From the NCBI GenBank assembly GCA_045837725.1, contig JBEWZL010000266.1, positions 496,001 to 560,000 of the forward strand: a DNA stretch of 64,000 nucleotides. The letters run 5' to 3'. The notes beneath the pieces were generated by a model, which made no database searches, was not told the DNA's origin, and saw only the letters and a list, made by a program, of their open reading frames with translations. Positions 1-64,000 of this stretch are shown here, piece by piece. The position numbers and the translations under genes are program-made. Position 1 is the first letter of the stretch; each line of letters starts with the position of its first letter. This DNA comes from Vermamoeba vermiformis. Its lineage: Eukaryota.

Positions 1-289
1 ATGACAGGTGTCGCTCGGTATTTATAGGACGCTGTTGCCCGAGATTGATTTGTAATTGTAATATTTAGATCAGTAATCTAGCTTTGCTAACCGACCTGGC
101 AATTCTATTCGGAGATAATAGCGCCGTGGAGCCGATCCCACCCTCTATTATCAGGTTGAAACTTTTATGGTAAAAGCGTGAGTTAGTTAGGGAACAAGAC
201 GATATCCGTTCTTAATCGTCAAAGCACTAACGACGTCTTTTTTTGGATTTTTGATCTTATTGTCTGTGTGATCTTACAAAAGAAGCATC

Positions 290-3200
290 ATGTCGCAAAT
301 CAAAGTAGTACCATTAGGTTTGTCTACAAATATACGTTCTGTAATCATCTGACCTTGTGTGATGAAGGTGCTGGACAGGATGTCGGACGAAGCTGCGTAG
401 TCGTCACAATTGGAAACAAAAATATAATGTTTGATTGTGGTATGCACATGGGGTACAACGATGAAAGGTAAAGAGTTGGCAATACAATTTGCGACAAGAT
501 CCGAGTTATAAAAATTACCAAAAAATACCAAATTATTCTAAAATACAAATTATAGTTATATATGGTGCGGGTATAATATTTAGACCTTTAATTAAATATT
601 TGTATAATTATAGGCGGTTTCCTGACTTCAGTTATTTGTCGAAGAACAAAAATTTCGATAACGTCATTGATTGCGTTATTATCTCGCATTTGTATCCTTT
701 AAACAATTATTACAATCATATAATTTAATATTATCATTCGGTTATGTTGTTTTACCTTCACTTTGCTAACAATAGCCACTTGGATCACTGCGGCGCGTTG
801 CCTCATTTTACAGAGATGTTAGGGTACGTTTAATTCCTCGAAATTATCGTTTAAATATTAAAATTGATGTAAATACTGTATTTAGGTACAATGGACCCAT
901 CCTGATGACAGTAAGAAAAAATCAATCGTTAGTCGCTCGTATCATGTCATTTAATAGTACTTATATAGCATCCCACGAAAGCTATATGCCCTATATTATT
1001 AGAAGATTACAGAAAAATTACAGTAGAACGCAAAGGCGAGACGAATTTTTTCACCTCGCAAATGATCAAAGATTGCATGAAGAAAGGTACGTCGGGAGCT
1101 TGTCCAAAATCACCATAATATCAATATTATCGCATATTTTATGCTTGCAAATGCGAGTTGTTGTATTAACCTAATTTGATCCAAAGTTACCGCCGTGAAC
1201 ATTAACGAGACCACGGAGATTGAAGAAGATTTTGAAGTGCGAGCTTATTACGCGGGACACGTAAGTTTTAATCCTTTTGTCAATATTTATACCAAGATCG
1301 ATCGGTGGTGCGCTTAGTGGTGAGATTCGCGATCAGTCTAAAACAGATTCTGTGAATCTGGTGAGAACGCATCTCAAACAAATCAACAATAATTCAATGA
1401 AACGTTTATTTTGAGCTAATTAAGATCGCGCAACCCTTTGGGCTTCGAGTCCAAGGGCTGTTCGTCTTTTGCACGACCACGTGTGTTCCGACAAATTTCT
1501 CTCAACAACGGTGCTGTAGTTTAACGGGAGAATCCCTGTCTTGGACACAGGAGACCTTGGTTCGACTCCAAGCAGCGCCTTTATCTTTTTGCCCTTAATA
1601 CTGTTTTCAAGGAGCACCCGTCATGATGGTGATCGGTTAAGCAGCTCACGCCAAAGAGATTTTTTTTGGCATAATTAGGCTACAAGTTGTGAGAAATTAC
1701 TATGAAAAGGAAACCGATCACCACCGACGAGAGAACTGTGCAGTTCGTTGCAGCCAGAGTGTTGTTTCGTCAAACTCAATTCCCTCTACCACGTTGTCAA
1801 ACATGAGTTTATCTTATCCTGTGTTGCCGTACTCTAATCATACTGATTGCTCGCCTTTCTCTTTCGATCTGCCGACCTGACTTGGTCGCGCCCTTTCGTC
1901 CTGTCCCCTCGACGGACCAGTGAGGGCCGCGGTCATCAAACCGACCTTAGCTCAGTCGGTAGAGCGGAGGACTGTAGTGAAGCATCAATCCTTAGGTCGC
2001 TGGTTCGATTCCGGCAGGTCGGATTCCTCTTTTTTGCCGTGCGCAGCTTCTTTTGCAAACGGCCTCGTCATCCTAGAGCAAAGCCGCCATGGGCAAGAGA
2101 TTGCTTTAATTTTTTTTGGCTCCGGATATTCATCTTCATCATTTTTGTTACCGAACAACTAGGTTTATCTTGGTTCAAACCTTGTACTTGGGTACCGAAG
2201 GAGACAGCCGAAAAAACGGCCTGAGACTCGTTCTTTTTGACGACTTCGTTTGTTCTCGGTTGCTCGCTTTCAAGTGAGGGGGCGTAGCTCCAACGGTAGA
2301 GCGGCGGATTCCAGGTCCGATGGTTGCGTGTTCGAATCACGTCGCCCTCATTACCTTTTTTTTGCTTGACCGCTGATTAGTTTGTCATCAAGTCTTCGTT
2401 TTTCTTCGTCTGCCGATACTTTAAACGAACTTTTTTTTGGCCTCGATCTGACCTATGGCGGTTATGGTAGTGCTAGTTACTCAACTGGTTATTAACTATT
2501 TGTTATCGAATAGGTACTTGGAGCTGCCATGTTCTACGTGCGTGTTGGTTCGCAGAGCGTGGTGTACACAGGTGACTACAACATGACTCCTGATCGCCAC
2601 TTGGGCGGTGCTAGCATTGAGAAATTGCGGCCCAATTTGTTAATTACTGAAACTACGTAAGTAATATGCATCAATGATAGGTTTATCGTGCTTCCATGAG
2701 ATAATATTGCTGCGCCACATTTTTTTTGGGATGTGATCCGGAAATTTGTACTGAGCATTCTACAATAGGTATGCAACAACTATTCGAGATTCAAAACGCA
2801 TTCGCGAGCGAGATTTCTTGAAAAGAGTGCACGAGACAGTCGAGAAAGGAGGCAAAGTCCTCATTCCTGTCTTCGCGCTTGGTCGAGCTCAAGAGTTGTG
2901 TATTTTGATCGACGCATATTGGGAACGTATGAATTTAAATGTTCCTATTTATTTCTCTGCAGGTATGATTTTTTGCGGTTCGTAACGGATGCAGATCGTA
3001 CTAACAGCACTTTAGGCTTAACCGAGAAAGCCAACTTGTATTATAAGCTATTCATCAACTGGACCAATCAAAAGATTAAGAACACGTTTGTCAAGCGAAA
3101 TATGTTTGACTTTAAGCACATCAAGCCGTTCGAAAGATCTTTCGCCGATCGACCTGGACCAATGGTTCTATTTGCAACTCCGGGCATGTTGCACGCTGGT

Positions 3201-4725
3201 ATGAATATAAAACTATAATATAATGCTATTTTATCATTATTTTCAATAACAATTTTGACAAAAAAGATCTTTCAAACCTGCGCAGATCTACTTTGCGCAA
3301 TTTACGGATACCTTAATAATAGATAGAACTAACCCGCATTATAATATTAGGCACATCCTTGGAGGTCTTCAAAAAATGGTGCACAAGTGAGACTAATATG
3401 TGTATATTACCTGGCTATTGTGTGGTCGGAACAGTCGGCAACAAAATTTTAACGCAAAGCAATGTCGTACGTAAACTTATCAATTTTATTTCACCACCAC
3501 GACTAACTCAATACGAAAAAGACTATTGATATCGATAAGAAGACTAAAATTGAAGTTAAATGTCAAGTCAAAAGTTTGTCGTTCAGTGCTCACGCGGATG
3601 CGAAAGGCATTATGCAATTAATCCGACAATGTTGTCCTGATAATGTCATGTTAGTACACGGCGAGAAGGCTAAAATGTAAGTACTACAATAGATATCATA
3701 TTAACGAAATATTATCGATAAAAGATCTAACCTTTATTTTTCAGGGAATTTTTGCAACAGAGAATCATCAACGAATTTAAAATTCCGTGTTATTCACCTG
3801 CAAACGGCTGTACGCTAGTTATCAATCCAGCTTCAAACAGAGAATCAATTGCAAACATGATTCCAGTCGAGGCATCAAACTACTTGATTGAACAGCAATT
3901 TGAACATGATGACTTTGATGACGATTGTTATGAGGGGCCTAGAGGCATCGGAGATTTCGAGGATTTATTCAAGTCAGGTACGTACCGAAAGTGACACGTG
4001 GCACTCGATATTCTTCACAAATTTGAATATCGTGTCAACTTTTTCAAAATCAAGATTGATTTCTAACGTACAATATTATGCAGAATTTTGGGAAACAATG
4101 ATGGAAGACGCTGAAGATGATGAAAATCTCGTTCATGATCTACCGACCGGTGAACTGACAGCGCCAATCAACGCTGTAATTGTAGCAGACAAACCTCTCG
4201 ATGACACGGTACGACTACTTAGACTTATGACACGTGTCATTCGTTCAGTGAACGGAGAGATACACACGTGTCATTACTTTTTGCAAGTGTAAAAATGTCA
4301 TTCTAATTTCTCATAGAATGTCAAGCTCAAGTTGTTAGACATCAACGAGGCGTCAAGAGAACTTGGTGTGCCTCAACACAGTTTGCGATTCAACAGCACA
4401 GTGACTTTGAACCACCCACTGGATAAACCAGCGTTACTAAACAAAATTGAGGAAGAGCTGAAAAGGTGAGGGACGAAAATTCTATTATGAAAATTATTAA
4501 TCTGATTGTTTTACAGCCAAAAACTCCGCGATAAAATATCCGAATTTGACGGTTCAATTTTTCTGCGGTCGATAGAATTCAAATTGCATGAACTTGCTCA
4601 AAACAAGATTAAAATGTCATGGTTGTATGAAGTAAGTGCTATCGCGATATGATTAAAAATATATTAATATTTATTAATAGGACGAGGATTTGGCTGACTT
4701 TATTTTATCGTCCCTAAGTCAATAA
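290..4725 (+). CDS. INTS11: Integrator complex subunit 11 (CPSF73-like metallo-beta-lactamase/beta-CASP nuclease), multi-exon
   Basis: Spliced translation gives [73 protein letters not shown] and C-terminal SWLYEDEDL; GT-AG introns. Confidence 0.93.
692..775 (+). other. U12-type (minor spliceosome) GT-AG intron in INTS11
   Basis: 5' site GTATCCTTT, branch-like TTACCTTCAC about 14 nt before AG; removal restores ISHF/HLDH. Confidence 0.8.
1296..1470 (+). ncRNA. Unidentified structured Pol III-like RNA candidate
   Basis: A-box-like GCTTAGTGG, B-box/T-loop-like GCTTCGAGTCC in a CCCTT/AAGGG hairpin, helix CGCGATC(1328-1334)/GATCGCG(1424-1430), hairpin CAGATTC/GAATCTG, ends in TTTT. Confidence 0.45.
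1510..1580 (+). tRNA. tRNA with UGG anticodon (nominally Pro), atypical body
   Basis: Full cloverleaf: GGTGCTG/CAGCGCC acceptor, CCTGT-CTTGGAC-ACAGG anticodon arm, CTTGG-TTCGACT-CCAAG T arm, downstream T-run. Confidence 0.85.
1619..1729. ncRNA. Long hairpin / possible box C/D-like RNA
   Basis: Perfect 12-bp inverted repeat TGGTGATCGGTT(1627-1638)/AACCGATCACCA(1712-1723), closed by CGTC/GACG; inner CTCAC/GTGAG and GCCAAA/TTTGGC stems. Confidence 0.35.
1941..2023 (+). tRNA. tRNA-Tyr(GUA) with 10-nt intron (1978-1987)
   Basis: CCGACCTTAGCTCAGTCGGTAGAGCGGAGGACTGTAG[intron]ATCCTTAGGTCGCTGGTTCGATTCCGGCAGGTCGGA is a canonical eukaryotic tRNA-Tyr; T-run terminator follows. Confidence 0.97.
2278..2350 (+). 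tRNA. tRNA-Trp(CCA)
   Basis: Cloverleaf with loop TTCCAGG and the Trp-typical GGTTGCGTGTTCGAATCACGT; T-run terminator follows. Confidence 0.95.
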
Positions 4726-4774
4726 ATTGATGCTTGAAGAATAAACCGAGCAAAATACTTGATTGAATCATAAA

Positions 4775-7745
4775 CTATTTGTTGACCTTTCGTTTAGCTA
4801 AGAAATATCCACCAAGAGCAACGCCAATCAAGCCGGCAATAGCAGCACCAACAAACATCGTTCTCGTTTGACCAAACGTTGACCAATGCTTTTTCGCTTT
4901 GTCATTACGATAGCTATTAATCCGCTCCACGAGTTGTCGCTCTGCTTCTTGTTTCAGCTCTTCAACTGGTGCGCTCAAATCAAATTTAAAACCGAAGAGG
5001 GCAACCAATGGGCCCCCAACGATTGCCTCTCGTATGTTTGTCCTGGTAGGGAGTTTTTTTAGCGTTTCTTCGAAAAATTTGAGTTCGAGCTCTTTTGTGA
5101 TCAATTTTTTGTTCTCTTTTGCTACTGCATGCAAGTACTCTTCTTTCGATGAAAAATTATCTGGTGAGAGCTTCAGCTTGAAAATGCCGTAAACAACGTA
5201 ACAGTCTAATTCTTGGTGAACTACGGACATGTCTTCGGCTGGCAGCTGTTTTGTGCATGCGGATAAACACTCCTCAATTATAAGTTGGGCAAATATGACG
5301 TTAAAAGGACTTGGCTTCGGGTAAGGTGATGGCGACGCGCTCATTTTGTTGTATAAATTGCGTACTGTCGTTAATAGCATGTCACATAGTAGTTTGTCCT
5401 CACAGGAAATTTTCTGAAATTTACGTTAAAAATTGATTTCTTGGAGAATTTAGTTATACTGATTACCTTCATAATGTTGTATTCATCAACCTTGTGGGCA
5501 ACACTTTGACACCCGCGATGAATCATCATTTCGTTGAGAGCAGCTAATCGGAGCCTAAATTACGGTTAATAATTAAGTAGTAAGTAAAGTATTTGATTTG
5601 ACGAACTTAAGCAATATCAGAAGGCAGTGGAAGTTAAAGTCTTCTGTGGTTTGATATTGTTCTTGCGGATCTAAAATTCTTCGCATAACTGGTTTTGTCC
5701 AAAACTCGCCGTTATCAATTGGCCGCTCAATAGAGACTATAAATTTTTTAATTACATTCATTTTGGCGTAAAATTAAGGTACTTACAATATTCCAGTTCG
5801 GCCAGCAGGTGAACGGCCCATTCATACTACAAATTTTAAGGTTTGGCTCGAGCTAACAAGGAAAAAAAACTTACGTTTGCAAAAGTCAGCTCGACTAATT
5901 CGTCCGCATGAAGTTTGACGAAGTACAAGCACCGTTCATGAAACCAAGAGTCAATGATATTCTCGGCCACATTAATTTTTTCAAGCCACGGCATAGTTCT
6001 GAAGCCCTAGTATTACGATGTTAGATTTCAATTGAAGCACTTTGTTGATTCGATTAAATTTACTGGAATTTGTTGTTCGATGCTCGGCGCGACTGCTTCC
6101 AGAAGTTTGTCAGCCTGTTTGATTTCTTCATCCGTAGTTCTATTGCGAAAATAGTTATTTTAATATTTATAACTTTCTCTGCATTAAGGACTTCGGCAAG
6201 CTAATTAAGGCGATATGACATCATTTTAAAAGTTCGCTGGTCCGTTGGACTTGCTTTGTCTTCCACTTACAGTTTTCGGAACGTTTCTACGGAGTTAAGA
6301 ATCATGCGAAAATATTCCAAGTCCGCAAGGTCTTGGCTTTCAATCGTAATTCTGGTTTCTGGATGTGGAACGCCATACGACAGCAAATAGCAGAACGAAG
6401 GCAGAGAGAATGGAGGCTTGGGCAAATTCCTATCAGAAGTGTAATAGTAGGGAGATTTCTTCGTATATTCCTCGTCGGGGATCGCGATCAGATGCGAAAC
6501 AACTAAACAGGAATTAGGGGAAGATTTTAAACTAAAATGATCGTACTTATTTCCGAGAATAATCGGAGTGACATTTTAGGCTGCTCTTTGCTCTGTTGAT
6601 ACTTAAGCAGATCGAACTCAAACGGATGTCCTCCCATGTTAACCGCCACTTCGTCTTGGAACAGCGAGATCGTTGCGTGTAGGCTTTTCAAATTTTTTAA
6701 CGGCTGGTCATCACTATTCTTCGTAGCTTCATAAACAAGATTTCCATTTTTGGTAAAAAACAATGAATTCCTTGCGAAGTTGATTCCAAAGCCCACTGGC
6801 TCAATAATTTTTAATTCAATAGCAGAATAATAATAATATAATACGTTACTTACGTGTATCTCCCACTTCAACAGCGGTTCCTACAGCGCAGATCATCGAA
6901 AAATCGCATTCCAGAAACACATCTGGAACTGTCGATATTCCGTATGAGCTTCTCGCTGATCCGACATATGATGAAGATCCTTCTAATGCCCCGCCAATGA
7001 TGGTGCACTGTAATTCAAAAGATCTGACGTTGCGTTATGAATTGGGGAGTTTGGGGGGGGTGGGGGGCCCCCCCTACTTTGTAATCAAAAACAAAATGTT
7101 TAGGTTTACGTACGGAGGTATCTTTAGAAATTCGACTTCAAAGTAAGCCGTGCTGAAATTGCCAATAGGATGAGGGTACAAAATGGTATCGCTTTGCACG
7201 ACCTAAATGATTGATTAGTATTGCAGGATCTCGATCGGGATAGTGTGAATTAGAAATAAGTAAGAAATGAACTCACCGCAGCAAAGCATAGTTCATCGAG
7301 CTTAGTATAGTCCATAGGCACCGGCAAGCTTTTGATTTGATTTTTCTCAATGCTAACTTGTTGAGATCTGTAGGTACCGATAAATTTCGCGTTGCGAAGC
7401 TTATCTCGAATGTATGACGCGATTCTGAACTCTTTTTTCCACTCAATGCTTTTTTGTACATTATTTTTCAGAATAGCGCCATGTCTGCCTTGAACGGGCG
7501 TCTCTAAAATTCGTAATCAGATCAATAATTTAATCCGAAAATTCCAAAAAATTACCTAATGCACCCCAACGGAATATTTTACGAGCTAGTTGTTCCCAAA
7601 GGCCATGTTGATCGTCAAACAATTTCAGATGCGTTGAATTAATACAATAGAAATTGATTATAGTTGACGTTGGGCAATATAACAATAGATCGACTAATAT
7701 TTCGTGAGGGACGAGCGTGAATATCGATTGCGTTGAGGTATCCAT
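4775..7745 (-). CDS. F-box-like/SPRY-domain protein with C-terminal membrane anchor, multi-exon
   Basis: N-terminal FTLVPHEILVDLLLY (F-box-like); SPRY motifs AYFEVEF, VGFGINF..LFFTKNG, VNMGGHPFEFD; terminal hydrophobic helix followed by KRKVNK. Exon joining is inferred. Confidence 0.6.
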
Positions 7746-7904
7746 TTGAAGAGTCAAAAAATCGAGTGACCAGATTTTTTAAGGCAGCTTAAGTCTAGTG
7801 TGAGTTCACGTAAAATAGTGATCACTATGGAAATTTCACCTTGTAGACGATCTGTATTTATTCGACTATGATGTTCCATTGACTTCAGTTTAAATTTATC
7901 GGAT

Positions 7905-10900
7905 CTACATGTCGTTTTCAATCTCTCTACTTGCTTCAGCTTCTTCTACTAACCTCTTTAATCCTTGAATATTTTGAGGCAATAACCGTTGGTGCATCAA
8001 GTAGCTTTCAACAACGTCAATCACCCTATTTGGACAATCAATCATCGCTTGCAACAACTCAAGTTGATTTGGCTTAAGCGCTGAGCCAATGATCGGCTTG
8101 CCAAAGTCAATTTCGAATTTGAACGCAGTGTCCACTAACACTCGAACCAGCATAAATTTGTCAATATGGTGGGTTTCTCTGTTTAAAACGTCAAAATGTC
8201 AAAGTACGAAAAAAAATACTATGGCACTTACAGATGCTTAAATCTTTGTAACAGCGCTGGAAATGCTAGTTCTGACTTAATCATTCCCAATAAGTAGATA
8301 GTATCAGTACTTTCGTCGTCTAACAGCGCATCAACTAAGAATTTTGGAGTTGCCTCACAATAGTGCAGGTAAACCCTCGCCAAACCAGCCACAATCGAAA
8401 GAGGCGACACACCTAGAAAAAAAATATCAGCGAAAGAAATCGTTAGTAATTTCTAGGTACCATTAGCTTTGAATTGCTTCCATTGGTCCAAGAAATATTC
8501 CAAACATTCATCACGTGGCGCTATTCTTGGGTACAAATAGCTCAGCGACCATAACATTTCGCCTTTAGTGGACCAATCGGAGTTCTTTTCGATTGCTTGT
8601 TTGAGAACCGGAACTGCTCCGAGATCGACTGCCTTGTCCAGCAACGGCAAAATTTTACACGCTTCACTCACACCTATTATCATATTCAATTAAATCCAGC
8701 AATCTTAGTTAACGAATATTTGCACTGGCAGTGCATTATTTGAAGCACTGAGCGGCGGTACTTACAATGCAAATCATCGCCCAGCAACAGCTTGAATATA
8801 ATGTGTATATCTTTCTTCACAAAAGTGTGTATTTGATGCACGTATCCAGCGAATTCGTCTTGGCCTGGATTAGGATACATTTCGTTGACATCGTAGTACT
8901 CTTTTTTGTATAGAAATTCTTCGGGGTTGAAGTACAACATGCTTCTAATGAGCCTTAGCAACGCAGGGTTAATGGTGCTGGAGCAGTCCAGTATTTCCAT
9001 CAAAAACGGAACAACGTGCGGAGCCACTAATTCACGATCCGTGAGTGAACCCATCCAGACCGGGATCTTACCTGGAAATAATGACCCTTGGTGCACTACG
9101 TTCGAGTATATTATGCTAAGTCCATCATTCTGCGTATCATGATTCCTACTCGCTAATTTTCTGATTGCGTCAGGTACTTGAATCGCTGGTCCATAAGCGT
9201 CTTGTAGCTCTGACCAATCAACTTTGTCTAACCCCGCAAAAGTAGGATAGTTTTTAATTTCGCTAGTACTCTTATCTGCGAATATTGACAATGATTAGTT
9301 AACTGCAGTCTTGTAGGTGGATGTGGATCCGCGTAGACTTACTTGCCAAAAACTCTTGAAGCGAAGCTCTTTGGTTGCATGATAACCCATATGTAGATAG
9401 TTTTTTTTCAATGCCTTCAATAGACCAAATTTTGTTCATCTCAACAAGCTGCTCTAAAGATCTGACGACGAACGGCTGTAGTTCCGTTACTTTCATGCCT
9501 GGCTCAATTTGTCCGTTCAAAGTAACCTCTAAGAACAAATCGACGCCTCTGATTAAGGTTGTCATGCTCTCTTCATGAGCATCAAGATGTTGCAAATGAA
9601 TGATCGCCTGATCCATAAACCAATCGATGACCGGTGTCAATTTCGGAACAACCTTGCCTATATAACATTATTATATTAGTGTTTGCGTACCATCGACTAT
9701 TCAAAAAGCGGTACGTACTTATAATATTGATCAACGAGTGGTGCTTGAACGGAATAGAGCTGAGAAACTAAATGTTAACGAATGAAACTGCTTATCATTA
9801 AAGTAAATATAGTTAAATATGTATCAATGCGTCTATTGATGCTAATCGAATGAAATTTACCTCCAGATCTGATCGTAGTACTTCTGAAATTTTATATAGT
9901 CAGCTAATGCTGTAGCGACTGCTTGGCTCGACTAAAAGTTAAATCGTTAGTCTTATTTTCCACATACTATCGATTATTACCTTCGTAAAGCGGCGACTTG
10001 CAATAAAAATCGAGGCAGCTAGTTTGGCGAGGGATGGATCTGGCGTCGCCAAAAACTTCTCCGTCGTGAGTGCATGTAACTTAATATTATCAGCAGCCAT
10101 TCGATTTTCTTTTTTGTAAAGCGCCAAAAGTGCACAGGCCCTAAGAATCCGAATATTATTAAAGGTCAACTTAAAATCTTTCGCGTGGGATCTACTTACC
10201 GGGTCTGATCGTCATCGTATTTTTCCGAAATTTCCGTTAATGTTTCCAAAATGATGTTATCACTATCGGTAGAGTGCACTTTCAAGCTGCTCATTAAATA
10301 GCAACAGCCTTGAATAAACTTCGGGTCATCTGTTCAAAATTAATACGGATCTCTGGCCAAGCCGGGATTACAAATTTGATAGAATTATTTGCTTACCTTT
10401 TTTGTCAATTTGGTCGATTATTTCGTCGAGATGCTTGTAAGTTGAATCGGACAATCGGTAAAGTGGAGTAGTCCAGTCCATCTCATTTTTTCGACCATCC
10501 GTTACCAAATGAGTAAGATCGATCATTTCTGCGCAAGAAGGTAAGCTTGGTTCTTCAAAAATCAAATATAAAACAATACGGTACCTGAAAGAAGGGATCC
10601 TTTTTGTAACGCATCCGAAACTAAAATTTCGAAGACCGAGTTGTTCACTACAACATTAATACTTAATTCCTCGCAATATAAATATTTTTGTATGCCTACC
10701 TGTCGCAAGCAAATCACAGAGCAATTTTGTGTTCTCGCCCACGCTTTTTAATCGTTCAAAAACGGAGCAAAAATTAAAGATCAACGATTTTCTAGCGACC
10801 GTTAAGTCTTCTTCGCTTTTGCTGGTCTTTAAAGTCTGTAATAAATTCGGTACTAATAAGAAAAACAAAATTAATTTTAAAAATTTGAGGATTGCATAAT

Positions 10901-11220
10901 TATTAATAGTTTACGAAAAGACTATTATTAATAAAAAAAACGCAACGTCTTACTATTTTTTACCCAGTCTCCAATGTGTCGATACTTCTTCCAAGTTTTA
11001 TCTGATGCAATGCTACTGCCAATGTCTTGTTGCTGCATTTTGATGGTGTACTATTGTAACCAAGGGATCCCTGTTCGATAATGTCTACAATGAAGAATAA
11101 TGATCGTGAAAAGTACCGTTGGGAACTTTCATGAAAGTCCCGATTTGGCAACTTGTGATTTCTAGGAAATAAATTAACTAACCCGCCAGGTTTACATTGC
11201 GTTACACCGATAGATAACAT
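7905..11220 (-). CDS. HEAT/ARM-repeat helical protein, multi-exon (5' end uncertain)
   Basis: Consecutive minus-strand helical exons separated by short introns; contains LDKVDWSELQDAYG..VHQGS..VPFLMEIL. Confidence 0.5.
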
Positions 11221-11223
11221 TGC

Positions 11224-14200
11224 TTATTTCTTAAGATCAGGAATCTTCTGAACGAGTTGCTTGAAGAACTCAGTGCCCTTCGCTGAGTTACCAAAAACGT
11301 TCAACGCTGGCGAGTACACAACGAGACCTCCAACGTTAGGAATTACGGCCATAATAACTCCTGCTTGGCTGCTCTTCGCAGGCAAGCCGACAGTTGCTTG
11401 CCTAAAAAAATCGTTAGATCGTGATCCAGATCAACCAATGTTGTTGTTATTTGTCAATTAAAAACTTACCAATCCTTAGAGTCGTTGTTCAAACCGCATG
11501 AATCCATAAAACTCAACGTCTCTTGTACGCATTCGGCTTGTGCGAGGTTAGCTTTGGTCAAGATGTGCGTGCCGTTATTAGCGAGGTTGGCGGCAATCAC
11601 CGCGAGAATGTTCGTGTTTGCTTCGATGGAATGCACTTGATTGAAGATGTCTGCGAGCTCCTTTACATCCGTGGCGGTGGTAATTATGTTTTGCTCTTTC
11701 TGTAATAAAAACTTTTAGCATCGAGTGTAACAGATCCGAGACGAGAAACGTACCAAGAAAGTTCCCATATTAACGACTTTGCTGAAGCAGAAGCGAATAG
11801 ACAGATAATCGGCCATGCAGCACTGCAACGGCATGTTGTTGCCGCTCTCAGACACGAACTGATTGTTATTCTTGGCGTCGTAACCTTGCATCAAGGTCGA
11901 CATGTAATTCAGCACAGACGAAATTCTATCCCACGGATATTTCACGCCCTAGGAGCGTTAGGTGAGTAAAGCGTGAGTGAATTATAGGAATCTATTATTA
12001 GACTTACAGGCATCTCAGTCAACCACGAGCACATCGTGTAGGCACCAGGGAAGTAGAACGGATTTTGAAGCGTTCTGTCGCACACACCGACCACATAAGC
12101 TGTCGCCTCCTTGGTTTTGAAAGCCGCAGAGACTTTGGAAGGCAACTTCTCTCGCATCATGAGGAACAACAATGGCCACGCAATGTCCGACAGAGGGAAG
12201 TTAGCGTTGCTGTCACCAATGGAGAAAGTCTCGCCAGTAACCGAACAAAACGCCGCAGCGAATTTGTTAGTATCTTGCATGCCCAAATAAGGATCAGACG
12301 CGCACTTCTGCCACGTGGCGCTTGGTTTCATCGCCTTCACAGAGTTGTACACCTCTCGCATTGCTGCAGTAATGGCAGCGAACTTGCCACTCGGCTTGGC
12401 CTGCGCGTTATTAGCAGGGGTTGGCGTGGGTGTAACGGTCGTCTTGGCGGGTGTAGGTGTTGGATTGACGTTCGTTTTGACAGGCGCAGGTGTGGCCGTT
12501 GTGGTACTTGGATTTGATCCCGTGCCCGTGTTTGCCACAGTGCGAGGAGCTACTTCAGGTGCAGACGTATTGCTTGCATTCGAGAATCCTCCGCTGTTGC
12601 GATGACCGCCAGAGAATCCAGAGCTGAAGGGTCTGGCTTCAGGCTTGGGTTCCACAGTAGGCTGCGGCTCGACAGCTTTAGGCGGAGTTGCTGGTGTAGG
12701 TTGCACGGGCTCGAGGTCTTTCTTAATGCTTCCGCTCGCGCTCAAAGGTTGCGGGTTGTGAATTTGAATGCCAGAAGTGCGAAGTCCTTTCGCGTCAAGG
12801 CTTGGCGATCCTGGGTTTGTGCTCGCAGTTCGTCTTGGATTCTCGCGCATGCTTGCCGAGAAGGTTCGTTTTCTTTCTGGTTGTGGAACTGGCTCTTCTG
12901 GCTCTTCTAGACCAGCCATTGCGTTCAACTCAAACATTTGCTTTCACAGTACTTAGTCACCGGTAATGTCATTAACTTGCTTACCCTTGCTGCTTCTTCG
13001 CTTAACTCCTCGACATAAGCAGATGAGAACCATCCAATCACGTTCGTAGAACTTTCACCTGAGTAAAGACCGCCGCGTTAAATAGAAATGCATCGGCATT
13101 TACCGTCATACTATACCTTTCCACCATCCAGTTTCATCTTTCTCAATGATGTAGATATACTCGTCGACGCCAAAGCTCAGCTCGTTTGGATCTGATGCTT
13201 GATACTCGAACGTTGTTTTGCAAATGCCAATAATCTCGACCAGATTCGGTTTTACGATTTCTAAAGGCACGTCGCGTTATTACGCTGGCTTTCATAGGAT
13301 TCAGGACTTACCATCGGCAACGCCCGAGCGACGCGGACGAAGAGTCTCAGAGATGGGAATCTTTGGGCCAGCTCGCTTAATCACCTCGGAGTTTGAAGGA
13401 GGTCGCTTTACATTGCCCGGTGTAGAGGTGGGAGTATTTGCTTTGGGAGTCGTTGGCTGCGGTGTAGCAGTGGGTTGCTGTTGGACGGTATTGTTCACCG
13501 TTACCGGTGTTTGCATAACCTTAGGAGCGCCAGCTGTAGCATTAGGTTGGCGGGGCTGAGGGTTTGGTGCCTTGGTTTGGCCTGGCTGTACTGGCTGAGC
13601 TCCGGGCTGAGCGGCTTTTTTGGGTGCTACTGGAGGCGTAGTTTGTGGCTGAAAACGGTTTAAAAATATTAGTAAAATATTATTGAAGGTTTACATAAAT
13701 AATTTGTGCTATTCGTAGGTCACTTACCGTCGCAGGAAATTCTCTGACGTAATTGCTCGGGAAAAAACCAACTTTGCCTTTACATTTGCCTTTCCACCAA
13801 CCAGTCTCGTCTTTTGATATTACTGAAATAGTGTCGCCTTTGCGTATAGTCAGCTCGATGGGCTCTTCAGCTGTGTAGTTTCCGATCGCAACAACTTCTG
13901 AGATGTAGACTCCTGGATCGACCTCTTCTCGAAACAAAGAGGCCCAATTCTTGCCAACATCTTCTTTTTCTAAATAAATGTCGATGAAGCCAGGGTGACT
14001 AGCTTGATATTGACCGTTGGTGATGCTTCCGCACGTAATTCCCTAGTAAAATATTAATTTTTGAATTGAGTAAAGCAAAATTCTTTTTAGCAATAATTTT
14101 AACGTGCTTTTAGTACATTGTGCAGTAATTGATAGGCTAAATCTTAATTTTTTTTTGTTTTGAAATTTATTGTACCAGATGTATTTTGAATTTCTTACCT

Positions 14201-14345
14201 GCAGAATATTATTGCCGTCCTTATCGACAACTCTTATTGTTGTATTGGTCAGTTTAATTTCAATTCCTGCTGCTTCAAAAGGCAAGGGAACATCTTTAAT
14301 AATAACTTGATCCGCTGTTTGCGTCCACTGCAGATCTAAATTCAT
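11224..14345 (-). CDS. CS domain - SH3 - Pro-rich - SH3 - Pro-rich - glutaminase-like protein
   Basis: WTQTADQVII (CS); two SH3 (ELTIRKGD..GWWKG..GFFPSNYV; ELSFGVDE..GWWKG..GWFSSAYV); glutaminase motifs FCSVTGETFSIGD, VGLPAKS, YSPALNVFGNS. Confidence 0.8.
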
Positions 14346-15099
14346 TTGCAAGAGCGGAGTCGATAGTATTTAATATTAAGAGCAGTAGTGCTAATTTACC
14401 GCGAGTAAAAGCAAAATAAGGGAGGCAGTTCGATTTTCATATTTTAGCCGCGCAAGAAACCAGATGTAATTTTGATTAATTAGTTAAGCACCATAATAGC
14501 GACACGATATAGTTGAAGGCATTAGAGTCTTCGAAAATAATGCTTAGTGGCGGTTGCAAATAGATGCACAGCAGATTTTGTTTTTAAACAGATTTGAATT
14601 CAAATCAGCCCTAAATAATAAAATGACATTATAATGGAGAATATTTACAAAATATCGGTCTCTGCAAAAAGCATCGTAGGCAAACTTGTCAACGTTGATC
14701 CAGATTAGCAAAAAATAATTGTCAGGCCCGTTGCTTACCGGCTATTTCAATAGAAGATATGTGAAGCTTCAATCGGCAATGTATAGTTGTTGGCCTGGAC
14801 AAACCCAGCACATCTGCTGTCATGTCTCGCGGATTCCAGTTGGACTTTGGTCTGTTGTCCGCGTATCTAGTATCTGTGTGCAAAGCCTAGCTGTCGTTAT
14901 CTCTTTCGAACAGCGAATAGAAATCTCAATTAGATTTGACACGCGAAGATTTTGTTTCGAAAGCAAAAAAAGGCAAGAAGATTTTTTCACTTTCTTGAAC
15001 TCATTTCACAACAGCTTAGCACACCTCGTAAAGGTTTGTTAACACTTTCTGTATCTATATTGTATAGCCCCGTATTGTATATATCCTATTTTAAACAAA

Positions 15100-17599
15100 A
15101 TGGCCGCTGCCGACGTTGGTATGTTCGTGATCCGGTTTACCGAGCTCAGATGGAGTGCTGAAGCGTAGACAAATATTAATTCTTGCTATTTAGACATCGA
15201 TTCTATGGATTTCGAAGCTGAAGACAACATTGAGGTAATTAAATTTAAAAACTGTCGGAGTTATAAAAGATCTAAATTATTGGTGGATTAGCAAAAGCGA
15301 GAAAACCAAACCGAGAGTGAATACTTGGCCTATGTCGAGAGCATGAGGTAAATAAATTTTCTCGTGGCAATTTCGCGATGCTAATCAATCTTTGCAATTT
15401 TAGACAGGAGAAACTGAAGCGGATCGAGGAAGAGCGCATGAAGAGCCGTGAGATTAAGGTTCAGTTAAACAAGGCTAGCAGAGCTGACGCCGAGCCTAGC
15501 CCTCGTAAGACTGAAGAAAAAGAGCCTGAATGGGTGTCTAAGCGCAAATCCGTCACTGTCAATGCGCCCGTCAAGATCGAGAAAGATATCGTGACTAAAG
15601 AAGGTAAATTACGCACCTATTATCAATCGAACCTCACATTGAATCGTGAGATTCTGCAGTTTATAAATTTCGCTATCTTGAAGATTTTTGTGTGGGACGT
15701 TGTTTCGGATCCAAAAAACTAATTTGGCAAACGGATTGCAAATTTAATAGATTCAATTGTTTGAATTTTCTACTACTGCGGTATTGCCGTATACAGCGAT
15801 TTTTTGGCTCGTGCACAAATTTTATTTGTCGGCAATCCGCTTGGCGACTTTAACCTGAAAACAAATACCACTATAGCAGCAATAGATAATGCGAGCATTA
15901 ATTAACAATATTGTCTATTAGAACGAGATGTCACTGCTCCTTGGGCTAAAGATCTCAAGTTGAAAAAGTCAACCACAAAAGAACCAGCTCCTCTTGTTCA
16001 AGCCCCTTCCACACAACAAGAGCCTAAGGCACAAATTATTGCCAAGGGTGTTGCTTCTGGTGGCGAGAACCCATGGGGTGTGCAGTTGAAGAAAAACAGA
16101 CGTAAGTTTCAGTTAGTTTAGGAGATCCGCTGTATTATAGCGGAGCGTTGCAAGCATGCTTTTAACATGACATGCAATACTGATGTTAATACTACGGCAC
16201 GCTTTCAGTTCAAGTTTTCTTCAATTTGACAAGATCTGACAATTTTTATTAGCTGGTGAGACCGAAGAGCCCAAGCCCACTAAATCAGAGCCCGTGCCTG
16301 AATTTGTTCAAAAGAGCTTAGCTCGCAAATCAGTCAAACTTGATAAATCAGCACTCGAGAATGCTCAAAACAGCGGTACTTCGTCTAACCCGAGTTCTGC
16401 TCGTTCATCGGGACCTGCGTCTGCGCGTGCTCTGTCCGCTGTCGATGAAGACGCCGAAATTGAACGCATGGTGCGCGAAGAAATGGAACGTGAGGAGGCC
16501 GAGAGACGTAAGTCTTGTAAATGCAATGGCAGGGTGTCCGAGCTAGTTATTAACAGACCTTTTGAATGCAGAAAAGAAGCGCGAGGAAGAAAAGCGCAAG
16601 GCTGACGAAGAAGACAGATTGATCAGAGAAGAACTCGAACGTGAAGAAGCTGAATTAAGTACGTTAATACGAGTGCTTTGTTTAGTCAAACTAACAAGTT
16701 GCTTTCATCTCAAGAACAAAAGGAAGAAGAGCGAAAGGCACGTGAAGCCGAAGAGAAACGTAAGGAAGAGGAAGCCGAGGCCAAGCGCAAGGCTGAAGAG
16801 CAGGCCGAGAACGAGCGAGTAGCCCGTGAAGCTGAAGAAAAGCGCAAAGCTGAAGAGGCTGAGGCCAAGCGTAAAGAAGAAGAAGCTGAAGCCAAGCGAC
16901 TAGAGGAAGAGGAAGCTGAGAACAAGCGCAAAGCTGAAGAGGCTGAGGCCAAGCGTAAAGAAGAAGAAGCTGAAGCCAAGCGACTCGAGGAAGAAGAAGC
17001 CGAGAACAAGCGCAAAGCTGAAGAACAGGCTGAGGCAGAGCGATTGGCTCGTGAGGCTGAGGAGAAGCGCAAGGCCGACGAAGAGGCTGAAAACAAACGC
17101 AAAGCTGAAGAACAAGCCGAGGCAGAGCGATTGGCTCGTGAGGCTGAAGAGAAACGTGAAGCTGAAGCTGAGGCTAAGAGACGTGAAGAAGAGGCTGAAA
17201 ACAAACGCAAAGCTGAAGAACAGGCTGAGTCCGAGCGATTGGCTCGTGAAGCCGAAGAAAAGCGTCAGGAAGAAGAAGCCGAGGCCAAGCGCAAGGCTGA
17301 ACAAGAATCTGAAGCCAAAGTTGCTCCAACCGCTACTGCCGGTAAGTTTCAATTGAAACAATACTTTGTACGCGTATACTAATATTTTTAAAGGTGGTGT
17401 TGACTCTGCTACATTCGCTGCTGCTTTAAAGCGGGTTCAAGATCTCGAGGCTTGGGTTGAGAAGTCTCAAGGAGCTTTAACCTCATTAGAAAGCGATAAC
17501 AAGAGCCTTAAAGAGTCTCTGAGCCAAGTTAAAGAAAACAACGAGAAGCTGACAAAGGAAGTCGCTAGCTTGCAAAAGATCTTGGAAGGCCTGAACTAA
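15100..17599 (+). CDS. E/K/R/A-rich single-alpha-helix / coiled-coil protein, multi-exon
   Basis: ATG GCC GCT at 15100; long EAEAKRKAEE repeats; terminal coiled coil; stop at 17597-17599. Confidence 0.75.
16720..17320 (+). repeat. Coding tandem repeats (EAEAKRK / AERLAREAEEKR units)
   Basis: Near-identical DNA units such as AAGCGCAAAGCTGAAGAGGCTGAGGCCAAGCGTAAAGAAGAAGAAGCTGAAGCCAAGCGACT recur. Confidence 0.85.
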
Positions 17600-17774
17600 A
17601 ATTCCGCTTGTCAATTAATTTTAAAATCCCATGTATTTATTTTTGAGCAATAATGAATTAACTTCATCTCGCGAAGATGCAAGCGAACCATTGCTCGTCT
17701 TTTGAATAGAATAAAATCATTTTGAAATCGAAAGAATAATTTTACTGGATCTTATAAATACAATAACATAATAT

Positions 17775-18212
17775 TTATGGCAAGAAGGAAATGATCCACG
17801 AACCGAAGTTGAATACCCATGAAGTAATCGTGTAGGACAGAACTCGAGCTCCGGTGGATTTCAAAAAGGACCCTCCTTGATCTCGCATTGCGCGAACAGA
17901 GTTCTGCAACGCGTGATCTCTTTGTACTCGGGTAACATTTTTATGTTCGCATGAGAGGTCGTGGAGATAGCAGGCCATGTCCAAGCAGTCAATTGGCGGT
18001 TTTTCGTATTTGGGATCGTATTGGCCCCAGCCTCCATATACGCCATAAGTAACGCTCTTAAGACTAAATCCTAATTTTCCATAAGCATCTTTAACTGATA
18101 ACTCGAAGATTTTCTCCTTTCCAAGCTTCGAATCTGCGTCATCTACAACTTCGAGTGGAAAGTAATCGCGAAAATCGATTTTTACTTTTGGTCTTGGTTG
18201 ACTTGTGGCCAT
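17775..18212 (-). CDS. Small phospholipase A2-like protein (sPLA2 fold)
   Basis: Ca-loop-like YGVYGGWG and catalytic PIDCLDMACYLHD motif; single exon. Confidence 0.75.
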   Translation of the reverse strand: MATSQPRPKVKIDFRDYFPLEVVDDADSKLGKEKIFELSVKDAYGKLGFSLKSVTYGVYGGWGQYDPKYEKPPIDCLDMACYLHDLSCEHKNVTRVQRDHALQNSVRAMRDQGGSFLKSTGARVLSYTITSWVFNFGSWIISFLP

Positions 18213-18451
18213 TTGCGTGCGTCAGGTAAAACAATGCGGAAAAAATCACCTTCGTAATCTTCAAGACAAGTTGACGCGCCATTTTCCTGATCTCCTTTTT
18301 TTCAAAGTTATTTGCTCGTGCAAACAGCGTTATTAATATTATTATTAATTTGGTGTTCTTTGAGCTCAGTTTAAAATTAATTTGACCGTTGAGCTCAACA
18401 AATTTGATTTTTAAGCCAACGACACTTTTGTGCAGAACATGAGGCGCTACT

Positions 18452-18841
18452 ATGGACCACAACAAAGCAGAAACAATTACAAAATATCGGTTCGATAGAC
18501 GATGGTTTGCGGCGTTGGATCTTTCCATGTTCTCTACAGCTATGATAGTCAAGCCTAGATTAGGCTTTGGAATCTATTTTCCTGCTATTGTTGCATCACC
18601 GTGGGTACTAACAGCTGCAGGACATTATTTTGATGTGCTACCAACGACTACTCACGCTGTATCTGGCTTCGGCTACTCTCTTCTTACAGTTCATGCTTTA
18701 ATACTGGCCGGTCTCAATTATGATTACGAAAAATCAAACAGGAATACTCTCGTTGCCTATCGTCGCCAAATGCTTTACGTACCTCTGCTGATCGGATTTG
18801 CCGGCTTGAATTTTTATCAAGCAGTGAAAAAACGATTTTAA
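18452..18841 (+). CDS. Small multi-pass membrane protein, unknown function
   Basis: 129-aa ATG ORF with 3-4 hydrophobic segments. Confidence 0.6.
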   Translation: MDHNKAETITKYRFDRRWFAALDLSMFSTAMIVKPRLGFGIYFPAIVASPWVLTAAGHYFDVLPTTTHAVSGFGYSLLTVHALILAGLNYDYEKSNRNTLVAYRRQMLYVPLLIGFAGLNFYQAVKKRF

Positions 18842-19026
18842 ACGATTATGTACGGTTCAAATAGATATATATTTAATATTAACATTTTAATAAAGTGTGC
18901 GTTCGTGGGGTCGTAACCAACAAAACGCATATTTTCCTCGTGCAACCTAAAAACAAGTCCACAAGAGCTTATAACATAACGAATATTCAACACGTATCGT
19001 TAGCAACAGTAGTTCTCCAAGGTAGC

Positions 19027-21755
19027 ATGGCTGTAACAGAGGTACTACCGTCAACCCAGTTTCACTTTCTGGTTTACGTTTATGACCCGATTACAATTTA
19101 ACTGCGGACATAATAATTAAAAATTCTACAATATTTTCCGTAAATTCAACGTGCAAATTATTAAGGCAATTAATCATTGATCCATTTTAGGTTTTGATTG
19201 AACTGGAACTTGCGACGGGATTAGATCCTGTTAATAAAGAAGAACCTAACATTAGCAAGCATATAGCTACTACGCTTAGGAAATTGTTTCCCGAGCTGCC
19301 TCAAGTGTCAGATGCGATCGAGAACACAATTGTAGAAAAATCTGGGAACACCCTATTGCACCATAATATGATGCACTACCTCACTTTAGCATACAACAAC
19401 CATTTCTCCATCGTCATTTCACCAGATATGATCTTCTACACGATCTTGTGCGAACTTGCTTCGGCCATCAAAGACAAGCCAGATGCGTTCCGCTTTTTAT
19501 TCACAAATAGCAGCGAGAAAGTGGCATTGTTAACTCTGACGCATGATCCAGCATATTTGGACCTTGACCAAGTTATTGCAGGTAATTTTGATTTTTGAAG
19601 ATCTGGACCTTTGTGTCAACTCATACTGATAACGATGTTTATAGGAATTACATCGAATATAGCGGTTGATGCTTCAATATTCACTGCCGATTTTTCGTGC
19701 TCAACTACCGAATCTAGGCTGGCGATCAAAGCAGCATTTTGTGACGCGATGTCGCCCTACTTCCATTACATGAACACGCGCTGTGGAATTCCTCGGATTA
19801 AAGTACTTGGTTCGCAACAAGATTGGATCAATTTGGAAACTAAAGTTTATCGAATGGCCACCGAAGTCTTCAATCAAGTTGGCGATCAAAGATTAGCAAA
19901 GTATATTTTTGGTGCACAAGAAATTGTCAAAAAAATGCGAACTGAGACGGATCCAGGCTTTTGGAGCGGAATATTTAGCATTGATCAATGTCACTCTGGT
20001 CATACAGATTTGGTCGTCGGTTGGATTACTTCTTTATTCAGAAAAGGCGCCGACGATTTCTACAAGTACGACTCGCACATTTCATCAGTTGAATGGACCA
20101 ATCTCGAGACTGGCAACGAGTATCAGCTGCGAACTGGCCTGTTGTACAGCGTCATCAATGAAGGCACGTCTGAACTGGACAAACTATTCCCTTGGTATGT
20201 TATTGTGCTTAATCGGTAGTCGGGATTTTTGGATACCTAAATTTGTCCTGTCTAATTAATTAATGATATTTTTTTTAGGTTGGAGCCTCAATTTGCGCAC
20301 CTAGTAATGAACAAAAACTTGAAGATGAAGCCAGAGCAGTACAAAGAATACATCAATGCTGTGCTCAAGGCTGACGACAAGAAAATTTTTCTCGGCTTCT
20401 TCGACGTTTTGAAAGACGAAGCTTTAATGATCAAGAAAGGAGACAAGCCTGAGGTGCAGAGACTAGAGATTGTCGGCAAGCAGTTCGACTACTGGTCTTC
20501 GCATCCGGATCTTCCTGTGGATCTCGATTTAAATGAAGGCAGATTTGGCGCAGCATTGGAGAGCTACAATACCGAGCGATATATACGAGAAGCTGATGCT
20601 GTTTTCGAGAAGCTGAAAAGAGTACTTGACACGTGTCCAGTCAAACGTCTAGTTCTGCCCAACTGGCGCCACAACTTGCTATTCAACAAAAGTGCCCAAA
20701 TATTGCAACTTCTAGCTGGTAAATCTTCCTTAGAAGAATTGACCATCAAAAGCATTTCAGACAAAGTACTTAGCTCCCTGACCCAGTTGCTGACTCACCA
20801 AGAATGCCGAGTCCAAAGCTTCCGCATAGAAATACGCCGCGCATTTTCTTCAAAATATAGTCAAGAAATTGCAAGCGCTATGCTCAGCATGAAGAATCCG
20901 TTGAAGAAGTTTGCAACGCGGATTGTTCCCGAGATGAATTTAGCGGACGCGATTTACAAACTCGCTACGAATGGCACTTTGACTGGCATTCGCATCACTT
21001 TTGCTGATGGAGAAAAGGAAGTGCTGAGACGAGTCATTGAAGCCATGGTTCATGCAAAGGGGCTCGAGGAAGTTGAATTACCAAATTTGGAAACGGAGAA
21101 CGAACTCTTTCAGAAGTTGGCGAAAGCGTGGAAAGGCAATTCTACGATAACCAGCGTTGCAATCAATGGATGGAGCTACGGCGAAAGATTGCTTAATATG
21201 GCGTTATCTTTGCCCTCGTTGAATACGTTACGCCTGAGTGCTACTTCAGAATTTGATTTCCTGGCAGTTACGACAAAGTTAGAAAAGTTGGAAATCATGA
21301 CAAAAGTTACCCCAGTGGCCGCAGCGAACATTGCCGAATTTTTGGCTCGTGACACGTGTCAACTTCAAGTCTTGATCATCGACGCTTTCTCTGCTTTAGA
21401 ACCCAATGCCTTGATTGCGTTGAGTGCAGGATTGGCAGAGAATCGCTCACTCAAAACGTTCAAATGCGAGTTGGTTGAGAACAATGACGAAGGAGTCGAA
21501 GAATTGGCGCAAAGTCTCGTAACACAACAAGGACTCGAAGAGATCAAAATCAAGGGTTACTTAAGGGGTCCAGTGGCACAAGAACATTTTATCAAATTTA
21601 TCGAAGAGAGCAAAACGATCAAGAAGGCATGCTTCAGTTTGCGATATTTTAACGATGTTCCTGAGTGGCCTCAACGAGAGCGGTTAATCAACGCAATTCA
21701 AACTAGCAACACGTTAACCAAACTGAAGCTCATTGGTTTGAAGAAGAAACAATGA
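19027..21755 (+). CDS. DUF4419-like domain fused to RNI-like leucine-rich repeats
   Basis: AYNNHFSIVISPDMIF, MSPYFHY..CGIPRIKVLGSQQDW, then LRR-like LSAGLAENRSLKTF..EGVEELAQSL. Confidence 0.75.
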
Positions 21756-22303
21756 ACAAGTTGAAGATTCACGAATAAGGTCCGCGACCATTGATCAGTA
21801 AAGTAAACAGAGGATCTGAGGTTAACTTGTAAGAAAAGATGATTTATTTGTTTAGAGCAGGAAATTCCCTAACGGCACTCACTTGCAACTGATGCATGAT
21901 CACAAAGCGGATGTGGCGCATCGATGCCTCTAGTCGTTCCCTGCACTGAAAAAGATCATGTGACTGGCAATCGCAGTGCGGCTCTGCGGCTAATCAATAC
22001 CTCAAGAGCCGTGGAATCGGTTTCAGACAGGTTTCTGTGTCGTTTCCATATTTGGATGGAATTTCATCAGAATCTAGTCTATTCTTTAACGTTGGGCGCC
22101 AAAAATTTGTTTTGCACAAGAGCTCATATTATTCACTATTTTTTGATGCTAACCACATCTCTCACGTCAATTGGTAAGGAACTCGATCTTGATCCGTGAA
22201 ATCTCAACTTCGATGGACTCATTCTGACCTTATAATATATATTTTTATTTATTATTGAGCCCAGTAAATTAATCAATCATTTTTTAGTGGTTCACTGACG
22301 CGG

Positions 22304-25300
22304 ATGTCGCTAAAAAGGACTGTCAATTGGGTCGACCCCACTGAAGATTGGGTTCCTTACAAGCGATGTAGAATGGAAGATATATCTGATGAATTTATTG
22401 AATCGGTAAATACTGCATTATTACCGGATTTTCAACTTCGGATCTTTACAGAATTAATTCTTTAATCCAACCCTAAATTAATTTTTACAATCAATCAAGT
22501 AATAATATTTTTATTTGAAGTACCTTCCGCCCGAAGTACTGGTCAACATTTTCAAATTCTTGTCAATGCCTGACGTTGCAAGATCCGTTGTCCCTGTTTA
22601 CCAACGATGGAGGGATCTCGGTTACACGGAAGTAGAGCCTCAACAATTGCACGTTAAAGGGCACCTGTCACATTTATACATGCATGCTGTCCAGAATTAC
22701 AAGGTCTCTGCTCTGATTGTGACTGAAGGATCTCTGAACCAGATCGCCGCTCTTTTGTGTGCAAGTGCGCAACGAGACAAGACTATAACAAATGTGGTTG
22801 CCCATGGAATGTCACGTCCTACTCAGGGCCTAACAAAGGAAGAGTTTCATATCCTTGCAAATGTCGCCGAACTTGCGATCTACGCCGAACACATTGCTTA
22901 TTTGACATACTTTCCAAAAGTCACCCGCTTGCAATTGCTCCATAGTACTAGGAATTTGCCACGTTTTGCAAACAAGTTTGACTATGCTGAAGAATTGGCT
23001 GTTGACGCTCATTTCTTGACGCAACACTGTCAGTACCTTCTTTCGCTGTTCCCTTCACTGAAAAAGATCCACGTGACAAATGATCCTCAATTCACCGCAC
23101 TTGCAGTAGAAGACCAGTTAAAAGCACTGAACAAAGAGTTGGTGTGGCCTCACAACTACAGCGACGACCAGCTTGTGAACATGCCTTATCATCACTTCTA
23201 CTATCGAACAGGTCAGACTATGGCCGTCTCAAACTTTCCAGCTCTTGTGAAGAAGTGGAAGAAGACGATTGAATCAAATAAGAACAAAAAGACGGCCAAT
23301 ATGAGTTCGTCAGAGAACAAACTTCGTGCAAACATTACGTCGTTTGAGTACGAAAAAGAATTACAGACTAAGCCAGCCAAATACATATACCCGTCACTCC
23401 TCGACTTCTCCAAGAGGCTGCAAATCTCTGACGAAGTCTTGATTGCGGCCATCTCTGACCAAGCTGCTTTTATCCCAAATGCCCTGGACATCATAGTCAA
23501 CACTCAATTGCTTCCCTATTGGACGACACTTGACATGTGCATGGAGTACGACAACTTAGACTTGCTGCTGCAAGCACTGAAGGACTTGAAGAACCATACT
23601 GCAGCCGTCCAACTTCGCGTTGTTCAACGCCTTATTGAACGTCTTGGAGTTGCAGCGCTTATTGACAACCTCGGATTTGATGCATTTGTTCTACTGGCAA
23701 ACTCTTCGAATCACGAAGGCAGCACGTGTGTGTGTGTGTGTGTGGGCTATTTTTACGGGATTTTTCCCGAAGGTCGTGCGACACGCGGCGCCGAATTTGG
23801 CGCACAAGGATTTCTCCCGGGTCGTACCCCCTTGTGTGTTAGGGTTAGTGAATAAATACTAATTTTTGTATGTTTTTTGTAGTTTTTCTGGATTGTCTTT
23901 AAATTTCACTTTTAAGAAGTCGTGAAATACTTTACATCTGGATCTGTATATTTTTCTGTAGTATTTTATTTGCGCATTAAATAGATTATTTGCTAAATCG
24001 TCTCTGTCTTTTTTATTCGGAATAATCTTTAATTTTTTGTAAATTTCTTTCGTAAAATATCCGTATATTCCTGCCATCGTACTTTGGTCTTCGTTTTCCC
24101 ATTCTAATTCACTATGTTTTGTCCGATACCAACGTTCGCTTGGCTGTAGTTCGATATTATGTGGTCTTAGTATCCCGTCGATTTCGAGATCTAGTCTGGT
24201 ACGTAATTGTTCATATTTTGTGCATTTTCCTATTATGTGTTTTGTGTCTTCTGTTGCTCCACAATTGATGCAGTTTTCATCTTCGTAAATCTGTTGTAGT
24301 CTTTCAATTTCTCGATTGAATTCTTTCGTTGCGTCTTTTTTTGGTAAACGACGGAATATTTCTGCTTTTCCGTTTAATTGCTTGTGTCGTAGTTTCAGAA
24401 TGAATCCCGTGTCGATATTTTTTATATTAATCGCATTATTACTTGTTCGTTTGTGTATTACCGCGTTGAGTTTTCTGTGGTCTTTTTGGATTATATTTTG
24501 ACTTCGTTTGTTCTTTTCTTTTTATTATTTTTTTACTAGGTCTAGGTATTTGATTGATTTTCATATAATAATTATTCATCCTTTCAGGTTTCACTATGTT
24601 AGTTTCAAGATCCGTAGCTATTTTTGCCAGTTCATCGGCTTTTTCATTTCCTTCTATTATTAATTTATATTCGTTACCGTATTGAGTTGTAATGCTTCGA
24701 TTTTTGAGAAATTTGTTAATTTTTCTTCATCATTCGCGTACTGTTTCAATTTCATATCAATGTGACTTGGAACATGTTCGAACATCACATTTATTTGTCG
24801 ATTTACGATATGATCCTTTATTCGTTTAATAACTGCATCGTATTTATTGCGTTTCAATATTTGTGATCGTAGTGCCTCTCGTATCGTTTTAATCGAGCTT
24901 TCTGAGTCCGTAATGATCAAAACCTCTTTTCCGTTTGTTATTTTGCTGAGACCGTATTCAATTCCTTCTAGTTCGGATTCATACGAGTCTTGTATGTCAT
25001 TTGTTCGTTTTGATATGTTATATCGGTCATTTCCGAAGTATACGCCAAATCCTGCTTGGTTATTTTTCTTATTCATCGAACCATCCGTCCATATCGCTAT
25101 TCGGTCTTTTATTCGGTATTCTTCCGTATTGTATTGCTTGTTTTCCTTCGTTTGTTGTACTAGCGTTCGTTTGTATAATTGATTTGTTTTTAGCATGGGG
25201 AACGTGATATCGGCAACTAGGTTTTTGTACTCTTCTGGCGTTAATTCATCAGTGTCTTTCATTTGAGCGTTTATGCTATCTCGGTTTATTATTTCCCGGG

Positions 25301-27304
25301 GTGTCTTTGAGCGTTTATTCAGTAGTTTACATCCGTCGTTAATTTGGTTATCGTCCAATTTGATACGAGTTAATTCGTCTTTAATTAGTCCGAGTAGGTT
25401 ACCTTCGTTTATGTTTTTATGTAGTGTTACATCGTATGTTTTTAATATGTTGATCGTATTGCATATTAGCGGGTCATTTATTTTTCTTGTTTTTGTTATA
25501 TTTCTAGTCGCCTTTTCGTCTTTAAGTCGTTGTTCTAGTATTTTATTAAGGATCGAGTTGCTGTTCAGTCCCCTTTCTACGATACTGTTTGCAAAGGTTT
25601 TTTCGTTTGTTATTCGTAGGTTTTCAATTTGTATACCTCCTTCTGTTCTGGGTAGTTGTAGTCTATCGTTATTGGCTTTTGCGTGTAGAGGAATGGCTTT
25701 TTTGATTAAATTCATGATATTGTTGTTCATTTCGTCGAGCATGTTGTTGTCAAAAAGTTGGATTTGGAAATGATATTCTATCGATGGGATAATGACTTTC
25801 TTTATTAGTTCTGTTTTGCATAGTACGTCTAGTTTTTTTGATTTGATAATTGACAACTTGGATCGGAATTTTTTAATCGCTTCGTCGATATTATTTTGGT
25901 TTTCTCCTTTAAGGTTAATCAGTACACCAAGGTATTTGTAGTTTCCCGTCTCATTGATTGTTTGTATTGCTTTATTATAGAATTTAATGTCTTCGTTTTT
26001 GTGATACGACGCGTACGCTGATTTATCGTGGTTGACTAGAATGCCGTAATATTCTGAAAACTTTTCTATAGTCTCGGCCATTCGTTTTATGTCTCCGTAA
26101 TCTTCAGATATGAGTAATATATCATCGGCGAATGCCAGGACTGGAATTTGTATATTTTTGTTTTTCGTCATCCCGTATCCTTCTGATTCTTCTTCAATCA
26201 TTTTTAGTAGCGGATTAATAAATATAATGAATAATAATGGCGATAAACCGTCCCCTTGTTTAACTCCTCTTTCGATATCGATTTTTTCCGTTAGTTCGTT
26301 GTTCACTATTATATTCGCTTTGTTGTTTTTGTATATATTTAGTAGTAGAGTTATCATTTCGGAGTCTATTTTATAGTATTCTAGTATTTGTTGTAATCCC
26401 CAATGTTCGACGCTGTCATATGCTTTTTTGAAGTCGATGAAGGCAAGGGAATCACGAAGGCAGCACGTTGGTCCACCGATTCGTCAAAAAACACGTGGAT
26501 TTACACGAAATTTCGCCCTACATTCGCGCATGGGACGTCGTTAATGGCAAAGGAATGGCACCAATTGACATAGCAATGCAAGACTGGAATATACCCGTCG
26601 TGATGTTCTTGCTACTTCACGGAGCTCAGTTCCGAAGCATAGGTATAGACTTCCCACTTCAATCGTTCCTCAGCTACGCTATTTCCTATTATGGAAATCA
26701 TCCTCATCAGTTGGAACTCGCGGAAATAATTCGTCACTTGGTCACGCATTATGGCGCTGCGATAAATTATCCCGATCAAAGTGGAGATAGTTGTCTTGGT
26801 ATCGCTATCAAAACCGGCAACCCAGTAATTTTGCAACTGATTCTGAGTTGGGAGGAAATGTTCACTGGCCATGCAGCAACGGCATGAAGCCAGTGCCACT
26901 CGTTTGCAGATTAATCAACAACATCAACGACTTCAAATGCATGATCAATTGCTTGGTAGAGTACGGGGCTGACATCAACGCAACTGGCATTCAATTCTAC
27001 CCGCATTATTCCTGCGAAATTTCGCCATTAGTAATTCTCATGGACAAGCCAAATCCCGAGCCATACATGAGACAGTCATGGTGCCTCGTTGAACTCTATT
27101 GATGCGTATGGCTGGACAGTGTTACATTACTACATCCAGAAAGTGAGCGATCAAGACCGCGTTGCTCGATTATTGCAACAAAAGATACCAAACTGTAGCG
27201 TGCAGTATGAAGGAGGCGAACAATATTTAAATCTTGATGCAAGTATGATTACTGCACAAATCAGCGAACAAGTCCTCAAGGAGCTTTTTTCAGATAGTGC
27301 CTAG
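22304..27304 (+). pseudogene. F-box/LRR/ankyrin gene disrupted by a LINE insertion and frameshifts
   Basis: YLPPEVLVNIFKFL F-box; removing the insertion restores NSSNHEGSTLVHRF, matching paralog NSQNSNGNTQAHRI; frameshifts near 26845 and 27075. Confidence 0.85.
23728..26448 (-). mobile_element. 5'-truncated non-LTR retrotransposon (RT, RNase H, CCHC knuckle)
   Basis: FIDFKKAYDSV, GVKQGDGLSP, LAFADD (RT); WTDGS, ELEGI, TDSES, HVPSH (RNase H); CINC..H....C; (CA)n tail; TSD GAATCACGAAGGCAGCACGT at 23708-23727 and 26449-26468. Confidence 0.96.
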
Positions 27305-27513
27305 ATTCAAAGCTCCTGCAAAATTTTGTACATAAATCGTTATTACTATATGCTTTGCTTGTCCGTAAACGAAGAATTGCTTTCGTCGAAGAGATTTCAC
27401 GTACAAAAAAAGGAAATATCGCGTTACGAAAGAATACGTTGTGAATTCTTTGGCACGCCATAAATATCCTAAACATTGCTATTTTGATATAAAAGTAAAC
27501 TAAAGCAACACTA

Positions 27514-29955
27514 ATGGTAAGTTCGAACTTATATTAGTTGATTATTCTAACGTGTCTCATAGGGTAATACAGCAAGCCAAGCTAACCGTTCTCCTGTTCA
27601 ATGGGGGATTCGCACTCTGGACCCTTATTTGGAACCGGAATTTTCAATGCAAAAAAAGGATGATAAGAGAATTCAGACGATGGTTGGATTGGTAAGCGGA
27701 GAGTGATTTAGATCTTGATCCGTCAATTCTTTTTTAATTCTCTACCTTTTTAGTTCCAACAGATTATGAAGCTTCATATTCATTACTTGCCGCCAGAAGT
27801 ACTTGTTAGAATATTCGAATTCTTTCCGTTGAACTTCATCGCCAAATCCGTGGTCAAAGTTTGCCGTCGATGGAGAGCGGTCTGCTACCTTCTTCTGAAG
27901 CCTCGACAATTGCGTGTTAATGAAGTTTATTACAATTTATACAAGCACGCTGTTTACAATTTCAAAATCGACACGCTGATTCTGTGCCATGGATCCGTAG
28001 AGAAAATAGCCAATATTTTGGTCTGTTCAAAAAGGCCAATCAATACTGTTGTTGCCTATAATATACGCGAGTCATATCGTCAGCTCACTTCCGATGAACA
28101 AAGAGCCACAGAAAACGTTACAACGCTTGCTATTTACGCTTCGGATCTTGGATGCTTGTATCAATTCCCGCAAGTCCGTCGATTGCAATTGTTGAAAGAT
28201 GCTGGCAATATAACAGTCGAAGTTGAAGGTGCATTTGAAAGCGTTGAAGAATTGACAGTTGACAGGAGTTTTCTCGAGCGAAATTTCGAAACAATTCTTT
28301 CGCTCTTCCCTTCGCTGACAACCATCAACCTGTTAGATAACCGCATAGATAACTATCTGCAACAAAAACTTTGGACTATTGGAATAGAATTGCGATGGCC
28401 ATTGAATTTCACGAAGAAAGAATTAGCTGAAATTCCGTATCATCATTTCTACTATCAAACCGGAGACACTATGGCCTATTCGAAGCCCAGTTATGTAGTT
28501 GAAAACTGGAAGACTATCATCACTTCAATAGAATACGAAAATGATTTATATTCAAGACCTATCGAGTACGTTTACCCTTCAACGATAGATTTTTCAAAGC
28601 AACAGCAGCGTCGGTCAGAGAAAGAAATCATTCGCCAAATAGTTCCCATAGCCAAGCGCCAACTAGAATCTGTCGTTGAGTCTCAGCTTCTGCCGTATTG
28701 GACAACAGTCGACCTGTGCATGGCACACGCTAATCGGCGGCAGTTAGTTCCGAACCTGCTAAGGCGATTGGAAGCCAAACATTTTACAACAGTGAAGACA
28801 AAAGTATTGTGTGAACTGATAGAACACTACGGTATTACGGAGTTGATCAGAATCATGGGAGAGGAGTCGTTCCGCAAAGTCGTAAATTCTCAGAATTCAA
28901 ACGGCAACACGCAGGCTCATAGAATCGTCAGAGAAGACTGCAGAATAGATTTGAACGAGATTGCACCGTACATCGAACATTGGCACGTGTTCAACAACAA
29001 AGGAATTGCGCCCATTGATATCGCACTCAAAACCATGGACATGTCAATCATCACATTTTTGCTTCAACGCGGCGCTATTTTGCCAGAAGATCACAATATT
29101 CCGTTCACCTACTCAAATTTCAACTTCTTCAAACAGTATCAGCCTTCAATTTTCAAGACAAAAAACCCAACTCAAATGTTGTTCCACGATGATTGGCTGC
29201 GAAGCGGGACTTCGGTCATTAGAGCAGTCGATGCAATGGTATCAGTTGGTGCAAATGTCCACGCTTTCAATCGACATCTTCAATCGTTCCTCAACTTCAT
29301 TATTTCCTTTTATGGAAGTCACTTTGAAAAGTCAGAACTTGAAAATCTGATTGAACGATTGGTACAACATTACAAAGTGGACATTAATCAGCTTGACGGC
29401 AATGGCGACACTCCTCTAGGCACGGCTATTAGGACAATTAACACCAAGATCATCAAGTTGATTGCTCGATTGGGAGCTACTGTCAACGATATTTGCAGCA
29501 ACAACATGAAGCCGATTCCGTTCATTTGCAGCTCAGTCAAGAACATCAACGCGTTTAAATGCTTAATCGATTGCCTGTTGGAGTTCGGAACTGACATCAA
29601 CCCCATCACCGTTCAATATACTACCACAGGAGATCGCGTCGTCTCTCCTTTGTTGCTCGTGATGGAAAATCGAAATTTCATACCGTTCATGAAACACTTG
29701 GTGTCACGTGGTGCTTCACTGAACTTCGTCGATTCGCAAGGATGGACTTTGTAGCATCATTTCATTCACAAAACAACTGATGTTGACTACCGCGTCCAAG
29801 CTATCACTTTGTTGCGTCAGCAGCTGTTACAAGATGCAATGGACATTGACGAAGATCACAATGGAAGTTCATTTTGCCTCCGTCAAATCACTCCGCAATT
29901 GAGCGAGCAAGTTCTTGCTGAAATTTTTACGGAGAGCGAATATGATTTTGAATAG
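27514..29955 (+). CDS. F-box/LRR/ankyrin protein (tandem paralog) with in-frame TAG at 29752
   Basis: Spliced start MGNTASQ (myristoylation-like); YLPPEVLVRIFEFF; ankyrin DGNGDTPLGTAI; homology to the upstream copy continues past the TAG to 29955. Confidence 0.8.
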
Positions 29956-30050
29956 GCCTATACAAATTATTGTTATCTTCATCGTTCATATTGTATATTT
30001 TTTGTTAACGAGTAAAAGGATGTTTGCGGATCTAAGGCTGGCGAAAAAAG

Positions 30051-32000
30051 TTATTTATTAGTAATGTGTAGTGTAGCAGCAAAAGTGTCCTTAGCGTGCT
30101 CAACGATATCGTGCCCAGGCAAGCCAGTGCCAGTCTGACAAATAATTTGTCGATGAGCGATGTGCAGTGCGGATGTAAACAGGACGTCGTAGCGGATCCA
30201 TTCTAGTTTTCTTAATCCACTTAATATGCTTCTTAATGCATCGCCTTTGCTATCGTTGACATAAAACTTGGCATATACATCTTTTTCGACTACTGTTGTC
30301 GTTGTTCCATTCGGATCCGTTTTCGTCGTAGTTTTTTCTACTGTAGTCGTAACAACCGTATTATTTTCGCCGCTATTCTTAGTAGAACTGCTACTACTAG
30401 CGCTATTATTAATATTTCTATTATTTGAGAATGAAATGTTTTTGTCAGTCGGATCCGACTCTTTTGTCGAAGCATCCGAAACTTCGTTATCAAGTTCTTC
30501 GCTATAGTCCTCCGAGGTCAAATTTTCCGCTTCAAATGCACCAGTGTCAATGGCATTTTCCGGTAATTTTCTGCTTTCATCTTCAATTTGGAACTCGAGT
30601 CTATTCGCAATAATATGCGGGTATTTTGGATCCGTCCGGATCTCGTCTTCATTGACCGTTGGACCCTGTTTATCATCATGATCAAGAGGCTTATTATTAT
30701 TGCCATGACTATGTTGCTTCTTCCCGACGCTATGACTTCGCTTCAATCCTCCTTTGTGCAATTTTTCTTTGTAAATATTTCGCGGAACAATTGCAGCCGT
30801 GCAGTACGGCACTGTCAAATCGTATTGCACATTGGCGTATAAATATCGATACTTGAACGCTACTAGGGCTTTCCAAAAATAGATATCTGCGAAATTTCGT
30901 TATTAGAATCGACCAATTTTTTTTGTTCATGAATGAATGGTTCAGTGAACGAATCTTACTTGGATCTGCCATAGCTTGCAATAAAGGTCGATTGTCGAAT
31001 TCTTCAACGGTATCTTCAAGCATTAATTGACGGCCTGCCAGTAGGCAGATTAGTTTTAAATTTGAAGGGCAGATCTTCGGTCAAAAGTGCACTTGCCTGT
31101 TTTGGAAATAAACGATCGCGTGACCCAACTAATTAAGGAGTTGAAACCGGAATTGGTTGATCTCCGTGATCCGCAGTGAGGCGTAGCAAAAGTCATAAAT
31201 ACCTGATCGTGACAAAAATTTAGGTTCAGATCTGTCCTTCAATCCAATAAATAAGAAATATTTTTATACTTACATGAGGTTCAAAGTTTTCTAATAAAAA
31301 ATTTTCTTTGTTGAGCTCGCCAAGGGCGTAGCGGAGAACAAGACCGCCGAGACTGTGACCGAGACAAGACAACTTGACTTTTCCATCAATTTTTAGTTGT
31401 TCTCGAACATGTTTGATCTAAATATAATATTAATGCGACTATTCAATAGTTTCATCGGATCTGGGAAGAAAGAAAGTCGGATTTTTTTGGATTTACGACC
31501 TGAAACGAAAATCGGAACTGGAAAATGAGTCTATATTATTATATTATGACATTAGTACCTCTGTAGCAACAAGTTTTCCAATTGCGTCAATTCCTACATA
31601 AAAAAGAAATTTTAAGATAATTTTTCCGAGTCTTAGTGGTTATACCAACCTGTAAATGTCTTATTGCGGTACGAATGTGCAGTGTGCTAGTAAAAATAAT
31701 TAATATTAATAATCCTGACCGTTATTCAGTCTGCAGAACTGTAATTTGAAAACGGCACGTAAACCTCCGTATTCTGATTTAATTAAAAATAGCGTGGGAT
31801 TAATAATTATATTAAAATTAGAATGAATATTATAGCCTTAAAGCTAGATCATAACATACCAAGTGGATTGCGGGATCTTCCTTGGCAAAATAAGGCTTCC
31901 ACACCTTCATAACGGAATCCCAATCCGATGCTTTACCACCAAGACCATGGCATAATATAACCAAGTGCGTAATAGGCACTTGTTGTGTGTTCTTCTCCAT
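30051..32000 (-). CDS. DUF676 putative serine esterase/lipase (alpha/beta hydrolase)
   Basis: HLVILCHGLGGKASDW, nucleophile elbow GHSLGGLVLRYA, FATPHCG, DLTVPYCTA. Confidence 0.85.
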
Positions 32001-32102
32001 CTGTCGTAAGTTTTTTGTCCGTGAAACATTTTTTTTCAGTTATCTCGTCGCGGAACCAGTTAACCACAAGTTCCCAAGCTACTAATTTAGTAAATATTTT
32101 TA

Positions 32103-34911
32103 ATGGCGGATATTGAAAAGGAAATTGAAACCCTGGCCAAGGAATTCAAAGGTAAATCCAGTTGCGCAATCTCGCCAAATTCCATTTAGAATGATATTTC
32201 ATGCGCTACTTATATTAATCGATAAGTAGTACCGAGCATTATACCTTTTTGATTAATTAACAGAGATTTTTCTATCCGTTACAAAAAATCTTTTAATTTA
32301 ATAATTTAATTGACTGACAAAATAAATAATCATTACTTATAGGCCTTGGAGAAAAGCAACTCGAGAATGGCATTAAAAAATTCCACGAGTACGATTTGAA
32401 CAAGAACGGAAAGATCGACAAGGATGAGTTTATCCGTTTGACGTCGGATCTCGTCCCTGGAGTATCTAAGCAGCTTTTAACACGCTTGGCTGAACGTACA
32501 TTTGCAAAGGCCGATAAAGATAAGGTAAAGAACCGAAATTGAGCCGACAAAATCTTTGAGATTTCCAAATCTACCTTAGAATCACTTCTCTAATTGAATA
32601 TTGGTCTAATACTTGTTCTATAGTCCGGAAGTATTAATTTGCACGAGTTTTTGGAGTCCTATAAGGATATTTTCTCTCAAGAACGAAAACAAGTCGCGAT
32701 CATTTTGCAGCCCGACTTTCCTGGCTGGAGCTTAGAGCAAATTGAATCCGCTCTAGAAAAATTTGAGAAATATGATCTCGATAAGAGTGGTATCCTGGAT
32801 CGTGACGAGTTTTACCAACTTAAAGAAGAGATCTTGGGTCCGAAATTCTCGAAGCTCTTGCTGAGATACGCCTCGGAGGATGTATTGAAAAAAGGTACGT
32901 TCCTTTAGTGTATTAAAATAGTATAGTAATTTTAATCATAATACAGCCGATAAGGACAATACTGGCGCATTATCCGAACAAGAATTTTTGGATGCGTTCA
33001 GCGAGATCTTCTCCGCCAAGGTCGATACTAATGCTAAAGTGTCGGTATCCGCTACTACAGCTGTAAGTAACTTTTATTATGATAATATTGATATACGTTC
33101 CTTTTGAAAACTCGATCCGTCTTCATCTTTTTCATTCTATTTCTGGCATAAAATTCATTCAGTACTATTTTTAGTTCAACGAATTCGTTGCTGCAGATTC
33201 ATTAGAAGCCATTATGAATCGATTTGATGAGTTGAAAGAGGCGCTACAGTGGACTGCAGGCCAGGACATTTACACGCAGTTGAAGAACCAAACAAAGTCT
33301 GACACACGTGTCAATGTGTTGTGGCGTTTGTTGGACACGAAGAGAGCTAAGGTAATTACCATTATTTTCTTTTTGAAATGATTTTTCTTCGTGATGTGAG
33401 AAGCACTATTTTGACACGTGTCACTGACTATCTTTGCAGCCCGATTACAAGCCCAACGTGTTTTTATCTCAGTCCCGAGCTCTCGTAGTTGGTGCAGGCC
33501 CTGGTGGATTGCGCACTGCAATTGAACTGTTGTTATTGGGCATGAAAGTCACCATCGTCGAGAGGTAAAAAATATTCATTTTGTGAGTCTTAGTTTGATC
33601 GTTAATTGTTTGTTTTATTAGACGAAGAAAGTTCTCACGTAACAATTTGTTGCATTTATGGCCCGCTAGCATTAGAGATTTGACCAACATTGGTGCCAAA
33701 TATTTTTACCCCAAGTTCTGTGTCGGCGGTATCAATCACTGTGCCATTCGAAAACTTCAAGGTCTATTGTTGAAGATTGCTCTTATTCTCGGTGCCGATG
33801 TTTTGGTCAACGTGCAATTCAAAGGCATTAAGCCACAAGTCGAAAAAAGTGCCACGGGAAGATGGGTCTGGACCGCTGATGTCGAGGGTCGTGCCAACCA
33901 ACCAATTGATCAAAACGTGCTTAAATTCACGCACTTTATTGGCTCCGACGGCGCTAATTCACAGATTGCTACGCAACTCCATTATGACCGCAAGGTTCGT
34001 TACGAAATATTACCAAATATGGCAAGTCACGTGACTAACTTTTCCGCAGGTTTTCCAAGGCTCGCAAGCTATTGGCATTACAGCTAATTTCGTTAATGAA
34101 GGCACTAAGGCCGAGCAAACGCTCAACGAATTTGGCTTAATGTCGGTGTACAATCAAAAGTACTTTAGCGACTTGGAAGCGAAGCAAAATGTCGTGTTGG
34201 AGAACTTAGTTTATTATCGCGGCGAAACACATTACTTTGTGATGACGGCCAAGAAACAGAATTTGATTGCCAATGGCGTGCTGAAAGCTGATTTCCAACA
34301 GCCGCAAGATCTGTTGGCACGTGGCAACGTGGAAGTCAAGCAACTTGAAGACTTTGTGCGACGAGTTGCTAAACACGTGGGCTTGCCTGACACTGCAAAA
34401 TTCGCTGATCAAGGTGAGTAATCAAAACAATAATGATTGGTTAGAGCTTCACAAGTTGGATCAGATCCGAAAAAAACAGATCGACCAGATCTAATATTGA
34501 TCGTTTTTAATAGGTCAAGGCGGTGCTAAAGACGTGGCTATTTTTGATTTTTCTAAGAAACAAGAGAGCGGTCAGAACTTCAGATTCATCGAGTTCGAAG
34601 CTAACGGCACTAAAGCCAAGTTGTTCACTGCCTTGGCTGGCGATGCTTTAGTAGAACCGTTTTGGCCTCAAGGCACCGGTGCCAATCGCGCTGTGTTGTC
34701 TGCGTTGGATACAGCCTGGACCATCAAGAAATTCGCGGAATTATCGGCCAATCAGCCCAATGTCATTGATCAAGGACCGCAAGTTGAAGCATTGACAAAG
34801 GCGTTGCAAAAGAATTATCGAATTATGGTCGCTGCTTCGCCTGAAGATCTGCAAGATAACTTCAGCTTGCACTCGCTGGATCCGAACACTCGCTATAAGA
34901 AGCGTTTCTAG
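32103..34911 (+). CDS. EF-hand-containing MICAL-like FAD monooxygenase
   Basis: EF loops DLNKNGKIDKDE, DKDKSGSINLHE, DLDKSGILDRDE, DKDNTGALSEQE; MICAL motifs VVGAGPGGLRTAIEL, SRNNLLHLWP, LENLVYY, GDALVEPFWPQGTG. Confidence 0.9.
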
Positions 34912-34955
34912 AAAATAATACTTAAAGATTTGTAACGTAAATTATTATACTTGGT

Positions 34956-37900
34956 TTATTCAGTTGAACTTTTAGCGTTACGTTCGAGTTTCAGGTACGG
35001 ACAAACAACGTTATGTTGATAATCGTACCAATGCTTGGTAAAGCAATTTCGGCTGCAGTAAAATGATTCTTTGCATTTCTGACAAAATAGTAAGTCGGAC
35101 TCGGGGTCAGTGCAGTAGTGGCACATTTGCTCAAAATGCAGAACTTCGAAGCAGTTCTTGTTCGTCACTTTGATCGCTGATCGTTGGTCGCCTGCGATGC
35201 GAACATAGGGATTGTAAATTCTGATCCATTGACCGACTCTAATATGCATCAAACTTATGTCATCGTAAATCAATATGCGCGAAGTATTTCCTAAAAATAA
35301 TTAATAATTTCGCAATATTCAGAATTTTTTAAAAACTGTTACCTCGTTTGTCCTCAACGACAGTGAAAATTCCTTCAATTTTCGAAGGCGGTGCCAGAAT
35401 AAGACAATCAGTAAACCCTTCGTATATGAATTCTTTGGAAAAATCCAAGTCTTCGAAGAATAATTCTTGTTGGCGACTTTTTGTTGTTGGATCTGGTTGT
35501 CGCACGTGTTCAATTGAAGTACGAACTGTTACTGTCCCTCTTTCAACCAAAGTTTTAGAGTTTTGGTTTGTTATAAGTATAATATAAATACTTACTCTTC
35601 TACGGGAGTTGTTAGTATTTTGAGAGTGTCCTTCAATTTATTATGTTGATGAACGATCAATTCTTTTCTTCGTACATCGTTGATTTTGAGGAACGGAGGA
35701 CAACGATTCAAGATATTTTTGGACATGAGGTACATTGCAACTGTTCGTTTTTCTTCGAGCTCATCTTGTGCTCTTTGGAATAATTTTAACTGTGTTCTTT
35801 CGGCCAATATCCCTCGTTGGTACATTTCAAAAGTTTTCTGAGCCCGGTTGCTCTTCATGAAAATATCCGCTAAACAAAAATACGCTAAAAAATATTAGTA
35901 CATTTCAATAAATTTCTTCGCGGTTGATTACCTTTGGGAACCCAGTAGTGATCAGAAGGTGCTCTATTAATAAACGACAAATAAGTGTCGAGTGTTTTAG
36001 TTATTCGTGCTTTGTAAAATCTCAAATCGAGATTATACGGATCCTGCGCTATCGCCCAATGAATTATTTGTAATGCTTTCTGTGGTTCTCCAAGTTCGCT
36101 TAATTCAAGAGCCGATCTTGCAGCAACGTATGAGTTGGTTTTCATCACGTTTGGTAAATCGCTGGGCGGATATCGCAAGTAAAATCCGCAGACTGCCAAA
36201 TCAATTGGGTTAACTTTCGTTCCGTTCTTTAGCACGTCGTCAACAACCATCTTTAAATAATATTCGACATCTTCACTTAATTTCAGAAAATGGCCGCATG
36301 ATTGAATCGCTGAGCTGAACATCTCAAGAATATAATCATCGTGTGCATTTGTTTCCATTGTATATAACGTTTTAATTCCTTGCTGATAATTTTGCCATCC
36401 GATTAATATTCTGTGTGCTGTATCAGAAAAATCAGCTTGTTTCTCCAAATCAATAAGAGCGTCTTCAGTCATTTCAGCTGTCATAGTTTCTAATTTTGCC
36501 ATTTTTTCGTCTTGTTCGCACCAAGCTGAAAATAAACAGTAAGTCTACGAACAATAGTTTTTTTTGAATGATCACTTACACGCAATCGATGAGGTTTTCG
36601 CTTCTTGCTTAAGTTCTGCTTCAACGTCCATACTGAGCCCGCTCGCGACAGCTTTTTCATACAATTGACGTGCTTTTTCAAGGTTCTTCTTGACTCCGTG
36701 GCCGTCTCTGAATAAATCACCCATATTCGCGTACGCGCGAGCACACCCCTTTGCAGCAGCGCTTTTGAACACTTCCATCGCTTCTGAGTACTTTCTTTCC
36801 ATTTTTAACACACAGCCTAGGTTCAACTCTCCTTCAGGGAGCCCTAGATCCGCACTCTTTTGGAACCAGTATTTGGCCTCCGTTAAATCTAGCTCAACTC
36901 CCGTTCCTCGCATATACTTCATTCCTAATGCATTGTAACTTTCAACAACACCTTAATAATATTGCTAGTATTAGGGCAGGAATAGAGAATATACCAAAAA
37001 AGTGCTCGTACCTTGTTTCTTTGGGCTAAATTTCACGGCTCTTTTCAACAAATCTACAGCGGTGTATACATCTTGTTTGACACCCAATCCTAATGTGTAC
37101 AAATATGCCTGGACCAAGTCTTAGTAATTTGTTATGAAGATATTATTGGACGAAATCAACGTTACCAAATTTAGCAAGCCTTCCGGGTCTCCGGCATTTC
37201 CTGCTCTTTCGTAAAGTTTTGCTGCAGCTTTATAGTTCTTGTTGTAGTCTCGTTCAACATGGCCTTGCATAACTAATGCCGGAGGAAAATTAGCAGGGAC
37301 TGCTTCTGATAGAAACGAGTTCAGTTCAAAGTTTGGAAACTGCTTTTTCCACTACATAACAAACCATTAGTACTTATAATTTACTTATTCGTGCGAATCC
37401 GTTTTTGCACGAACAACGCAGGCAATTTGAACGAGCAAAACAATAAAAATTGCAAATCATTTCATCAGCATTAAATGACTTACTTTTTCTCTGTCTTCAC
37501 TTTCAGACTTCGGGTGATATCGCTCGTCTAAGTTCTCCTTAGCAGCTTTGTAGTACATGTTTTGTTTGACTTTGGCAATGTATTTTAAAATGTGGTAATC
37601 ATCAGGGCGAAGTTTTCGCGCCATTTCCAAACCTTATAAGAGTAATTAATTAACGTATTAATATTTAAAAACCTTTTACGTACTTAAAGCGGTGCCTTTT
37701 AAATCACCGAGCCACTCTTGCCCTTGAGCGTATCGATAGAATAACTTCGGGTTCATCTCAATCAATAAAGCCTTTTCTATGTTCAATTTGGCGTCTTTTA
37801 TCATTTCTGCTGTTGTGCCATCCCACAAGACGAGAGCTGCCATCTGATTCGAAGCGACTTTGACAAATATGTCACCCGGCAAATTGGGCATTGCAAGGAC

Positions 37901-38591
37901 ATGGTTGTAGTTGAGTAAAGCGTTCTTATAGTCTTTTGCCATAAAGTATTTGTTTCCTTCTTCTTTGAGACGGTTTGCTTGTGCCTCAGGCGAGAGTCCC
38001 TGCGACTCGTTCTCCAGATGTACTTGTACTTGTGAAACAGCTGGTTGGACTTCCGCCGTTGAGTTAGCTTTCTCCGTCTTTACGTTCGCGTGTTCTTGCG
38101 TAGTATTACTTGAAAGAGCTGTGTCAATGAAGGCGGAGTCTAATCCGCAATCGAGTAGAACTGTTCGCAGCTCTTCTTCAAGTGGCGTTTGATTTTTCGG
38201 CAATTCTACACCGCACTTGGCAAGTACTTGCTTAAGTGCCTTCAAATTTTTGGCTAGAACGCGGTCTTCCTTAATTCTTCGGTCAAGTTTGTCAAGCAAT
38301 CCGTCGATGAGCAACTCAGTCTTGGCGTCGGAGCTATCTTTAATTTGATAACGCTCAAAATGTGTTTTAAGAACGAAACTCCGAGCGAGGAGAACGTATC
38401 TCTCCAAAATAACCCTAGTAAAATCGGATTTAAAATCATTTTTAACAAAACATTGTTTAAAAAAATTGCAAGTAATTTTTTTTGAATTTGGTATCAACGA
38501 AGACTATTAATTGCGTTTGAATTATAGTTATTTTACGTAAATGCTTAAAAGAATTGAGACACTGATTCACTTACGTTGGATTTTCTTGCAT
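34956..38591 (-). CDS. TPR / SEL1-repeat / MYND zinc-finger protein
   Basis: ANRLKEEGNKYF (TPR); AKYWFQKSADLG, GVKKNLEKARQLYEKA (SEL1); CHYC..CQKC..YCSRNC..HW..H...C (MYND). Confidence 0.85.
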
Positions 38592-39027
38592 GGTTTAGAG
38601 AATAGCATAAATATCTGTATATAAACACGCACGACGCCATTTTATGTTGCCCAAAACGACGTGTTTGTTGGAAATCTCGCGACACGCTGGAACACAAACG
38701 TCAGGATCTGATGACGAATTATTTAATCGATCTAAGACTGGAGGTCTCCCATTGAAAACAAGATAGGGCATATTTATGTTTTGCGAATCAACAAAGTTTC
38801 GCGCATCTTTCTTTCTAAATCCGGCGAGAACGTAGAATTTAAAGCTCAAACAGAAAGTCCAGTAAAGAATAGAAGTGGATTTAGTAAAAGGACCGTTCAA
38901 GCAAAGAATTCAAAGTTTCGGTTTTGGGAATACAGGAAGGCATCGCATCCGTCAATTTATTTGCTGCATTTCATGAGCTATACCCCAAGAAAGTAAGCAA
39001 TTGATTGCTTAATCCTCGAGATTACTA

Positions 39028-42000
39028 ATGGCGCAGGCAAAAATTGTCCGCGTTATCCGACAACGCGCCTTTTCACGAAGTAAGCGTTGCTGATCAAGAA
39101 TCCCAAAACTTCGGCTATTTGGTACGCTAATGTTACTAGTGATTCGTTTGTACTTAATATTCAAACAGGATAACGGAATGGTGCTATCAGATCTTCCTCC
39201 CCAAGAAGATCCACTCGTCCCTGGTTTTACAGTTAGTCTTACTGTGGACGAACTCCTTCATCAGTCATATATTAAATACGATGCAAGCACAAATACAGTG
39301 AACTTCGATTGCAATATAAATGTGGTCGCTCCATATCAATACAGCAACCAAGCTGGCGCTGACTACGCTGAATGGGTACGTCGTCATGACCCTTCAGAAA
39401 TAATGCAACCAGGCGATGTTGTTGGCGTCATTAGCGGCAATCAAGGCATTACAAAGACCATACTTCCATCGTACGTAGTCAGCGTGATCAGTACTCGGCA
39501 TGCACTATGCGCGAATCTCCCACCACCAAATATTCGCCCGCAAGGAGAGCCAGTAGCGTTCAAAGGTCAAGCACCCGTCAAAATAATAGGAAAAGTAAGC
39601 TATTTGATTTGTGTTCTTTTGCGACTGACTTGGCTTCTTAGGTCAAACTGAACGATATCATCGTTCCGTCAGGTAAAAATGACGGCACGGGCATTGCAAA
39701 GCGATTTTGTAAGGACCCCGAGCTGATGAATCACGTTGTTGGCCAGGCTTGGGAAGAATCAAACGACGAAGGTGTCAAACTTGTCAATTGCATGATCGAC
39801 ATTAAGAGTCCAGATATTGGCGTAAAATGTGTGCTCTTCTTTTGTCCTATTGCAACTTCTAACCAGTAGCTCGCAGCGGAAGACAAGGATGAAAAGAAGC
39901 ACTCGCAGCTCCAGGAATTATCATGTTTAACTTGGCTAACAAGGATAACGAGAGTTCATTCATCGATGTGCATTTAGCAGACCCAACGGCTGTGTTTGCC
40001 GAGCTCAAAAACGTAATTCAGAGTCTACTGGAAGATGTGTCCGGGTTGACCGTCATAGTTTGGGTCGATAAATCTGCCGTCCCTGGATTCATCAAGACTC
40101 AATTCCTACGCGATTTTGGAGTACCCGATGCCCTCAGCGGAGGAGTAGCAATTACGGAAAAGGAATCCCTTGTACTTGTGGAAGAATGGAACCGAGATGT
40201 GTCGTACCCCAAGTACGAACCTACCGACTTTGACCAGCGAGTTAAGAGCGTGGTGGGAGTGAGTCAGAACCTCCTAGCAACATATGATCTTGCTAAACTG
40301 GACCGCCATGACAACCATACGATGATCATAAGCATTGATATTCCCCCACATGAAGTGTTGGACGTCAAGCGTGCAGTGAAGAACGCAAGTCTCACAAGCC
40401 TCATTATGAGATACCCTATTACCCGAGGATTTAGGACTAGCGAACGAGTTCAACTATATCAACTAAATCTCGATTCGCTTCCTCCTATCGATAAGCTTCA
40501 TGTAGCACGACAAGAGTTGTGGGCAAAGTCTGCGATTCCGCATGAAAACATACCGAAGGGCATCACGAGCGGCAGATTAAATATGGCTAATTCTTGGGAA
40601 TTGAAACCGTTTGAGCTCCCACAGTTGAAGGGTATGTACAATAGCTATGGGATCTTGCTGCAGTACTAACGTAATTACCAGAGCATGTCTTTGTAGAACA
40701 TTTAGAATGCAAGGTACGTGAGCATTAACTGCATTAACAATCTAACCGTTGTAGGCAATGGCACTTCAAAACGCTATCGCTATGCAACACGGAACCGCTA
40801 TATTAATCATGGGTGGCTTTACGTCAAACAATGACTTAAACGAGCACATTTACAAAGTCGTGCAAGATTCTTCAGGTCAGTTCAACAAATTCTTTTTGTT
40901 TAAGTTAACTTTTCTCCCGTAGGACATGTGCACAGTTTTATACAAATCAAATCAAACGCCTTCCGCTCGGACAGTTTGTTGTTTAAGTTGTCGAATAAGG
41001 AAGTGGCCGTACTTCACCAAGCAGAAGATTCAATCGATTTTTCAGTAATGCGGCCTGAAGGTCAGTTGCGGTTCTTATTATTTTTAAACTCAATCTAACC
41101 CACGTGATAGAGAGTCTTTCAACAAAGAGAATTGGGCAGGTTAGCATTAAAGGAGTACCAAAGAGCGTATGTCAGCATAACCAAAGCTATTACATTGCCA
41201 CGCAATTGGTGCATAAGCTCGCTGTGTACAAAGTGTCACTGGACTGTAAGTGAACTGCTAAAGCCAACGAACGAAACAACGCAGCAAACTGATTCATTTT
41301 CAGTGTCCTCTTGCAAGCTATTCGCAACACTTAATTACGTTGACATTAGTTCTGTTGAGTTTGTTCCTTCAAGTACTCTACACGTGCATGTCAATAACGA
41401 CTTATATCTGCTTGGTAAGACAATGTAAGTGCCTGTCATTCGTTAATATAGTACAGATGAATCTTCGTTCAAACGAAAGGCAACGATTCAAAACGTCGTC
41501 GATATTTCTGGCACGAAACTTTTACACTTGGAGCTGGTTAACAACAAAATGACTCTCCAACAAACTGATAGTAAGTCCATTTCTTACCGTGCTGCAATTG
41601 ACAATGTTGTAGTTGGCCGTTACTCTGAACCGACAACTATCGGAGAGCTTCTTGAAGTATTGCCTCGCACTAGATTTAGTTGCACCAAAATCAGTGAGAA
41701 CAAATACGCGCTGTTCGGCGGTGTTTCTCCAACGGGTGAAGTTTTGAACGATATCTTTACGTTCTTGGTCCAGCCACCAGATCCAATGAGACATTATACA
41801 AACAGTATGCGCAGCACAATATGATCTAAATATCCATAATCTCACATATACGTTGTCAGTTTGGGCTGCTAAGTTCAAGATTTTCTCGCAAGAGAAGAAA
41901 ACTCGCATTGTTAAGTACGAGCAAGATGCGATTAAAGCCAGCGAGCAAAACAATCACATCAAAGCAGCCAAGCTGTACGAAGGATTATCCAAAGCATGTC

Positions 42001-43687
42001 CTTCGTTTGACTACTACCTGAAGTTCGCTGATGCTCTGATAAGGTCTAAAACTGACGCCGAAATTTCTCACTTTCAAGCGAAAATTGAAGTGGCTATGCA
42101 ATTAGCGTCAGAATATGTTCAAAACTACGATGATAAAGTTCAGGTACGACAAGGAGTAGAAAGCGATAATTTGCCTGCTAATGCTTCGTAGGTCGATGAA
42201 GTAAAGGCAAGACTAGCATCAAAACTTCCAATATCAGTCCCGGAACAACTGAAGGTTTCCGATCAAGAATTAACTTCATCATTCAAATCTTTGGCAATTG
42301 CAACCGCAAGCAACAACTCATCAAGTTTACACGGACGATTCGAAACAGCCCTGATGAAATTAGATCAAATTGAGGCAGTGAAGTGTAGTAACTAGAAGTG
42401 TAGTAACTAGAAGGAGTTAACATCGAAGAACGCTACAAAACTTATTTGAGCCGGCCAAACGCTGAATTATTTGTTCAACATCTAGCAGAGAAATGCTGTA
42501 GCAACTCCAAGCTAGAACATTGGGCGATATGGCTGGTCAATAATTATGCGGCATTGCTGAAAAGCCTGTCGCTCCTTCGGCTTGCGATTCTGGAAAATCA
42601 ACGAAAGCTAGTGGACCAACTATTGAACTTACGCTTGACAAGTGATATCAATTCTCAGAACCTGATTACAAAAGACGACCAAGAAATAGCGGAGTTAGCG
42701 GCGAAGAAAGATTTTGCGTCAGTCATTAAGTTTTGCTACAATACTAATACCCTAAAGCCCATACACAAAATCGTCAGCGCAGCATGTACTTTTGCGAGCG
42801 AAGAATCGTTCAATTTATTGCTCGAACTTAAAGTACCCGTCGACGGAATGGATGCGATCCAAAAATGCATCGCAAGCATGTCAAAAACTGATTCGCAGAA
42901 GAGAATGCGAATGATAGAAAAAATTGTCAAAACGAAGGACAAACTTCAAGCAGATCAAATCTTATCTTGGACACTCAAGCGGCACAACCTTGATTGGTTC
43001 AACCAAATCTTTGGCATTCTTCGCAGAAGCTCACTAGATGAATCGGCAACCAAGAGTATACATCCGCTATTAGTCTTTTTAGAAGAAACACATAGCTGGG
43101 ACATTGATGACATCGAGCCTATTCTGCAAGTTATTGCCAACGAAGGGCATTTCAACGAATGCGTTCAAGTACTTGACAAAATATTTACCAACTTCAACAA
43201 ACACGATGACGAAGATGTGATAGTTGAGCTATTTAGAGTTTTGAATGAGCTTTTTCCGAACGTAGACTTAGTCGGAGCAGAGCCTAATCTTCTCGATTAC
43301 TTTTTAAAGCAAGATTTGATTGACGATGACCACGTTGATATTTTCTTCAAGTTCTTAGTTGAGATTGGATTCAGAAGCTGGAAGTTGACAGACGAAAAGC
43401 GCGGAAGAATTCTTGCTCGACTGAAGCGAATGGCCAATACGGCAACGCAAGATATTGTCAAGAAGACTTTCAGCAGCTTACCAGCGAAGTTTATTGGTCT
43501 ATTATTGCTCGATCTGCTAAATTCTGAAGAAAATTTATCCATAGAGTCGATCAAACTGGCTGAAGTTATCCGAAATCACGGCAAGATCCTCTTGCTTGAG
43601 GAAATCGACCGAAAAGCTTTGTTGCAGCTCGCTCAGCGCAAGAACATTTCATCGCTCATTGAGGTACTTCGAAAAGAAAATAAATGA
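39028..43687 (+). CDS. Large protein with N-terminal peptidase G2/intramolecular-chaperone-like domain, then kelch-, TPR- and ankyrin-like regions (continuity near 42380 uncertain)
   Basis: GADYAEW..PGDVVGV..VAFKGQAPVKIIGKV..DIIVPSGKNDGTGIA; later ILIMGGF, YALFGG and helical repeats. Confidence 0.6.
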
Positions 43688-43782
43688 TTGTGTTTAATAA
43701 TGAGATTTCCCTTGCCTGGCACAAATCGCCTGTTTCGACAAAAAAACATTCGAACGAATTTATTTCCGACAAAACATACACA

Positions 43783-45612
43783 ATGGATTGTGTAGATCAA
43801 TCAGAAAATGGACGCTATGTGGTCCATGATTTCAAAGACGTAGATAGCAAATCCGAGTCGGACTTGCTAACTGCGAGTGTCAGAAAGCAACTTTTTGATA
43901 TGGCTATAAAATTGCTTAAGCGGATAGAAAGTCGGTATGACGCAGCCACAGTCCCGTAAGTCGATCTTACCATCTAAAACCCAAACGATTTTCTTGAGAA
44001 TCCGATTCAGTATTTTGTATGTTAAAAAATTACATTAGTAATGTATAATATATGAGGGTAGAAAGGACTATTCTGTATATACAGGTAAGTGTGAAAAATA
44101 TTTTTGAATTTTCGTTTTAAATTCAATTTACCTTTATTTAGGCACCATGGGCATAGTCTTAATGTATTTGAAGCTGTTAAATATTCCTGAATTTTCGGGC
44201 TACGAAAATGAATTTGAAACGAAGATCCAATCGTTCATAAACAGTGCTCTTGCTGGATCACGAAAATATGAATCATCGGCAAGGTAAATAATATGTATTG
44301 CATTTAGTAATATTTTTCAAATATCGTATTCGACTTTTCGTTTGTCTAATGACGTTTTATGAAGATTGACGCCTACTTTCCATTGTGGTGAAGCAGGTGT
44401 GAGGACAATAGCCGCAGCATATTATAGCACTAGAGACACGAAAAAGAGTGACGAGTGTGCATCAAAATTAGTCGAAATGAGCAAAGCGGTGCTCGATCCA
44501 AACTACGAATCAAATGAAATGCTTTATGGGCGAGTCGGTACGGTTAAAAAATACCAAAAAATGCACAAAGCTAATTAAAAAACAGGATATTTATATTCAA
44601 TGCTTTATTTGAGCCGGACGCTCAACAATGAAGTTGGAAACAAAGTCGCATCCGTGATTGTTGCCCTTGGTGAAAAGTACATAATTTCTGAATAACTGAA
44701 ATAACCATGGATAATATATTTTTCTATATTATTTTGTACTAATATCAATATTTAGAATGGGTTCAAATGACGTCCCGTTGATGTACGAATGGCACGGCAA
44801 AAAATATTTGGGAGCGGCTCATGGACTCGTCGGAATATTACAAACGTTATTATTCACGAACGAAATGAACAACGAGAAGTCACGGACAGCAATAGTTAAG
44901 TCAATAGAATACGTGGCAAATATGGCACGAAAAGAACATGGCGCGTTCCCATCGAGAAGTACGACATTAGTTCACTCTTATTAATACTTCAAGTTATTTA
45001 CTAATATCGTTTATTTATAGACAAAGGCACTACTGACTTGGTGCAATGGTGTCACGGGCCAGTAGGTCCTGTCATGTTATTGTGCTTGGCGTACAAGGTA
45101 CGTGCTCACATCGATGTATTTCGAGGCAATTTTTCGGTATTTAATTCAGTCTTGTTTTAGATGTTCGGCACTAGTAGCTTCTTAGAAATAGCGAAACAAT
45201 GTTCCGATAAGATTTGGCGCGAAGGACTTTTAACCAAAGGACCCGGATTGTGCCATGGAATTAGCGGCAATGCGTAAGTCTTAAATAACAAGAAATAAAT
45301 ATGACTAACTAATGCTAATTTTAGATATACGTTTTTGACTATGTATCGAGCTACAAATGAAACGCTATATTTACATCGTGCGCTGAAATTTGCCTTGGCG
45401 TACGACAATGAAAAGTATCATAAGTTCCTAGGCACGCCTGATCAGTAAGAATTATTGATTATATATTAAATACTTAATAATAACCATATTTCCCTAGTCC
45501 ACAGAGTTTATACGAGGGAGAAGCTGGCATGGTTTGCTTGCTTGCGGATTTGCTGCATCCGGAGCAGTCGTACTTCCCTGGATATGAATTTTCTGCCACA
45601 TTTAGTCACTAG
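43783..45612 (+). CDS. LanC-like protein (LANCL2/GCR2 family)
   Basis: EMLYGRVGY, YEWHGKKYLGAAHG, QWCHGP, GLCHGISGNAY, SLYEG, FPGYE. Confidence 0.93.
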
Positions 45613-45773
45613 ACGACAATCATTGCTGTTTTATGGCAATAGGGCTTGGGATTGCGGCGTTGACTTAATTTGACCGAAGATGGCCAAAAATAGTGTGTAG
45701 ATTTTGTAACGTCTTTGATTATTTTTTAAATTTTACGAAGGCAACTTACAGTAAATTTAAATTGTCGAGGAAT

Positions 45774-48700
45774 ATGCGATCATTCTTTCAAAAGCTAGTT
45801 GCAAAGAAGAAATCCGAAAGGGATTTGACGAAATCAAAAGACGATGATTGTGATTACGCTCATAGAATAAGTGATGCAGAGACTTGGAATAAATTAGCGC
45901 ACGTTCCTCATGGTAAGAATCAATTAGGTTGACGAGATCAAATTTTTTAACGGCTAATTTTAAATGCTTATGGTTTTTTAAATGCAATCGAAAAACGGTA
46001 AAAAATAGCAAATAATATGAAATTATTTTATTAATGAGATCGCTAATCTTTGACTAGAATTCCAAATTTCTCGATCACTGATCTCCGTTCTAATTTTGTT
46101 ATTTTTAGAGCAAGCATTCGCACATACCGAAGTGATTAAAGTGATTTATCATTGCGTGGAAAATAAGTTTTATTTTCTTCAATCTGAAAAGTGGCCGTAT
46201 CACTACGACTTCGCAAAGAAATTTTTAGCATACAAACAATCCCTGTCTACTTTCAACGTTGAAATGTATCTTAACGAAGAGCGTTCATTTATATTAGCGA
46301 CTATTATTCACCACAGAGATCAAGTAAGTTTTTTTTCGGATTTGAAAAGATCGCATCCGAACCGAAATTTCCAACCATTGCAAATACAAAGATTAGGCAT
46401 AATATATTAACATGTTATATTTTTAGAATATTTATTCGTTAGAATTGTGGCCAGGTGATAATCTCAAAGGCCAAAAAATCGTGTTTTTGTTCAACGAGCT
46501 TTCAAACTGCGTGTTTTTCAGTGAACAGCTCCACGTGCGACCTACTTCATTGATTCATGAACAGCACATCGAACCAGTACGTAATAACATATAATTCTAC
46601 CATTGAGCAATACCTTTTCGGATGTAGATCTGATCGTGTTTTTCTGTTTAGTTCAAAGAAAGTCTGCGTATAGTGGAGAGTTCAAAGTTATTTGCAGGCT
46701 TGAAATATCAACCACTCACGCAAGGCATTGCTTTTGGAACGTTAAAGATATTCAACGGACCTGCTGCTTCGGTAAGTACTCATAATTATAACCATCTAAT
46801 CGCACCTAATTACCACTAAATCTCATAAAGTGACATTGTTTACTATTTCTTAAGAAAAAATTATTCTTATTGTAGCCATACCTTTGGATCTGCACAAAAA
46901 AAATTCAAGATTTTCTGGCGTTCCGCGTAGAAATTAATCACAAGTAAAATTTCCTAGTAATTACTGATGATTTTTTTTAGTTTGATTCGAAGCTGGTACG
47001 ACGAGATTGGGTCGTGGTGAGCAAAGAAGTGCCCGTTGATATTCCACCAGTAGCGGGCCTCATCACCGAACAACTGCAAACACCACTTTGTCACATTGCC
47101 TTGTTGTGTTCGAATCGAAAAACACCAAATATGGGTCTAGTTGATGCCATCAAGTACGTTAGTCACGTGGCTTTTTGTTTCGAAGTTTCCGAACTGAATT
47201 CTTTTCCATTAGGTCGTTGTCTCATCTCGAAGGCAAATTAGTCAAAATGGTCGTTGCATCACAAGAGTATAAAATTGAGGAGGCCAAGCCTGAAGAAGCT
47301 CAGTACGTACTTTTATAAGCCCAATGGTTCATATTTTCGAAAAAAATTTAATAGCAAATTTCTATTCTGATGGTATTACCCATTAATTCGGGGAATACTA
47401 AATAAATAATATAGGCACAAACGATAAATTATTTTTTGCAAACGACCGGTCGTTTTTTGATTTTAAGGGATTTGGTCTAAATTTGGTTTTTCAGTGAATG
47501 GAAGAAGAATTGGGAGGCGTCACTCAGAGCGGCAGCAAAAAAGAATTCGTTGAAATCTGACTTGAAAACCAAAGGATTGATAGCGATGAAGAATTTAGAC
47601 AAACATTCGGTCTTATTTGCAGGCAGCAAAGCAACGTCATTGGCCAGAATTTCAACGCTGCAATTGCCCAACACGAACAAATTTACGACTGACAACGCAT
47701 TTGTTATTCCGTTCGGATATTACGCCGATCATATGTTACCAAATAAGGCAATCGTGGAAAAATTGATGAAAAATGAAGATCCAGACGAAGATATTAAGTT
47801 ATTGCAGGAATTGCGTGACAATATTATGAAGCAGCCGTTAGACTCAAAAATGTTGGATGATTTATTCAACGCCATGGCCACGTGGGAAGAGAACGGAATT
47901 CTCAAACAGAGCAGCGGAGTTATTTTTAGATCGAGCACAAACGTCGAGGTATGTTAAAACACGCACAAAACTTTTGCACTTTCAAGATCCGGATCTGTAT
48001 GACAAGTCCTTAATGACACTTTTGACACGTGTCAATCTCATTTTTTCACGCAACTATTTTCCTTACGAGAAGGCAAATTGATAATTGGAACTTTTTTAGG
48101 ACTTGGAAGGATTCAACGGCGCAGGTTTGTATATCAGCGAATCATTGCCGCTCAAAGACGTGCTTTCCCGCCAAAATCTCGAAGCAATCGTTAAACGCGT
48201 TTGGAGCAGCGTGTGGAATTTGCAAGGCTACGAAGAGCGAAAGTTGTTCGGCCTGTCGCAATCTGAAGTGCAAATGGCGATATTAGTGCAGCCTTATTTG
48301 AAAGAACAGATCATTTGCAATGGCGTCGGTATAACCGCCAATCCTTTCAGAAAAGACTTTGACGCATTTTTTGTCAACGTGCAAGTCCCTGGCGTGTAAG
48401 TCACACAAAAACATATTTTCACTGAAAATCACTTTAATTGAAATTTCCATTTTTGCGGCCATGTTTCACGCTTGAATTGTGGCTAATACTTACGCGGTGG
48501 TGCAAAACATGAAGCTTTTGTACCGTTTTTTATTAATTTTTCCAAATTAGGAATGTTACTGATAACTGCGGAGGAGAAACACCCGAACAAATGTTAATTT
48601 ACGACGATAACGGTACGAATTGGATTTTACAAGATTTTAACTAATAAGGACATTAACAACGTTGTTTAGGTCCGTGCCCCGAATTGATTTCGCACAGCTC

Positions 48701-48896
48701 ATTAATGCACGGCAAACACATCCTGAGCACGCCTGATGTCAATCATTTGTTCCACATCTTCACGGCGCTCAATAAGAAGTTCGTCGATGGATCCTCACAC
48801 AACGCCTTGGACGTGGAGTTTTTGATCTTGAAAAATCCGCAGCGAGAAATCGTTTTATTGCAATCTCGTCCTTTTAAAGTTCACTATCACTATTAA
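45774..48896 (+). CDS. PEP/pyruvate-binding (PPDK/PEP-synthase N-terminal ATP-grasp-like) protein
   Basis: AGLITEQLQTPLCHIALL, AGSKATSL, FRSSTNVEDLEGFNGAGLY, VKRVWSSVW, MAILVQ, DVEF..LLQSRP. Confidence 0.85.
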
Positions 48897-49001
48897 TAAT
48901 TAATACAACGAAACAAATGTATACTACAGTAAACTGGTAAATTTTATTGTTCGGGTATGCCTCAAACCGAAAATTATTTAATGACAATTGTCAGATGCGT
49001 T

Positions 49002-52000
49002 CTATTGCTGTTGCGGTGGTTGACCAAACAATCCTCCCTGGTTGAGCTGATTTTGCTGTTGCTGCTTCGCTCGGATCTCTTCCGGTGACAAGTGCTGGTA
49101 CTGCGGCATGGCAGAGATGTGTTGGAATTGCAGTTGTTGATTATTTTCATTAACAACTGTAGGCTGGAAGTTAGGGGAAGGGTTAGCACCAAAGCTAAAC
49201 GCAGAAGGTGTTGGCTGGGTAGATGAAGATCCGGATGTGCCAAAGCTGAATGAAGAGCTCGTGGCCGGTTGAGTTGACGGAGCTCCTCCGAAAGTGAATG
49301 AAGAAGGGGCTGTAGTAGGCTGCGATGAAGTACCGCCAAAGCTGAACGAGCTTTGAGGAGGTGCTGGTTGGGTTGATGCGCCAAAAGTAAATCCGCCCGA
49401 AGGAGCGGTCGTGGTGCTTGCTGCAGGAGCGCCAAATAAGGAAGGTCTAGGAGGTTGCGCGGCAGTTGTCGTGGAACCGAATGGGAATGGGGAAGTACCA
49501 AAACCGGATGTCGAAGTTGCAGCAGTAGTGCTAGGTGCGGATCCAAAACCGAAACCAGTTGAAGTAGTGCTACTTGTTGAAGGTGTAGTAGTGCTGCCAA
49601 ATACAGGAGCACTTGAAGAAGTTGAAGAAGTAGTACCAAATCCGGAAGAAGTTGACGGGGATCCGAAGCCACCACTTGACGAACCAAACGTGCCAAATCC
49701 TGAAGAAGTGGAGCTCGATGAACCAAACAACGAAGTAGTGTTTGTCGGTCCTGATGATGTAGAGGTACTGCCAAATGATGTTCCGGTCGTACTGCCTCCG
49801 AAACTGAATGCAGATGTAGCGGCAGGCGAAGATCCGGTTGAAGATCCGAACGAGAAGCTGGGTTGCGTTGAGCCTGTTTGACTGCCAAAGCCAGTATTGG
49901 TGCCTCCAAAGGCATTTGACTTGGATTGTAAAGCCACGCCAAAATTGTCAGCCAGCGATTGTGCATCTAAAAAAAAGTTAGTTGGATGTGGTTACAAAAT
50001 TAAGAGAATGAGAATTATACTTACAATGTTTGTGTTTAGCAAATACACCTTGTTGCGTTGTGTTGCCAAATCCACATACTGGTCCAGTGGAAGCGGCGAA
50101 TTGATAAGGGTTCGGATCGTCTTCCAACGTATCGCCTAAATCCACGACGAGTTTCAAGTTTTGCAACAGATCATCGACTTGTCGTTCATATTCAGCAGCT
50201 TGTTGCAACATTTCTCGCATTTGAACGCGTCCTTCTTGGTACTTCTCTTCGTGCGTCAGGAGCTGGTTCATCCATTTGTTTCTTAACTCCGAATCTTCTT
50301 TTAGTTGCTCGGATACCAAGCCAATATTTCCAATAATCTAAAGAATAGAACAAATTGTGAGTATATATTCACGAGAAATTTGGTTCATGAAGCTGAAAAA
50401 ATTCTAGATCGGATCCAAAGTTTGGTCGGTACAAAACGTCGCGAAATAGTTCCTTATTATATAAATAGTATTATATTACTTACGCGTTTGCCGTCTTCAA
50501 GAGTATCATCCATTTCTTTGATCTTCTGATCCATCAACTTGGCATGCACATCCATTTTCTCGTTCAACGAAATTAATTCTTCCAACGCATCGTAAACTTG
50601 TTGGTTAATTAATTTGTTTGCAAGCCATTTGTTGGCTAGTGTACGAGTCAAATTATTGAGCGAGTAGTAGGTGGTGTCGGTCATTCTTTCATCGATTTTC
50701 AGTGCAGCACTGCAATACAAATATTAATCGTCCGCTTAATTATAACTAATAGTATTAAATATACTTACTAATGATCGACAGGCTTCTTAGTTGGCTCAAG
50801 CACAACTTTGAAGATCCCGACATTGTCCTTGATCTGGATCAACTCATCTTTGTTCTTAAGCTCAGATGTCCAAGGCATCGGATGCAAGACATACAAGTCC
50901 ATAGGCTTCTCTAACATTAAGCCAGACAAGTTGTAGCTCGTAACAACCATCTTCTTGCGTTGGACGGTCAAAGTACGGCTGTTGAGAGAAAGATGCGTAG
51001 GAACCGTGACTTTGCTCCACGAAGAGCTGGACAACTTCAAGAAATCTGCATTGCCGAACTGCAAAAATTGATCGTCGCCTGGTCTGCAAACATTGATCAC
51101 AGAGCAGCCCAAGTACAATCCGTTTTGGAAAATTGTAACATTGCCTAATCAGGAAATAAAAATTAGCATCGATCTTATAGCACTCATAACAATATAATAT
51201 GTACTATTATAATGTATTAATTCCTTTTCTTACCTTTTTCAGTTGGAAGCTTCGATCTGTTCTTGAGCAACACAGCTAGCGAGACGACTTTGTTCGCAGC
51301 CTTGCAGTCATATAAGCAAACGATCTTAGCTTCAACATTGAAGCGCGATAGAGGGATGAGGGCAGGACTGTTCTTAATAACAGTGACTGGCTGCGCAGAC
51401 TTGAGGCAGTGCTCGGCCAGGGCTGACGGATCTGGTCCGATGGTCACATTCAAACTATCACTTACAGCCCATAAGGTTGCGTTATGGAACGAGTGACGAG
51501 GGTGTTGAAGTACGACCCACGCGTCTAATCGAACAGGATTGGTGGTCAATCGATATTCGATGTACCAAGGACCCACCGTGTGCACGCAACTGATCTGAAA
51601 CATTGCTCATTAGTTTCGGTTTGAAATGACGATTATCGCGCTTACCTTGACCTTTCGAGGTTCTTTTCCTTCAAGGTGAATAGACACATCTTGAGTCTTC
51701 ACGTGCGTTTCTTCAGTGCGGTGAGTAAGTTCGTTACGCAGCGCATCTTGAAGTTCCTGAAAAAAGGTTAAAAACTACAGGCATTTAAGTTTTAAACGTA
51801 CCTGTGCTACATTACGATCTAATATATCGATATCTGTTACCCAACGCATTTCAACATGCTTCAGAGAATTGGACGCAGTGTCGAAGATCGAGATCCAGCT
51901 CGTTTCAACACTCTTGCCATCGCTAGTATTTTGCCATTTCTTCTCAGTACCTAGACATAAACCTTCTGTAGTCTAAATAAGAAATTGAGTAAGGCGCCTA

Positions 52001-52487
52001 AATCGCATCTCGTATATTTTAGGACTTACTTGCTTATTTTCGAAAGTGCACTTGATTCTTGCACCGCGGAGCTCTAACAAAAGATGCTCAAATCCTTTAT
52101 TTTCTTCACCAATAAGGCGTCGTTGCCCGAGGCCCTTGGGTTTGCCAAAAGTAACAGATTTGACGCCACCCTCAGGATCGTCAACAATAAGAGTGCTCAC
52201 GACCTGATGGACTTCATCTTCATTAAATACCAAATTTATACAGCTTTCGCCTGCCGGAACGGATGCTTCCCTAAATAAATCTTTATTTTAGTTCAGAAAT
52301 TCTATTTCAGACAAACAAAAGCGAAATCAAATATTAAAATAATAAGATGATTTAAAATACTAATTTTAGGTCGAGATATTTTGGTTTTCTGGGCGTACCT
52401 TTCATAGTAAGCTAATCCGGACTTAAACAACACCACTTTGGTGATGTTGCATTCTGTAACCTTAGATTCGTATGAGGTTGATTGCAT
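49002..52487 (-). CDS. DUF4139-like protein fused to FG-repeat and GLEBS-like tail
   Basis: ITKVVLFKSGLAYYER N-terminus; coiled coil; in-frame splice KHKH-Y-AQSLADNFG into FxFG/SLFG repeats and FQHISAMPQYQHLSPEEIR. Confidence 0.7.
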
Positions 52488-52762
52488 TGTTGTGCTGAAG
52501 TGAATAGAGAATGAGAATGACGGCAGTTCCCTTTTATTTTTGCAAGTCCGAAAATTTTCTTACTTTTTCGGTCTTGAGATTTGGCTTCCCGAAAAGTTTG
52601 CTCCTTTTCTGGGCTTGTTGGCCTACCCCCACCCCTACCGAATCGGCGATATAGAGTCAACTGACCACGACTCAAAGAAACTTCACCTGCTATACCTGCA
52701 CAAACTACTTCATTTGTTGTTTTTAACAGTCTACACAGCAGAACGCACACGACCGCCTTAAA

Positions 52763-54239
52763 ATGGAGAGTGAACACAGTAAAGATACAAACAGTACTAC
52801 ATTGGATTGGTACACATGGGACGAATTAATTCTTTCAAGAGTCGACGAATCCACCTCGTTTCTTCAGGCGGTGCTAAAATTTCGGCAAATATCTCGACCA
52901 TATAGAAATGAAATTGATATCCATATTCGATCTAGAATAAACGATGTAAGCCCGAGTTCAAAATTTTAAATAATAATAATACAAAAATATCGAAATAATT
53001 CTATTTTTATTAGCCAACGGTAAAATCAGCATTTGATCGCATCCTTCTTGTACATGTAATGTTTGGTACTCTACAAGAAGTCCAACGTTTCTTTAAAAAG
53101 CATCGTAAGTCTATCAAAGACCGGCATCTTAATTACTTTTTGCGTAGAGCCCACTCTGGATTATGTAACGAAGTTAAGGCCTATAAGAGCGCATCAACAG
53201 CAGCTCAAAAAAGAGCTTTACAGCATCGATGTGATTCGTTGGCTCATAGACTTCGGTTTGGATGCAAGGCACGAGTTAAAGTCTTTTCTGTAACACGTCT
53301 GATATATTGTGTAGGGGTGCTGTTGTTAACGACTGGCATATAATTTCATTACCTATTGATTGGAACATGTTTATGCTGGAACATGGCGCTTCTTGTGAGA
53401 TTCATAGCCCTAAGATCTTCAAATCCGCGGACGAGTTTCGACGCTACTGGAAGTTTTGTGATAGAACTAGCCCACAAAAAATTTCAACCTTGGTTTCAAA
53501 CCTTTTCAATTATTACGATTTTCTACAAATTCGAACAGACGAGCGAAAAGAATTCATCATGAACGAATACCGATCTACATCTAGCAACAACTTATTCAAA
53601 CAGCTGCCATTAGAAATTGTACAACAGATAGTTTCGTATCAATTAGACGATTACTTATGGCTGGAGTTGGCAGATATAATGATAAGAGACGCACCCGATC
53701 ACTCGTTGGACATCGAATTTTGGTCCAGCCAATTTCATGTGGTCGTGCCCAAATTCATCTGGAAATTCTGGGATAAATTCTCCGAAAAAACCAAAGCGCG
53801 GATAGTCCAAGAAATGCAATGCGTGTTATTACATAACGCTGACGACGAGTTCTTCGATTCTTTGCTGAAGTTTTTCAGATTACCAATTATGGCGAATAGG
53901 TTTCCTTCACCAGCAAACAAAGTCGCACCGGACATACTACGAAGTGCTTTATATTCGAACCATCCTAAAGCTTTGGAATTGGTCAAAACCCTTGCAGAAA
54001 CTCAACAATACCAGCCTGGAGATTATAGATGCCCGTACACAGACCGCGGGCAGCAAGTATGGCACGCAATGTATACAAAGGACAATAGGAAAACTTTAGA
54101 ATACCTCATTGAGATCGATTCTTGGCCGCTTCAAAATGACTACATGACATTTGATCAGTGGCTTAATGCCAATCCTGGATTGAAACCAGAAATAGTTGAA
54201 TTTGTGCGTGACTGTTTGAAAAAGAAAGGCAAAATTTAA
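52763..54239 (+). CDS. Hypothetical protein with internal F-box-like segment
   Basis: Three exons with GT-AG introns; LFKQLPLEIVQQIVSY. Confidence 0.6.
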
Positions 54240-54308
54240 TGCGTGGGCATTAGCAGGAAATAAAAAATAATGTTTATTACAGGCATTAACAAAGCAAAGC
54301 AGCCGAGG

Positions 54309-56665
54309 TTAAAACTTGAATTCAGTTTTTCTTCGCTTTCTGTCGGTGTCTCGTTGCGGTTGTTGTCTTTTGCGGTATTCTTCTTCAATGCGGTCGCGAG
54401 AACGAGATCGAGAGCGACTTCTTTGTCTCGGTTTAGGCGCCGTAGTAGTATTAGCACCATTTTTGTTCCAATTGAATTGTTTGGCACGGTAAAGTTCGTT
54501 GCTTAAGGTGTCTGGGCGAGAATAGAAGCGGAAGTTTTGCCAGGTCGGTGATCGAGAGCGAGATCGTGAGCGAGATCTAGAACGAGATCTTGCACGAGAA
54601 CGACGGTCCACGTCTCGGTCTCTATCTCGATCTCGATCTCGATCTCGTGTTTCTCTTTGCTTTCTGTACATGTCACGCATCTCGTTGTTGCGGTCTCGTT
54701 CGCGAGTCTTCTCTACTTCTAGGGCACGGTGTATGTTGTCAGCGACGGAGGTTACTGTTCTGATTCGGTCCCGATCTCGATCCACTTGTCGCGCATCTAG
54801 TTTTTCGTCACGGCTTAGAACTACTCTGTCGAGCATATGCTTGTTCTCTTGTATGTACTGACAGGAGTAACTGTACTTTCCTTCTTGTGCAAGCGCTGCA
54901 CTCTGATGCACCAAGTTGAGTCCGAGTACCTCCACATCCGCGTTCTTTTCAACCTCGAATTTGTTTTGAGTCAAATCCTTGGTTTGAGTTATGACGCGCA
55001 TTCGCCGTGTACCGTCAAGCATGGTGAAGCGTATTTGAATTTGGAAAGGCAGACTCGTAATGTTGTCTGCTTTGACCCGATCCGCATCAACGCTGAAATC
55101 GAACGAAAATTCTTTCGCCAACTAAAAAGAGAATTGTTATTAGCTACTTGAAATATGCTTTAAAAATATTAAGTTACTTACTGTGATATTTCCAACGTCA
55201 ACATCGACACTAGTGAACTTGGTTTCTTCCTCCATGTTGTTATTGTTCTTCGACAGATCTTGCTTGATGGCAGCTCGGAACATTACTGCAGCACTTGATA
55301 CGAGCCTAATAGTGCCTTGTGTAGCAATGACTTTGTCATTCAAGAGTGCTTCGAAGTGTTCTCGAAGGCAAGTCGGATCCACAATGTCGATCGATCCAGC
55401 GGTCTTTTCGGCCAATATTGACAATATCTCGAGCTTGCAGTCCGACGAACCCTTAATACGCAAGATTGATACGGAGGTACCAGTCTTCTTCATCAACTCG
55501 GCGAGATCCACGTAGAATTTAGACACGCGCTGGATCTCGTTGTTGTAGTCCACGCTCTTCTTAGAACGATCATCAACTATTTCAAGTGACCCCACGCCAT
55601 TGTTGGCCTGGCCGTCAGTAGCCACGACGATGTTTCCGCGGCACTCGAGCTGTTGAATCATCCCGAGGCAGGCTGTAAGTGCTGGGCCAAGACTGGTCGC
55701 GCCTCGCTCTTCCAACGAGCACAGCTTGTTGAGCAAGACGTCATACGACTCCTTGATCGGTTTCAATTTGTGCGCAGTGCTGGCGTAAGTTCTGCCAAAG
55801 TCCATCAAACGATCAAAGTCGTTCAATTTGTCGCCAGCCAAAATCAGCGGCTCTTGTGATCCGTCGCCAATGACCGTCACTTCTGCGTCAAATGTCACGA
55901 TCGATACACGTGCATTTGGTTGTTGTTCTTTCAAGTTCTTCAGTTGTGCCTCGACACCCAAAATCACGCACTCGAGACGCGAGATCTGGTGGATGTGGCG
56001 GGCGAACGAGTTGAAATTCTCTCGATCGAATTGAGCGCTCTGTAGTCTTCTTCGCTTGACTAACAATTCGCTCAAATAACCATCAGCGTTGTATGAGGTT
56101 GACATTGAGCCCGATGTATCAATGCAAAAGAAGATCACCTGCTCTTGCGAGTTGGATGCCGCTTGAGCAGGACCCAAGATGTAATCAGCGATGGAACTCT
56201 TAGGAACCTGTAATATATTGTCAGTACTTTACTCTTTATTTTACTAATGACGTACCTCTTCTTCCTCGATCGAGTTTTCGTTGGTCGATCCGCAGATGGG
56301 ACAGTTCCAAACTTTATTCCCATTCTCTAGCGTATTTATTGCACTAAAAATAGTATTAATAAGACAATTACTATTAGAAAATATGTATTTATGTACCTTT
56401 TGCAGCTTAAAAACGCTGGACAATGATTACAAGTAAGCGGATCACCCGTGACTAGCGAGCTTTCTTTATCAATATCAAGCAAGCTAATCGCAATAACGTT
56501 AGTGTCAACGTCATCAAATTGGGTATTAGTATTAGGTAACGTGCAGTTTGCATTTGGCTGGCTCGACTTCTCTGCGTTCCAGACAGCCTTCTGAGCATCC
56601 CGACTCGAGATGTGCCAACTCTTCTTGTTCAAGTAAGCCAGCGATGAACCGAACTTGATAGACAT
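54309..56665 (-). CDS. Sec23/24-like Zn-finger + vWA protein (CPRas1-like, no Ras domain seen) with RS/RD tail
   Basis: TGDPLTCNHC; MIDAS CIDTSGSM; GATSLGPAL; TDGQAN; C-terminal RDRDRD and RSRSRSRSP. Confidence 0.8.
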
Positions 56666-57072
56666 GTGGTCAGTATTGTGATCAATTATGTAGATGAATA
56701 GAAGTATCCGTACCTTTTTAAGTCAAAAATACTGCGGAGAACTCTAAGCGCATTCTTGTCTTTGGAAAATACTAGTAAAATATTAGTCTAGGAATAAAAA
56801 TTAAACGAGATAAAATCAAATTAAGAAAACTGATATGATACGTGCTCTTTTTTCGAGCAATTTAAATACTGGATTTGATCTAGTTGACTACATCAAGCAA
56901 AGCAATAAAGAATACTGATAGTGCTACTGCAAGTATTTACAATATTGTAGCATTACCATGCTAAATTCTTGGCAGTGTTATTTCGAATTGGTGCAGCTGT
57001 GGTTGCGAGTTAATGTTGATTTATTTTAAAAATCAAAAATCGTCCGTGATACCACAGAAGATATCACCGCAC

Positions 57073-58495
57073 GGGAGTCTATTATCTTGGTTGGTTCGGC
57101 CCGAAAACCAACCAAGAAATTCAAACCGACAAAAGATCGGTTTTGTGAGTTCAAAACCGAAACCGATAAGAGATCGGTTCAGGTCGGTTTAGATGTTGTA
57201 TTGTGTTTGTTCTAGTCGAGAGCAAGGATTAATTTATTTTGGAACAAAGAGAAGTTAATTTTTTGGTCAGATGTAAATCCACGCGGAAGTTGATCTTCAA
57301 TCGCCTTTCCTCTCCTTAGATATCAATGTAATTATTCTCTTATGTACTGCAATTATGATTTCGGCTAATACTGCAAGTCCTGGTCAATTGGAAAGTTGAT
57401 AAGACTCAGATCTGTTCTGATCCGCTGGTGTTTCCAAACCAAGTTTACTATCAACAACGATGTTGCGTCCATTTTGTCGGGTTCGCATATTTTATTTGTA
57501 TTTCAGCTGCTTTCTATGTAAATAGTCCACGTATGAGCATCTAAACGGAGTCAGTAATTGGTTGTACTCAGATCGGCGTTTAATACGTAGAGTAGATTTT
57601 AATTTCATGGAGATCGCGCCAAAGGCTTTATAAATACGTACTAAAACTGTTCAGATGTAAAATCAATTATTAAAATCTTACCAAAAATAGTCTGAGAATA
57701 TAAGGTTCAGCCGTAGTGATCGGTTCTGATCGCTCTGTAGCCCATCGCTTTCCATGAACCGCCCTGATAAATAACTCCTTAGCATGCGAAAGCAAGAATA
57801 TCGGCTTCGATTGGATTAGACACTACTAGAAGCCATCTATAATAAGCGAGTTAGTTACAATTTTGCGAGATCGGTGAAAAGCACCTGCAACGTCCTTGTA
57901 ATCACTAGGCTTGCTGTTGAAAAAGTTTGTTATAATGATAAAATTTATTCTGCTATATAATTAGTCCTAAAAAAGTGCTCAGTGGTACACCAAAGCGATA
58001 GTGAAGTAGATCTCGGAAAAATAAAAATACAGCCGCCCAAAAAATATTATACGAATTTTGCAATATTTTAAATAATATTTTACCATATTATCATGCGTGA
58101 AGAGTCTTCTCGGCAATAGAAGCCAGATTATGAGCGATTTTGCATCCGTTGGTTGGAAAGCGGAACGGAAGATTCTGTAGTCTGTGCCGATGGGTTTGCC
58201 CAATAAATTACATTGCATAGTATGTGTTGCACCACCAATTAATATTTGAAATGAAATGCTGCTTCGATCGCGCGGAAAGATGGGACATCTTGTTGCGAAA
58301 TGGGCAAGAATGATTCAAAACCATTAATAATGTGTTTTGTCCATGAGATGTGGCTAAACATGTGGTAGTTCATGATCGGTTCAGGTCGGTTTTTGATTTT
58401 ATCGGTTCCAGTTTTACAGCCACAAAACCGATCTTTTGTCGGTTTGAATTTCTTGGTTGGTTTTCGGGCCGAACCAACCAAGATAATAGACTCCC
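57073..58495. mobile_element. Non-autonomous TIR DNA transposon
   Basis: Perfect 75-bp TIRs (57073-57147, 58421-58495), 8-bp TSD CACCGCAC (57065-57072, 58496-58503), no long internal ORF. Confidence 0.95.
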
Positions 58496-58516
58496 CACCG
58501 CACGTACAATCGCATC

Positions 58517-60052
58517 TTATTCTGCGTGCCTGTTGATATCGATTGGAGGGACGGAGTGATAAAGCGAATTTTTTAATAACATACTTTCATACGGGCCATG
58601 GTATTCTAGTTCAACAATGTTGGAGAGACGTTCAATGAACGTATCTATTGTACTGATATCGCAATGTGAGACACGAAGTGATAGTCGTGTTAGTTGCGTC
58701 ATAGTTGAGAGCTGTTGCCAATGTGAATTGCTAGCGTGGTCAGTGTGGAAGAAATTCAGTGACAGATCCACTACTTCAGGCATCTTTATAATATCGCTCA
58801 TTAGGCTGATGTCGTGGTAAATAGCAACTTTCCGTAAGTTTGTTAAGCTTGTAATACCGATAGTTGGTGATGATACTGAAATTTCTCTCAGATTCGTCAG
58901 CGTTGTAAGTGTGAATTCATGTTTGGTTATGGACGCATTTTTTATCAACAGTCGTGTTAAATTCGTTAGTCTTGCAATAGAACACAAATTGTGTATATTC
59001 ATATCATTGTAATCTTCAATATTGAGTGACAGTAAGCTCGTCATTTTTGAGATCCATTCGAGACTAACTGCATAACTTTGATTTTTCGATATATTCAACG
59101 ATGTTAATCTCGTTGCTATATTATTGCCATTTGTAATATAATCGAGGTTCGATATTGCACGGCAATTTATAAATTGAAGGCTTTGCAAGTTCGTGAAGAG
59201 TTCAAGTCCGTGAACTGCCCTGAACGTTAACTTAGTGTTCGATAAAAGTATTATTTGGACTTACCATTGAAAGCATTTGAATTCTTCAATGAGAATTGAA
59301 CCAAGTTTAGATTGGAAAAGGTTCGTAAGTCGAGAATTTTTTCCGATGGCTCTAAGTGGTCCAGTTCGATCGATTCTAATGTGGTCATAACAGATAACGA
59401 ATCTATAATATCACTATATGGTAATCTTCCGTCAATTTTAACGTGTTTGAGGCTGGCACAATTCGCTAGAACTGACGCTACGGAGATTTTTTCGAGATTT
59501 GTTATTATCCGTGATTTTCCTCTATAAAACACGCTGTCTAATGGTCGTTTGAATATCCGATGTATAGTAGGCAATGATGTGACTTTGAAGCTGATTAAAT
59601 TGGTGAATTGACGATTGAGCACGAAATTTCTGAATAAAGCGGGATGCATGTCCGATATTGCGATGTGAGTTACAAGTGGCCATATTAACGCATATAACTG
59701 CTTAGATACGATTGATAACCTGCAAATATAACTTTTGTTAGTCTCTGTTTTGATATCCTTTACAGCCCTGCGAAATTTTTTTTTTTTTTTTATTTTTTTT
59801 TTTTTTTTTTTGTTTTGATATACGACTAAAATACACTGTCGGATCTGTTCGGCGGCATTTTCCGACAAGGATCCAAACGAGCAATAACATACTATATCAT
59901 AGATGTATATTTGGTTGAATTGTATGCTTAAAATGATAATTTTACTGTTTTGAGTGCTTAGAATTTGTACGTACCGTGCAATATCGGATGTTGGGACGGC
60001 GTAAGATCATTGCAAGTATTTCTTGAGGAATAGATATAATTATATTGTCCAT
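58517..60052 (-). CDS. F-box-like/LRR protein
   Basis: MDNIIISIPQEILAMIL; LRRs LTSLNIS, LTNLTRLLI, LTQLTRLSL-type; 3' end uncertain. Confidence 0.7.
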
Positions 60053-60263
60053 GGCGTATATATAATGCTATTCAGTGCTGATGTTGCGTTGTCGTGGTGC
60101 CATTAATTGTTCTGTGCTTTTTGCGTTGATCATTTCCGACAATATTGTGACGCGTGTCACAATGACACGTTTGACGCGCACGAGATATTTTTGGTTTCGT
60201 GTCATTTTTTGTGAATATTATTGGTTTATTATCACGTGTATTGAGCTTTGGAAGTGCCGCGAT

Positions 60264-61368
60264 CTAGCTCCAACTTTCATGAAAAACGACTTCCGGACTT
60301 ACTTTCACCTCGTCAATCAAAATTTTCTTAATGTCGTTGACCATAGTCTTAGGGCCGCACAGAAAATATTTCGTCTTTCTATTTGGACTGTCTGCAAAGT
60401 CTTTTTCAGCCGTTGCTACGATTTGCTTGATCTTGTCCCCTGTTATTCGCCCATTCTCGATTGATATATTAGAGCTATTATTGTTCGTTTCCTTATTGTT
60501 AGAGTCCTCATTAGTGACAGTAAAGATAGCTCTAATGTTCGAATGATTTCTTGCAAGATCTTGGATCTGGCTCACGTGCAATGCTTCGTCTATATTTCGA
60601 ACGCTACACAAATATGTGACGTGAGTAGTATTTGGATCACATTCTTCGGCGACGTAGTGTAGCATACTAAGCAAGGGTGTGGCTGGAAAATGCATTTTCG
60701 TCAGCATCCCGATCCAAAAATGAAATTATCTCCGTTGGGAGATAAAATACTAGTTTAATAAATGAGTACCTCCAATACCGCCTCCAATTAATACTACGTG
60801 TTCAGGTGCGTTAGGATCGTCTTTCAAGTAAAAGAAAGATCCGCCGGGTCCAGCAACAGTGACTTCATCGCCAATTTTAACGTCTTCGTGTAGCATTTGC
60901 GTCACAGGGTGCGTAGTCTTTTTAATAGACAATTCGAGGCACCCTGAAATAATTTGTTAATAATTGCGATCTCGCGTGACCACGATCTGAGGTCAGCTAA
61001 GACTTACCGGTCCGTTTTGTATGAAGAGGACTACTGGTCATTGAATATCCTGTAACTACTTCTATTGGAGTGTATTTTGGCCCGAGCTTGGCCATCACAT
61101 CTGCTGAGGGAAAAATATCGAGGTACTGTAAAGTAGAAAAATTAAATTAATATTTTTACTACGCATTAATATAGTGTTCAATTACGTCCCACGAAGTAAT
61201 ATTCAAATTAAAGCGGTTTTAAATTATAAAATTAATTTTCTTTACGTAGGTCGATAAACTCACTTGTCCCGGCTTGAATTCAAAGTTCTTACCAACATCA
61301 ACGGTAAATGATTTAACAGTAGATGTTGTTTGAACGATATTCACTACTTTTGCAGTCCAGCTAGTCAT
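60264..61368 (-). CDS. OXNAD1: Oxidoreductase NAD-binding domain protein (FNR family, OXNAD1-like)
   Basis: FEFKPGQ, GYSMTSSP, LIGGGIG-ATPLLSML, FLCGP, FHESWS. Confidence 0.8.
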
Positions 61369-61541
61369 GTTCTTCAGATAAAAAAATTAAATTTCAGTTC
61401 TGTACGGTCTTAATTTCACTTTAAACCGGCAAAACAAGGAAAAATGTTCATGAGCTTTATACAGAATAAGAAATAAGTGACTACTAAAGTTCGAACAATC
61501 AAGATTAGAATAGATTAATTCTATTTACTACGAATGTAGAT

Positions 61542-63583
61542 CTACATGTCCTTAACCATTCTAAAAGTGTCTCTAACAACATTATCGCTCGCAGAATAAA
61601 AGTGCCATTCGAGCACGTTCTTGTTGTGCTCTTGATAGATCGACATCAATGCATAGCCGTAGTCCTTGTCAAACGTCGTTGCGGACCATACAGGCGTCTT
61701 AGTCCAGTCCTTAGAAAATCCTTCCGTGTTTCCTATATATAAAAAATATTAGCATCGTTAAATTTCAGTTTCTTTTAGAAAAAAAATTGAGCTGGATCTG
61801 CACTTTTCAGACGACTTCACATAAAAAGGAAATGTGATACTAACCTCCTGTACCAATCACAACATAGGCGGTGTCCTCTGCATTATGATAGCTTTGGCTC
61901 TTGACTTCAGACTTGTAAGTAGGGTAGATCCGTTCGTACGAATGCACGTGTCCACATATGAACAGATCGACTTTGTACTTGTGGAACAAATGCTCCATAG
62001 CCTCTTGAATCTTCTTAGCGTGTTTAATAGGCTTGCCGTCTTCACTTTCACCGTGAACTGAACTGTAAATCGGACGATGACCAGCGACCAAGATCCAAGG
62101 GTAGATGTCGCGCATGCTGTTGGCAATTTTCAAATCGTTTTCTAACCACGCCAATTGGTCACCGAAAGTAGAGGGCTCGGGAGCTCCAGGAAAATCTATG
62201 AATAGAGCGTGAGTAAGCGTTACTATTAGTTCTGAAATGACGATCGCGTGCACTTTTTCTTACCAGTCTCCGTAGAAATCGATACAAAGTGAATATTAGC
62301 ATAGTTATAGCTGTAAAACATGTTCGTGTTGCTGCCACTCTCTTCTCCGGGCATTTTGAATCGATGGTTGTACGCCGTAAAATTTCTTGAAAACTTGCAA
62401 CCTTCGTGCTTGCAGTCTTCCTCGTGATTTCCTAATAAGGCAAAATTAGCGCTTCACGTTACGTGTCCATGTTACTTACCGGGCAATACCATGTACGGCG
62501 CTACTCTCATCGCTGGCTCGACGAGTTTGAACCACTGATCCCACACTTCTTCGTACAAACCACCAGGATAATCATCAGCATAACTGTCCAGTGCACGTTA
62601 GATTTAATAGGATATTATACTATAATATAAGGTGGTCAGTAGTACCTGATGTCTCCGATGTGCCACACAAAGTCAGCTTCTTTGTTCACGATGCGGCTGA
62701 CGGCACGAGGGATGGTGTGCTGCGAGTTCACAATGCCCATGTCACCGTACACCACGACTGTCGTGTTCAGCGATGACTTGGAGGAGGTCGGTGTGGCTGG
62801 AGCGGACTGAAATAAAAGTTAGATCAAGCTCGAGGTGTCATCGCCCAGCACGTGACATTTAAATTTGACGGTAAGAATATATTTATAATTATAAGCCGGT
62901 ATTGGTTTACTCACGGTAAAGGAAAATTCGTCGCTCCATCCAGCTTTTTCGTCGCCACAAATGTAATAGTACTTCGTGCTTGGCTTCAGCTGTGTCATCT
63001 TGACGTGATTATGATACATTACGACGTCACCTCCATCGCTCTATCGATCGTTAGTAATTGAATACATCGCAGGTAAAAAGCCCGATTGAGGCTAAATTTA
63101 GAAATTTAGCATTTCAATGTCTTTTGTGGTTGCTTACTTTCAAGTAATTCACGCTTTCGCCAGTAGCTTTGTACGTGTATTGATTGGAGGCCAAGCCATA
63201 CTTCACTGTAACGGTGTGTGGCAGTCCGATGGTTAAGTAGCTTACCACCATTTCGCTCGGTGAACCCGAAACTGATTGAAACGTGAGTCATTGCATTAAT
63301 CATTATTATGCAGTACGACATAGATTTATCAATAAATTAAATTAAGATTCAATTTCAAATCCGTTTTTCACCAAAAAGTCTGAAATTATGATCATATTGA
63401 TAATAAATCGTGTAGTTTAATTCCCAATTTAATCTTTTAACAGTATGAATGAGCCTTACGAGCTAAATGAATGTTTTGTGGGATGCAATTCATTGATCCG
63501 CAGATTGCAGGGTAATCTTTCTCTGCCAGCACAGCGTGCGCGAGTAGCGACAACAAAATTATGAAGGCACTACCACGAAGCAT
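61542..63583 (-). CDS. Purple acid phosphatase (secreted metallophosphoesterase)
   Basis: Signal peptide; YGDMG, GDISYADD, PGNHE, GHRPIY, GHVHSYER. Confidence 0.93.
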
Positions 63584-63656
63584 GTTTTGTGAGCTCGCTT
63601 TGACAGATCAGTGTTCGTGCGATTGAAAAATTTGTCAGTTTTGAAACTCGATCAAA

Positions 63657-64000
63657 ATGTTGCAAACAACGCTGACATTTTTCAGGCAGAAATCTGCTAA
63701 TAAAATATTGTTAGCTATGAAGAAACGAGGGTTTGGTATTGGCAAATGGAACGGTGCGTACCTTGTCAAGATTAGATCGAGTGACAAAATTTTTTGCTGA
63801 GAAAACAGTACTACTTGGCAACACGCTAATTATTTCGATAATTATTTACTAACTATAAATAATTTGGTATTTATTTTAATTTTTGATCTGCAGGTCCTGG
63901 CGGGAAAGTTGAAAAAGGCGATTCTTGCATAGCTGCAGCTGCTTCACGTGAATGCCAGGAAGAAGTTGGTTTAAAACCAAAATTTCTATCATTAGTGTAC
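63657..64000 (+). CDS. Nudix hydrolase, MTH1/NUDT1-like (partial, runs off window)
   Basis: ILLAMKKRGFGIGKWNG-PGGKVEKG..AASRECQEEVG Nudix box. Confidence 0.85.

Follow-up and report, generated by a model that had tools for sequence, protein, structure and literature searches.

Introduction

How does a tRNA gene come to carry the anticodon of one family on the body of another? According to the description of tRNAscan-SE, the anticodon and the isotype model agree for more than 95% of tRNAs, and the remainder are flagged. In eukaryotes, 31 alloacceptor shifts, 28 of them single-base, are described in the survey of Rogers and Griffiths-Jones (2014, PMC3923123). As presented there and in Rogers et al. 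(2010, PMC2997554), such a tRNA combines the anticodon of one family with the body of another, changes outside the anticodon (for example, at position 37 or at the discriminator base) accompany the shift, and the shift is defined by a syntenic orthologue that retains the ancestral anticodon. A human isotype-conflict tRNA is portrayed in similar terms, as a high-scoring, well-folded singleton with an anticodon at odds with its body and a doubtful function. The anticodon is also uncoupled from charging identity in yeast tRNA-Ser(UGG), in the nematode nev-tRNAs (PMC3333845) and in the bacterial tRNAProX (PMC10404621), although these are reported to use anticodon-blind synthetases (Ser, Leu) or a dedicated synthetase.

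Here we describe a tRNA gene with the anticodon UGG in a 64-kb stretch of DNA (the window). We tentatively favour, at somewhat less than even confidence, the view that it is a real, single-copy, intact nuclear Pol III gene for an anticodon-shifted or mosaic minor tRNA that would be prolylated if transcribed. Judging from its sequence, it most likely belongs to the class that tRNAscan-SE reports as 'isotype prediction disagreement', or alloacceptor shift, in that its body bears marks of the Thr, Asp, Gly and Glu families. It differs from the described shifts in being known from its own locus alone, and, whereas those are mostly single-base in the survey cited, a Gly, Asp or Glu parent would require two or three changes. 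The human conflict tRNA, in contrast, is reported to have a clear parent, Met, from which it differs by 7 nt, and a measured low expression.

Structure of the gene and its surroundings

The gene was called as tRNA-Pro(tgg) by ARAGORN, and Rfam RF00005 scored it at 59.6 bits (gathering score 29) over model positions 1-71, which equals the score of the neighbouring tRNA-Tyr gene. All 21 standard cloverleaf pairs are present, three of them as G.U, and there is no stem mismatch. The acceptor stem is GGUGCUG/CAGCGCC, including U3:G70; the D stem consists of G10.U25, U11-A24, U12-A23 and U13.G22 and closes a 7-nt D loop; the anticodon stem, CCUGU/ACAGG, closes the loop C32 U33 U34 G35 G36 A37 C38 (1540-1546); the variable loop is AGAC (4 nt); and the T arm is CUUGG-UUCGACU-CCAAG. 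The features on which the original prediction was based, namely, UGG, A37-C38, U73, U3:G70, a 4-nt variable loop and an intact cloverleaf, were all found in place. The cloverleaf, the conserved core bases, the B box and the 3′ T run are those of an elongator tRNA gene (Rfam RF00005, Pol III type 2).

Table 1. Positions of the UGG tRNA gene, its parts and its neighbours in the window
Feature	Position	Strand	Basis and remarks
INTS11 host intron, 1253 nt	1261..2513	+	Exon translations, splice sites; GT at 1261, AG ending 2513
Stretch of 227 nt identical between X1 haplotypes	1375..1601	+	One unitig; holds the tRNA with 135 nt on its 5′ side and 21 nt on its 3′ side
T-arm-like hairpin upstream of the UGG tRNA	1434..1457	+	Aligned locally with the UGG tRNA's own T arm, 16/18 with a 2-nt gap; followed by TTTT at 1467-1470
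tRNA gene of 71 nt, anticodon UGG, non-Pro-type body	1510..1580	+	ARAGORN, Rfam RF00005, stem pairing
A-box-like internal Pol III promoter element, TAGTTTAACGG	1517..1527	+	Sequence; tRNA positions 8-19
Anticodon TGG (U34 G35 G36)	1542..1544	+	Sequence; ARAGORN, anticodon at gene position 33; followed by A37 (1545) and C38 (1546)
B box, GGTTCGACTCC	1559..1569	+	Sequence; agrees with Rfam consensus GGUUCgAaUCC
Discriminator base U73	1580..1580	+	Sequence; apparently C in the haplotype of run X3
T5 run, Pol III terminator	1586..1590	+	3′ trailer sequences; 6 nt 3′ of the UGG tRNA gene
tRNA-Tyr(GUA) gene, 10-nt intron after position 37	1941..2023	+	Rfam, 59.7 bits; 13-nt stretch where the model has 3; sequence
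tRNA-Trp(CCA) gene	2278..2350	+	ARAGORN; Rfam, 53.4 bits

The three tRNA genes (UGG, Tyr and Trp) all lie on the sense strand within the INTS11 intron, and their 3′ trailers, when compared, have the common form TTNYC-T(5-8)-GC. The A-box-like element was assigned by reference to the A-box consensus. The free energy of the cloverleaf is -19.7 kcal/mol and that of the minimum free energy (MFE) structure is -25.8 kcal/mol, so that the cloverleaf lies ~6 kcal/mol above the MFE; the folding z-score is -1.66. It is common for the cloverleaf of an unmodified tRNA sequence not to be preferred by free energy alone.

It is possible, although we consider it unlikely, that this intact-looking gene is a silent or inert relic, not usefully transcribed or not aminoacylated, with no role in translation. 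The three G.U pairs, the weak D stem and a cloverleaf less stable than the MFE structure are consistent with such a relic, whereas the 21 pairs without mismatch, the exact B box and the lineage-typical terminator argue against it. The T-arm-like hairpin upstream, which, by its alignment, may be a relic of a tRNA 3′ half, likewise suggests local decay of tRNA genes; it received no Rfam call and has no significant fold, and the 135 nt upstream of the gene contain no Rfam family and no significant fold either (z-scores of -1.08 and -0.22). The authors of tRNAscan-SE 2.0, as quoted, hold that conflict tRNAs are 'probably not functional'.

Assembly, copy number and haplotypes

An artefact of assembly or sequencing in the anticodon is extremely improbable, and nothing was found that speaks for one. 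A unitig of the X1 DNA run spans 1375-1601 with 0 differences from the window and a flank-level depth of 330.8, and a contig of X3, an independent run from a water metagenome, extends over 1426-1579 without a listed difference within the tRNA. X1 is possibly the sample behind the assembly of the window, and it is therefore X3 that provides the independent support. The original prediction had left the anticodon to be verified in raw reads; in both samples these agree with the window, and the anticodon is no assembly error. The letter that follows the end of the X3 match (1579) is C, which would make the discriminator a C in that haplotype.

The UGG tRNA gene is single-copy and lies outside any multi-copy family. 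Read depth over the gene is 331-352, within the range of its flanks (244-534), the unitig is unbroken through both of its borders, and no second copy was found within the window. The summed depth is 4457-8672 over the tRNA-Tyr gene and 3324-6587 over the tRNA-Trp gene, ~15-30 times that over the UGG tRNA, a comparison in which read depth is not to be equated with copy number. A single-copy gene beside multi-copy Tyr and Trp families would again suit a relic. A tRNA-derived repeat (SINE) or a decayed pseudogene was considered and rejected on the basis of the single copy, the absence of stem mismatches and the Rfam score of 59.6 bits.

The two X1 haplotypes are identical over the 227-nt stretch that includes the gene (Table 1), and the neighbouring stretches 1284-1404 and 2428-2558 each occur in two forms. 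Near the UGG tRNA, the haplotypes differ at ~11 events in 230 alignable intron bases. The identity is some sign of constraint, and the 0 differences between the haplotypes and in a third sample, within an otherwise variable intron, weigh against an inert relic. However, the stretch includes 135 nt upstream without known function, and its identity may reflect a haplotype block held in common and not selection acting on the tRNA; over the 71 nt alone, the Poisson chance of 0 differences is, by our own arithmetic, only ~0.03.

Conflict between the anticodon and the body

Eukaryotic cytosolic tRNA-Pro almost always has G37, which is the site of m1G37. In the table of an identity review, the eukaryal Pro set consists of C73, G35 and G36. 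The UGG tRNA has G35 and G36; it has U in place of C73 and A in place of G37, so that only the anticodon part of the eukaryotic Pro identity set is present. The view that the scaffold is not that of a tRNA-Pro, which the original prediction had put forward, is thus borne out by the absence of the non-anticodon Pro marks; this call is made with identity elements and reference sets from other domains of life.

Could this body nevertheless be the proline scaffold of a lineage with diverged tRNAs, and the gene its normal tRNA-Pro(UGG)? The tRNA-Trp of the window, set beside the usual animal sequence, seems diverged as well, and the X3 haplotype appears to carry the eukaryotic Pro discriminator. 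Against this stand A37 in place of G37 and the single copy, set beside Tyr and Trp genes with ~15-30 times the depth (again, depth and not copy number). Moreover, CCA is joint first among the Pro codons in the long open reading frames (CCA 93, CCT 93, CCG 71 and CCC 40), so that many gene copies would be expected for its major decoder, instead of which we found flank-level depth and an unbroken unitig. We consider this explanation very unlikely.

The body of the UGG tRNA appears, from its sequence, to be mixed: its D arm resembles that of tRNA-Gly, its core that of tRNA-Glu/Asp, and its anticodon arm and U73 those of tRNA-Thr. The D-arm motif belongs to tRNA-Gly in 23 of the 35 prokaryotic carriers and in 4 of the 6 viral carriers, and G10.U25, C38 and the 4-nt variable loop are in keeping with the Asp, Glu and Gly tRNAs as a group. 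The anticodon arm, in contrast, belongs to tRNA-Thr in 24 of 90 unique viral carriers, against a background of 48 of 1058 (odds ratio 7.7). From the eukaryal Thr set (U73, G1-C72, U3-A70, G5-C68, G35 and U36), the UGG tRNA has U73, G1-C72, U3 (with G70) and G35, and it lacks G5-C68 (C5-G68 instead) and U36; position 73, according to the part of the identity review that deals with Thr, matters little for this isotype. As listed in the same review, the Gly set comprises C35 and C36, G1-C72, C2-G71 and G3-C70, A73 (eukaryal) or U73 (bacterial), and (G10-Y25):G45, and the Asp set comprises G73, G10.U25, G34 U35 C36 and C38. The UGG tRNA shares G1-C72, G10.U25 with G45, U73 (of the bacterial type only) and the Gly-like D arm with tRNA-Gly, and lacks C35, C36, C2-G71, G3-C70 and A73; it shares G10.U25 and C38 with tRNA-Asp, and lacks G73 and G34 U35 C36. 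It also has U11-A24, U13-G22:A46, no residue 47 and A37, as in the E. coli Glu set.

The anticodon UGG is one substitution from Thr(UGU), two from Gly(UCC) and three from Asp(GUC). Because the Gly/Asp/Glu-like D arm and core conflict with the Thr-like anticodon arm, U73 and the one-step path from UGU, we name no single parent isotype. The Gly/Asp-like scaffold of the original prediction therefore stands in part: the D arm (Gly), G10.U25, C38 and the 4-nt variable loop agree with it, but tRNA-Thr is the most frequent isotype among carriers of the anticodon arm, and U73, G1-C72, U3 and G35 are in the eukaryotic Thr set. In a hand count against vertebrate tRNAs, which we take as a lead only, the closest was Thr(UGU), at ~70%, with only positions 36 and 38 differing in the anticodon arm; vertebrate Pro, Gln, Gly, Glu, Asp and Ala stand at ~53-59%. 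A nearest-neighbour isotype classifier (1174 viral tRNAs, anticodon masked; internal accuracy 77-79%) was set aside as uninformative for eukaryotic tRNAs: it mis-assigned the tRNA-Trp of the window, with Met as the top match, and returned a mixture of Glu, Ala, Val, His, Gly and Ile for the UGG tRNA.

Search for relatives

No relatives of the UGG tRNA were found in the metagenome and viral scans. The exact D-arm pattern had 0 matches in the metagenome scan; the pattern UGG-A37-C38/AGAC had 0 matches in the viral scan and one in the metagenome scan, an unrelated 79-nt tRNA-Pro ending in CCA (L001). In a blastn search against phages, the best E-value was 1e-3, to tRNA-Ala/Val/Pro, and no match covered 80% of the query. 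A full-text literature search for the anticodon-arm strings found none. The identical anticodon arm, CCUGU-CUUGGAC-ACAGG, does occur in viral tRNA-Pro(UGG) from IMG/VR (L013, L020, L055, L056, L076 and L098) and in annotated tRNA-Pro of Pseudomonas phages (e.g., phiIBB-PAA2). Hence, some translation systems can work with a UGG anticodon followed by A37. The bodies of these phage and viral tRNAs are unrelated to that of the UGG tRNA, however, and several end in CCA.

Two further origins were rejected. Transfer from bacteria was dismissed as none of the 35 prokaryotic carriers of the D arm has an identical body, and an organellar origin (NUMT) was dismissed as neither the D loop nor the T loop departs from the canonical form and the flanks agree with those of the neighbouring nuclear tRNA genes.

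Charging and decoding

The UGG tRNA, if expressed, probably receives proline. Because a eukaryote-type ProRS relies mainly on G35/G36, ordinary prolylation is the simplest outcome to expect; in addition, C72/C73 were dispensable for such an enzyme (3.2-fold loss). On the other hand, human ProRS is also reported, in the experiment in which the acceptor end was swapped, to depend on its cognate tRNA's anticodon-D stem 'biloop', so that a foreign body may be a poor substrate. A transcribed UGG tRNA would thus be charged with proline by a eukaryote-type ProRS reading mainly G35/G36, perhaps inefficiently, and, as a rare and redundant isodecoder that lacks m1G37, would then decode CCA/CCG as proline. 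The proteome would be affected little or not at all, and the oddity is probably harmless. As for expression, cDNA RNA-seq libraries rarely hold tRNA. In two such runs (~46-48% of each was read, and 15 and 29 reads were placed in all), there were 0 reads on 1510-1580; because the adjacent INTS11 exon bin (1200-1246) also had 0 reads, the libraries are uninformative either way, for a silent relic as for any other reading.

In addition to prolylation, we considered that the tRNA might keep the identity of its parent and insert Thr, or Gly, Asp or Glu, at CCA/CCG. It retains U73, G1-C72, U3 and G35 of the Thr set, G10.U25 and C38 of the Asp set, and the four E. coli Glu elements named above; the identity review, where it treats tRNA-Thr isoacceptors, speaks of strong mischarging capacities, and an engineered tRNA-Ser with a UGG anticodon is reported to mistranslate in yeast. 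However, each synthetase of the candidate parents reads anticodon bases that differ in the UGG tRNA (as tabulated in the review, C35 and C36 for Gly; G34, U35 and C36 for Asp; G35 and U36 for Thr; and U35 and C36 for Glu), and these anticodon-dependent enzymes should lose the UGG tRNA. Unlike the mistranslating variants, moreover, it has no long variable arm (Ser, Leu), no G3:U70 (Ala), the pair being reversed to U3:G70, and no partner enzyme that is known. Nine prolines that the INTS11 gene shares with its human counterpart have normal codons, among them CCA at 3159 and CCG at 3180, although this comparison is blind to low-level substitution. We therefore regard such mistranslation as improbable.

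The meaning of CCA and CCG was likewise read from INTS11. The CCA codons cited in the original prediction are indeed present, at 311-313 in VVP and at 3159 for the second proline of PGPM. The prolines specified by the CCA at 3159 and by the CCG at 3180 are also present in human INTS11. Because CCA/CCG still encode conserved prolines, there is no recoding, in accordance with the original prediction that a genome-wide change was unlikely. Whether or not it is expressed, the UGG tRNA signals no change in the genetic code.

A37 beside G36 removes the site of m1G37, which, according to the identity review's passage on this base, suppresses frameshifts. This feature, together with the 227-nt identity between haplotypes, could point to a special-purpose RNA under selection, either a frameshift-prone decoder without m1G37 or a tRNA-shaped non-translational RNA. 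The RNA-seq runs lend no support for expression (0 reads, from uninformative libraries), and there are no relatives in the metagenome or viral scans; of 55 unselected viral tRNA-Pro, 35 have G at position 37, 13 have A and 7 have T, and A37 alone therefore marks no special function. We consider a special-purpose RNA highly improbable, and equally remote is the prospect of a conserved and selected non-canonical UGG decoder, with an unmodifiable A37 and a mosaic body, doing what a normal tRNA-Pro cannot. If such a decoder did exist, it might, for example, produce +1 frameshifts at CCN, or, in certain circumstances, place a residue that is not proline at CCA/CCG, and U73 in the window versus C73 in X3 would represent ongoing tuning of its charging identity.

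To return to the minor tRNA that we favour, expression and charging, if they occur, would make it a natural test of how far a eukaryote-type ProRS accepts a foreign body via G35/G36 alone, and would reveal the effect of a proline decoder without m1G37 on reading-frame maintenance. If it is silent, it is a further conflict between anticodon and body that annotation pipelines should flag and not count as a tRNA-Pro.

The host gene and the tRNA-Tyr gene

The exons on either side of the intron match human INTS11 up to residue 133 and from residue 158 on. By our own count, this INTS11 agrees with the human protein at 181 of 223 aligned residues (~81%), and on this identity only, the gene appears to be animal-like. 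The tRNA-Tyr(GUA) gene in the same intron is mislabelled as Thr-agt by ARAGORN.

An intact tRNA gene with a UGG anticodon in an INTS11 intron

The left end of the window (G+C content, 40%) is INTS11 coding sequence, the four exons of which are identical to human INTS11 (PDB) at 181 of 223 residues by hand count, a likeness that suggests an animal-like host. One INTS11 intron contains three tRNA genes, all on the sense strand: that with the anticodon UGG (the UGG gene), a tRNA-Tyr(GUA) gene, which ARAGORN mislabels as Thr-agt, and a tRNA-Trp gene. The G+C content of this intron (approximately 0.42-0.54) exceeds that of the adjoining sequence (approximately 0.28-0.40). In the multi-copy tRNA-Trp gene, the Rfam alignment marks G27/A43, the uppermost position of the anticodon stem, as a mismatch; the acceptor and anticodon stems of this gene are unlike those of the usual animal tRNA-Trp.

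Coordinates of the features in the window
Feature	Position	Strand	Evidence or remark
GT..AG intron of INTS11, 1253 nt	1261-2513	+	upstream exon ends at 1260 (...YYAGH); downstream exon starts at 2514 (VLGAAMF...)
T-arm-like hairpin (16/18 against the UGG tRNA, 2-nt gap), then TCTTTTGC	1434-1472	+	alignment; in the 227-nt identical block
UGG tRNA gene, 71 nt	1510-1580	+	ARAGORN tRNA-Pro(tgg); Rfam RF00005, 59.6 bits over the full 71-position model (gathering score 29)
B box of the UGG gene, exact	1559-1569	+	sequence
T5 run after the UGG gene	1586-1590	+	sequence
tRNA-Tyr(GUA), 10-nt intron directly after position 37	1941-2023	+	Rfam, 59.7 bits; 13-nt stretch vs 3 in the model
tRNA-Trp	2278-2350	+	ARAGORN, Rfam
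Conserved INTS11 Pro codon CCC	972
Conserved INTS11 Pro codon CCT	990
Conserved INTS11 Pro codon CCT	2589
Conserved INTS11 Pro codon CCC	2631
Conserved INTS11 Pro codon CCT	2866
Conserved INTS11 Pro codon CCT	2944
Conserved INTS11 Pro codon CCT	3153
Conserved INTS11 Pro codon CCA	3159
Conserved INTS11 Pro codon CCG	3180

The acceptor stem of the UGG tRNA (GGUGCUG/CAGCGCC) includes U3:G70 and is followed by U8 and A9. The D stem (G10.U25, U11-A24, U12-A23 and U13.G22) closes a 7-nt loop with GG, C26 leads into the anticodon stem CCUGU/ACAGG with the loop C32 U33 U34 G35 G36 A37 C38, the 4-nt variable loop AGAC lacks residue 47, and the T arm CUUGG-UUCGACU-CCAAG precedes the discriminator U73. 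Each feature listed in the original prediction (UGG, A37-C38, U73, U3:G70 and the 4-nt variable loop) was confirmed from the sequence. All 21 stem pairs are standard, three being G.U, and the only structural weak point is thermodynamic: the cloverleaf has -19.7 kcal/mol against a minimum free energy of -25.8 (z-score, -1.66). Because of its exact B box, its T5 run and a 3′ trailer common to all three tRNA genes (TTNYC, then 5-8 T, then GC), the UGG gene resembles any other Pol III gene of this nuclear genome; an organellar insert was considered as its origin and set aside on these same features.

Copy number and variation

Public data were aligned to window positions 1200-2600. A DNA run (X1), which may be the source sample of the assembly, yielded a single unitig over 1375-1601 with no differences (depth, 330.8), and a water metagenome from another study (X3) yielded a 306-nt contig over 1426-1579 with a gap at 1451 and a further differing letter, neither of them listed inside the tRNA. 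The UGG anticodon is therefore no assembly error, and the chance that an assembly or sequencing artefact explains the gene is practically negligible. Past position 1579, the metagenomic contig has C where the window has T, followed by the common terminator and then divergence; a second haplotype or close relative thus seems, from this alignment, to carry C73.

Depth varies from 244 to 534 in the unique flanks, an interval that includes the UGG tRNA (331-352), and summed depth reaches 4457-8672 over the Tyr gene and 3324-6587 over the Trp gene, although read depth does not equal copy number. The X1 unitig also runs unbroken across the UGG gene from flank to flank, a continuity that a repeated tRNA gene would not permit. 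We therefore regard the UGG gene as a singleton; it is intact and transcribable-looking, and the Tyr and Trp genes belong to families of perhaps 15-30 copies. Another X1 contig (depth, 254) links 2035 to 2230 and so lacks 194 nt of the sequence that separates Tyr from Trp. A more closely spaced Tyr-Trp pair is probably present at another genomic location or on another haplotype.

The intron occurs in X1 in two forms at a depth ratio of approximately 2:1, a proportion suggestive of three copies of the genome or of a mixed sample. Over 1284-1404 (242.8 vs 120.5), these forms differ by four substitutions and one insertion, all within 1314-1374, and over 2428-2558 (276.9 vs 143.7) by nine substitutions and four gap letters; over 1623-1857, the deeper form alone was recovered. 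Only one form was found at 1375-1601: at approximately 11 events per 230 alignable intron bases, approximately 11 differences would be expected in these 227 nt, and none was observed. This hints at constraint, but a common haplotype block accounts for the observations no worse than selection on the UGG tRNA does; with the 71-nt gene taken by itself, zero differences would arise with a probability of only approximately 0.03. We give scant credence to a selected special function. The 135 nt upstream of the gene, within the block, showed no Rfam family match and no significant fold. The block also holds a T-arm-like hairpin, and the TCTTTTGC after it resembles the terminator of the UGG gene. A tandem tRNA copy, since decayed, may have left this hairpin behind.

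An apparently mosaic tRNA body

Identity sets given in PMC9976931 and their elements in the UGG tRNA
Isotype	Identity set	Present in the UGG tRNA	Anticodon steps to UGG
Pro (Eukarya)	C73, G35, G36	anticodon part only
Gly	G1-C72, C2-G71, G3-C70, C35, C36, (G10-Y25):G45 triple; A73 (Eukarya), U73 (Bacteria)	G1-C72, G10.U25:G45, U73 (bacterial type)	2, from UCC
Asp (Eukarya)	G73, G10.U25, G34 U35 C36, plus C38	G10.U25, C38	3, from GUC
Thr (Eukarya)	U73, G1-C72, U3-A70, G5-C68, G35, U36	U73, G1-C72, U3, G35	1, from UGU
Glu (E. coli)	U34 U35 C36 A37, U11-A24, U13-G22:A46, residue 47 absent	all core features	2, from UUC

From which isotype might this body have come? The reference sets of arm carriers are prokaryotic or viral and thus only indicative for a eukaryotic tRNA. 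First, the D-arm motif GTAGTTTAA...AGAATC has 35 prokaryotic carriers (23 Gly, 5 Arg, 2 Trp, 2 Ala, 1 Phe, 1 His and 1 uncalled), many of the Gly carriers being near-identical and from related Acidobacteriaceae bins; four of the six viral carriers are also Gly. Second, the anticodon arm, scanned with the anticodon free and A37 required, occurs in at least 118 viral contigs, and the 90 unique carriers among the matches listed include 24 Thr, 15 Ile, 11 Arg, 8 Pro and 8 Ala; Thr is enriched relative to the arm-less unique tRNAs of the same loci (24/90 vs 48/1058; odds ratio 7.7, p = 6e-11). Third, A37-C38 is commonest in viral Glu (19/56) and Asp (12/41) and rarer in Thr (7/48) and Gly (2/54). 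A nearest-neighbour isotype classifier built on the viral set was discarded, as it failed with the window's own Trp gene.

A fair summary of these likenesses is a mosaic, with a D arm and core of Gly/Asp/Glu type and an anticodon arm and discriminator of Thr type; the "Gly/Asp-like" scaffold originally proposed holds for the former and not for the latter. We take vertebrate tRNA-Thr(UGU) to be the closest overall match, as a lead and not a test. Single-base changes account for 28 of the 31 alloacceptor shifts described. This class (PMC3923123, PMC2997554) corresponds to the tRNAscan-SE 2.0 flag "isotype prediction disagreement". The UGG gene appears to belong to this class, although no defining orthologue or parent was found and its body looks mosaic and not one substitution from a clear parent. 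A full-text search of the accessible papers returned no match to its anticodon-arm strings.

Two tRNA-Ala(UGC) genes of a Leptonemataceae genome (L150, 6969-7018; L155, 4006-4055) have a D arm identical to that of the UGG tRNA. As in the UGG tRNA, their variable loop has 4 nt and their D loop 7 nt, a Gly-like layout, and they carry G3:U70. A tRNA-Glu(UUC) on a viral contig (L093) is nearly identical to the 5′ half of the UGG tRNA, in the 5′ strand of the acceptor stem, the D arm, the anticodon stem and C32/A37/C38; its T arm and discriminator differ.

Decoding and charging

The genetic code is standard. Nine prolines are conserved between the INTS11 exons and human INTS11, with CCA and CCG among their codons; the N-terminal VVP also uses CCA (311), as the original prediction held in judging recoding unlikely. 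Long ORFs contain 93 CCA, 93 CCT, 71 CCG and 40 CCC codons, CCA being joint commonest. As a singleton, the UGG gene neither recodes CCA nor is its main decoder. A37 alone is not exotic, judging by its presence in 13 of 55 unselected viral tRNA-Pro and by the exact anticodon loop in several phage tRNA-Pro. We consider it very improbable that the UGG gene encodes the lineage's normal tRNA-Pro.

Our tentative reading is a low-level, proline-charged minor tRNA: Pol III would transcribe the gene at a low level, and the tRNA would decode CCA/CCG as proline. Charging may be poor, because human ProRS is described as relying also on its own tRNA's anticodon-D stem 'biloop' once the acceptor end has been exchanged. 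m1G37, linked to frameshift suppression in PMC9976931, is not possible without G37. Two cDNA RNA-seq runs gave no reads on the UGG gene, but also none on the adjacent exon bin, and reads on the Tyr and Trp genes derive from other copies. That the UGG gene is a silent relic we consider rather unlikely. The mistranslation originally proposed is not expected and is improbable, because the synthetases of all candidate parents require anticodon bases altered here and because the tRNA has no anticodon-independent identity, lacking a long variable arm and carrying U:G, not G:U, at 3:70. The original observation thus stands, with its interpretation only partly supported: the gene presents a known kind of conflict between anticodon and body, with no sign of a changed genetic code.

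Elsewhere in the window, a 565-aa ORF (24660-26357, minus strand) with reverse transcriptase (RVT_1) and RNase H domains marks a retroelement, close to which lie several F-box-like/ankyrin and LRR ORFs.

Follow-up and report, generated by a model that had tools for sequence, protein, structure and literature searches.

A single spliced gene of Vermamoeba vermiformis encodes an 850-residue product in which an SH3 adaptor part is joined to a glutaminase A fold. The gene lies within the 64,000-nucleotide stretch of DNA analyzed here (the window), and alignment with active members of the family provides good support for regarding its glutaminase domain as a pseudoenzyme. The protein represents a real, conserved, apparently undescribed fusion of pseudoenzyme and adaptor in a narrow amoebozoan clade. 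The features of the gene and the Pfam matches in its neighborhood are collected in Table 1.

Table 1. Features of the gene and Pfam matches in neighboring genes (window coordinates)
Feature	Position	Strand	Remarks
Whole gene, 850 aa, 9 exons	11224..14345	-	CS-like/SH3/linker/SH3/linker/pseudo-glutaminase
Exons 1-9	14345-14199, 14042-13728, 13648-13312, 13260-13117, 13058-12985, 12940-12008, 11948-11754, 11699-11470, 11401-11224	-	
Likely CS-like domain, first half (aa 1-49)	14199..14345	-	exon 1; Pfam CS E 0.023; L010 E 0.12
Likely CS-like domain, second half (aa 50-90)	13920..14042	-	start of exon 2; profile ranking
SH3a (about aa 97-152)	13734..13901	-	canonical WW and GFFPSNY; 88% identical in L010
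Linker 1, Pro/Thr/Gln-rich	13312..13648	-	exon 3; PxxPxK aa 160-165; conserved block aa 233-262
RAGPKIP (aa 246-252), class-I-type SH3 ligand motif	13355..13375	-	kept in L010
SH3b	12985..13260	-	exons 4 and 5, intron 13059-13116; 83% identical in L010
Linker 2 (aa 340-525), Pro/Thr/Ser-rich	12383..12940	-	same open exon as start of glutaminase fold
RKRTFS (aa 362-367), RxRxxS basophilic kinase-type motif	12857..12874	-	
Pseudo-glutaminase domain (aa 526-850)	11224..12382	-	exons 6-9; introns 12007-11949, 11753-11700, 11469-11402
D-I-A-W (aa 591-594) for catalytic S-x-x-K	12176..12187	-	same in P0001-P0005 and P0011
Phe636 for substrate-binding Asn335	12050..12052	-	multiple alignment
Ile701 and Val708 for Glu381 and Asn388	11775..11798	-	gapless local alignment
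Phe734 for Tyr414	11643..11645	-	alignment to human GLS
Asn786 for catalytic Tyr466	11487..11489	-	SCGLN for SCGMY; alignment to human GLS
Gln804 for Val484	11365..11367	-	PAKSSQAG for PAKSGVAG; alignment to human GLS
DUF4419	19599-20216		
F-box	22506-23855		
F-box plus ankyrin	27754-29754		
FG nucleoporin	49002-49991		
Sec23/VWA-type	55140-56228		
LRR	58517-59260		

The reading frame of the nine joined exons runs from an ATG at 14345 to a TAA at 11224-11226 with no internal stop, which agrees exactly with the span given by the first-pass annotation. All eight introns are of the GT-AG type and 44-156 nt in length. All nine exons recur, in identical phases and again bordered by GT-AG, in a metagenome contig from a diverged relative (L010), where they encode 791 residues without a stop and the gene is flanked by the same neighbor genes. 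Intron 5 (12941-12984) is 44 nt long and uses an AAG acceptor; it is backed by a junction in X1, and L010 has TAG at this place.

Evidence for splicing was obtained by comparing four of five listed runs with window positions 10800-14700. The spliced RNA stems not from this strain but from relatives that are about 85-97% alike (the relative in X3 and X5 mostly 85-95%), at low depth and with exon 1 uncovered; that X1 is RNA is our guess, for which its spliced contigs argue. Junctions 2-3, 3-4, 5-6, 6-7 and 7-8, five of the eight, were seen in spliced reads or contigs, and these include all three inter-domain junctions. The joint of intron 7 is listed in X1 and that of intron 6 in X3 and X5. The three junctions that were not seen, 1-2, 4-5 and 8-9, lie inside the CS-like, SH3b and glutaminase domains, respectively. 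Three of six loose read or contig ends map to the neighboring exon: the X1 end that joins SH3b to exon 6 matches in 16/16 letters, the exon 2-3 end in 27/30 and the exon 3-4 end in 21/30, the last of these translating as DEAVKPNLV versus DEIVKPNLV in the window. The other three ends (12395, 12818 and 12874) have no good match in the window and resemble diverged linker. Exon 2 encodes both the second half of the CS-like region and SH3a, and exon 6 both linker 2 and the beginning of the glutaminase fold. The first-pass annotation had proposed one gene of this architecture, with a single transcript as the point to confirm; the inter-domain splicing in relatives and the gene in L010 bear this out, and the spliced RNA gave no sign of two separate genes.

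Pfam scans were run exon by exon. Glutaminase (PF04960) was matched by exons 6 (E 2.9e-6), 8 (9.6e-12) and 9 (3.3e-16), each reaching or exceeding the 27-bit cut-off, at profile positions 8-103, 156-226 and 230-281, which is the order of the profile. Exon 7 could be aligned through the multiple alignment alone, and neither it nor exon 3 gave a Pfam match. No PDZ or guanylate-kinase domain was found in these scans; matches to DUF7309, EspA_EspE and DUF5382_C fell below the Pfam cut-off and were dismissed.

The N-terminal region is likely, but not firmly, a CS-like domain. With exon 1 alone, CS (PF04969) scored 16.1 bits against a cut-off of 21.3, and when a profile of the joined N-terminal 92 residues was compared with 323 open reading frames of the same genome, the three CS-bearing frames ranked first to third, each weakly (E 0.03, 0.12 and 1.7). 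A PDB search with the CS-like region gave no match, and no presequence precedes it. Both SH3 domains exceed the Pfam cut-off (exon 2, E 2e-16; exon 4, E 7e-10). The last motif of SH3b is a non-canonical GWFSSAY, and both the Pro and the Asn that PxNY calls for are missing from it in the window and L010 alike. The best matches of SH3a include SH3 domains of the CD2AP/SH3KBP1, intersectin, Grb2 and myosin-I types; the ∼50% identity with CD2AP/SH3KBP1 proteins is confined to the SH3 domain and does not imply orthology.

The linkers diverge fast, with only 36-46% identity between the window and L010, and yet they retain several short motifs. RAGPKIP stands in an 80% conserved block ahead of SH3b, and PxxPxK just after SH3a; these are presumably SH3 ligands of the class I and class II types, respectively, by the definitions that we assume. 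The RxRxxS motif is found in the window, L010, P0002 and P0003, with KxRxxS in P0004. L010 does not conserve the PxxxPR motifs, and the pattern of the capping-protein (CPI) motif was not found in the protein; nor were EF-hand or ankyrin repeats. The layout of several SH3 domains with proline-rich linkers resembles that of CIN85 (SH3KBP1) and CD2AP, the names carried by matches of SH3a. CIN85 and CD2AP have three SH3 domains, a capping-protein motif and a C-terminal coiled coil for multimerization, whereas the window protein has two SH3 domains, no such motif and a glutaminase fold at its C terminus.

In human glutaminase, the catalytic residues are Ser286, Lys289 and Tyr466 (extract of PMC4929687; the same triad in an extract of PMC13142944). 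The extract of PMC4929687 further lists Tyr249, Gln285, Asn335, Glu381, Asn388, Tyr414 and Val484 as substrate contacts and reports significantly reduced activity for Ala mutants of Tyr249, Ser286, Lys289 and Tyr466 in human KGA. Direct alignment to human GLS paired FCLQSCVKP with FPLSDIAWP, a pairing with a pairwise E value of 0.3 that is weak alone, and the multiple alignment, which comprised eight domains of tandem proteins and other matches, gave the same register. The substitutions obtained from the direct alignment are Tyr249 to Ser, Ser286 to Asp (Asp591), Lys289 to Trp (Trp594), Tyr414 to Phe, Tyr466 to Asn and Val484 to Gln. Those from the multiple alignment, in which NP(M/Y/L/C)INxG aligned with NPFYFPG, are Gln285 to Ser, Asn335 to Phe, Glu381 to Ile and Asn388 to Val; the human numbers of these four were set by motif and partly by what we take to be the human sequence. 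The catalytic triad is therefore replaced by Asp/Trp/Asn and 0/7 substrate contacts are kept. In all, 10/10 of the catalytic, substrate and lid positions are changed, the replacements at substrate and lid contacts being mostly hydrophobic.

L010 has the same residue as the window at 9/10 of these positions, the exception being Ala at 285. Asp591, Trp594 and Phe636 are invariant in 6/6 ortholog rows, and Ile701, Val708, Phe734, Asn786 and Gln804 are common to the window and L010. Given that D-I-A-W occurs in six independent database proteins (P0001-P0005 and P0011), it is not an assembly error. The first-pass reading of a probably inactive glutaminase, with FPLSDIAWP for the S-x-x-K motif and NPFYFPG for NPMINAG, was reproduced, the former in both alignments and the latter in the multiple alignment, which places Asp and Trp, not Ser and Lys, at the catalytic positions.

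The likeness to glutaminase A (PF04960; human GLS/GLS2, EC 3.5.1.2) is one of fold-level homology along the whole domain, with exon 9 closer to human GLS/GLS2 (E 1.5e-10) than to Escherichia coli YbaS (E 2e-6). A model of the exon-6 fragment reached a pLDDT of 45, and its top 9 Foldseek rows were all glutaminases (E 0.45-0.75, none significant). Glutaminase A, however, has the catalytic Ser/Lys/Tyr and the substrate contacts, all of which, as far as tested, the window domain is without; and the EF-hand, ankyrin repeats and presequence of human GLS/GLS2 are missing from the window protein, which has SH3 and CS-like domains instead. As judged from these alignments, the protein is a glutaminase A homolog without the features by which the family is catalytic, and hence would not be a glutaminase.

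The domain is nevertheless maintained. Of the 28 differences between X1 and the window, 26 are listed; 16 of the listed ones fall in the glutaminase domain and 15 of these are synonymous, versus 27% expected (p 3.5e-8). Between the window and L010 the glutaminase domain has a dN of 0.080 and a dS of about 2.0, the latter near saturation, giving a dN/dS of about 0.04; the values for SH3a are similar (dN 0.065, dS 2.1). It is 84% identical between the two, against the low identity of the linkers. The glutaminase domain is under strong purifying selection and is not a decaying pseudogene.

Searches of the same genome (a 43.3-Mb assembly of 309 contigs with short GT-AG introns) with the Pfam profile, P0016 and P0014 gave glutaminase matches at this locus only, a lower bound in an assembly that may be incomplete. 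An active glutaminase elsewhere is made less likely by this result because an active enzyme should outscore so diverged a copy. Near relatives were represented by exon-6 fragments with 83-98% identity (5/56 candidates) and by P0011 with 64%. A HMMER search of the full library, with a query profile that included linker columns, returned 10 proteins at E values up to 0.001, namely two orthologs and eight other glutaminase-family proteins. PF04960 was present in 0/88 matches of an exon-2 (SH3) profile; an exon-8 profile run against longer proteins scored 0/244 candidates, which is weak evidence; viral contigs contained no relative of the family or of P0018; and the ESM Atlas yielded generic glutaminase and SH3 clusters only. 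The sequence collections searched, in which intron-split genes are poorly represented so that a wider presence is possible, yielded no SH3-glutaminase fusion outside the narrow clade. The literature searched, within which most subscription papers did not fall, yielded no description of such a fusion or of a glutaminase-A pseudoenzyme. The architecture was also unfamiliar at first pass.

In a tree of 11 domains, built without the fragment rows P0011, P0013, P0018 and P0019, the window and L010 domains share a very long branch with no supported sister group. The glutaminase domain keeps only 46/113 columns that are invariant in four active protist domains; its identity to active protist domains is 22-28%. 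In comparison with active enzymes, conservation is highest in the C-terminal exon, at 36-46% versus 10-32% in the rest of the domain. Exon 6 has slightly more identity with degenerate domains (25-31%) than with active ones (18-22%).

A dead glutaminase domain has precedent in protist tandem glutaminases. In each of P0012, P0015, P0016 (Andalucia godoyi) and P0017, an S-x-x-K domain is accompanied by a degenerate one, which is N-terminal in P0012 and P0017 and C-terminal in P0015 and P0016. The second domain of P0016 has lost Ser and Lys and keeps Tyr249, Asn335, Glu381, Asn388, Tyr414 and Tyr466, and is a candidate glutamine-binding regulatory domain. P0020 (Echinamoeba exundans), which may be a partial transcript, has ankyrin repeats followed by a glutaminase domain with LEAAANP, in which Ser and Lys are lost and the same six residues are kept. 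Although these domains share with the window domain the loss of the Ser of S-x-x-K, they are fused to ankyrin repeats and not to SH3, the reverse of the window protein, and, except for P0020 as recorded, they are paired with an active domain that the window protein is without. They also keep 55-86/113 invariant columns, versus 46 in the window, and the window domain does not group with them in the tree. The degenerate tandem halves suggest a possible route in which a domain was duplicated, one copy ceased to be catalytic and new fusion partners were then acquired. A 2017 study by Pasquali et al. is said to treat glutaminase domain evolution and could bear on the degenerate protist domains. P0018 is an exon-like fragment with Pro/Glu/Lys-rich low-complexity repeats and a recurring LKKR, after which a glutaminase start follows. 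It has Ser to Asp and Tyr249 to Ser as in the window and apparently passes into an intron where P0011 does, at one and the same alignment column; it is possibly a distant cousin or an independent cytoskeleton-linked pseudo-glutaminase.

On balance, we favor the reading that the protein is a cytosolic multidomain adaptor in which the dead glutaminase domain would serve as a protein-interaction or oligomerization module. The cytosolic location is suggested by the absence of a presequence, unlike in mitochondrial GLS. The two SH3 domains would bind proline-rich partners, such as cortex, endocytic or signaling proteins, and may fold back onto the conserved PxxP motifs of the protein itself, while the RxRxxS site in linker 2 would allow kinase control; conservation of PxxPxK, RAGPKIP and RxRxxS within otherwise fast linkers agrees with an adaptor that binds to itself and is regulated by a kinase. 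The dead domain would be a folded interaction module, most simply a dimer or tetramer as in glutaminases, presenting four to eight SH3 domains together. Asp386, which forms a salt bridge with Lys396 in the GAC tetramer (extract of PMC8800119), is Ser/Gly here, and because of this loss the tetramer may not be kept; since the fold has diverged so far, its surfaces could serve another role. Alternatively, the domain may bind a partner through its remodeled pocket surface, in the manner of the dead guanylate kinase of MAGUKs. A further contact, with a chaperone or a partner, would come from the CS-like domain, and the adaptor is predicted neither to hydrolyze nor to sense glutamine.

The nearest analogy in logic is offered by MAGUK proteins (PDZ-SH3-GK), in which a metabolic-enzyme domain was turned into a protein-interaction domain in the same protein as SH3. 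The MAGUK GK is described as such an enzyme-derived interaction domain in extracts of PMC3335814 and PMC4718807. The enzyme folds are unrelated, PDZ occurs only in MAGUK, and the long disordered linkers between SH3 and the dead enzyme are unlike MAGUK; the relation is thus one of analogy and not of membership. If the glutaminase domain is an interaction module, it would be the second clean instance, with the MAGUK GK as the first, in which SH3 signaling has taken over a metabolic enzyme. It would also offer a natural way to tell the glutaminase surfaces used for assembly from those used for catalysis, a point of current interest for GAC filaments. Such a case carries limited weight, given the narrow clade and a functional role that is predicted from sequence. 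A bolder version, in which the amoeba lineage lost glutaminase A activity altogether and kept the fold only as a kinase-controlled, self-assembling (tetramer or filament) cytosolic hub for the clustering of SH3 domains, possibly with distant protist cousins such as P0018, is tentative and rather doubtful; if true, the glutaminase fold would be a new scaffold domain derived from an enzyme, as the GK domain is in MAGUK proteins.

Several other readings were weighed against an adaptor. The remodeled, more hydrophobic pocket might bind a new small molecule other than glutamine, the domain being a ligand sensor that opens or closes the SH3 region. In favor of this, the replacement residues of the pocket are themselves invariant among orthologs, but the whole domain is equally conserved, so that conservation of the pocket is not special, and the bulky Trp, Phe, Ile and Val could simply fill the cavity; we regard this as unlikely. 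It is distinctly unlikely that the domain assembles into GAC-like filaments, forming a linear, SH3-studded cytosolic scaffold, even though catalytically dead GAC (Y466W) forms persistent filaments (extract of PMC9949068). In mammalian GAC/GLS2, the filament interface involves Phe373, Asn375, Phe378, Gln379, Asp412 and Gln416 (extracts of PMC9949068 and PMC8800119). Asp412 and Gln416 are identical in the window domain (2/6), Phe378 is Tyr, and Arg387/Glu397 are Lys/Glu; Phe373, Asn375 and Gln379, however, are changed, and active domains have a longer activation loop. These interface residues are poorly kept in active protist domains too. Moreover, GAC filaments need phosphate and substrate-closed lids, the residues of which are lost here, and stable filaments are described as a gain of mammalian GAC (extract of PMC13142944). 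The polymerizing scaffold suggested at first pass is possible in so far as Asp412, Gln416 and a Tyr for Phe378 are present, and is weakened by the loss of Asp386 and the shortened loop.

The other first-pass suggestion, a glutamine/glutamate sensor that has lost catalysis and kept binding, is not supported and is quite improbable. The fold is retained, and searches of the genome found no second locus of the glutaminase family, but the side chains that bind the amino and carboxyl groups of the amino acid (list in the extract of PMC4929687) are all replaced, Gln285, Asn335, Glu381, Asn388 and Tyr414 being among the ten changed positions. The second domain of P0016 and P0020, with six contacts kept despite the loss of Ser and Lys, would be better sensor candidates and illustrate how a pseudoenzyme that retains its ligand might appear.

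A regulatory subunit that forms hetero-oligomers with an active glutaminase, much as the degenerate domains in the four tandem proteins may do in cis, would suit the slight closeness of exon 6 to degenerate domains; it is very unlikely given that no other glutaminase locus was found in this possibly incomplete assembly and that the tree places the domain with no group. Equally improbable is a new enzyme acting on a different substrate with Asp591 or another residue as nucleophile. Asp591 is invariant in orthologs, and an acidic residue occupies its position in P0018 (Asp) and the N-terminal domain of P0012 (Glu), but the general base is gone (Lys to Trp, both Tyr lost) and neither the Pfam exon scans nor the ESM Atlas revealed a motif of another hydrolase family. 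Finally, an artifact, whether from two neighboring genes, a pseudogene in decay or a misassembled active site, is scarcely credible and largely refuted: no single record among the reads and contigs compared spans the whole transcript, three junctions were unseen and exon 6 of this genome contains a Met in frame, but the X1 end joins SH3b to exon 6, L010 has the same introns and is without Met at that place, and the low dN/dS and the six independent proteins with D-I-A-W count against an artifact.

Several features of the neighborhood were recorded in passing. The divergently transcribed neighbor at 15100-17700 (plus strand), syntenic in L010, encodes a coiled-coil protein that is rich in Lys, Glu and Ala, contains short K-rich motifs with a Trp (PWAKDLKLKK, PWGVQLKK) and gave no Pfam match. 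On the other side, ∼6 kb of the window (about 4800-11000) has no match in L010, where a Beta-CASP-type gene (window about 950-4720) directly adjoins the pseudo-glutaminase gene; genes were gained or moved in one lineage. An AT-rich open reading frame at 24660-26483 (minus strand) carries reverse transcriptase and RNase H domains and resembles a piece of a non-LTR retroelement. Elsewhere in the genome, the actin family gave 123 profile matches, many of them diverged, with at least six copies sharing an identical top score; the best PDB matches of the main actin, from which we take the genome to be amoebozoan, are 4efh, 1nlv and 3chw, which we take to be Acanthamoeba and Dictyostelium actins.

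Follow-up and report, generated by a model that had tools for sequence, protein, structure and literature searches.

A spliced, expressed Vermamoeba vermiformis gene appears to join an FG/GLEBS-like tail to a DUF4139-like module and a long helix

A real, spliced, and expressed gene occupies positions 52487..49002 of the minus strand in a 64,000-nt stretch of Vermamoeba vermiformis DNA (the window, meaning the whole stretch that was analyzed). Its predicted product appears to join an FG/GLEBS-like tail to a DUF4139-like module and a long helix, an unusual combination that is both conserved and expressed. FG domains and GLEBS motifs are normally confined to a small, well-catalogued set of nucleoporins, and the anchor found here is a different one. 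Our best account of this genuine, expressed, apparently lineage-restricted gene is that its 950-aa modular product works like an anchored FG nucleoporin, a reading held with about even confidence. So far, a single lineage supplies the evidence, and the motif matches behind it are sub-threshold.

If the protein acts at the pore, the FG/GLEBS module would be portable between anchors, and one more lineage-specific nucleoporin would be added to the known set. Eukaryotic DUF4139-type proteins, described simply as "function unknown" in the literature consulted (for DUF4139, in an excerpt of PMC7349779), would also gain a first hint of what they do.

Gene structure, transcripts, and conservation

The gene comprises nine exons with a CDS of 2853 nt (950 aa and a stop), and the span 49002-52487 given by the original prediction is its exact coding span. 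All eight introns are of the GT..AG type and measure 128, 57, 45, 51, 89, 59, 146, and 58 nt. The ATG at 52487, in exon 1, is the first in-frame ATG downstream of an upstream stop. The features are listed below in the direction of transcription; X5 and X6 are the runs that provided spliced contigs, L001 is a metagenome contig carrying an orthologue, and P0001 is a database match discussed below.

52399..52487, minus strand: exon 1, aa 1-29 plus 2 nt; covered by a piece of an X6 contig (52398-52492)
52030..52270, minus strand: exon 2, aa 30-110; joints in X5 and X6
51802..51972, minus strand: exon 3, aa 111-167; joints 51972 to 52030 and 51755/6 to 51801/2; 32 of 40 aligned residues identical to L001
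51646..51756, minus strand: exon 4, aa 168-204; joint 51594 to 51646
51234..51594, minus strand: exon 5, aa 205-325; 101 of 120 aligned residues identical to L001
50769..51144, minus strand: exon 6, aa 325-450; 71% identity to P0001 and L001
50484..50709, minus strand: exon 7, aa 450-525; 56 of 75 residues identical to L001
50025..50337, minus strand: exon 8, aa 526-630; predicted helix, then a disordered linker with the first GFG
49143..49966, minus strand: exon 9, FG domain proper, aa 631-904; 22 FG dipeptides
49047..49142, minus strand: GLEBS-like motif, aa 905-936; sub-threshold PDB and Pfam matches
49002..49046, minus strand: C terminus, rich in Q; holds the only GLFG (aa 941-944, 49034-49023) and ends in the stop TAG (49004-49002)

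Taken together, the spliced contigs of X5 and X6 show a joint for each of the eight predicted introns. One X5 contig spans exons 7-8-9: it includes exon 8 complete (313 nt), flanked by 73 nt from exon 7 and 200 nt from exon 9. The X5 joint from 49966 to 50025 is the exon 8/9 junction and removes the 58-nt intron 49967-50024, proposed earlier at about 49968-50024, so that the FG exon is joined in frame as had been predicted. The corresponding X6 joint runs from 49966 to 50030, with five divergent letters between the two sides, and the X6 exon 1/2 joint lies at 52269/70 to 52398/9. The joint 51594 to 51646 recurs in X5, X6, and the raw RNA reads of X21 (n = 2) and X23 (n = 2). At the 3' end, an X5 contig extends to 48994, past the stop. 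X7, X19 (water metagenome), and other low-share runs were left out of the transcript evidence. Retention of intron 8 would lead to a stop after 15 codons.

An apparent fusion could also arise from mis-assembly, from read-through of two genes, or in a decaying pseudogene. The raw RNA reads of X21 and X23, which carry the same species label, lend this some weight: they cover the gene sparsely and are only 90-99% alike to it, with none at a likeness of at least 99% (0/39 and 0/41). However, two independent runs splice every intron at the predicted sites, including the exon 8/9 joint, the frame is open over 2853 nt, the separate metagenome contig keeps the exon order with an intact frame, and substitutions are biased to synonymous sites. 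Such an artefact is therefore very improbable.

The L001 orthologue, roughly 70-85% identical, has the same exons 3-9, including the start of the FG exon. Identity is 71-88% in the folded parts, and the FG start reaches 64% over aligned columns, with 40 more columns being gaps. The most conserved segment is the exon 8 helix (60/68 residues identical). The fusion of the beta-rich part, the helical exon, and the FG tail is kept in this diverged orthologue.

N-terminal module and helical region

The first 455 residues probably form a beta-rich module whose core is, on weak evidence, a distant relative of DUF4139. The DUF4139/DUF4140 family (PF13598; CHP02231, "mucoidy inhibitor MuiA") is found in bacteria and archaea and is also reported in eukaryotes. 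Calling the domain "prokaryote-like", as was done at first, goes too far, since excerpts of two papers place DUF4139/DUF4140 proteins in a nematode and in Leishmania as well (PMC7349779, PMC11203134).

The DUF4139-like core (aa 279-358) is divided between exon 5 (aa 279-325, 51372-51234) and exon 6 (aa 326-358, 51144-51044), the rest of exon 6 being beta-rich. A home-built profile of bacterial DUF4139 proteins matches this core with 15.4 bits, above 2000/2000 shuffles and also above about 204 real negative ORFs, and our own profiles from bacterial members score 11.5-17.2 bits on the spliced protein. The core strand-loop-strand motif of the family, "G.v.if..g.y.G....v....pgd...l.fG", aligns at aa 279-358, and aa 5-449 are colinear with bacterial members throughout. 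This indicates a similarity to the conserved core of the family that is specific and beyond chance, if distant. Comparisons by hhalign (P = 2.3e-4 on exon 6 and P = 1.5e-3) and language-model features, which put the orthologue of exon 6 with clusters that carry DUF4139 (Atlas 0.94), are in weak agreement with the profile match. In contrast, PF13598 (gathering score, 31.8 bits) has no match at E <= 1 when exons 2-9 are scanned singly, because intron 5 splits the core. The label "DUF4139-like" in the original prediction is thus borne out by profile, hhalign, and feature matches, all of them weak, and not by Pfam exon by exon. Farther upstream, exon 2 is the part that the eye would call DUF4140-like. 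A profile of the N-terminal domain of DUF4139 proteins, compared with aa 1-110, scores 5.0 bits where a match is expected (aa 7-38), but 3/2000 shuffles score higher; the DUF4140-like resemblance of the N terminus is not significant.

A phmmer search of exon 6 against 1.84 billion representatives returned two matches, and no DUF4139 protein was among them, a difference from the family. P0001 is a 127-aa exon-like ORF; the other match, P0002, is repetitive and looks spurious by its sequence. Exon 5 searched against longer proteins gave 308 candidates, none at E <= 0.001; a language-model feature search (Atlas) with the same exon gave scores of 0.81-0.84, which serve as a lead only. Against PDB sequences, exon 5 had no match and the profile of alignment A3 had three, all at E >= 0.17. 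The AlphaFold2 model of exon 6, which was built with A3, is unusable (mean pLDDT, 36), and the second half of A3 was misaligned by MAFFT. A known nucleoporin fold at the N terminus was considered and rejected, with no match to any known nucleoporin family in Pfam (exon-wise) or PDB sequences.

Downstream of the module, aa 460-595 are modeled as helical, the exon 7 part being presumed so: exon 7 is free of Pro and Gly over aa 451-522. Exon 8 is predicted to begin with one continuous helix of 68 residues (aa 527-594, 50334-50131). AlphaFold2 on the exon 8 alignment A4 places a helix at residues 2-69, with 46 residues at pLDDT >= 90. A search of exon 8 against PDB sequences gave four matches (E >= 0.37), with no nucleoporin among them. 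This arrangement differs from that in a bacterial DUF4139 sample (27 ORFs of 487-822 aa), whose members stop shortly past the domain and carry a coiled coil between DUF4140 and DUF4139, whereas here the helix comes after the domain and is followed by the FG tail.

FG tail and GLEBS-like motif

Exon 9 (49966-49002, minus strand) contributes 320 aa in frame with 23 FG dipeptides, compared with 4.45 +/- 1.86 (maximum, 12) in 5000 shuffles; 23 of its 33 Phe residues are followed by Gly. The prediction of about 320 aa of FG repeats agrees with this count. Their supposed end, FQHISAMPQYQHLSPEEIR, is followed by 22 more residues including one GLFG, the only GLFG among the 23 FG dipeptides.

The FG domain proper, aa 631-904, is rich in S, T, G, P, and A and carries motifs of the FSFG, GFG, and SxFG types. 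It holds 8.0 FG per 100 aa, with 1.5% charged residues (D+E, 0.7%; R+K, 0.7%) and 14.2% FILVM. Counted with overlaps over the whole protein, there are nine FxFG and eight GFG motifs, one of the latter located in the linker of exon 8. For Nup98 FG domains, an excerpt of PMC4283134, in which lengths of 400-1000 aa are considered, reports 9 FG per 100 aa as the median, with charged residues at about 2.5% and FILVM at 13-17%. By sequence, aa 631-904 appear to be an uncharged FG domain that agrees in density and composition with cohesive FG domains of the Nup98 type. The Pfam model Nucleoporin_FG (PF13634) matches at E = 1.5e-5 and 26.2 bits, below its cut-off of 32.2, and the whole of exon 9 finds only chance matches to penicillin-binding proteins among PDB sequences (E about 0.9).

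Tandem Repeats Finder reports only a 19-nt array in the gene; a recent repeat expansion of the FG exon was ruled out, there being no DNA-level repeats. Independent translation of the FG exon was likewise rejected. The first in-frame Met of exon 9 is M916, so an AUG inside this exon cannot yield the FG repeats alone.

Behind the FG domain lies a stretch, aa 905-936, that looks like the C-terminal arm of GLEBS, a 57-residue motif, in Nup98/Nup116, both glutamates included; this match is suggestive but not proven. The motif core FQHISAMPQYQHLSPEEIR spans aa 910-928 (49127-49071). When the last 55 aa were searched with phmmer against 177,635 PDB sequences, the top two matches were 3mmy_B (E = 1.6) and 7byf_B (E = 1.7). 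Both are Nup98 GLEBS peptides, and the match to 3mmy_B spans only the C-terminal 32 of its 56 residues. The salt-bridge glutamates, EE in 3mmy_B, are aligned to E925 and E926; E201/E202 of Nup98 and E154/E155 of Nup116 form the conserved salt bridges with Rae1/Gle2 (PMC3783196, in excerpt). The match to Pfam Nup98_GLEBS (cut-off, 27 bits) scores 12.5 bits (E = 0.16) and covers model positions 17-35 of 39 only. The "GLEBS-like" of the original prediction therefore stands as the best PDB match and the only motif-type Pfam match, with both below significance. Four of the five substitutions that relatives show within the motif core are synonymous. Searched against longer proteins, the 59-aa tail gave 17 candidates, none at E <= 10. 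As predicted earlier, the Nup98 autoprotease domain (Nucleoporin2, peptidase S59) is absent, with no Pfam match at E <= 1 in the eight exon translations scanned (exons 2-9).

Likeness to nucleoporins and alternative roles

Nup98/Nup116 share with the predicted protein an uncharged, S/T/G-rich FG domain of comparable density and a GLEBS-like motif that adjoins the FG repeats, with a GLFG right behind the motif. Neither the Nucleoporin2 domain nor the Nup96 part is present here (Pfam, exons 2-9), only the C-terminal GLEBS arm is matched, below threshold, and the anchor is a DUF4139-like module plus helix. In addition, the FG domain here is C-terminal and 274 aa long, while that of Nup98 is N-terminal, 400-1000 aa long, and dominated by the GLFG type.

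A second comparison is with coiled-coil-anchored FG nucleoporins. Nup214/Nup159 consist of a beta-propeller, a coiled coil, and FG repeats, and Nup62/Nup54/Nup58 belong to this group as well. Metazoan Nup214 has its beta domain, helix, and FG repeats in the same N-to-C order as here. The shared logic of these proteins is a folded domain and a long helix for docking, with disordered FG repeats hanging off. However, none of them has a sequence match in Pfam or PDB sequences, and the beta module here is DUF4139-like rather than a WD40-type propeller, judging by sequence. The GLEBS motifs of Bub1/BubR1(Mad3), which bind Bub3, are similar in being short motifs with a glutamate pair that lie across the top of a WD40 propeller. 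They differ in that no Mad3/Bub1-region Pfam match was obtained at E <= 1, and Nup98 peptides match best.

As an anchored FG nucleoporin, the protein would dock to a scaffold through its beta module and helix by coiled-coil pairing, as the Nup214-like order suggests. Its FG domain would bind transport receptors or join the FG phase, and the GLEBS-like motif would recruit a WD40 protein of the Rae1/Gle2 type (or Bub3 type). A more specific version would be a new kind of FG protein at the cytoplasmic pore face, anchored by a DUF4139-type beta module and a coiled coil in place of an autoproteolytic domain or beta-propeller, and recruiting Rae1 through a minimal GLEBS arm at its extreme C terminus. 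We propose this version tentatively; if true, it would supply the first eukaryotic cellular context for the widespread DUF4139 family. Against a nucleoporin, no family-level match reaches the curated threshold of its model, and the FG domain is short (274 aa), C-terminal, and has one GLFG in 23.

FG-like low-complexity tails are also found outside pores. The protein might be an off-pore scaffold, for example in a condensate (cytoplasmic or RNP) or at a membrane or vesicle coat. The real job would then fall to the DUF4139-like module, with the FG tail serving for self-association only and the GLEBS resemblance being due to chance in a Q-rich tail. The sub-threshold nature of all nucleoporin-type matches fits such a role, as do the family of the N-terminal module, which, if it has one, is without a known pore link, a 64-kb neighborhood without transport-related genes, and the failure of the 59-aa tail to find a Nup98-like relative. 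It is harder to reconcile with the best PDB match of the tail being a Nup98 GLEBS peptide, beside an FG domain as in Nup98/Nup116, with the mostly synonymous change in the motif core, and with an FG composition inside the narrow Nup98 ranges. We regard this scaffold as possible, though on the unlikely side; it would offer a natural example of a cohesive FG domain at work away from the pore.

The original prediction also raised a Rae1 decoy. A DUF4139-family gene could have captured FG, GLEBS, and the first GLFG from a Nup98 paralogue (the 5' part of that paralogue), and the soluble or off-pore product of the fusion would titrate Rae1/Gle2 or Bub3. The order of FG repeats, GLEBS-like motif, Q/N-rich linker, GLFG, and stop mirrors the N-terminal part of Nup98 up to the first GLFG that comes after GLEBS, with 32 residues aligned here. 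In HeLa cells, overexpressed GLEBS mislocalizes Rae1, according to part of PMC3783196. However, the tail has no relative at the DNA or protein level to show a donor, the FG exon has no recent tandem-repeat structure, and conservation despite about 30% protein divergence speaks against a recent accident. The strongly conserved long helix also argues for a stable assembly over a free decoy, which we consider improbable.

No paralogue of the gene model was found in the window by tblastn, and an Rfam scan of the window returned three tRNAs only. The DNA past the stop at 49004-49002 belongs to a convergent PPDK_N-like gene.

A nine-exon gene transcribed in joined form

The fusion is real, expressed and conserved: one gene joins a DUF4139-like module to a long helix, followed by a Nup98-like FG domain and a partial GLEBS-like arm. 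The gene lies in a region of eukaryotic DNA and is arranged as follows:

52487, minus: start ATG
52487-52399, minus: exon 1
52270-52030, minus: exon 2
51972-51802, minus: exon 3
51756-51646, minus: exon 4
51594-51234, minus: exon 5
51144-50769, minus: exon 6
50709-50484, minus: exon 7
50337-50025, minus: exon 8
49966-49002, minus: exon 9

All eight introns (128, 57, 45, 51, 89, 59, 146, and 58 nt) are bounded by GT..AG, and the joined coding sequence of 2853 nt specifies 950 aa followed by TAG. The intron named in the original prediction was located at 49967-50024, and its removal indeed fuses exons 8 and 9 in frame.

Transcript evidence was drawn from four of 24 matching runs. Two of these (X5 and X6) are Logan contig sets whose RNA label is a guess, and they likely represent RNA because their contigs have the spliced form. 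The contigs match the gene at 95-99% likeness and, taken together, have every one of the eight introns cleanly removed. A single 583-nt X5 contig runs from 73 nt of exon 7 through all of exon 8 into 200 nt of exon 9; the exon 8/exon 9 junction is also found in X6, shifted by five divergent letters. The joined exon 8-exon 9 transcript form clearly exists. The raw RNA runs X21 and X23, which carry the species label of the likely source, placed only 39 and 41 reads on the gene, covering 48974-49247 and 50070-51713, with two reads in each run supporting the joint 51594|51646. These reads carry fixed differences, show 90-99% likeness (mostly 90-95%, none at or above 99%), and have ends that cease to match the window at 49132, 50935, and 51039. 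Since their likeness stays below 99%, they stem either from a second copy of the gene that has diverged and is expressed, or from another strain filed under this species label.

The first in-frame Met of exon 9 is M916, so the FG repeats cannot be produced from an AUG inside this exon. Independent transcription of the FG exon may still occur as a minor event.

Conservation was assessed with a phmmer search in which exon 6 was compared to 1.84 billion representatives; it returned one true relative, the 127-aa ORF P0001 (71% identity); a second match was repetitive sequence and was rejected as false. The alignment of exon 6 with P0001, used as query, retrieved one metagenome contig of 2260 nt (L001), in which exons 3-9 are all present at unchanged intron positions.

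Identity of the encoded protein to the L001 orthologue (identical/aligned)
Exon 3 (part): 32/40, 80%
Exon 4: 31/36, 86%
Exon 5: 101/120, 84%
Exon 6: 87/123, 71%
Exon 7: 56/75, 75%
Exon 8 helix: 60/68, 88%
Exon 8 linker: 16/34, 47%
Exon 9 (FG start): 56/88 plus 40 gap columns, 64%

The folded parts are kept, while the FG spacers vary by insertions and deletions and the FG motifs are retained, as would be expected of a functional FG protein. Because the fusion is shared with L001, it predates the divergence between the two, which amounts to about 15-30% of the protein sequence in the folded parts. Alongside the spliced contigs and this orthologue, the possibility that the fusion is an artefact appears very remote.

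The N-terminal module and the helix

Exon-by-exon Pfam searches of the N-terminal module, read to E <= 1, turned up neither DUF4139 nor DUF4140, and they gave no match to a nucleoporin family. To obtain family members, bacterial genomes were picked by a 16S motif and searched with PF13598, which was present in 3/5 and then 27/61 genomes; 39 ORFs were taken from these loci for profile building. Against the spliced protein, a 15-sequence profile scored 17.2 bits (E = 7.9e-8, one target) and a 27-sequence profile 11.5 bits, with none of 2000 shuffles above 3.5 bits. As a real-sequence control, a coiled-coil-adjacent ORF of the window reached 8.0 bits, and the profile was therefore trimmed to the DUF4139 part alone. 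The trimmed profile scored 15.4 bits against aa 1-455 (E = 4.2e-7), exceeding 2000/2000 shuffles (maximum, 8.0) and lying within the spread of scores (9.8-24.6 bits) from four bacterial members that are weak but recognised by Pfam. No real negative ORF or reversed sequence was among the matches listed (lowest, 5.3 bits). This match covers aa 279-358 and spans the exon 5/6 junction, which accounts for the exon-wise Pfam miss.

Profile comparison with hhalign aligned aa 5-449 with nearly the whole bacterial profile over 428 colinear columns (P = 1.5e-3), and the comparison of alignments A1 and A2 gave a probability of 44.5% (P = 2.3e-4). By language-model features, 20 of the 30 matches of P0001 lie in clusters carrying PF13598 (shares of 12-43%; top score, 0.94, with 207 shared features). 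N-terminal likeness to DUF4140 was non-significant (5.0 bits; 3/2000 shuffles higher). The module is thus quite probably a distant DUF4139 relative as judged by home-built profiles, although not a member by the Pfam criterion. Its earlier description as prokaryote-like goes too far, as DUF4139 proteins of unknown function are named in Anisakis and Leishmania in the accessible text of PMC7349779 and PMC11203134.

Among bacterial members, the DUF4139 genes of one myxobacterial genome (G001:C1) form four adjacent pairs near 3.498, 4.896, 5.536, and 11.782 Mb (L120-L130). In each pair, a short paralogue with an open frame of 526-556 aa lies beside a long one (724-832 aa), in which the DUF4139 domain is interrupted by an insertion.

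Downstream, aa 451-522 and 532-592 are nearly without Pro and Gly. AlphaFold2 modeled exon 8, together with the L001 orthologue, as a single helix at residues 2-69 (aa 527-594), with pLDDT >= 90 at 46 residues and disorder outside the helix. This helix is the best-conserved segment against L001, which suggests a conserved partner or self-pairing.

The FG tail and the GLEBS-like motif

Exon 9 contains 23 FG dipeptides in 320 aa, compared to 4.45 +/- 1.86 (maximum, 12) in 5000 shuffles, and 23 of its 33 Phe residues stand before Gly. Overlapping counts over the whole protein give nine FxFG (five FSFG), eight GFG (one belonging to the linker of exon 8), two SLFG and one GLFG. In the stretch aa 631-904, the residues S, T, G, P, and A are abundant; it has 8.0 FG per 100 aa, 0.7% D+E, 0.7% R+K and 14.2% FILVM. 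For Nup98 FG domains, the accessible text of PMC4283134 gives a median of 9 FG per 100 aa, about 2.5% charged residues and, in ten examples, 13-17% FILVM. Pfam Nucleoporin_FG remains sub-threshold (E = 1.5e-5; 26.2 bits, cut-off 32.2). The FG tail shows no tandem repeats at the DNA level, indicating that the FG repeats are old.

When the last 55 aa were compared with 177,635 distinct PDB sequences, the only two matches were 3mmy_B (E = 1.6), the Nup98 peptide from the Rae1 complex, and 7byf_B (E = 1.7). The aligned part of the 56-residue peptide is residues 24-55, headed by Q.I(S/T)AM..Y...S.EE(I/L)R; Pfam Nup98_GLEBS matches the same place at 12.5 bits (E = 0.16; cut-off, 27). In PMC3783196, a glutamate pair (E201/E202 in Nup98, E154/E155 in Nup116) is described as making conserved salt bridges to Rae1, and E925 and E926 line up with it. 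In the relatives, the 19-aa core shows five substitutions, four synonymous and the fifth H921N. Fit is lost just upstream of the core in 16 (X21) and 13 (X23) reads, so that the core is better kept than the FG flank. The predicted GLEBS likeness thus finds weak support in the top PDB match and the glutamates; it extends to only half of the canonical motif, and each score is non-significant alone. A real GLEBS-type arm at the C-terminus is plausible.

From these sequence features, we consider it about an even chance that the protein acts like an anchored FG nucleoporin, which could recruit a Rae1-type propeller. The main rival takes the GLEBS-like motif, with its individually non-significant scores, as chance and the protein as an FG-like scaffold off the pore, and is considered less likely. 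A factor titrating Rae1 or Bub3, the decoy of the original prediction, would involve the same partial motif and is considered improbable. Other readings keep the remaining odds. The architecture itself is not described in the titles or accessible passages of the literature found on DUF4139, DUF4140/mucoidy inhibitor/TIGR02231 and GLEBS.

Neighboring genes and other features of the window

The neighboring genes are ordinary and unrelated. These and other features are as follows:

About 47480-48896, plus: intron-bearing PPDK_N-like gene, converging on the 3' end of the FG gene
Start about 52763: divergent small gene
54309-56228, minus: Sec23/24-trunk and VWA_2 gene
19599-20219, 22506-23855, 27754-29754, plus: DUF4419 ORF (E = 2.3e-20) and two F-box-like ORFs, one with ankyrin repeats
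24660-26483, minus: retroelement copy with an intact 607-aa frame (RVT_1, E = 1.4e-22; RNase H, E = 1.2e-11)
16654-17382, plus: 242-aa open frame consisting almost entirely of E/K/A/R repeats with EEAEAKRKAEE-like units
1510-2350, plus: three tRNA genes inside 850 nt (Rfam, 53-60 bits)
44715-44981, plus: exon-sized ORF, LANC_like
41447-41821, plus: exon-sized ORF, Kelch_4
60267-60725, minus: exon-sized ORF, NAD_binding_1/ferric-reductase
61843-62259, minus: exon-sized ORF, Metallophos

PPDK_N, a bacterial-type enzyme domain (pyruvate phosphate dikinase/PEP-utilising ATP-binding domain), is matched by exons at 48100-48396 (E = 6.4e-7) and 48657-48893 (E = 0.0059). The best annotated relatives of the VWA gene, from a ciliate, a dictyostelid and echinoderms, are annotated as "type A von Willebrand factor domain" or "circularly permutated Ras protein 1-like"; they share no more than 31-37% identity with it, which places the organism in a poorly sampled lineage. 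The retroelement copy falls in a bin with an AT skew of -0.41. At 16654-17382, other frames and the opposite strand are open too, with strong AT and GC skew in the 2-kb bin, and the adjoining ORF at 17357-17596 was the highest-scoring false match (8.0 bits) to the coiled-coil portion of the DUF4139 profile.
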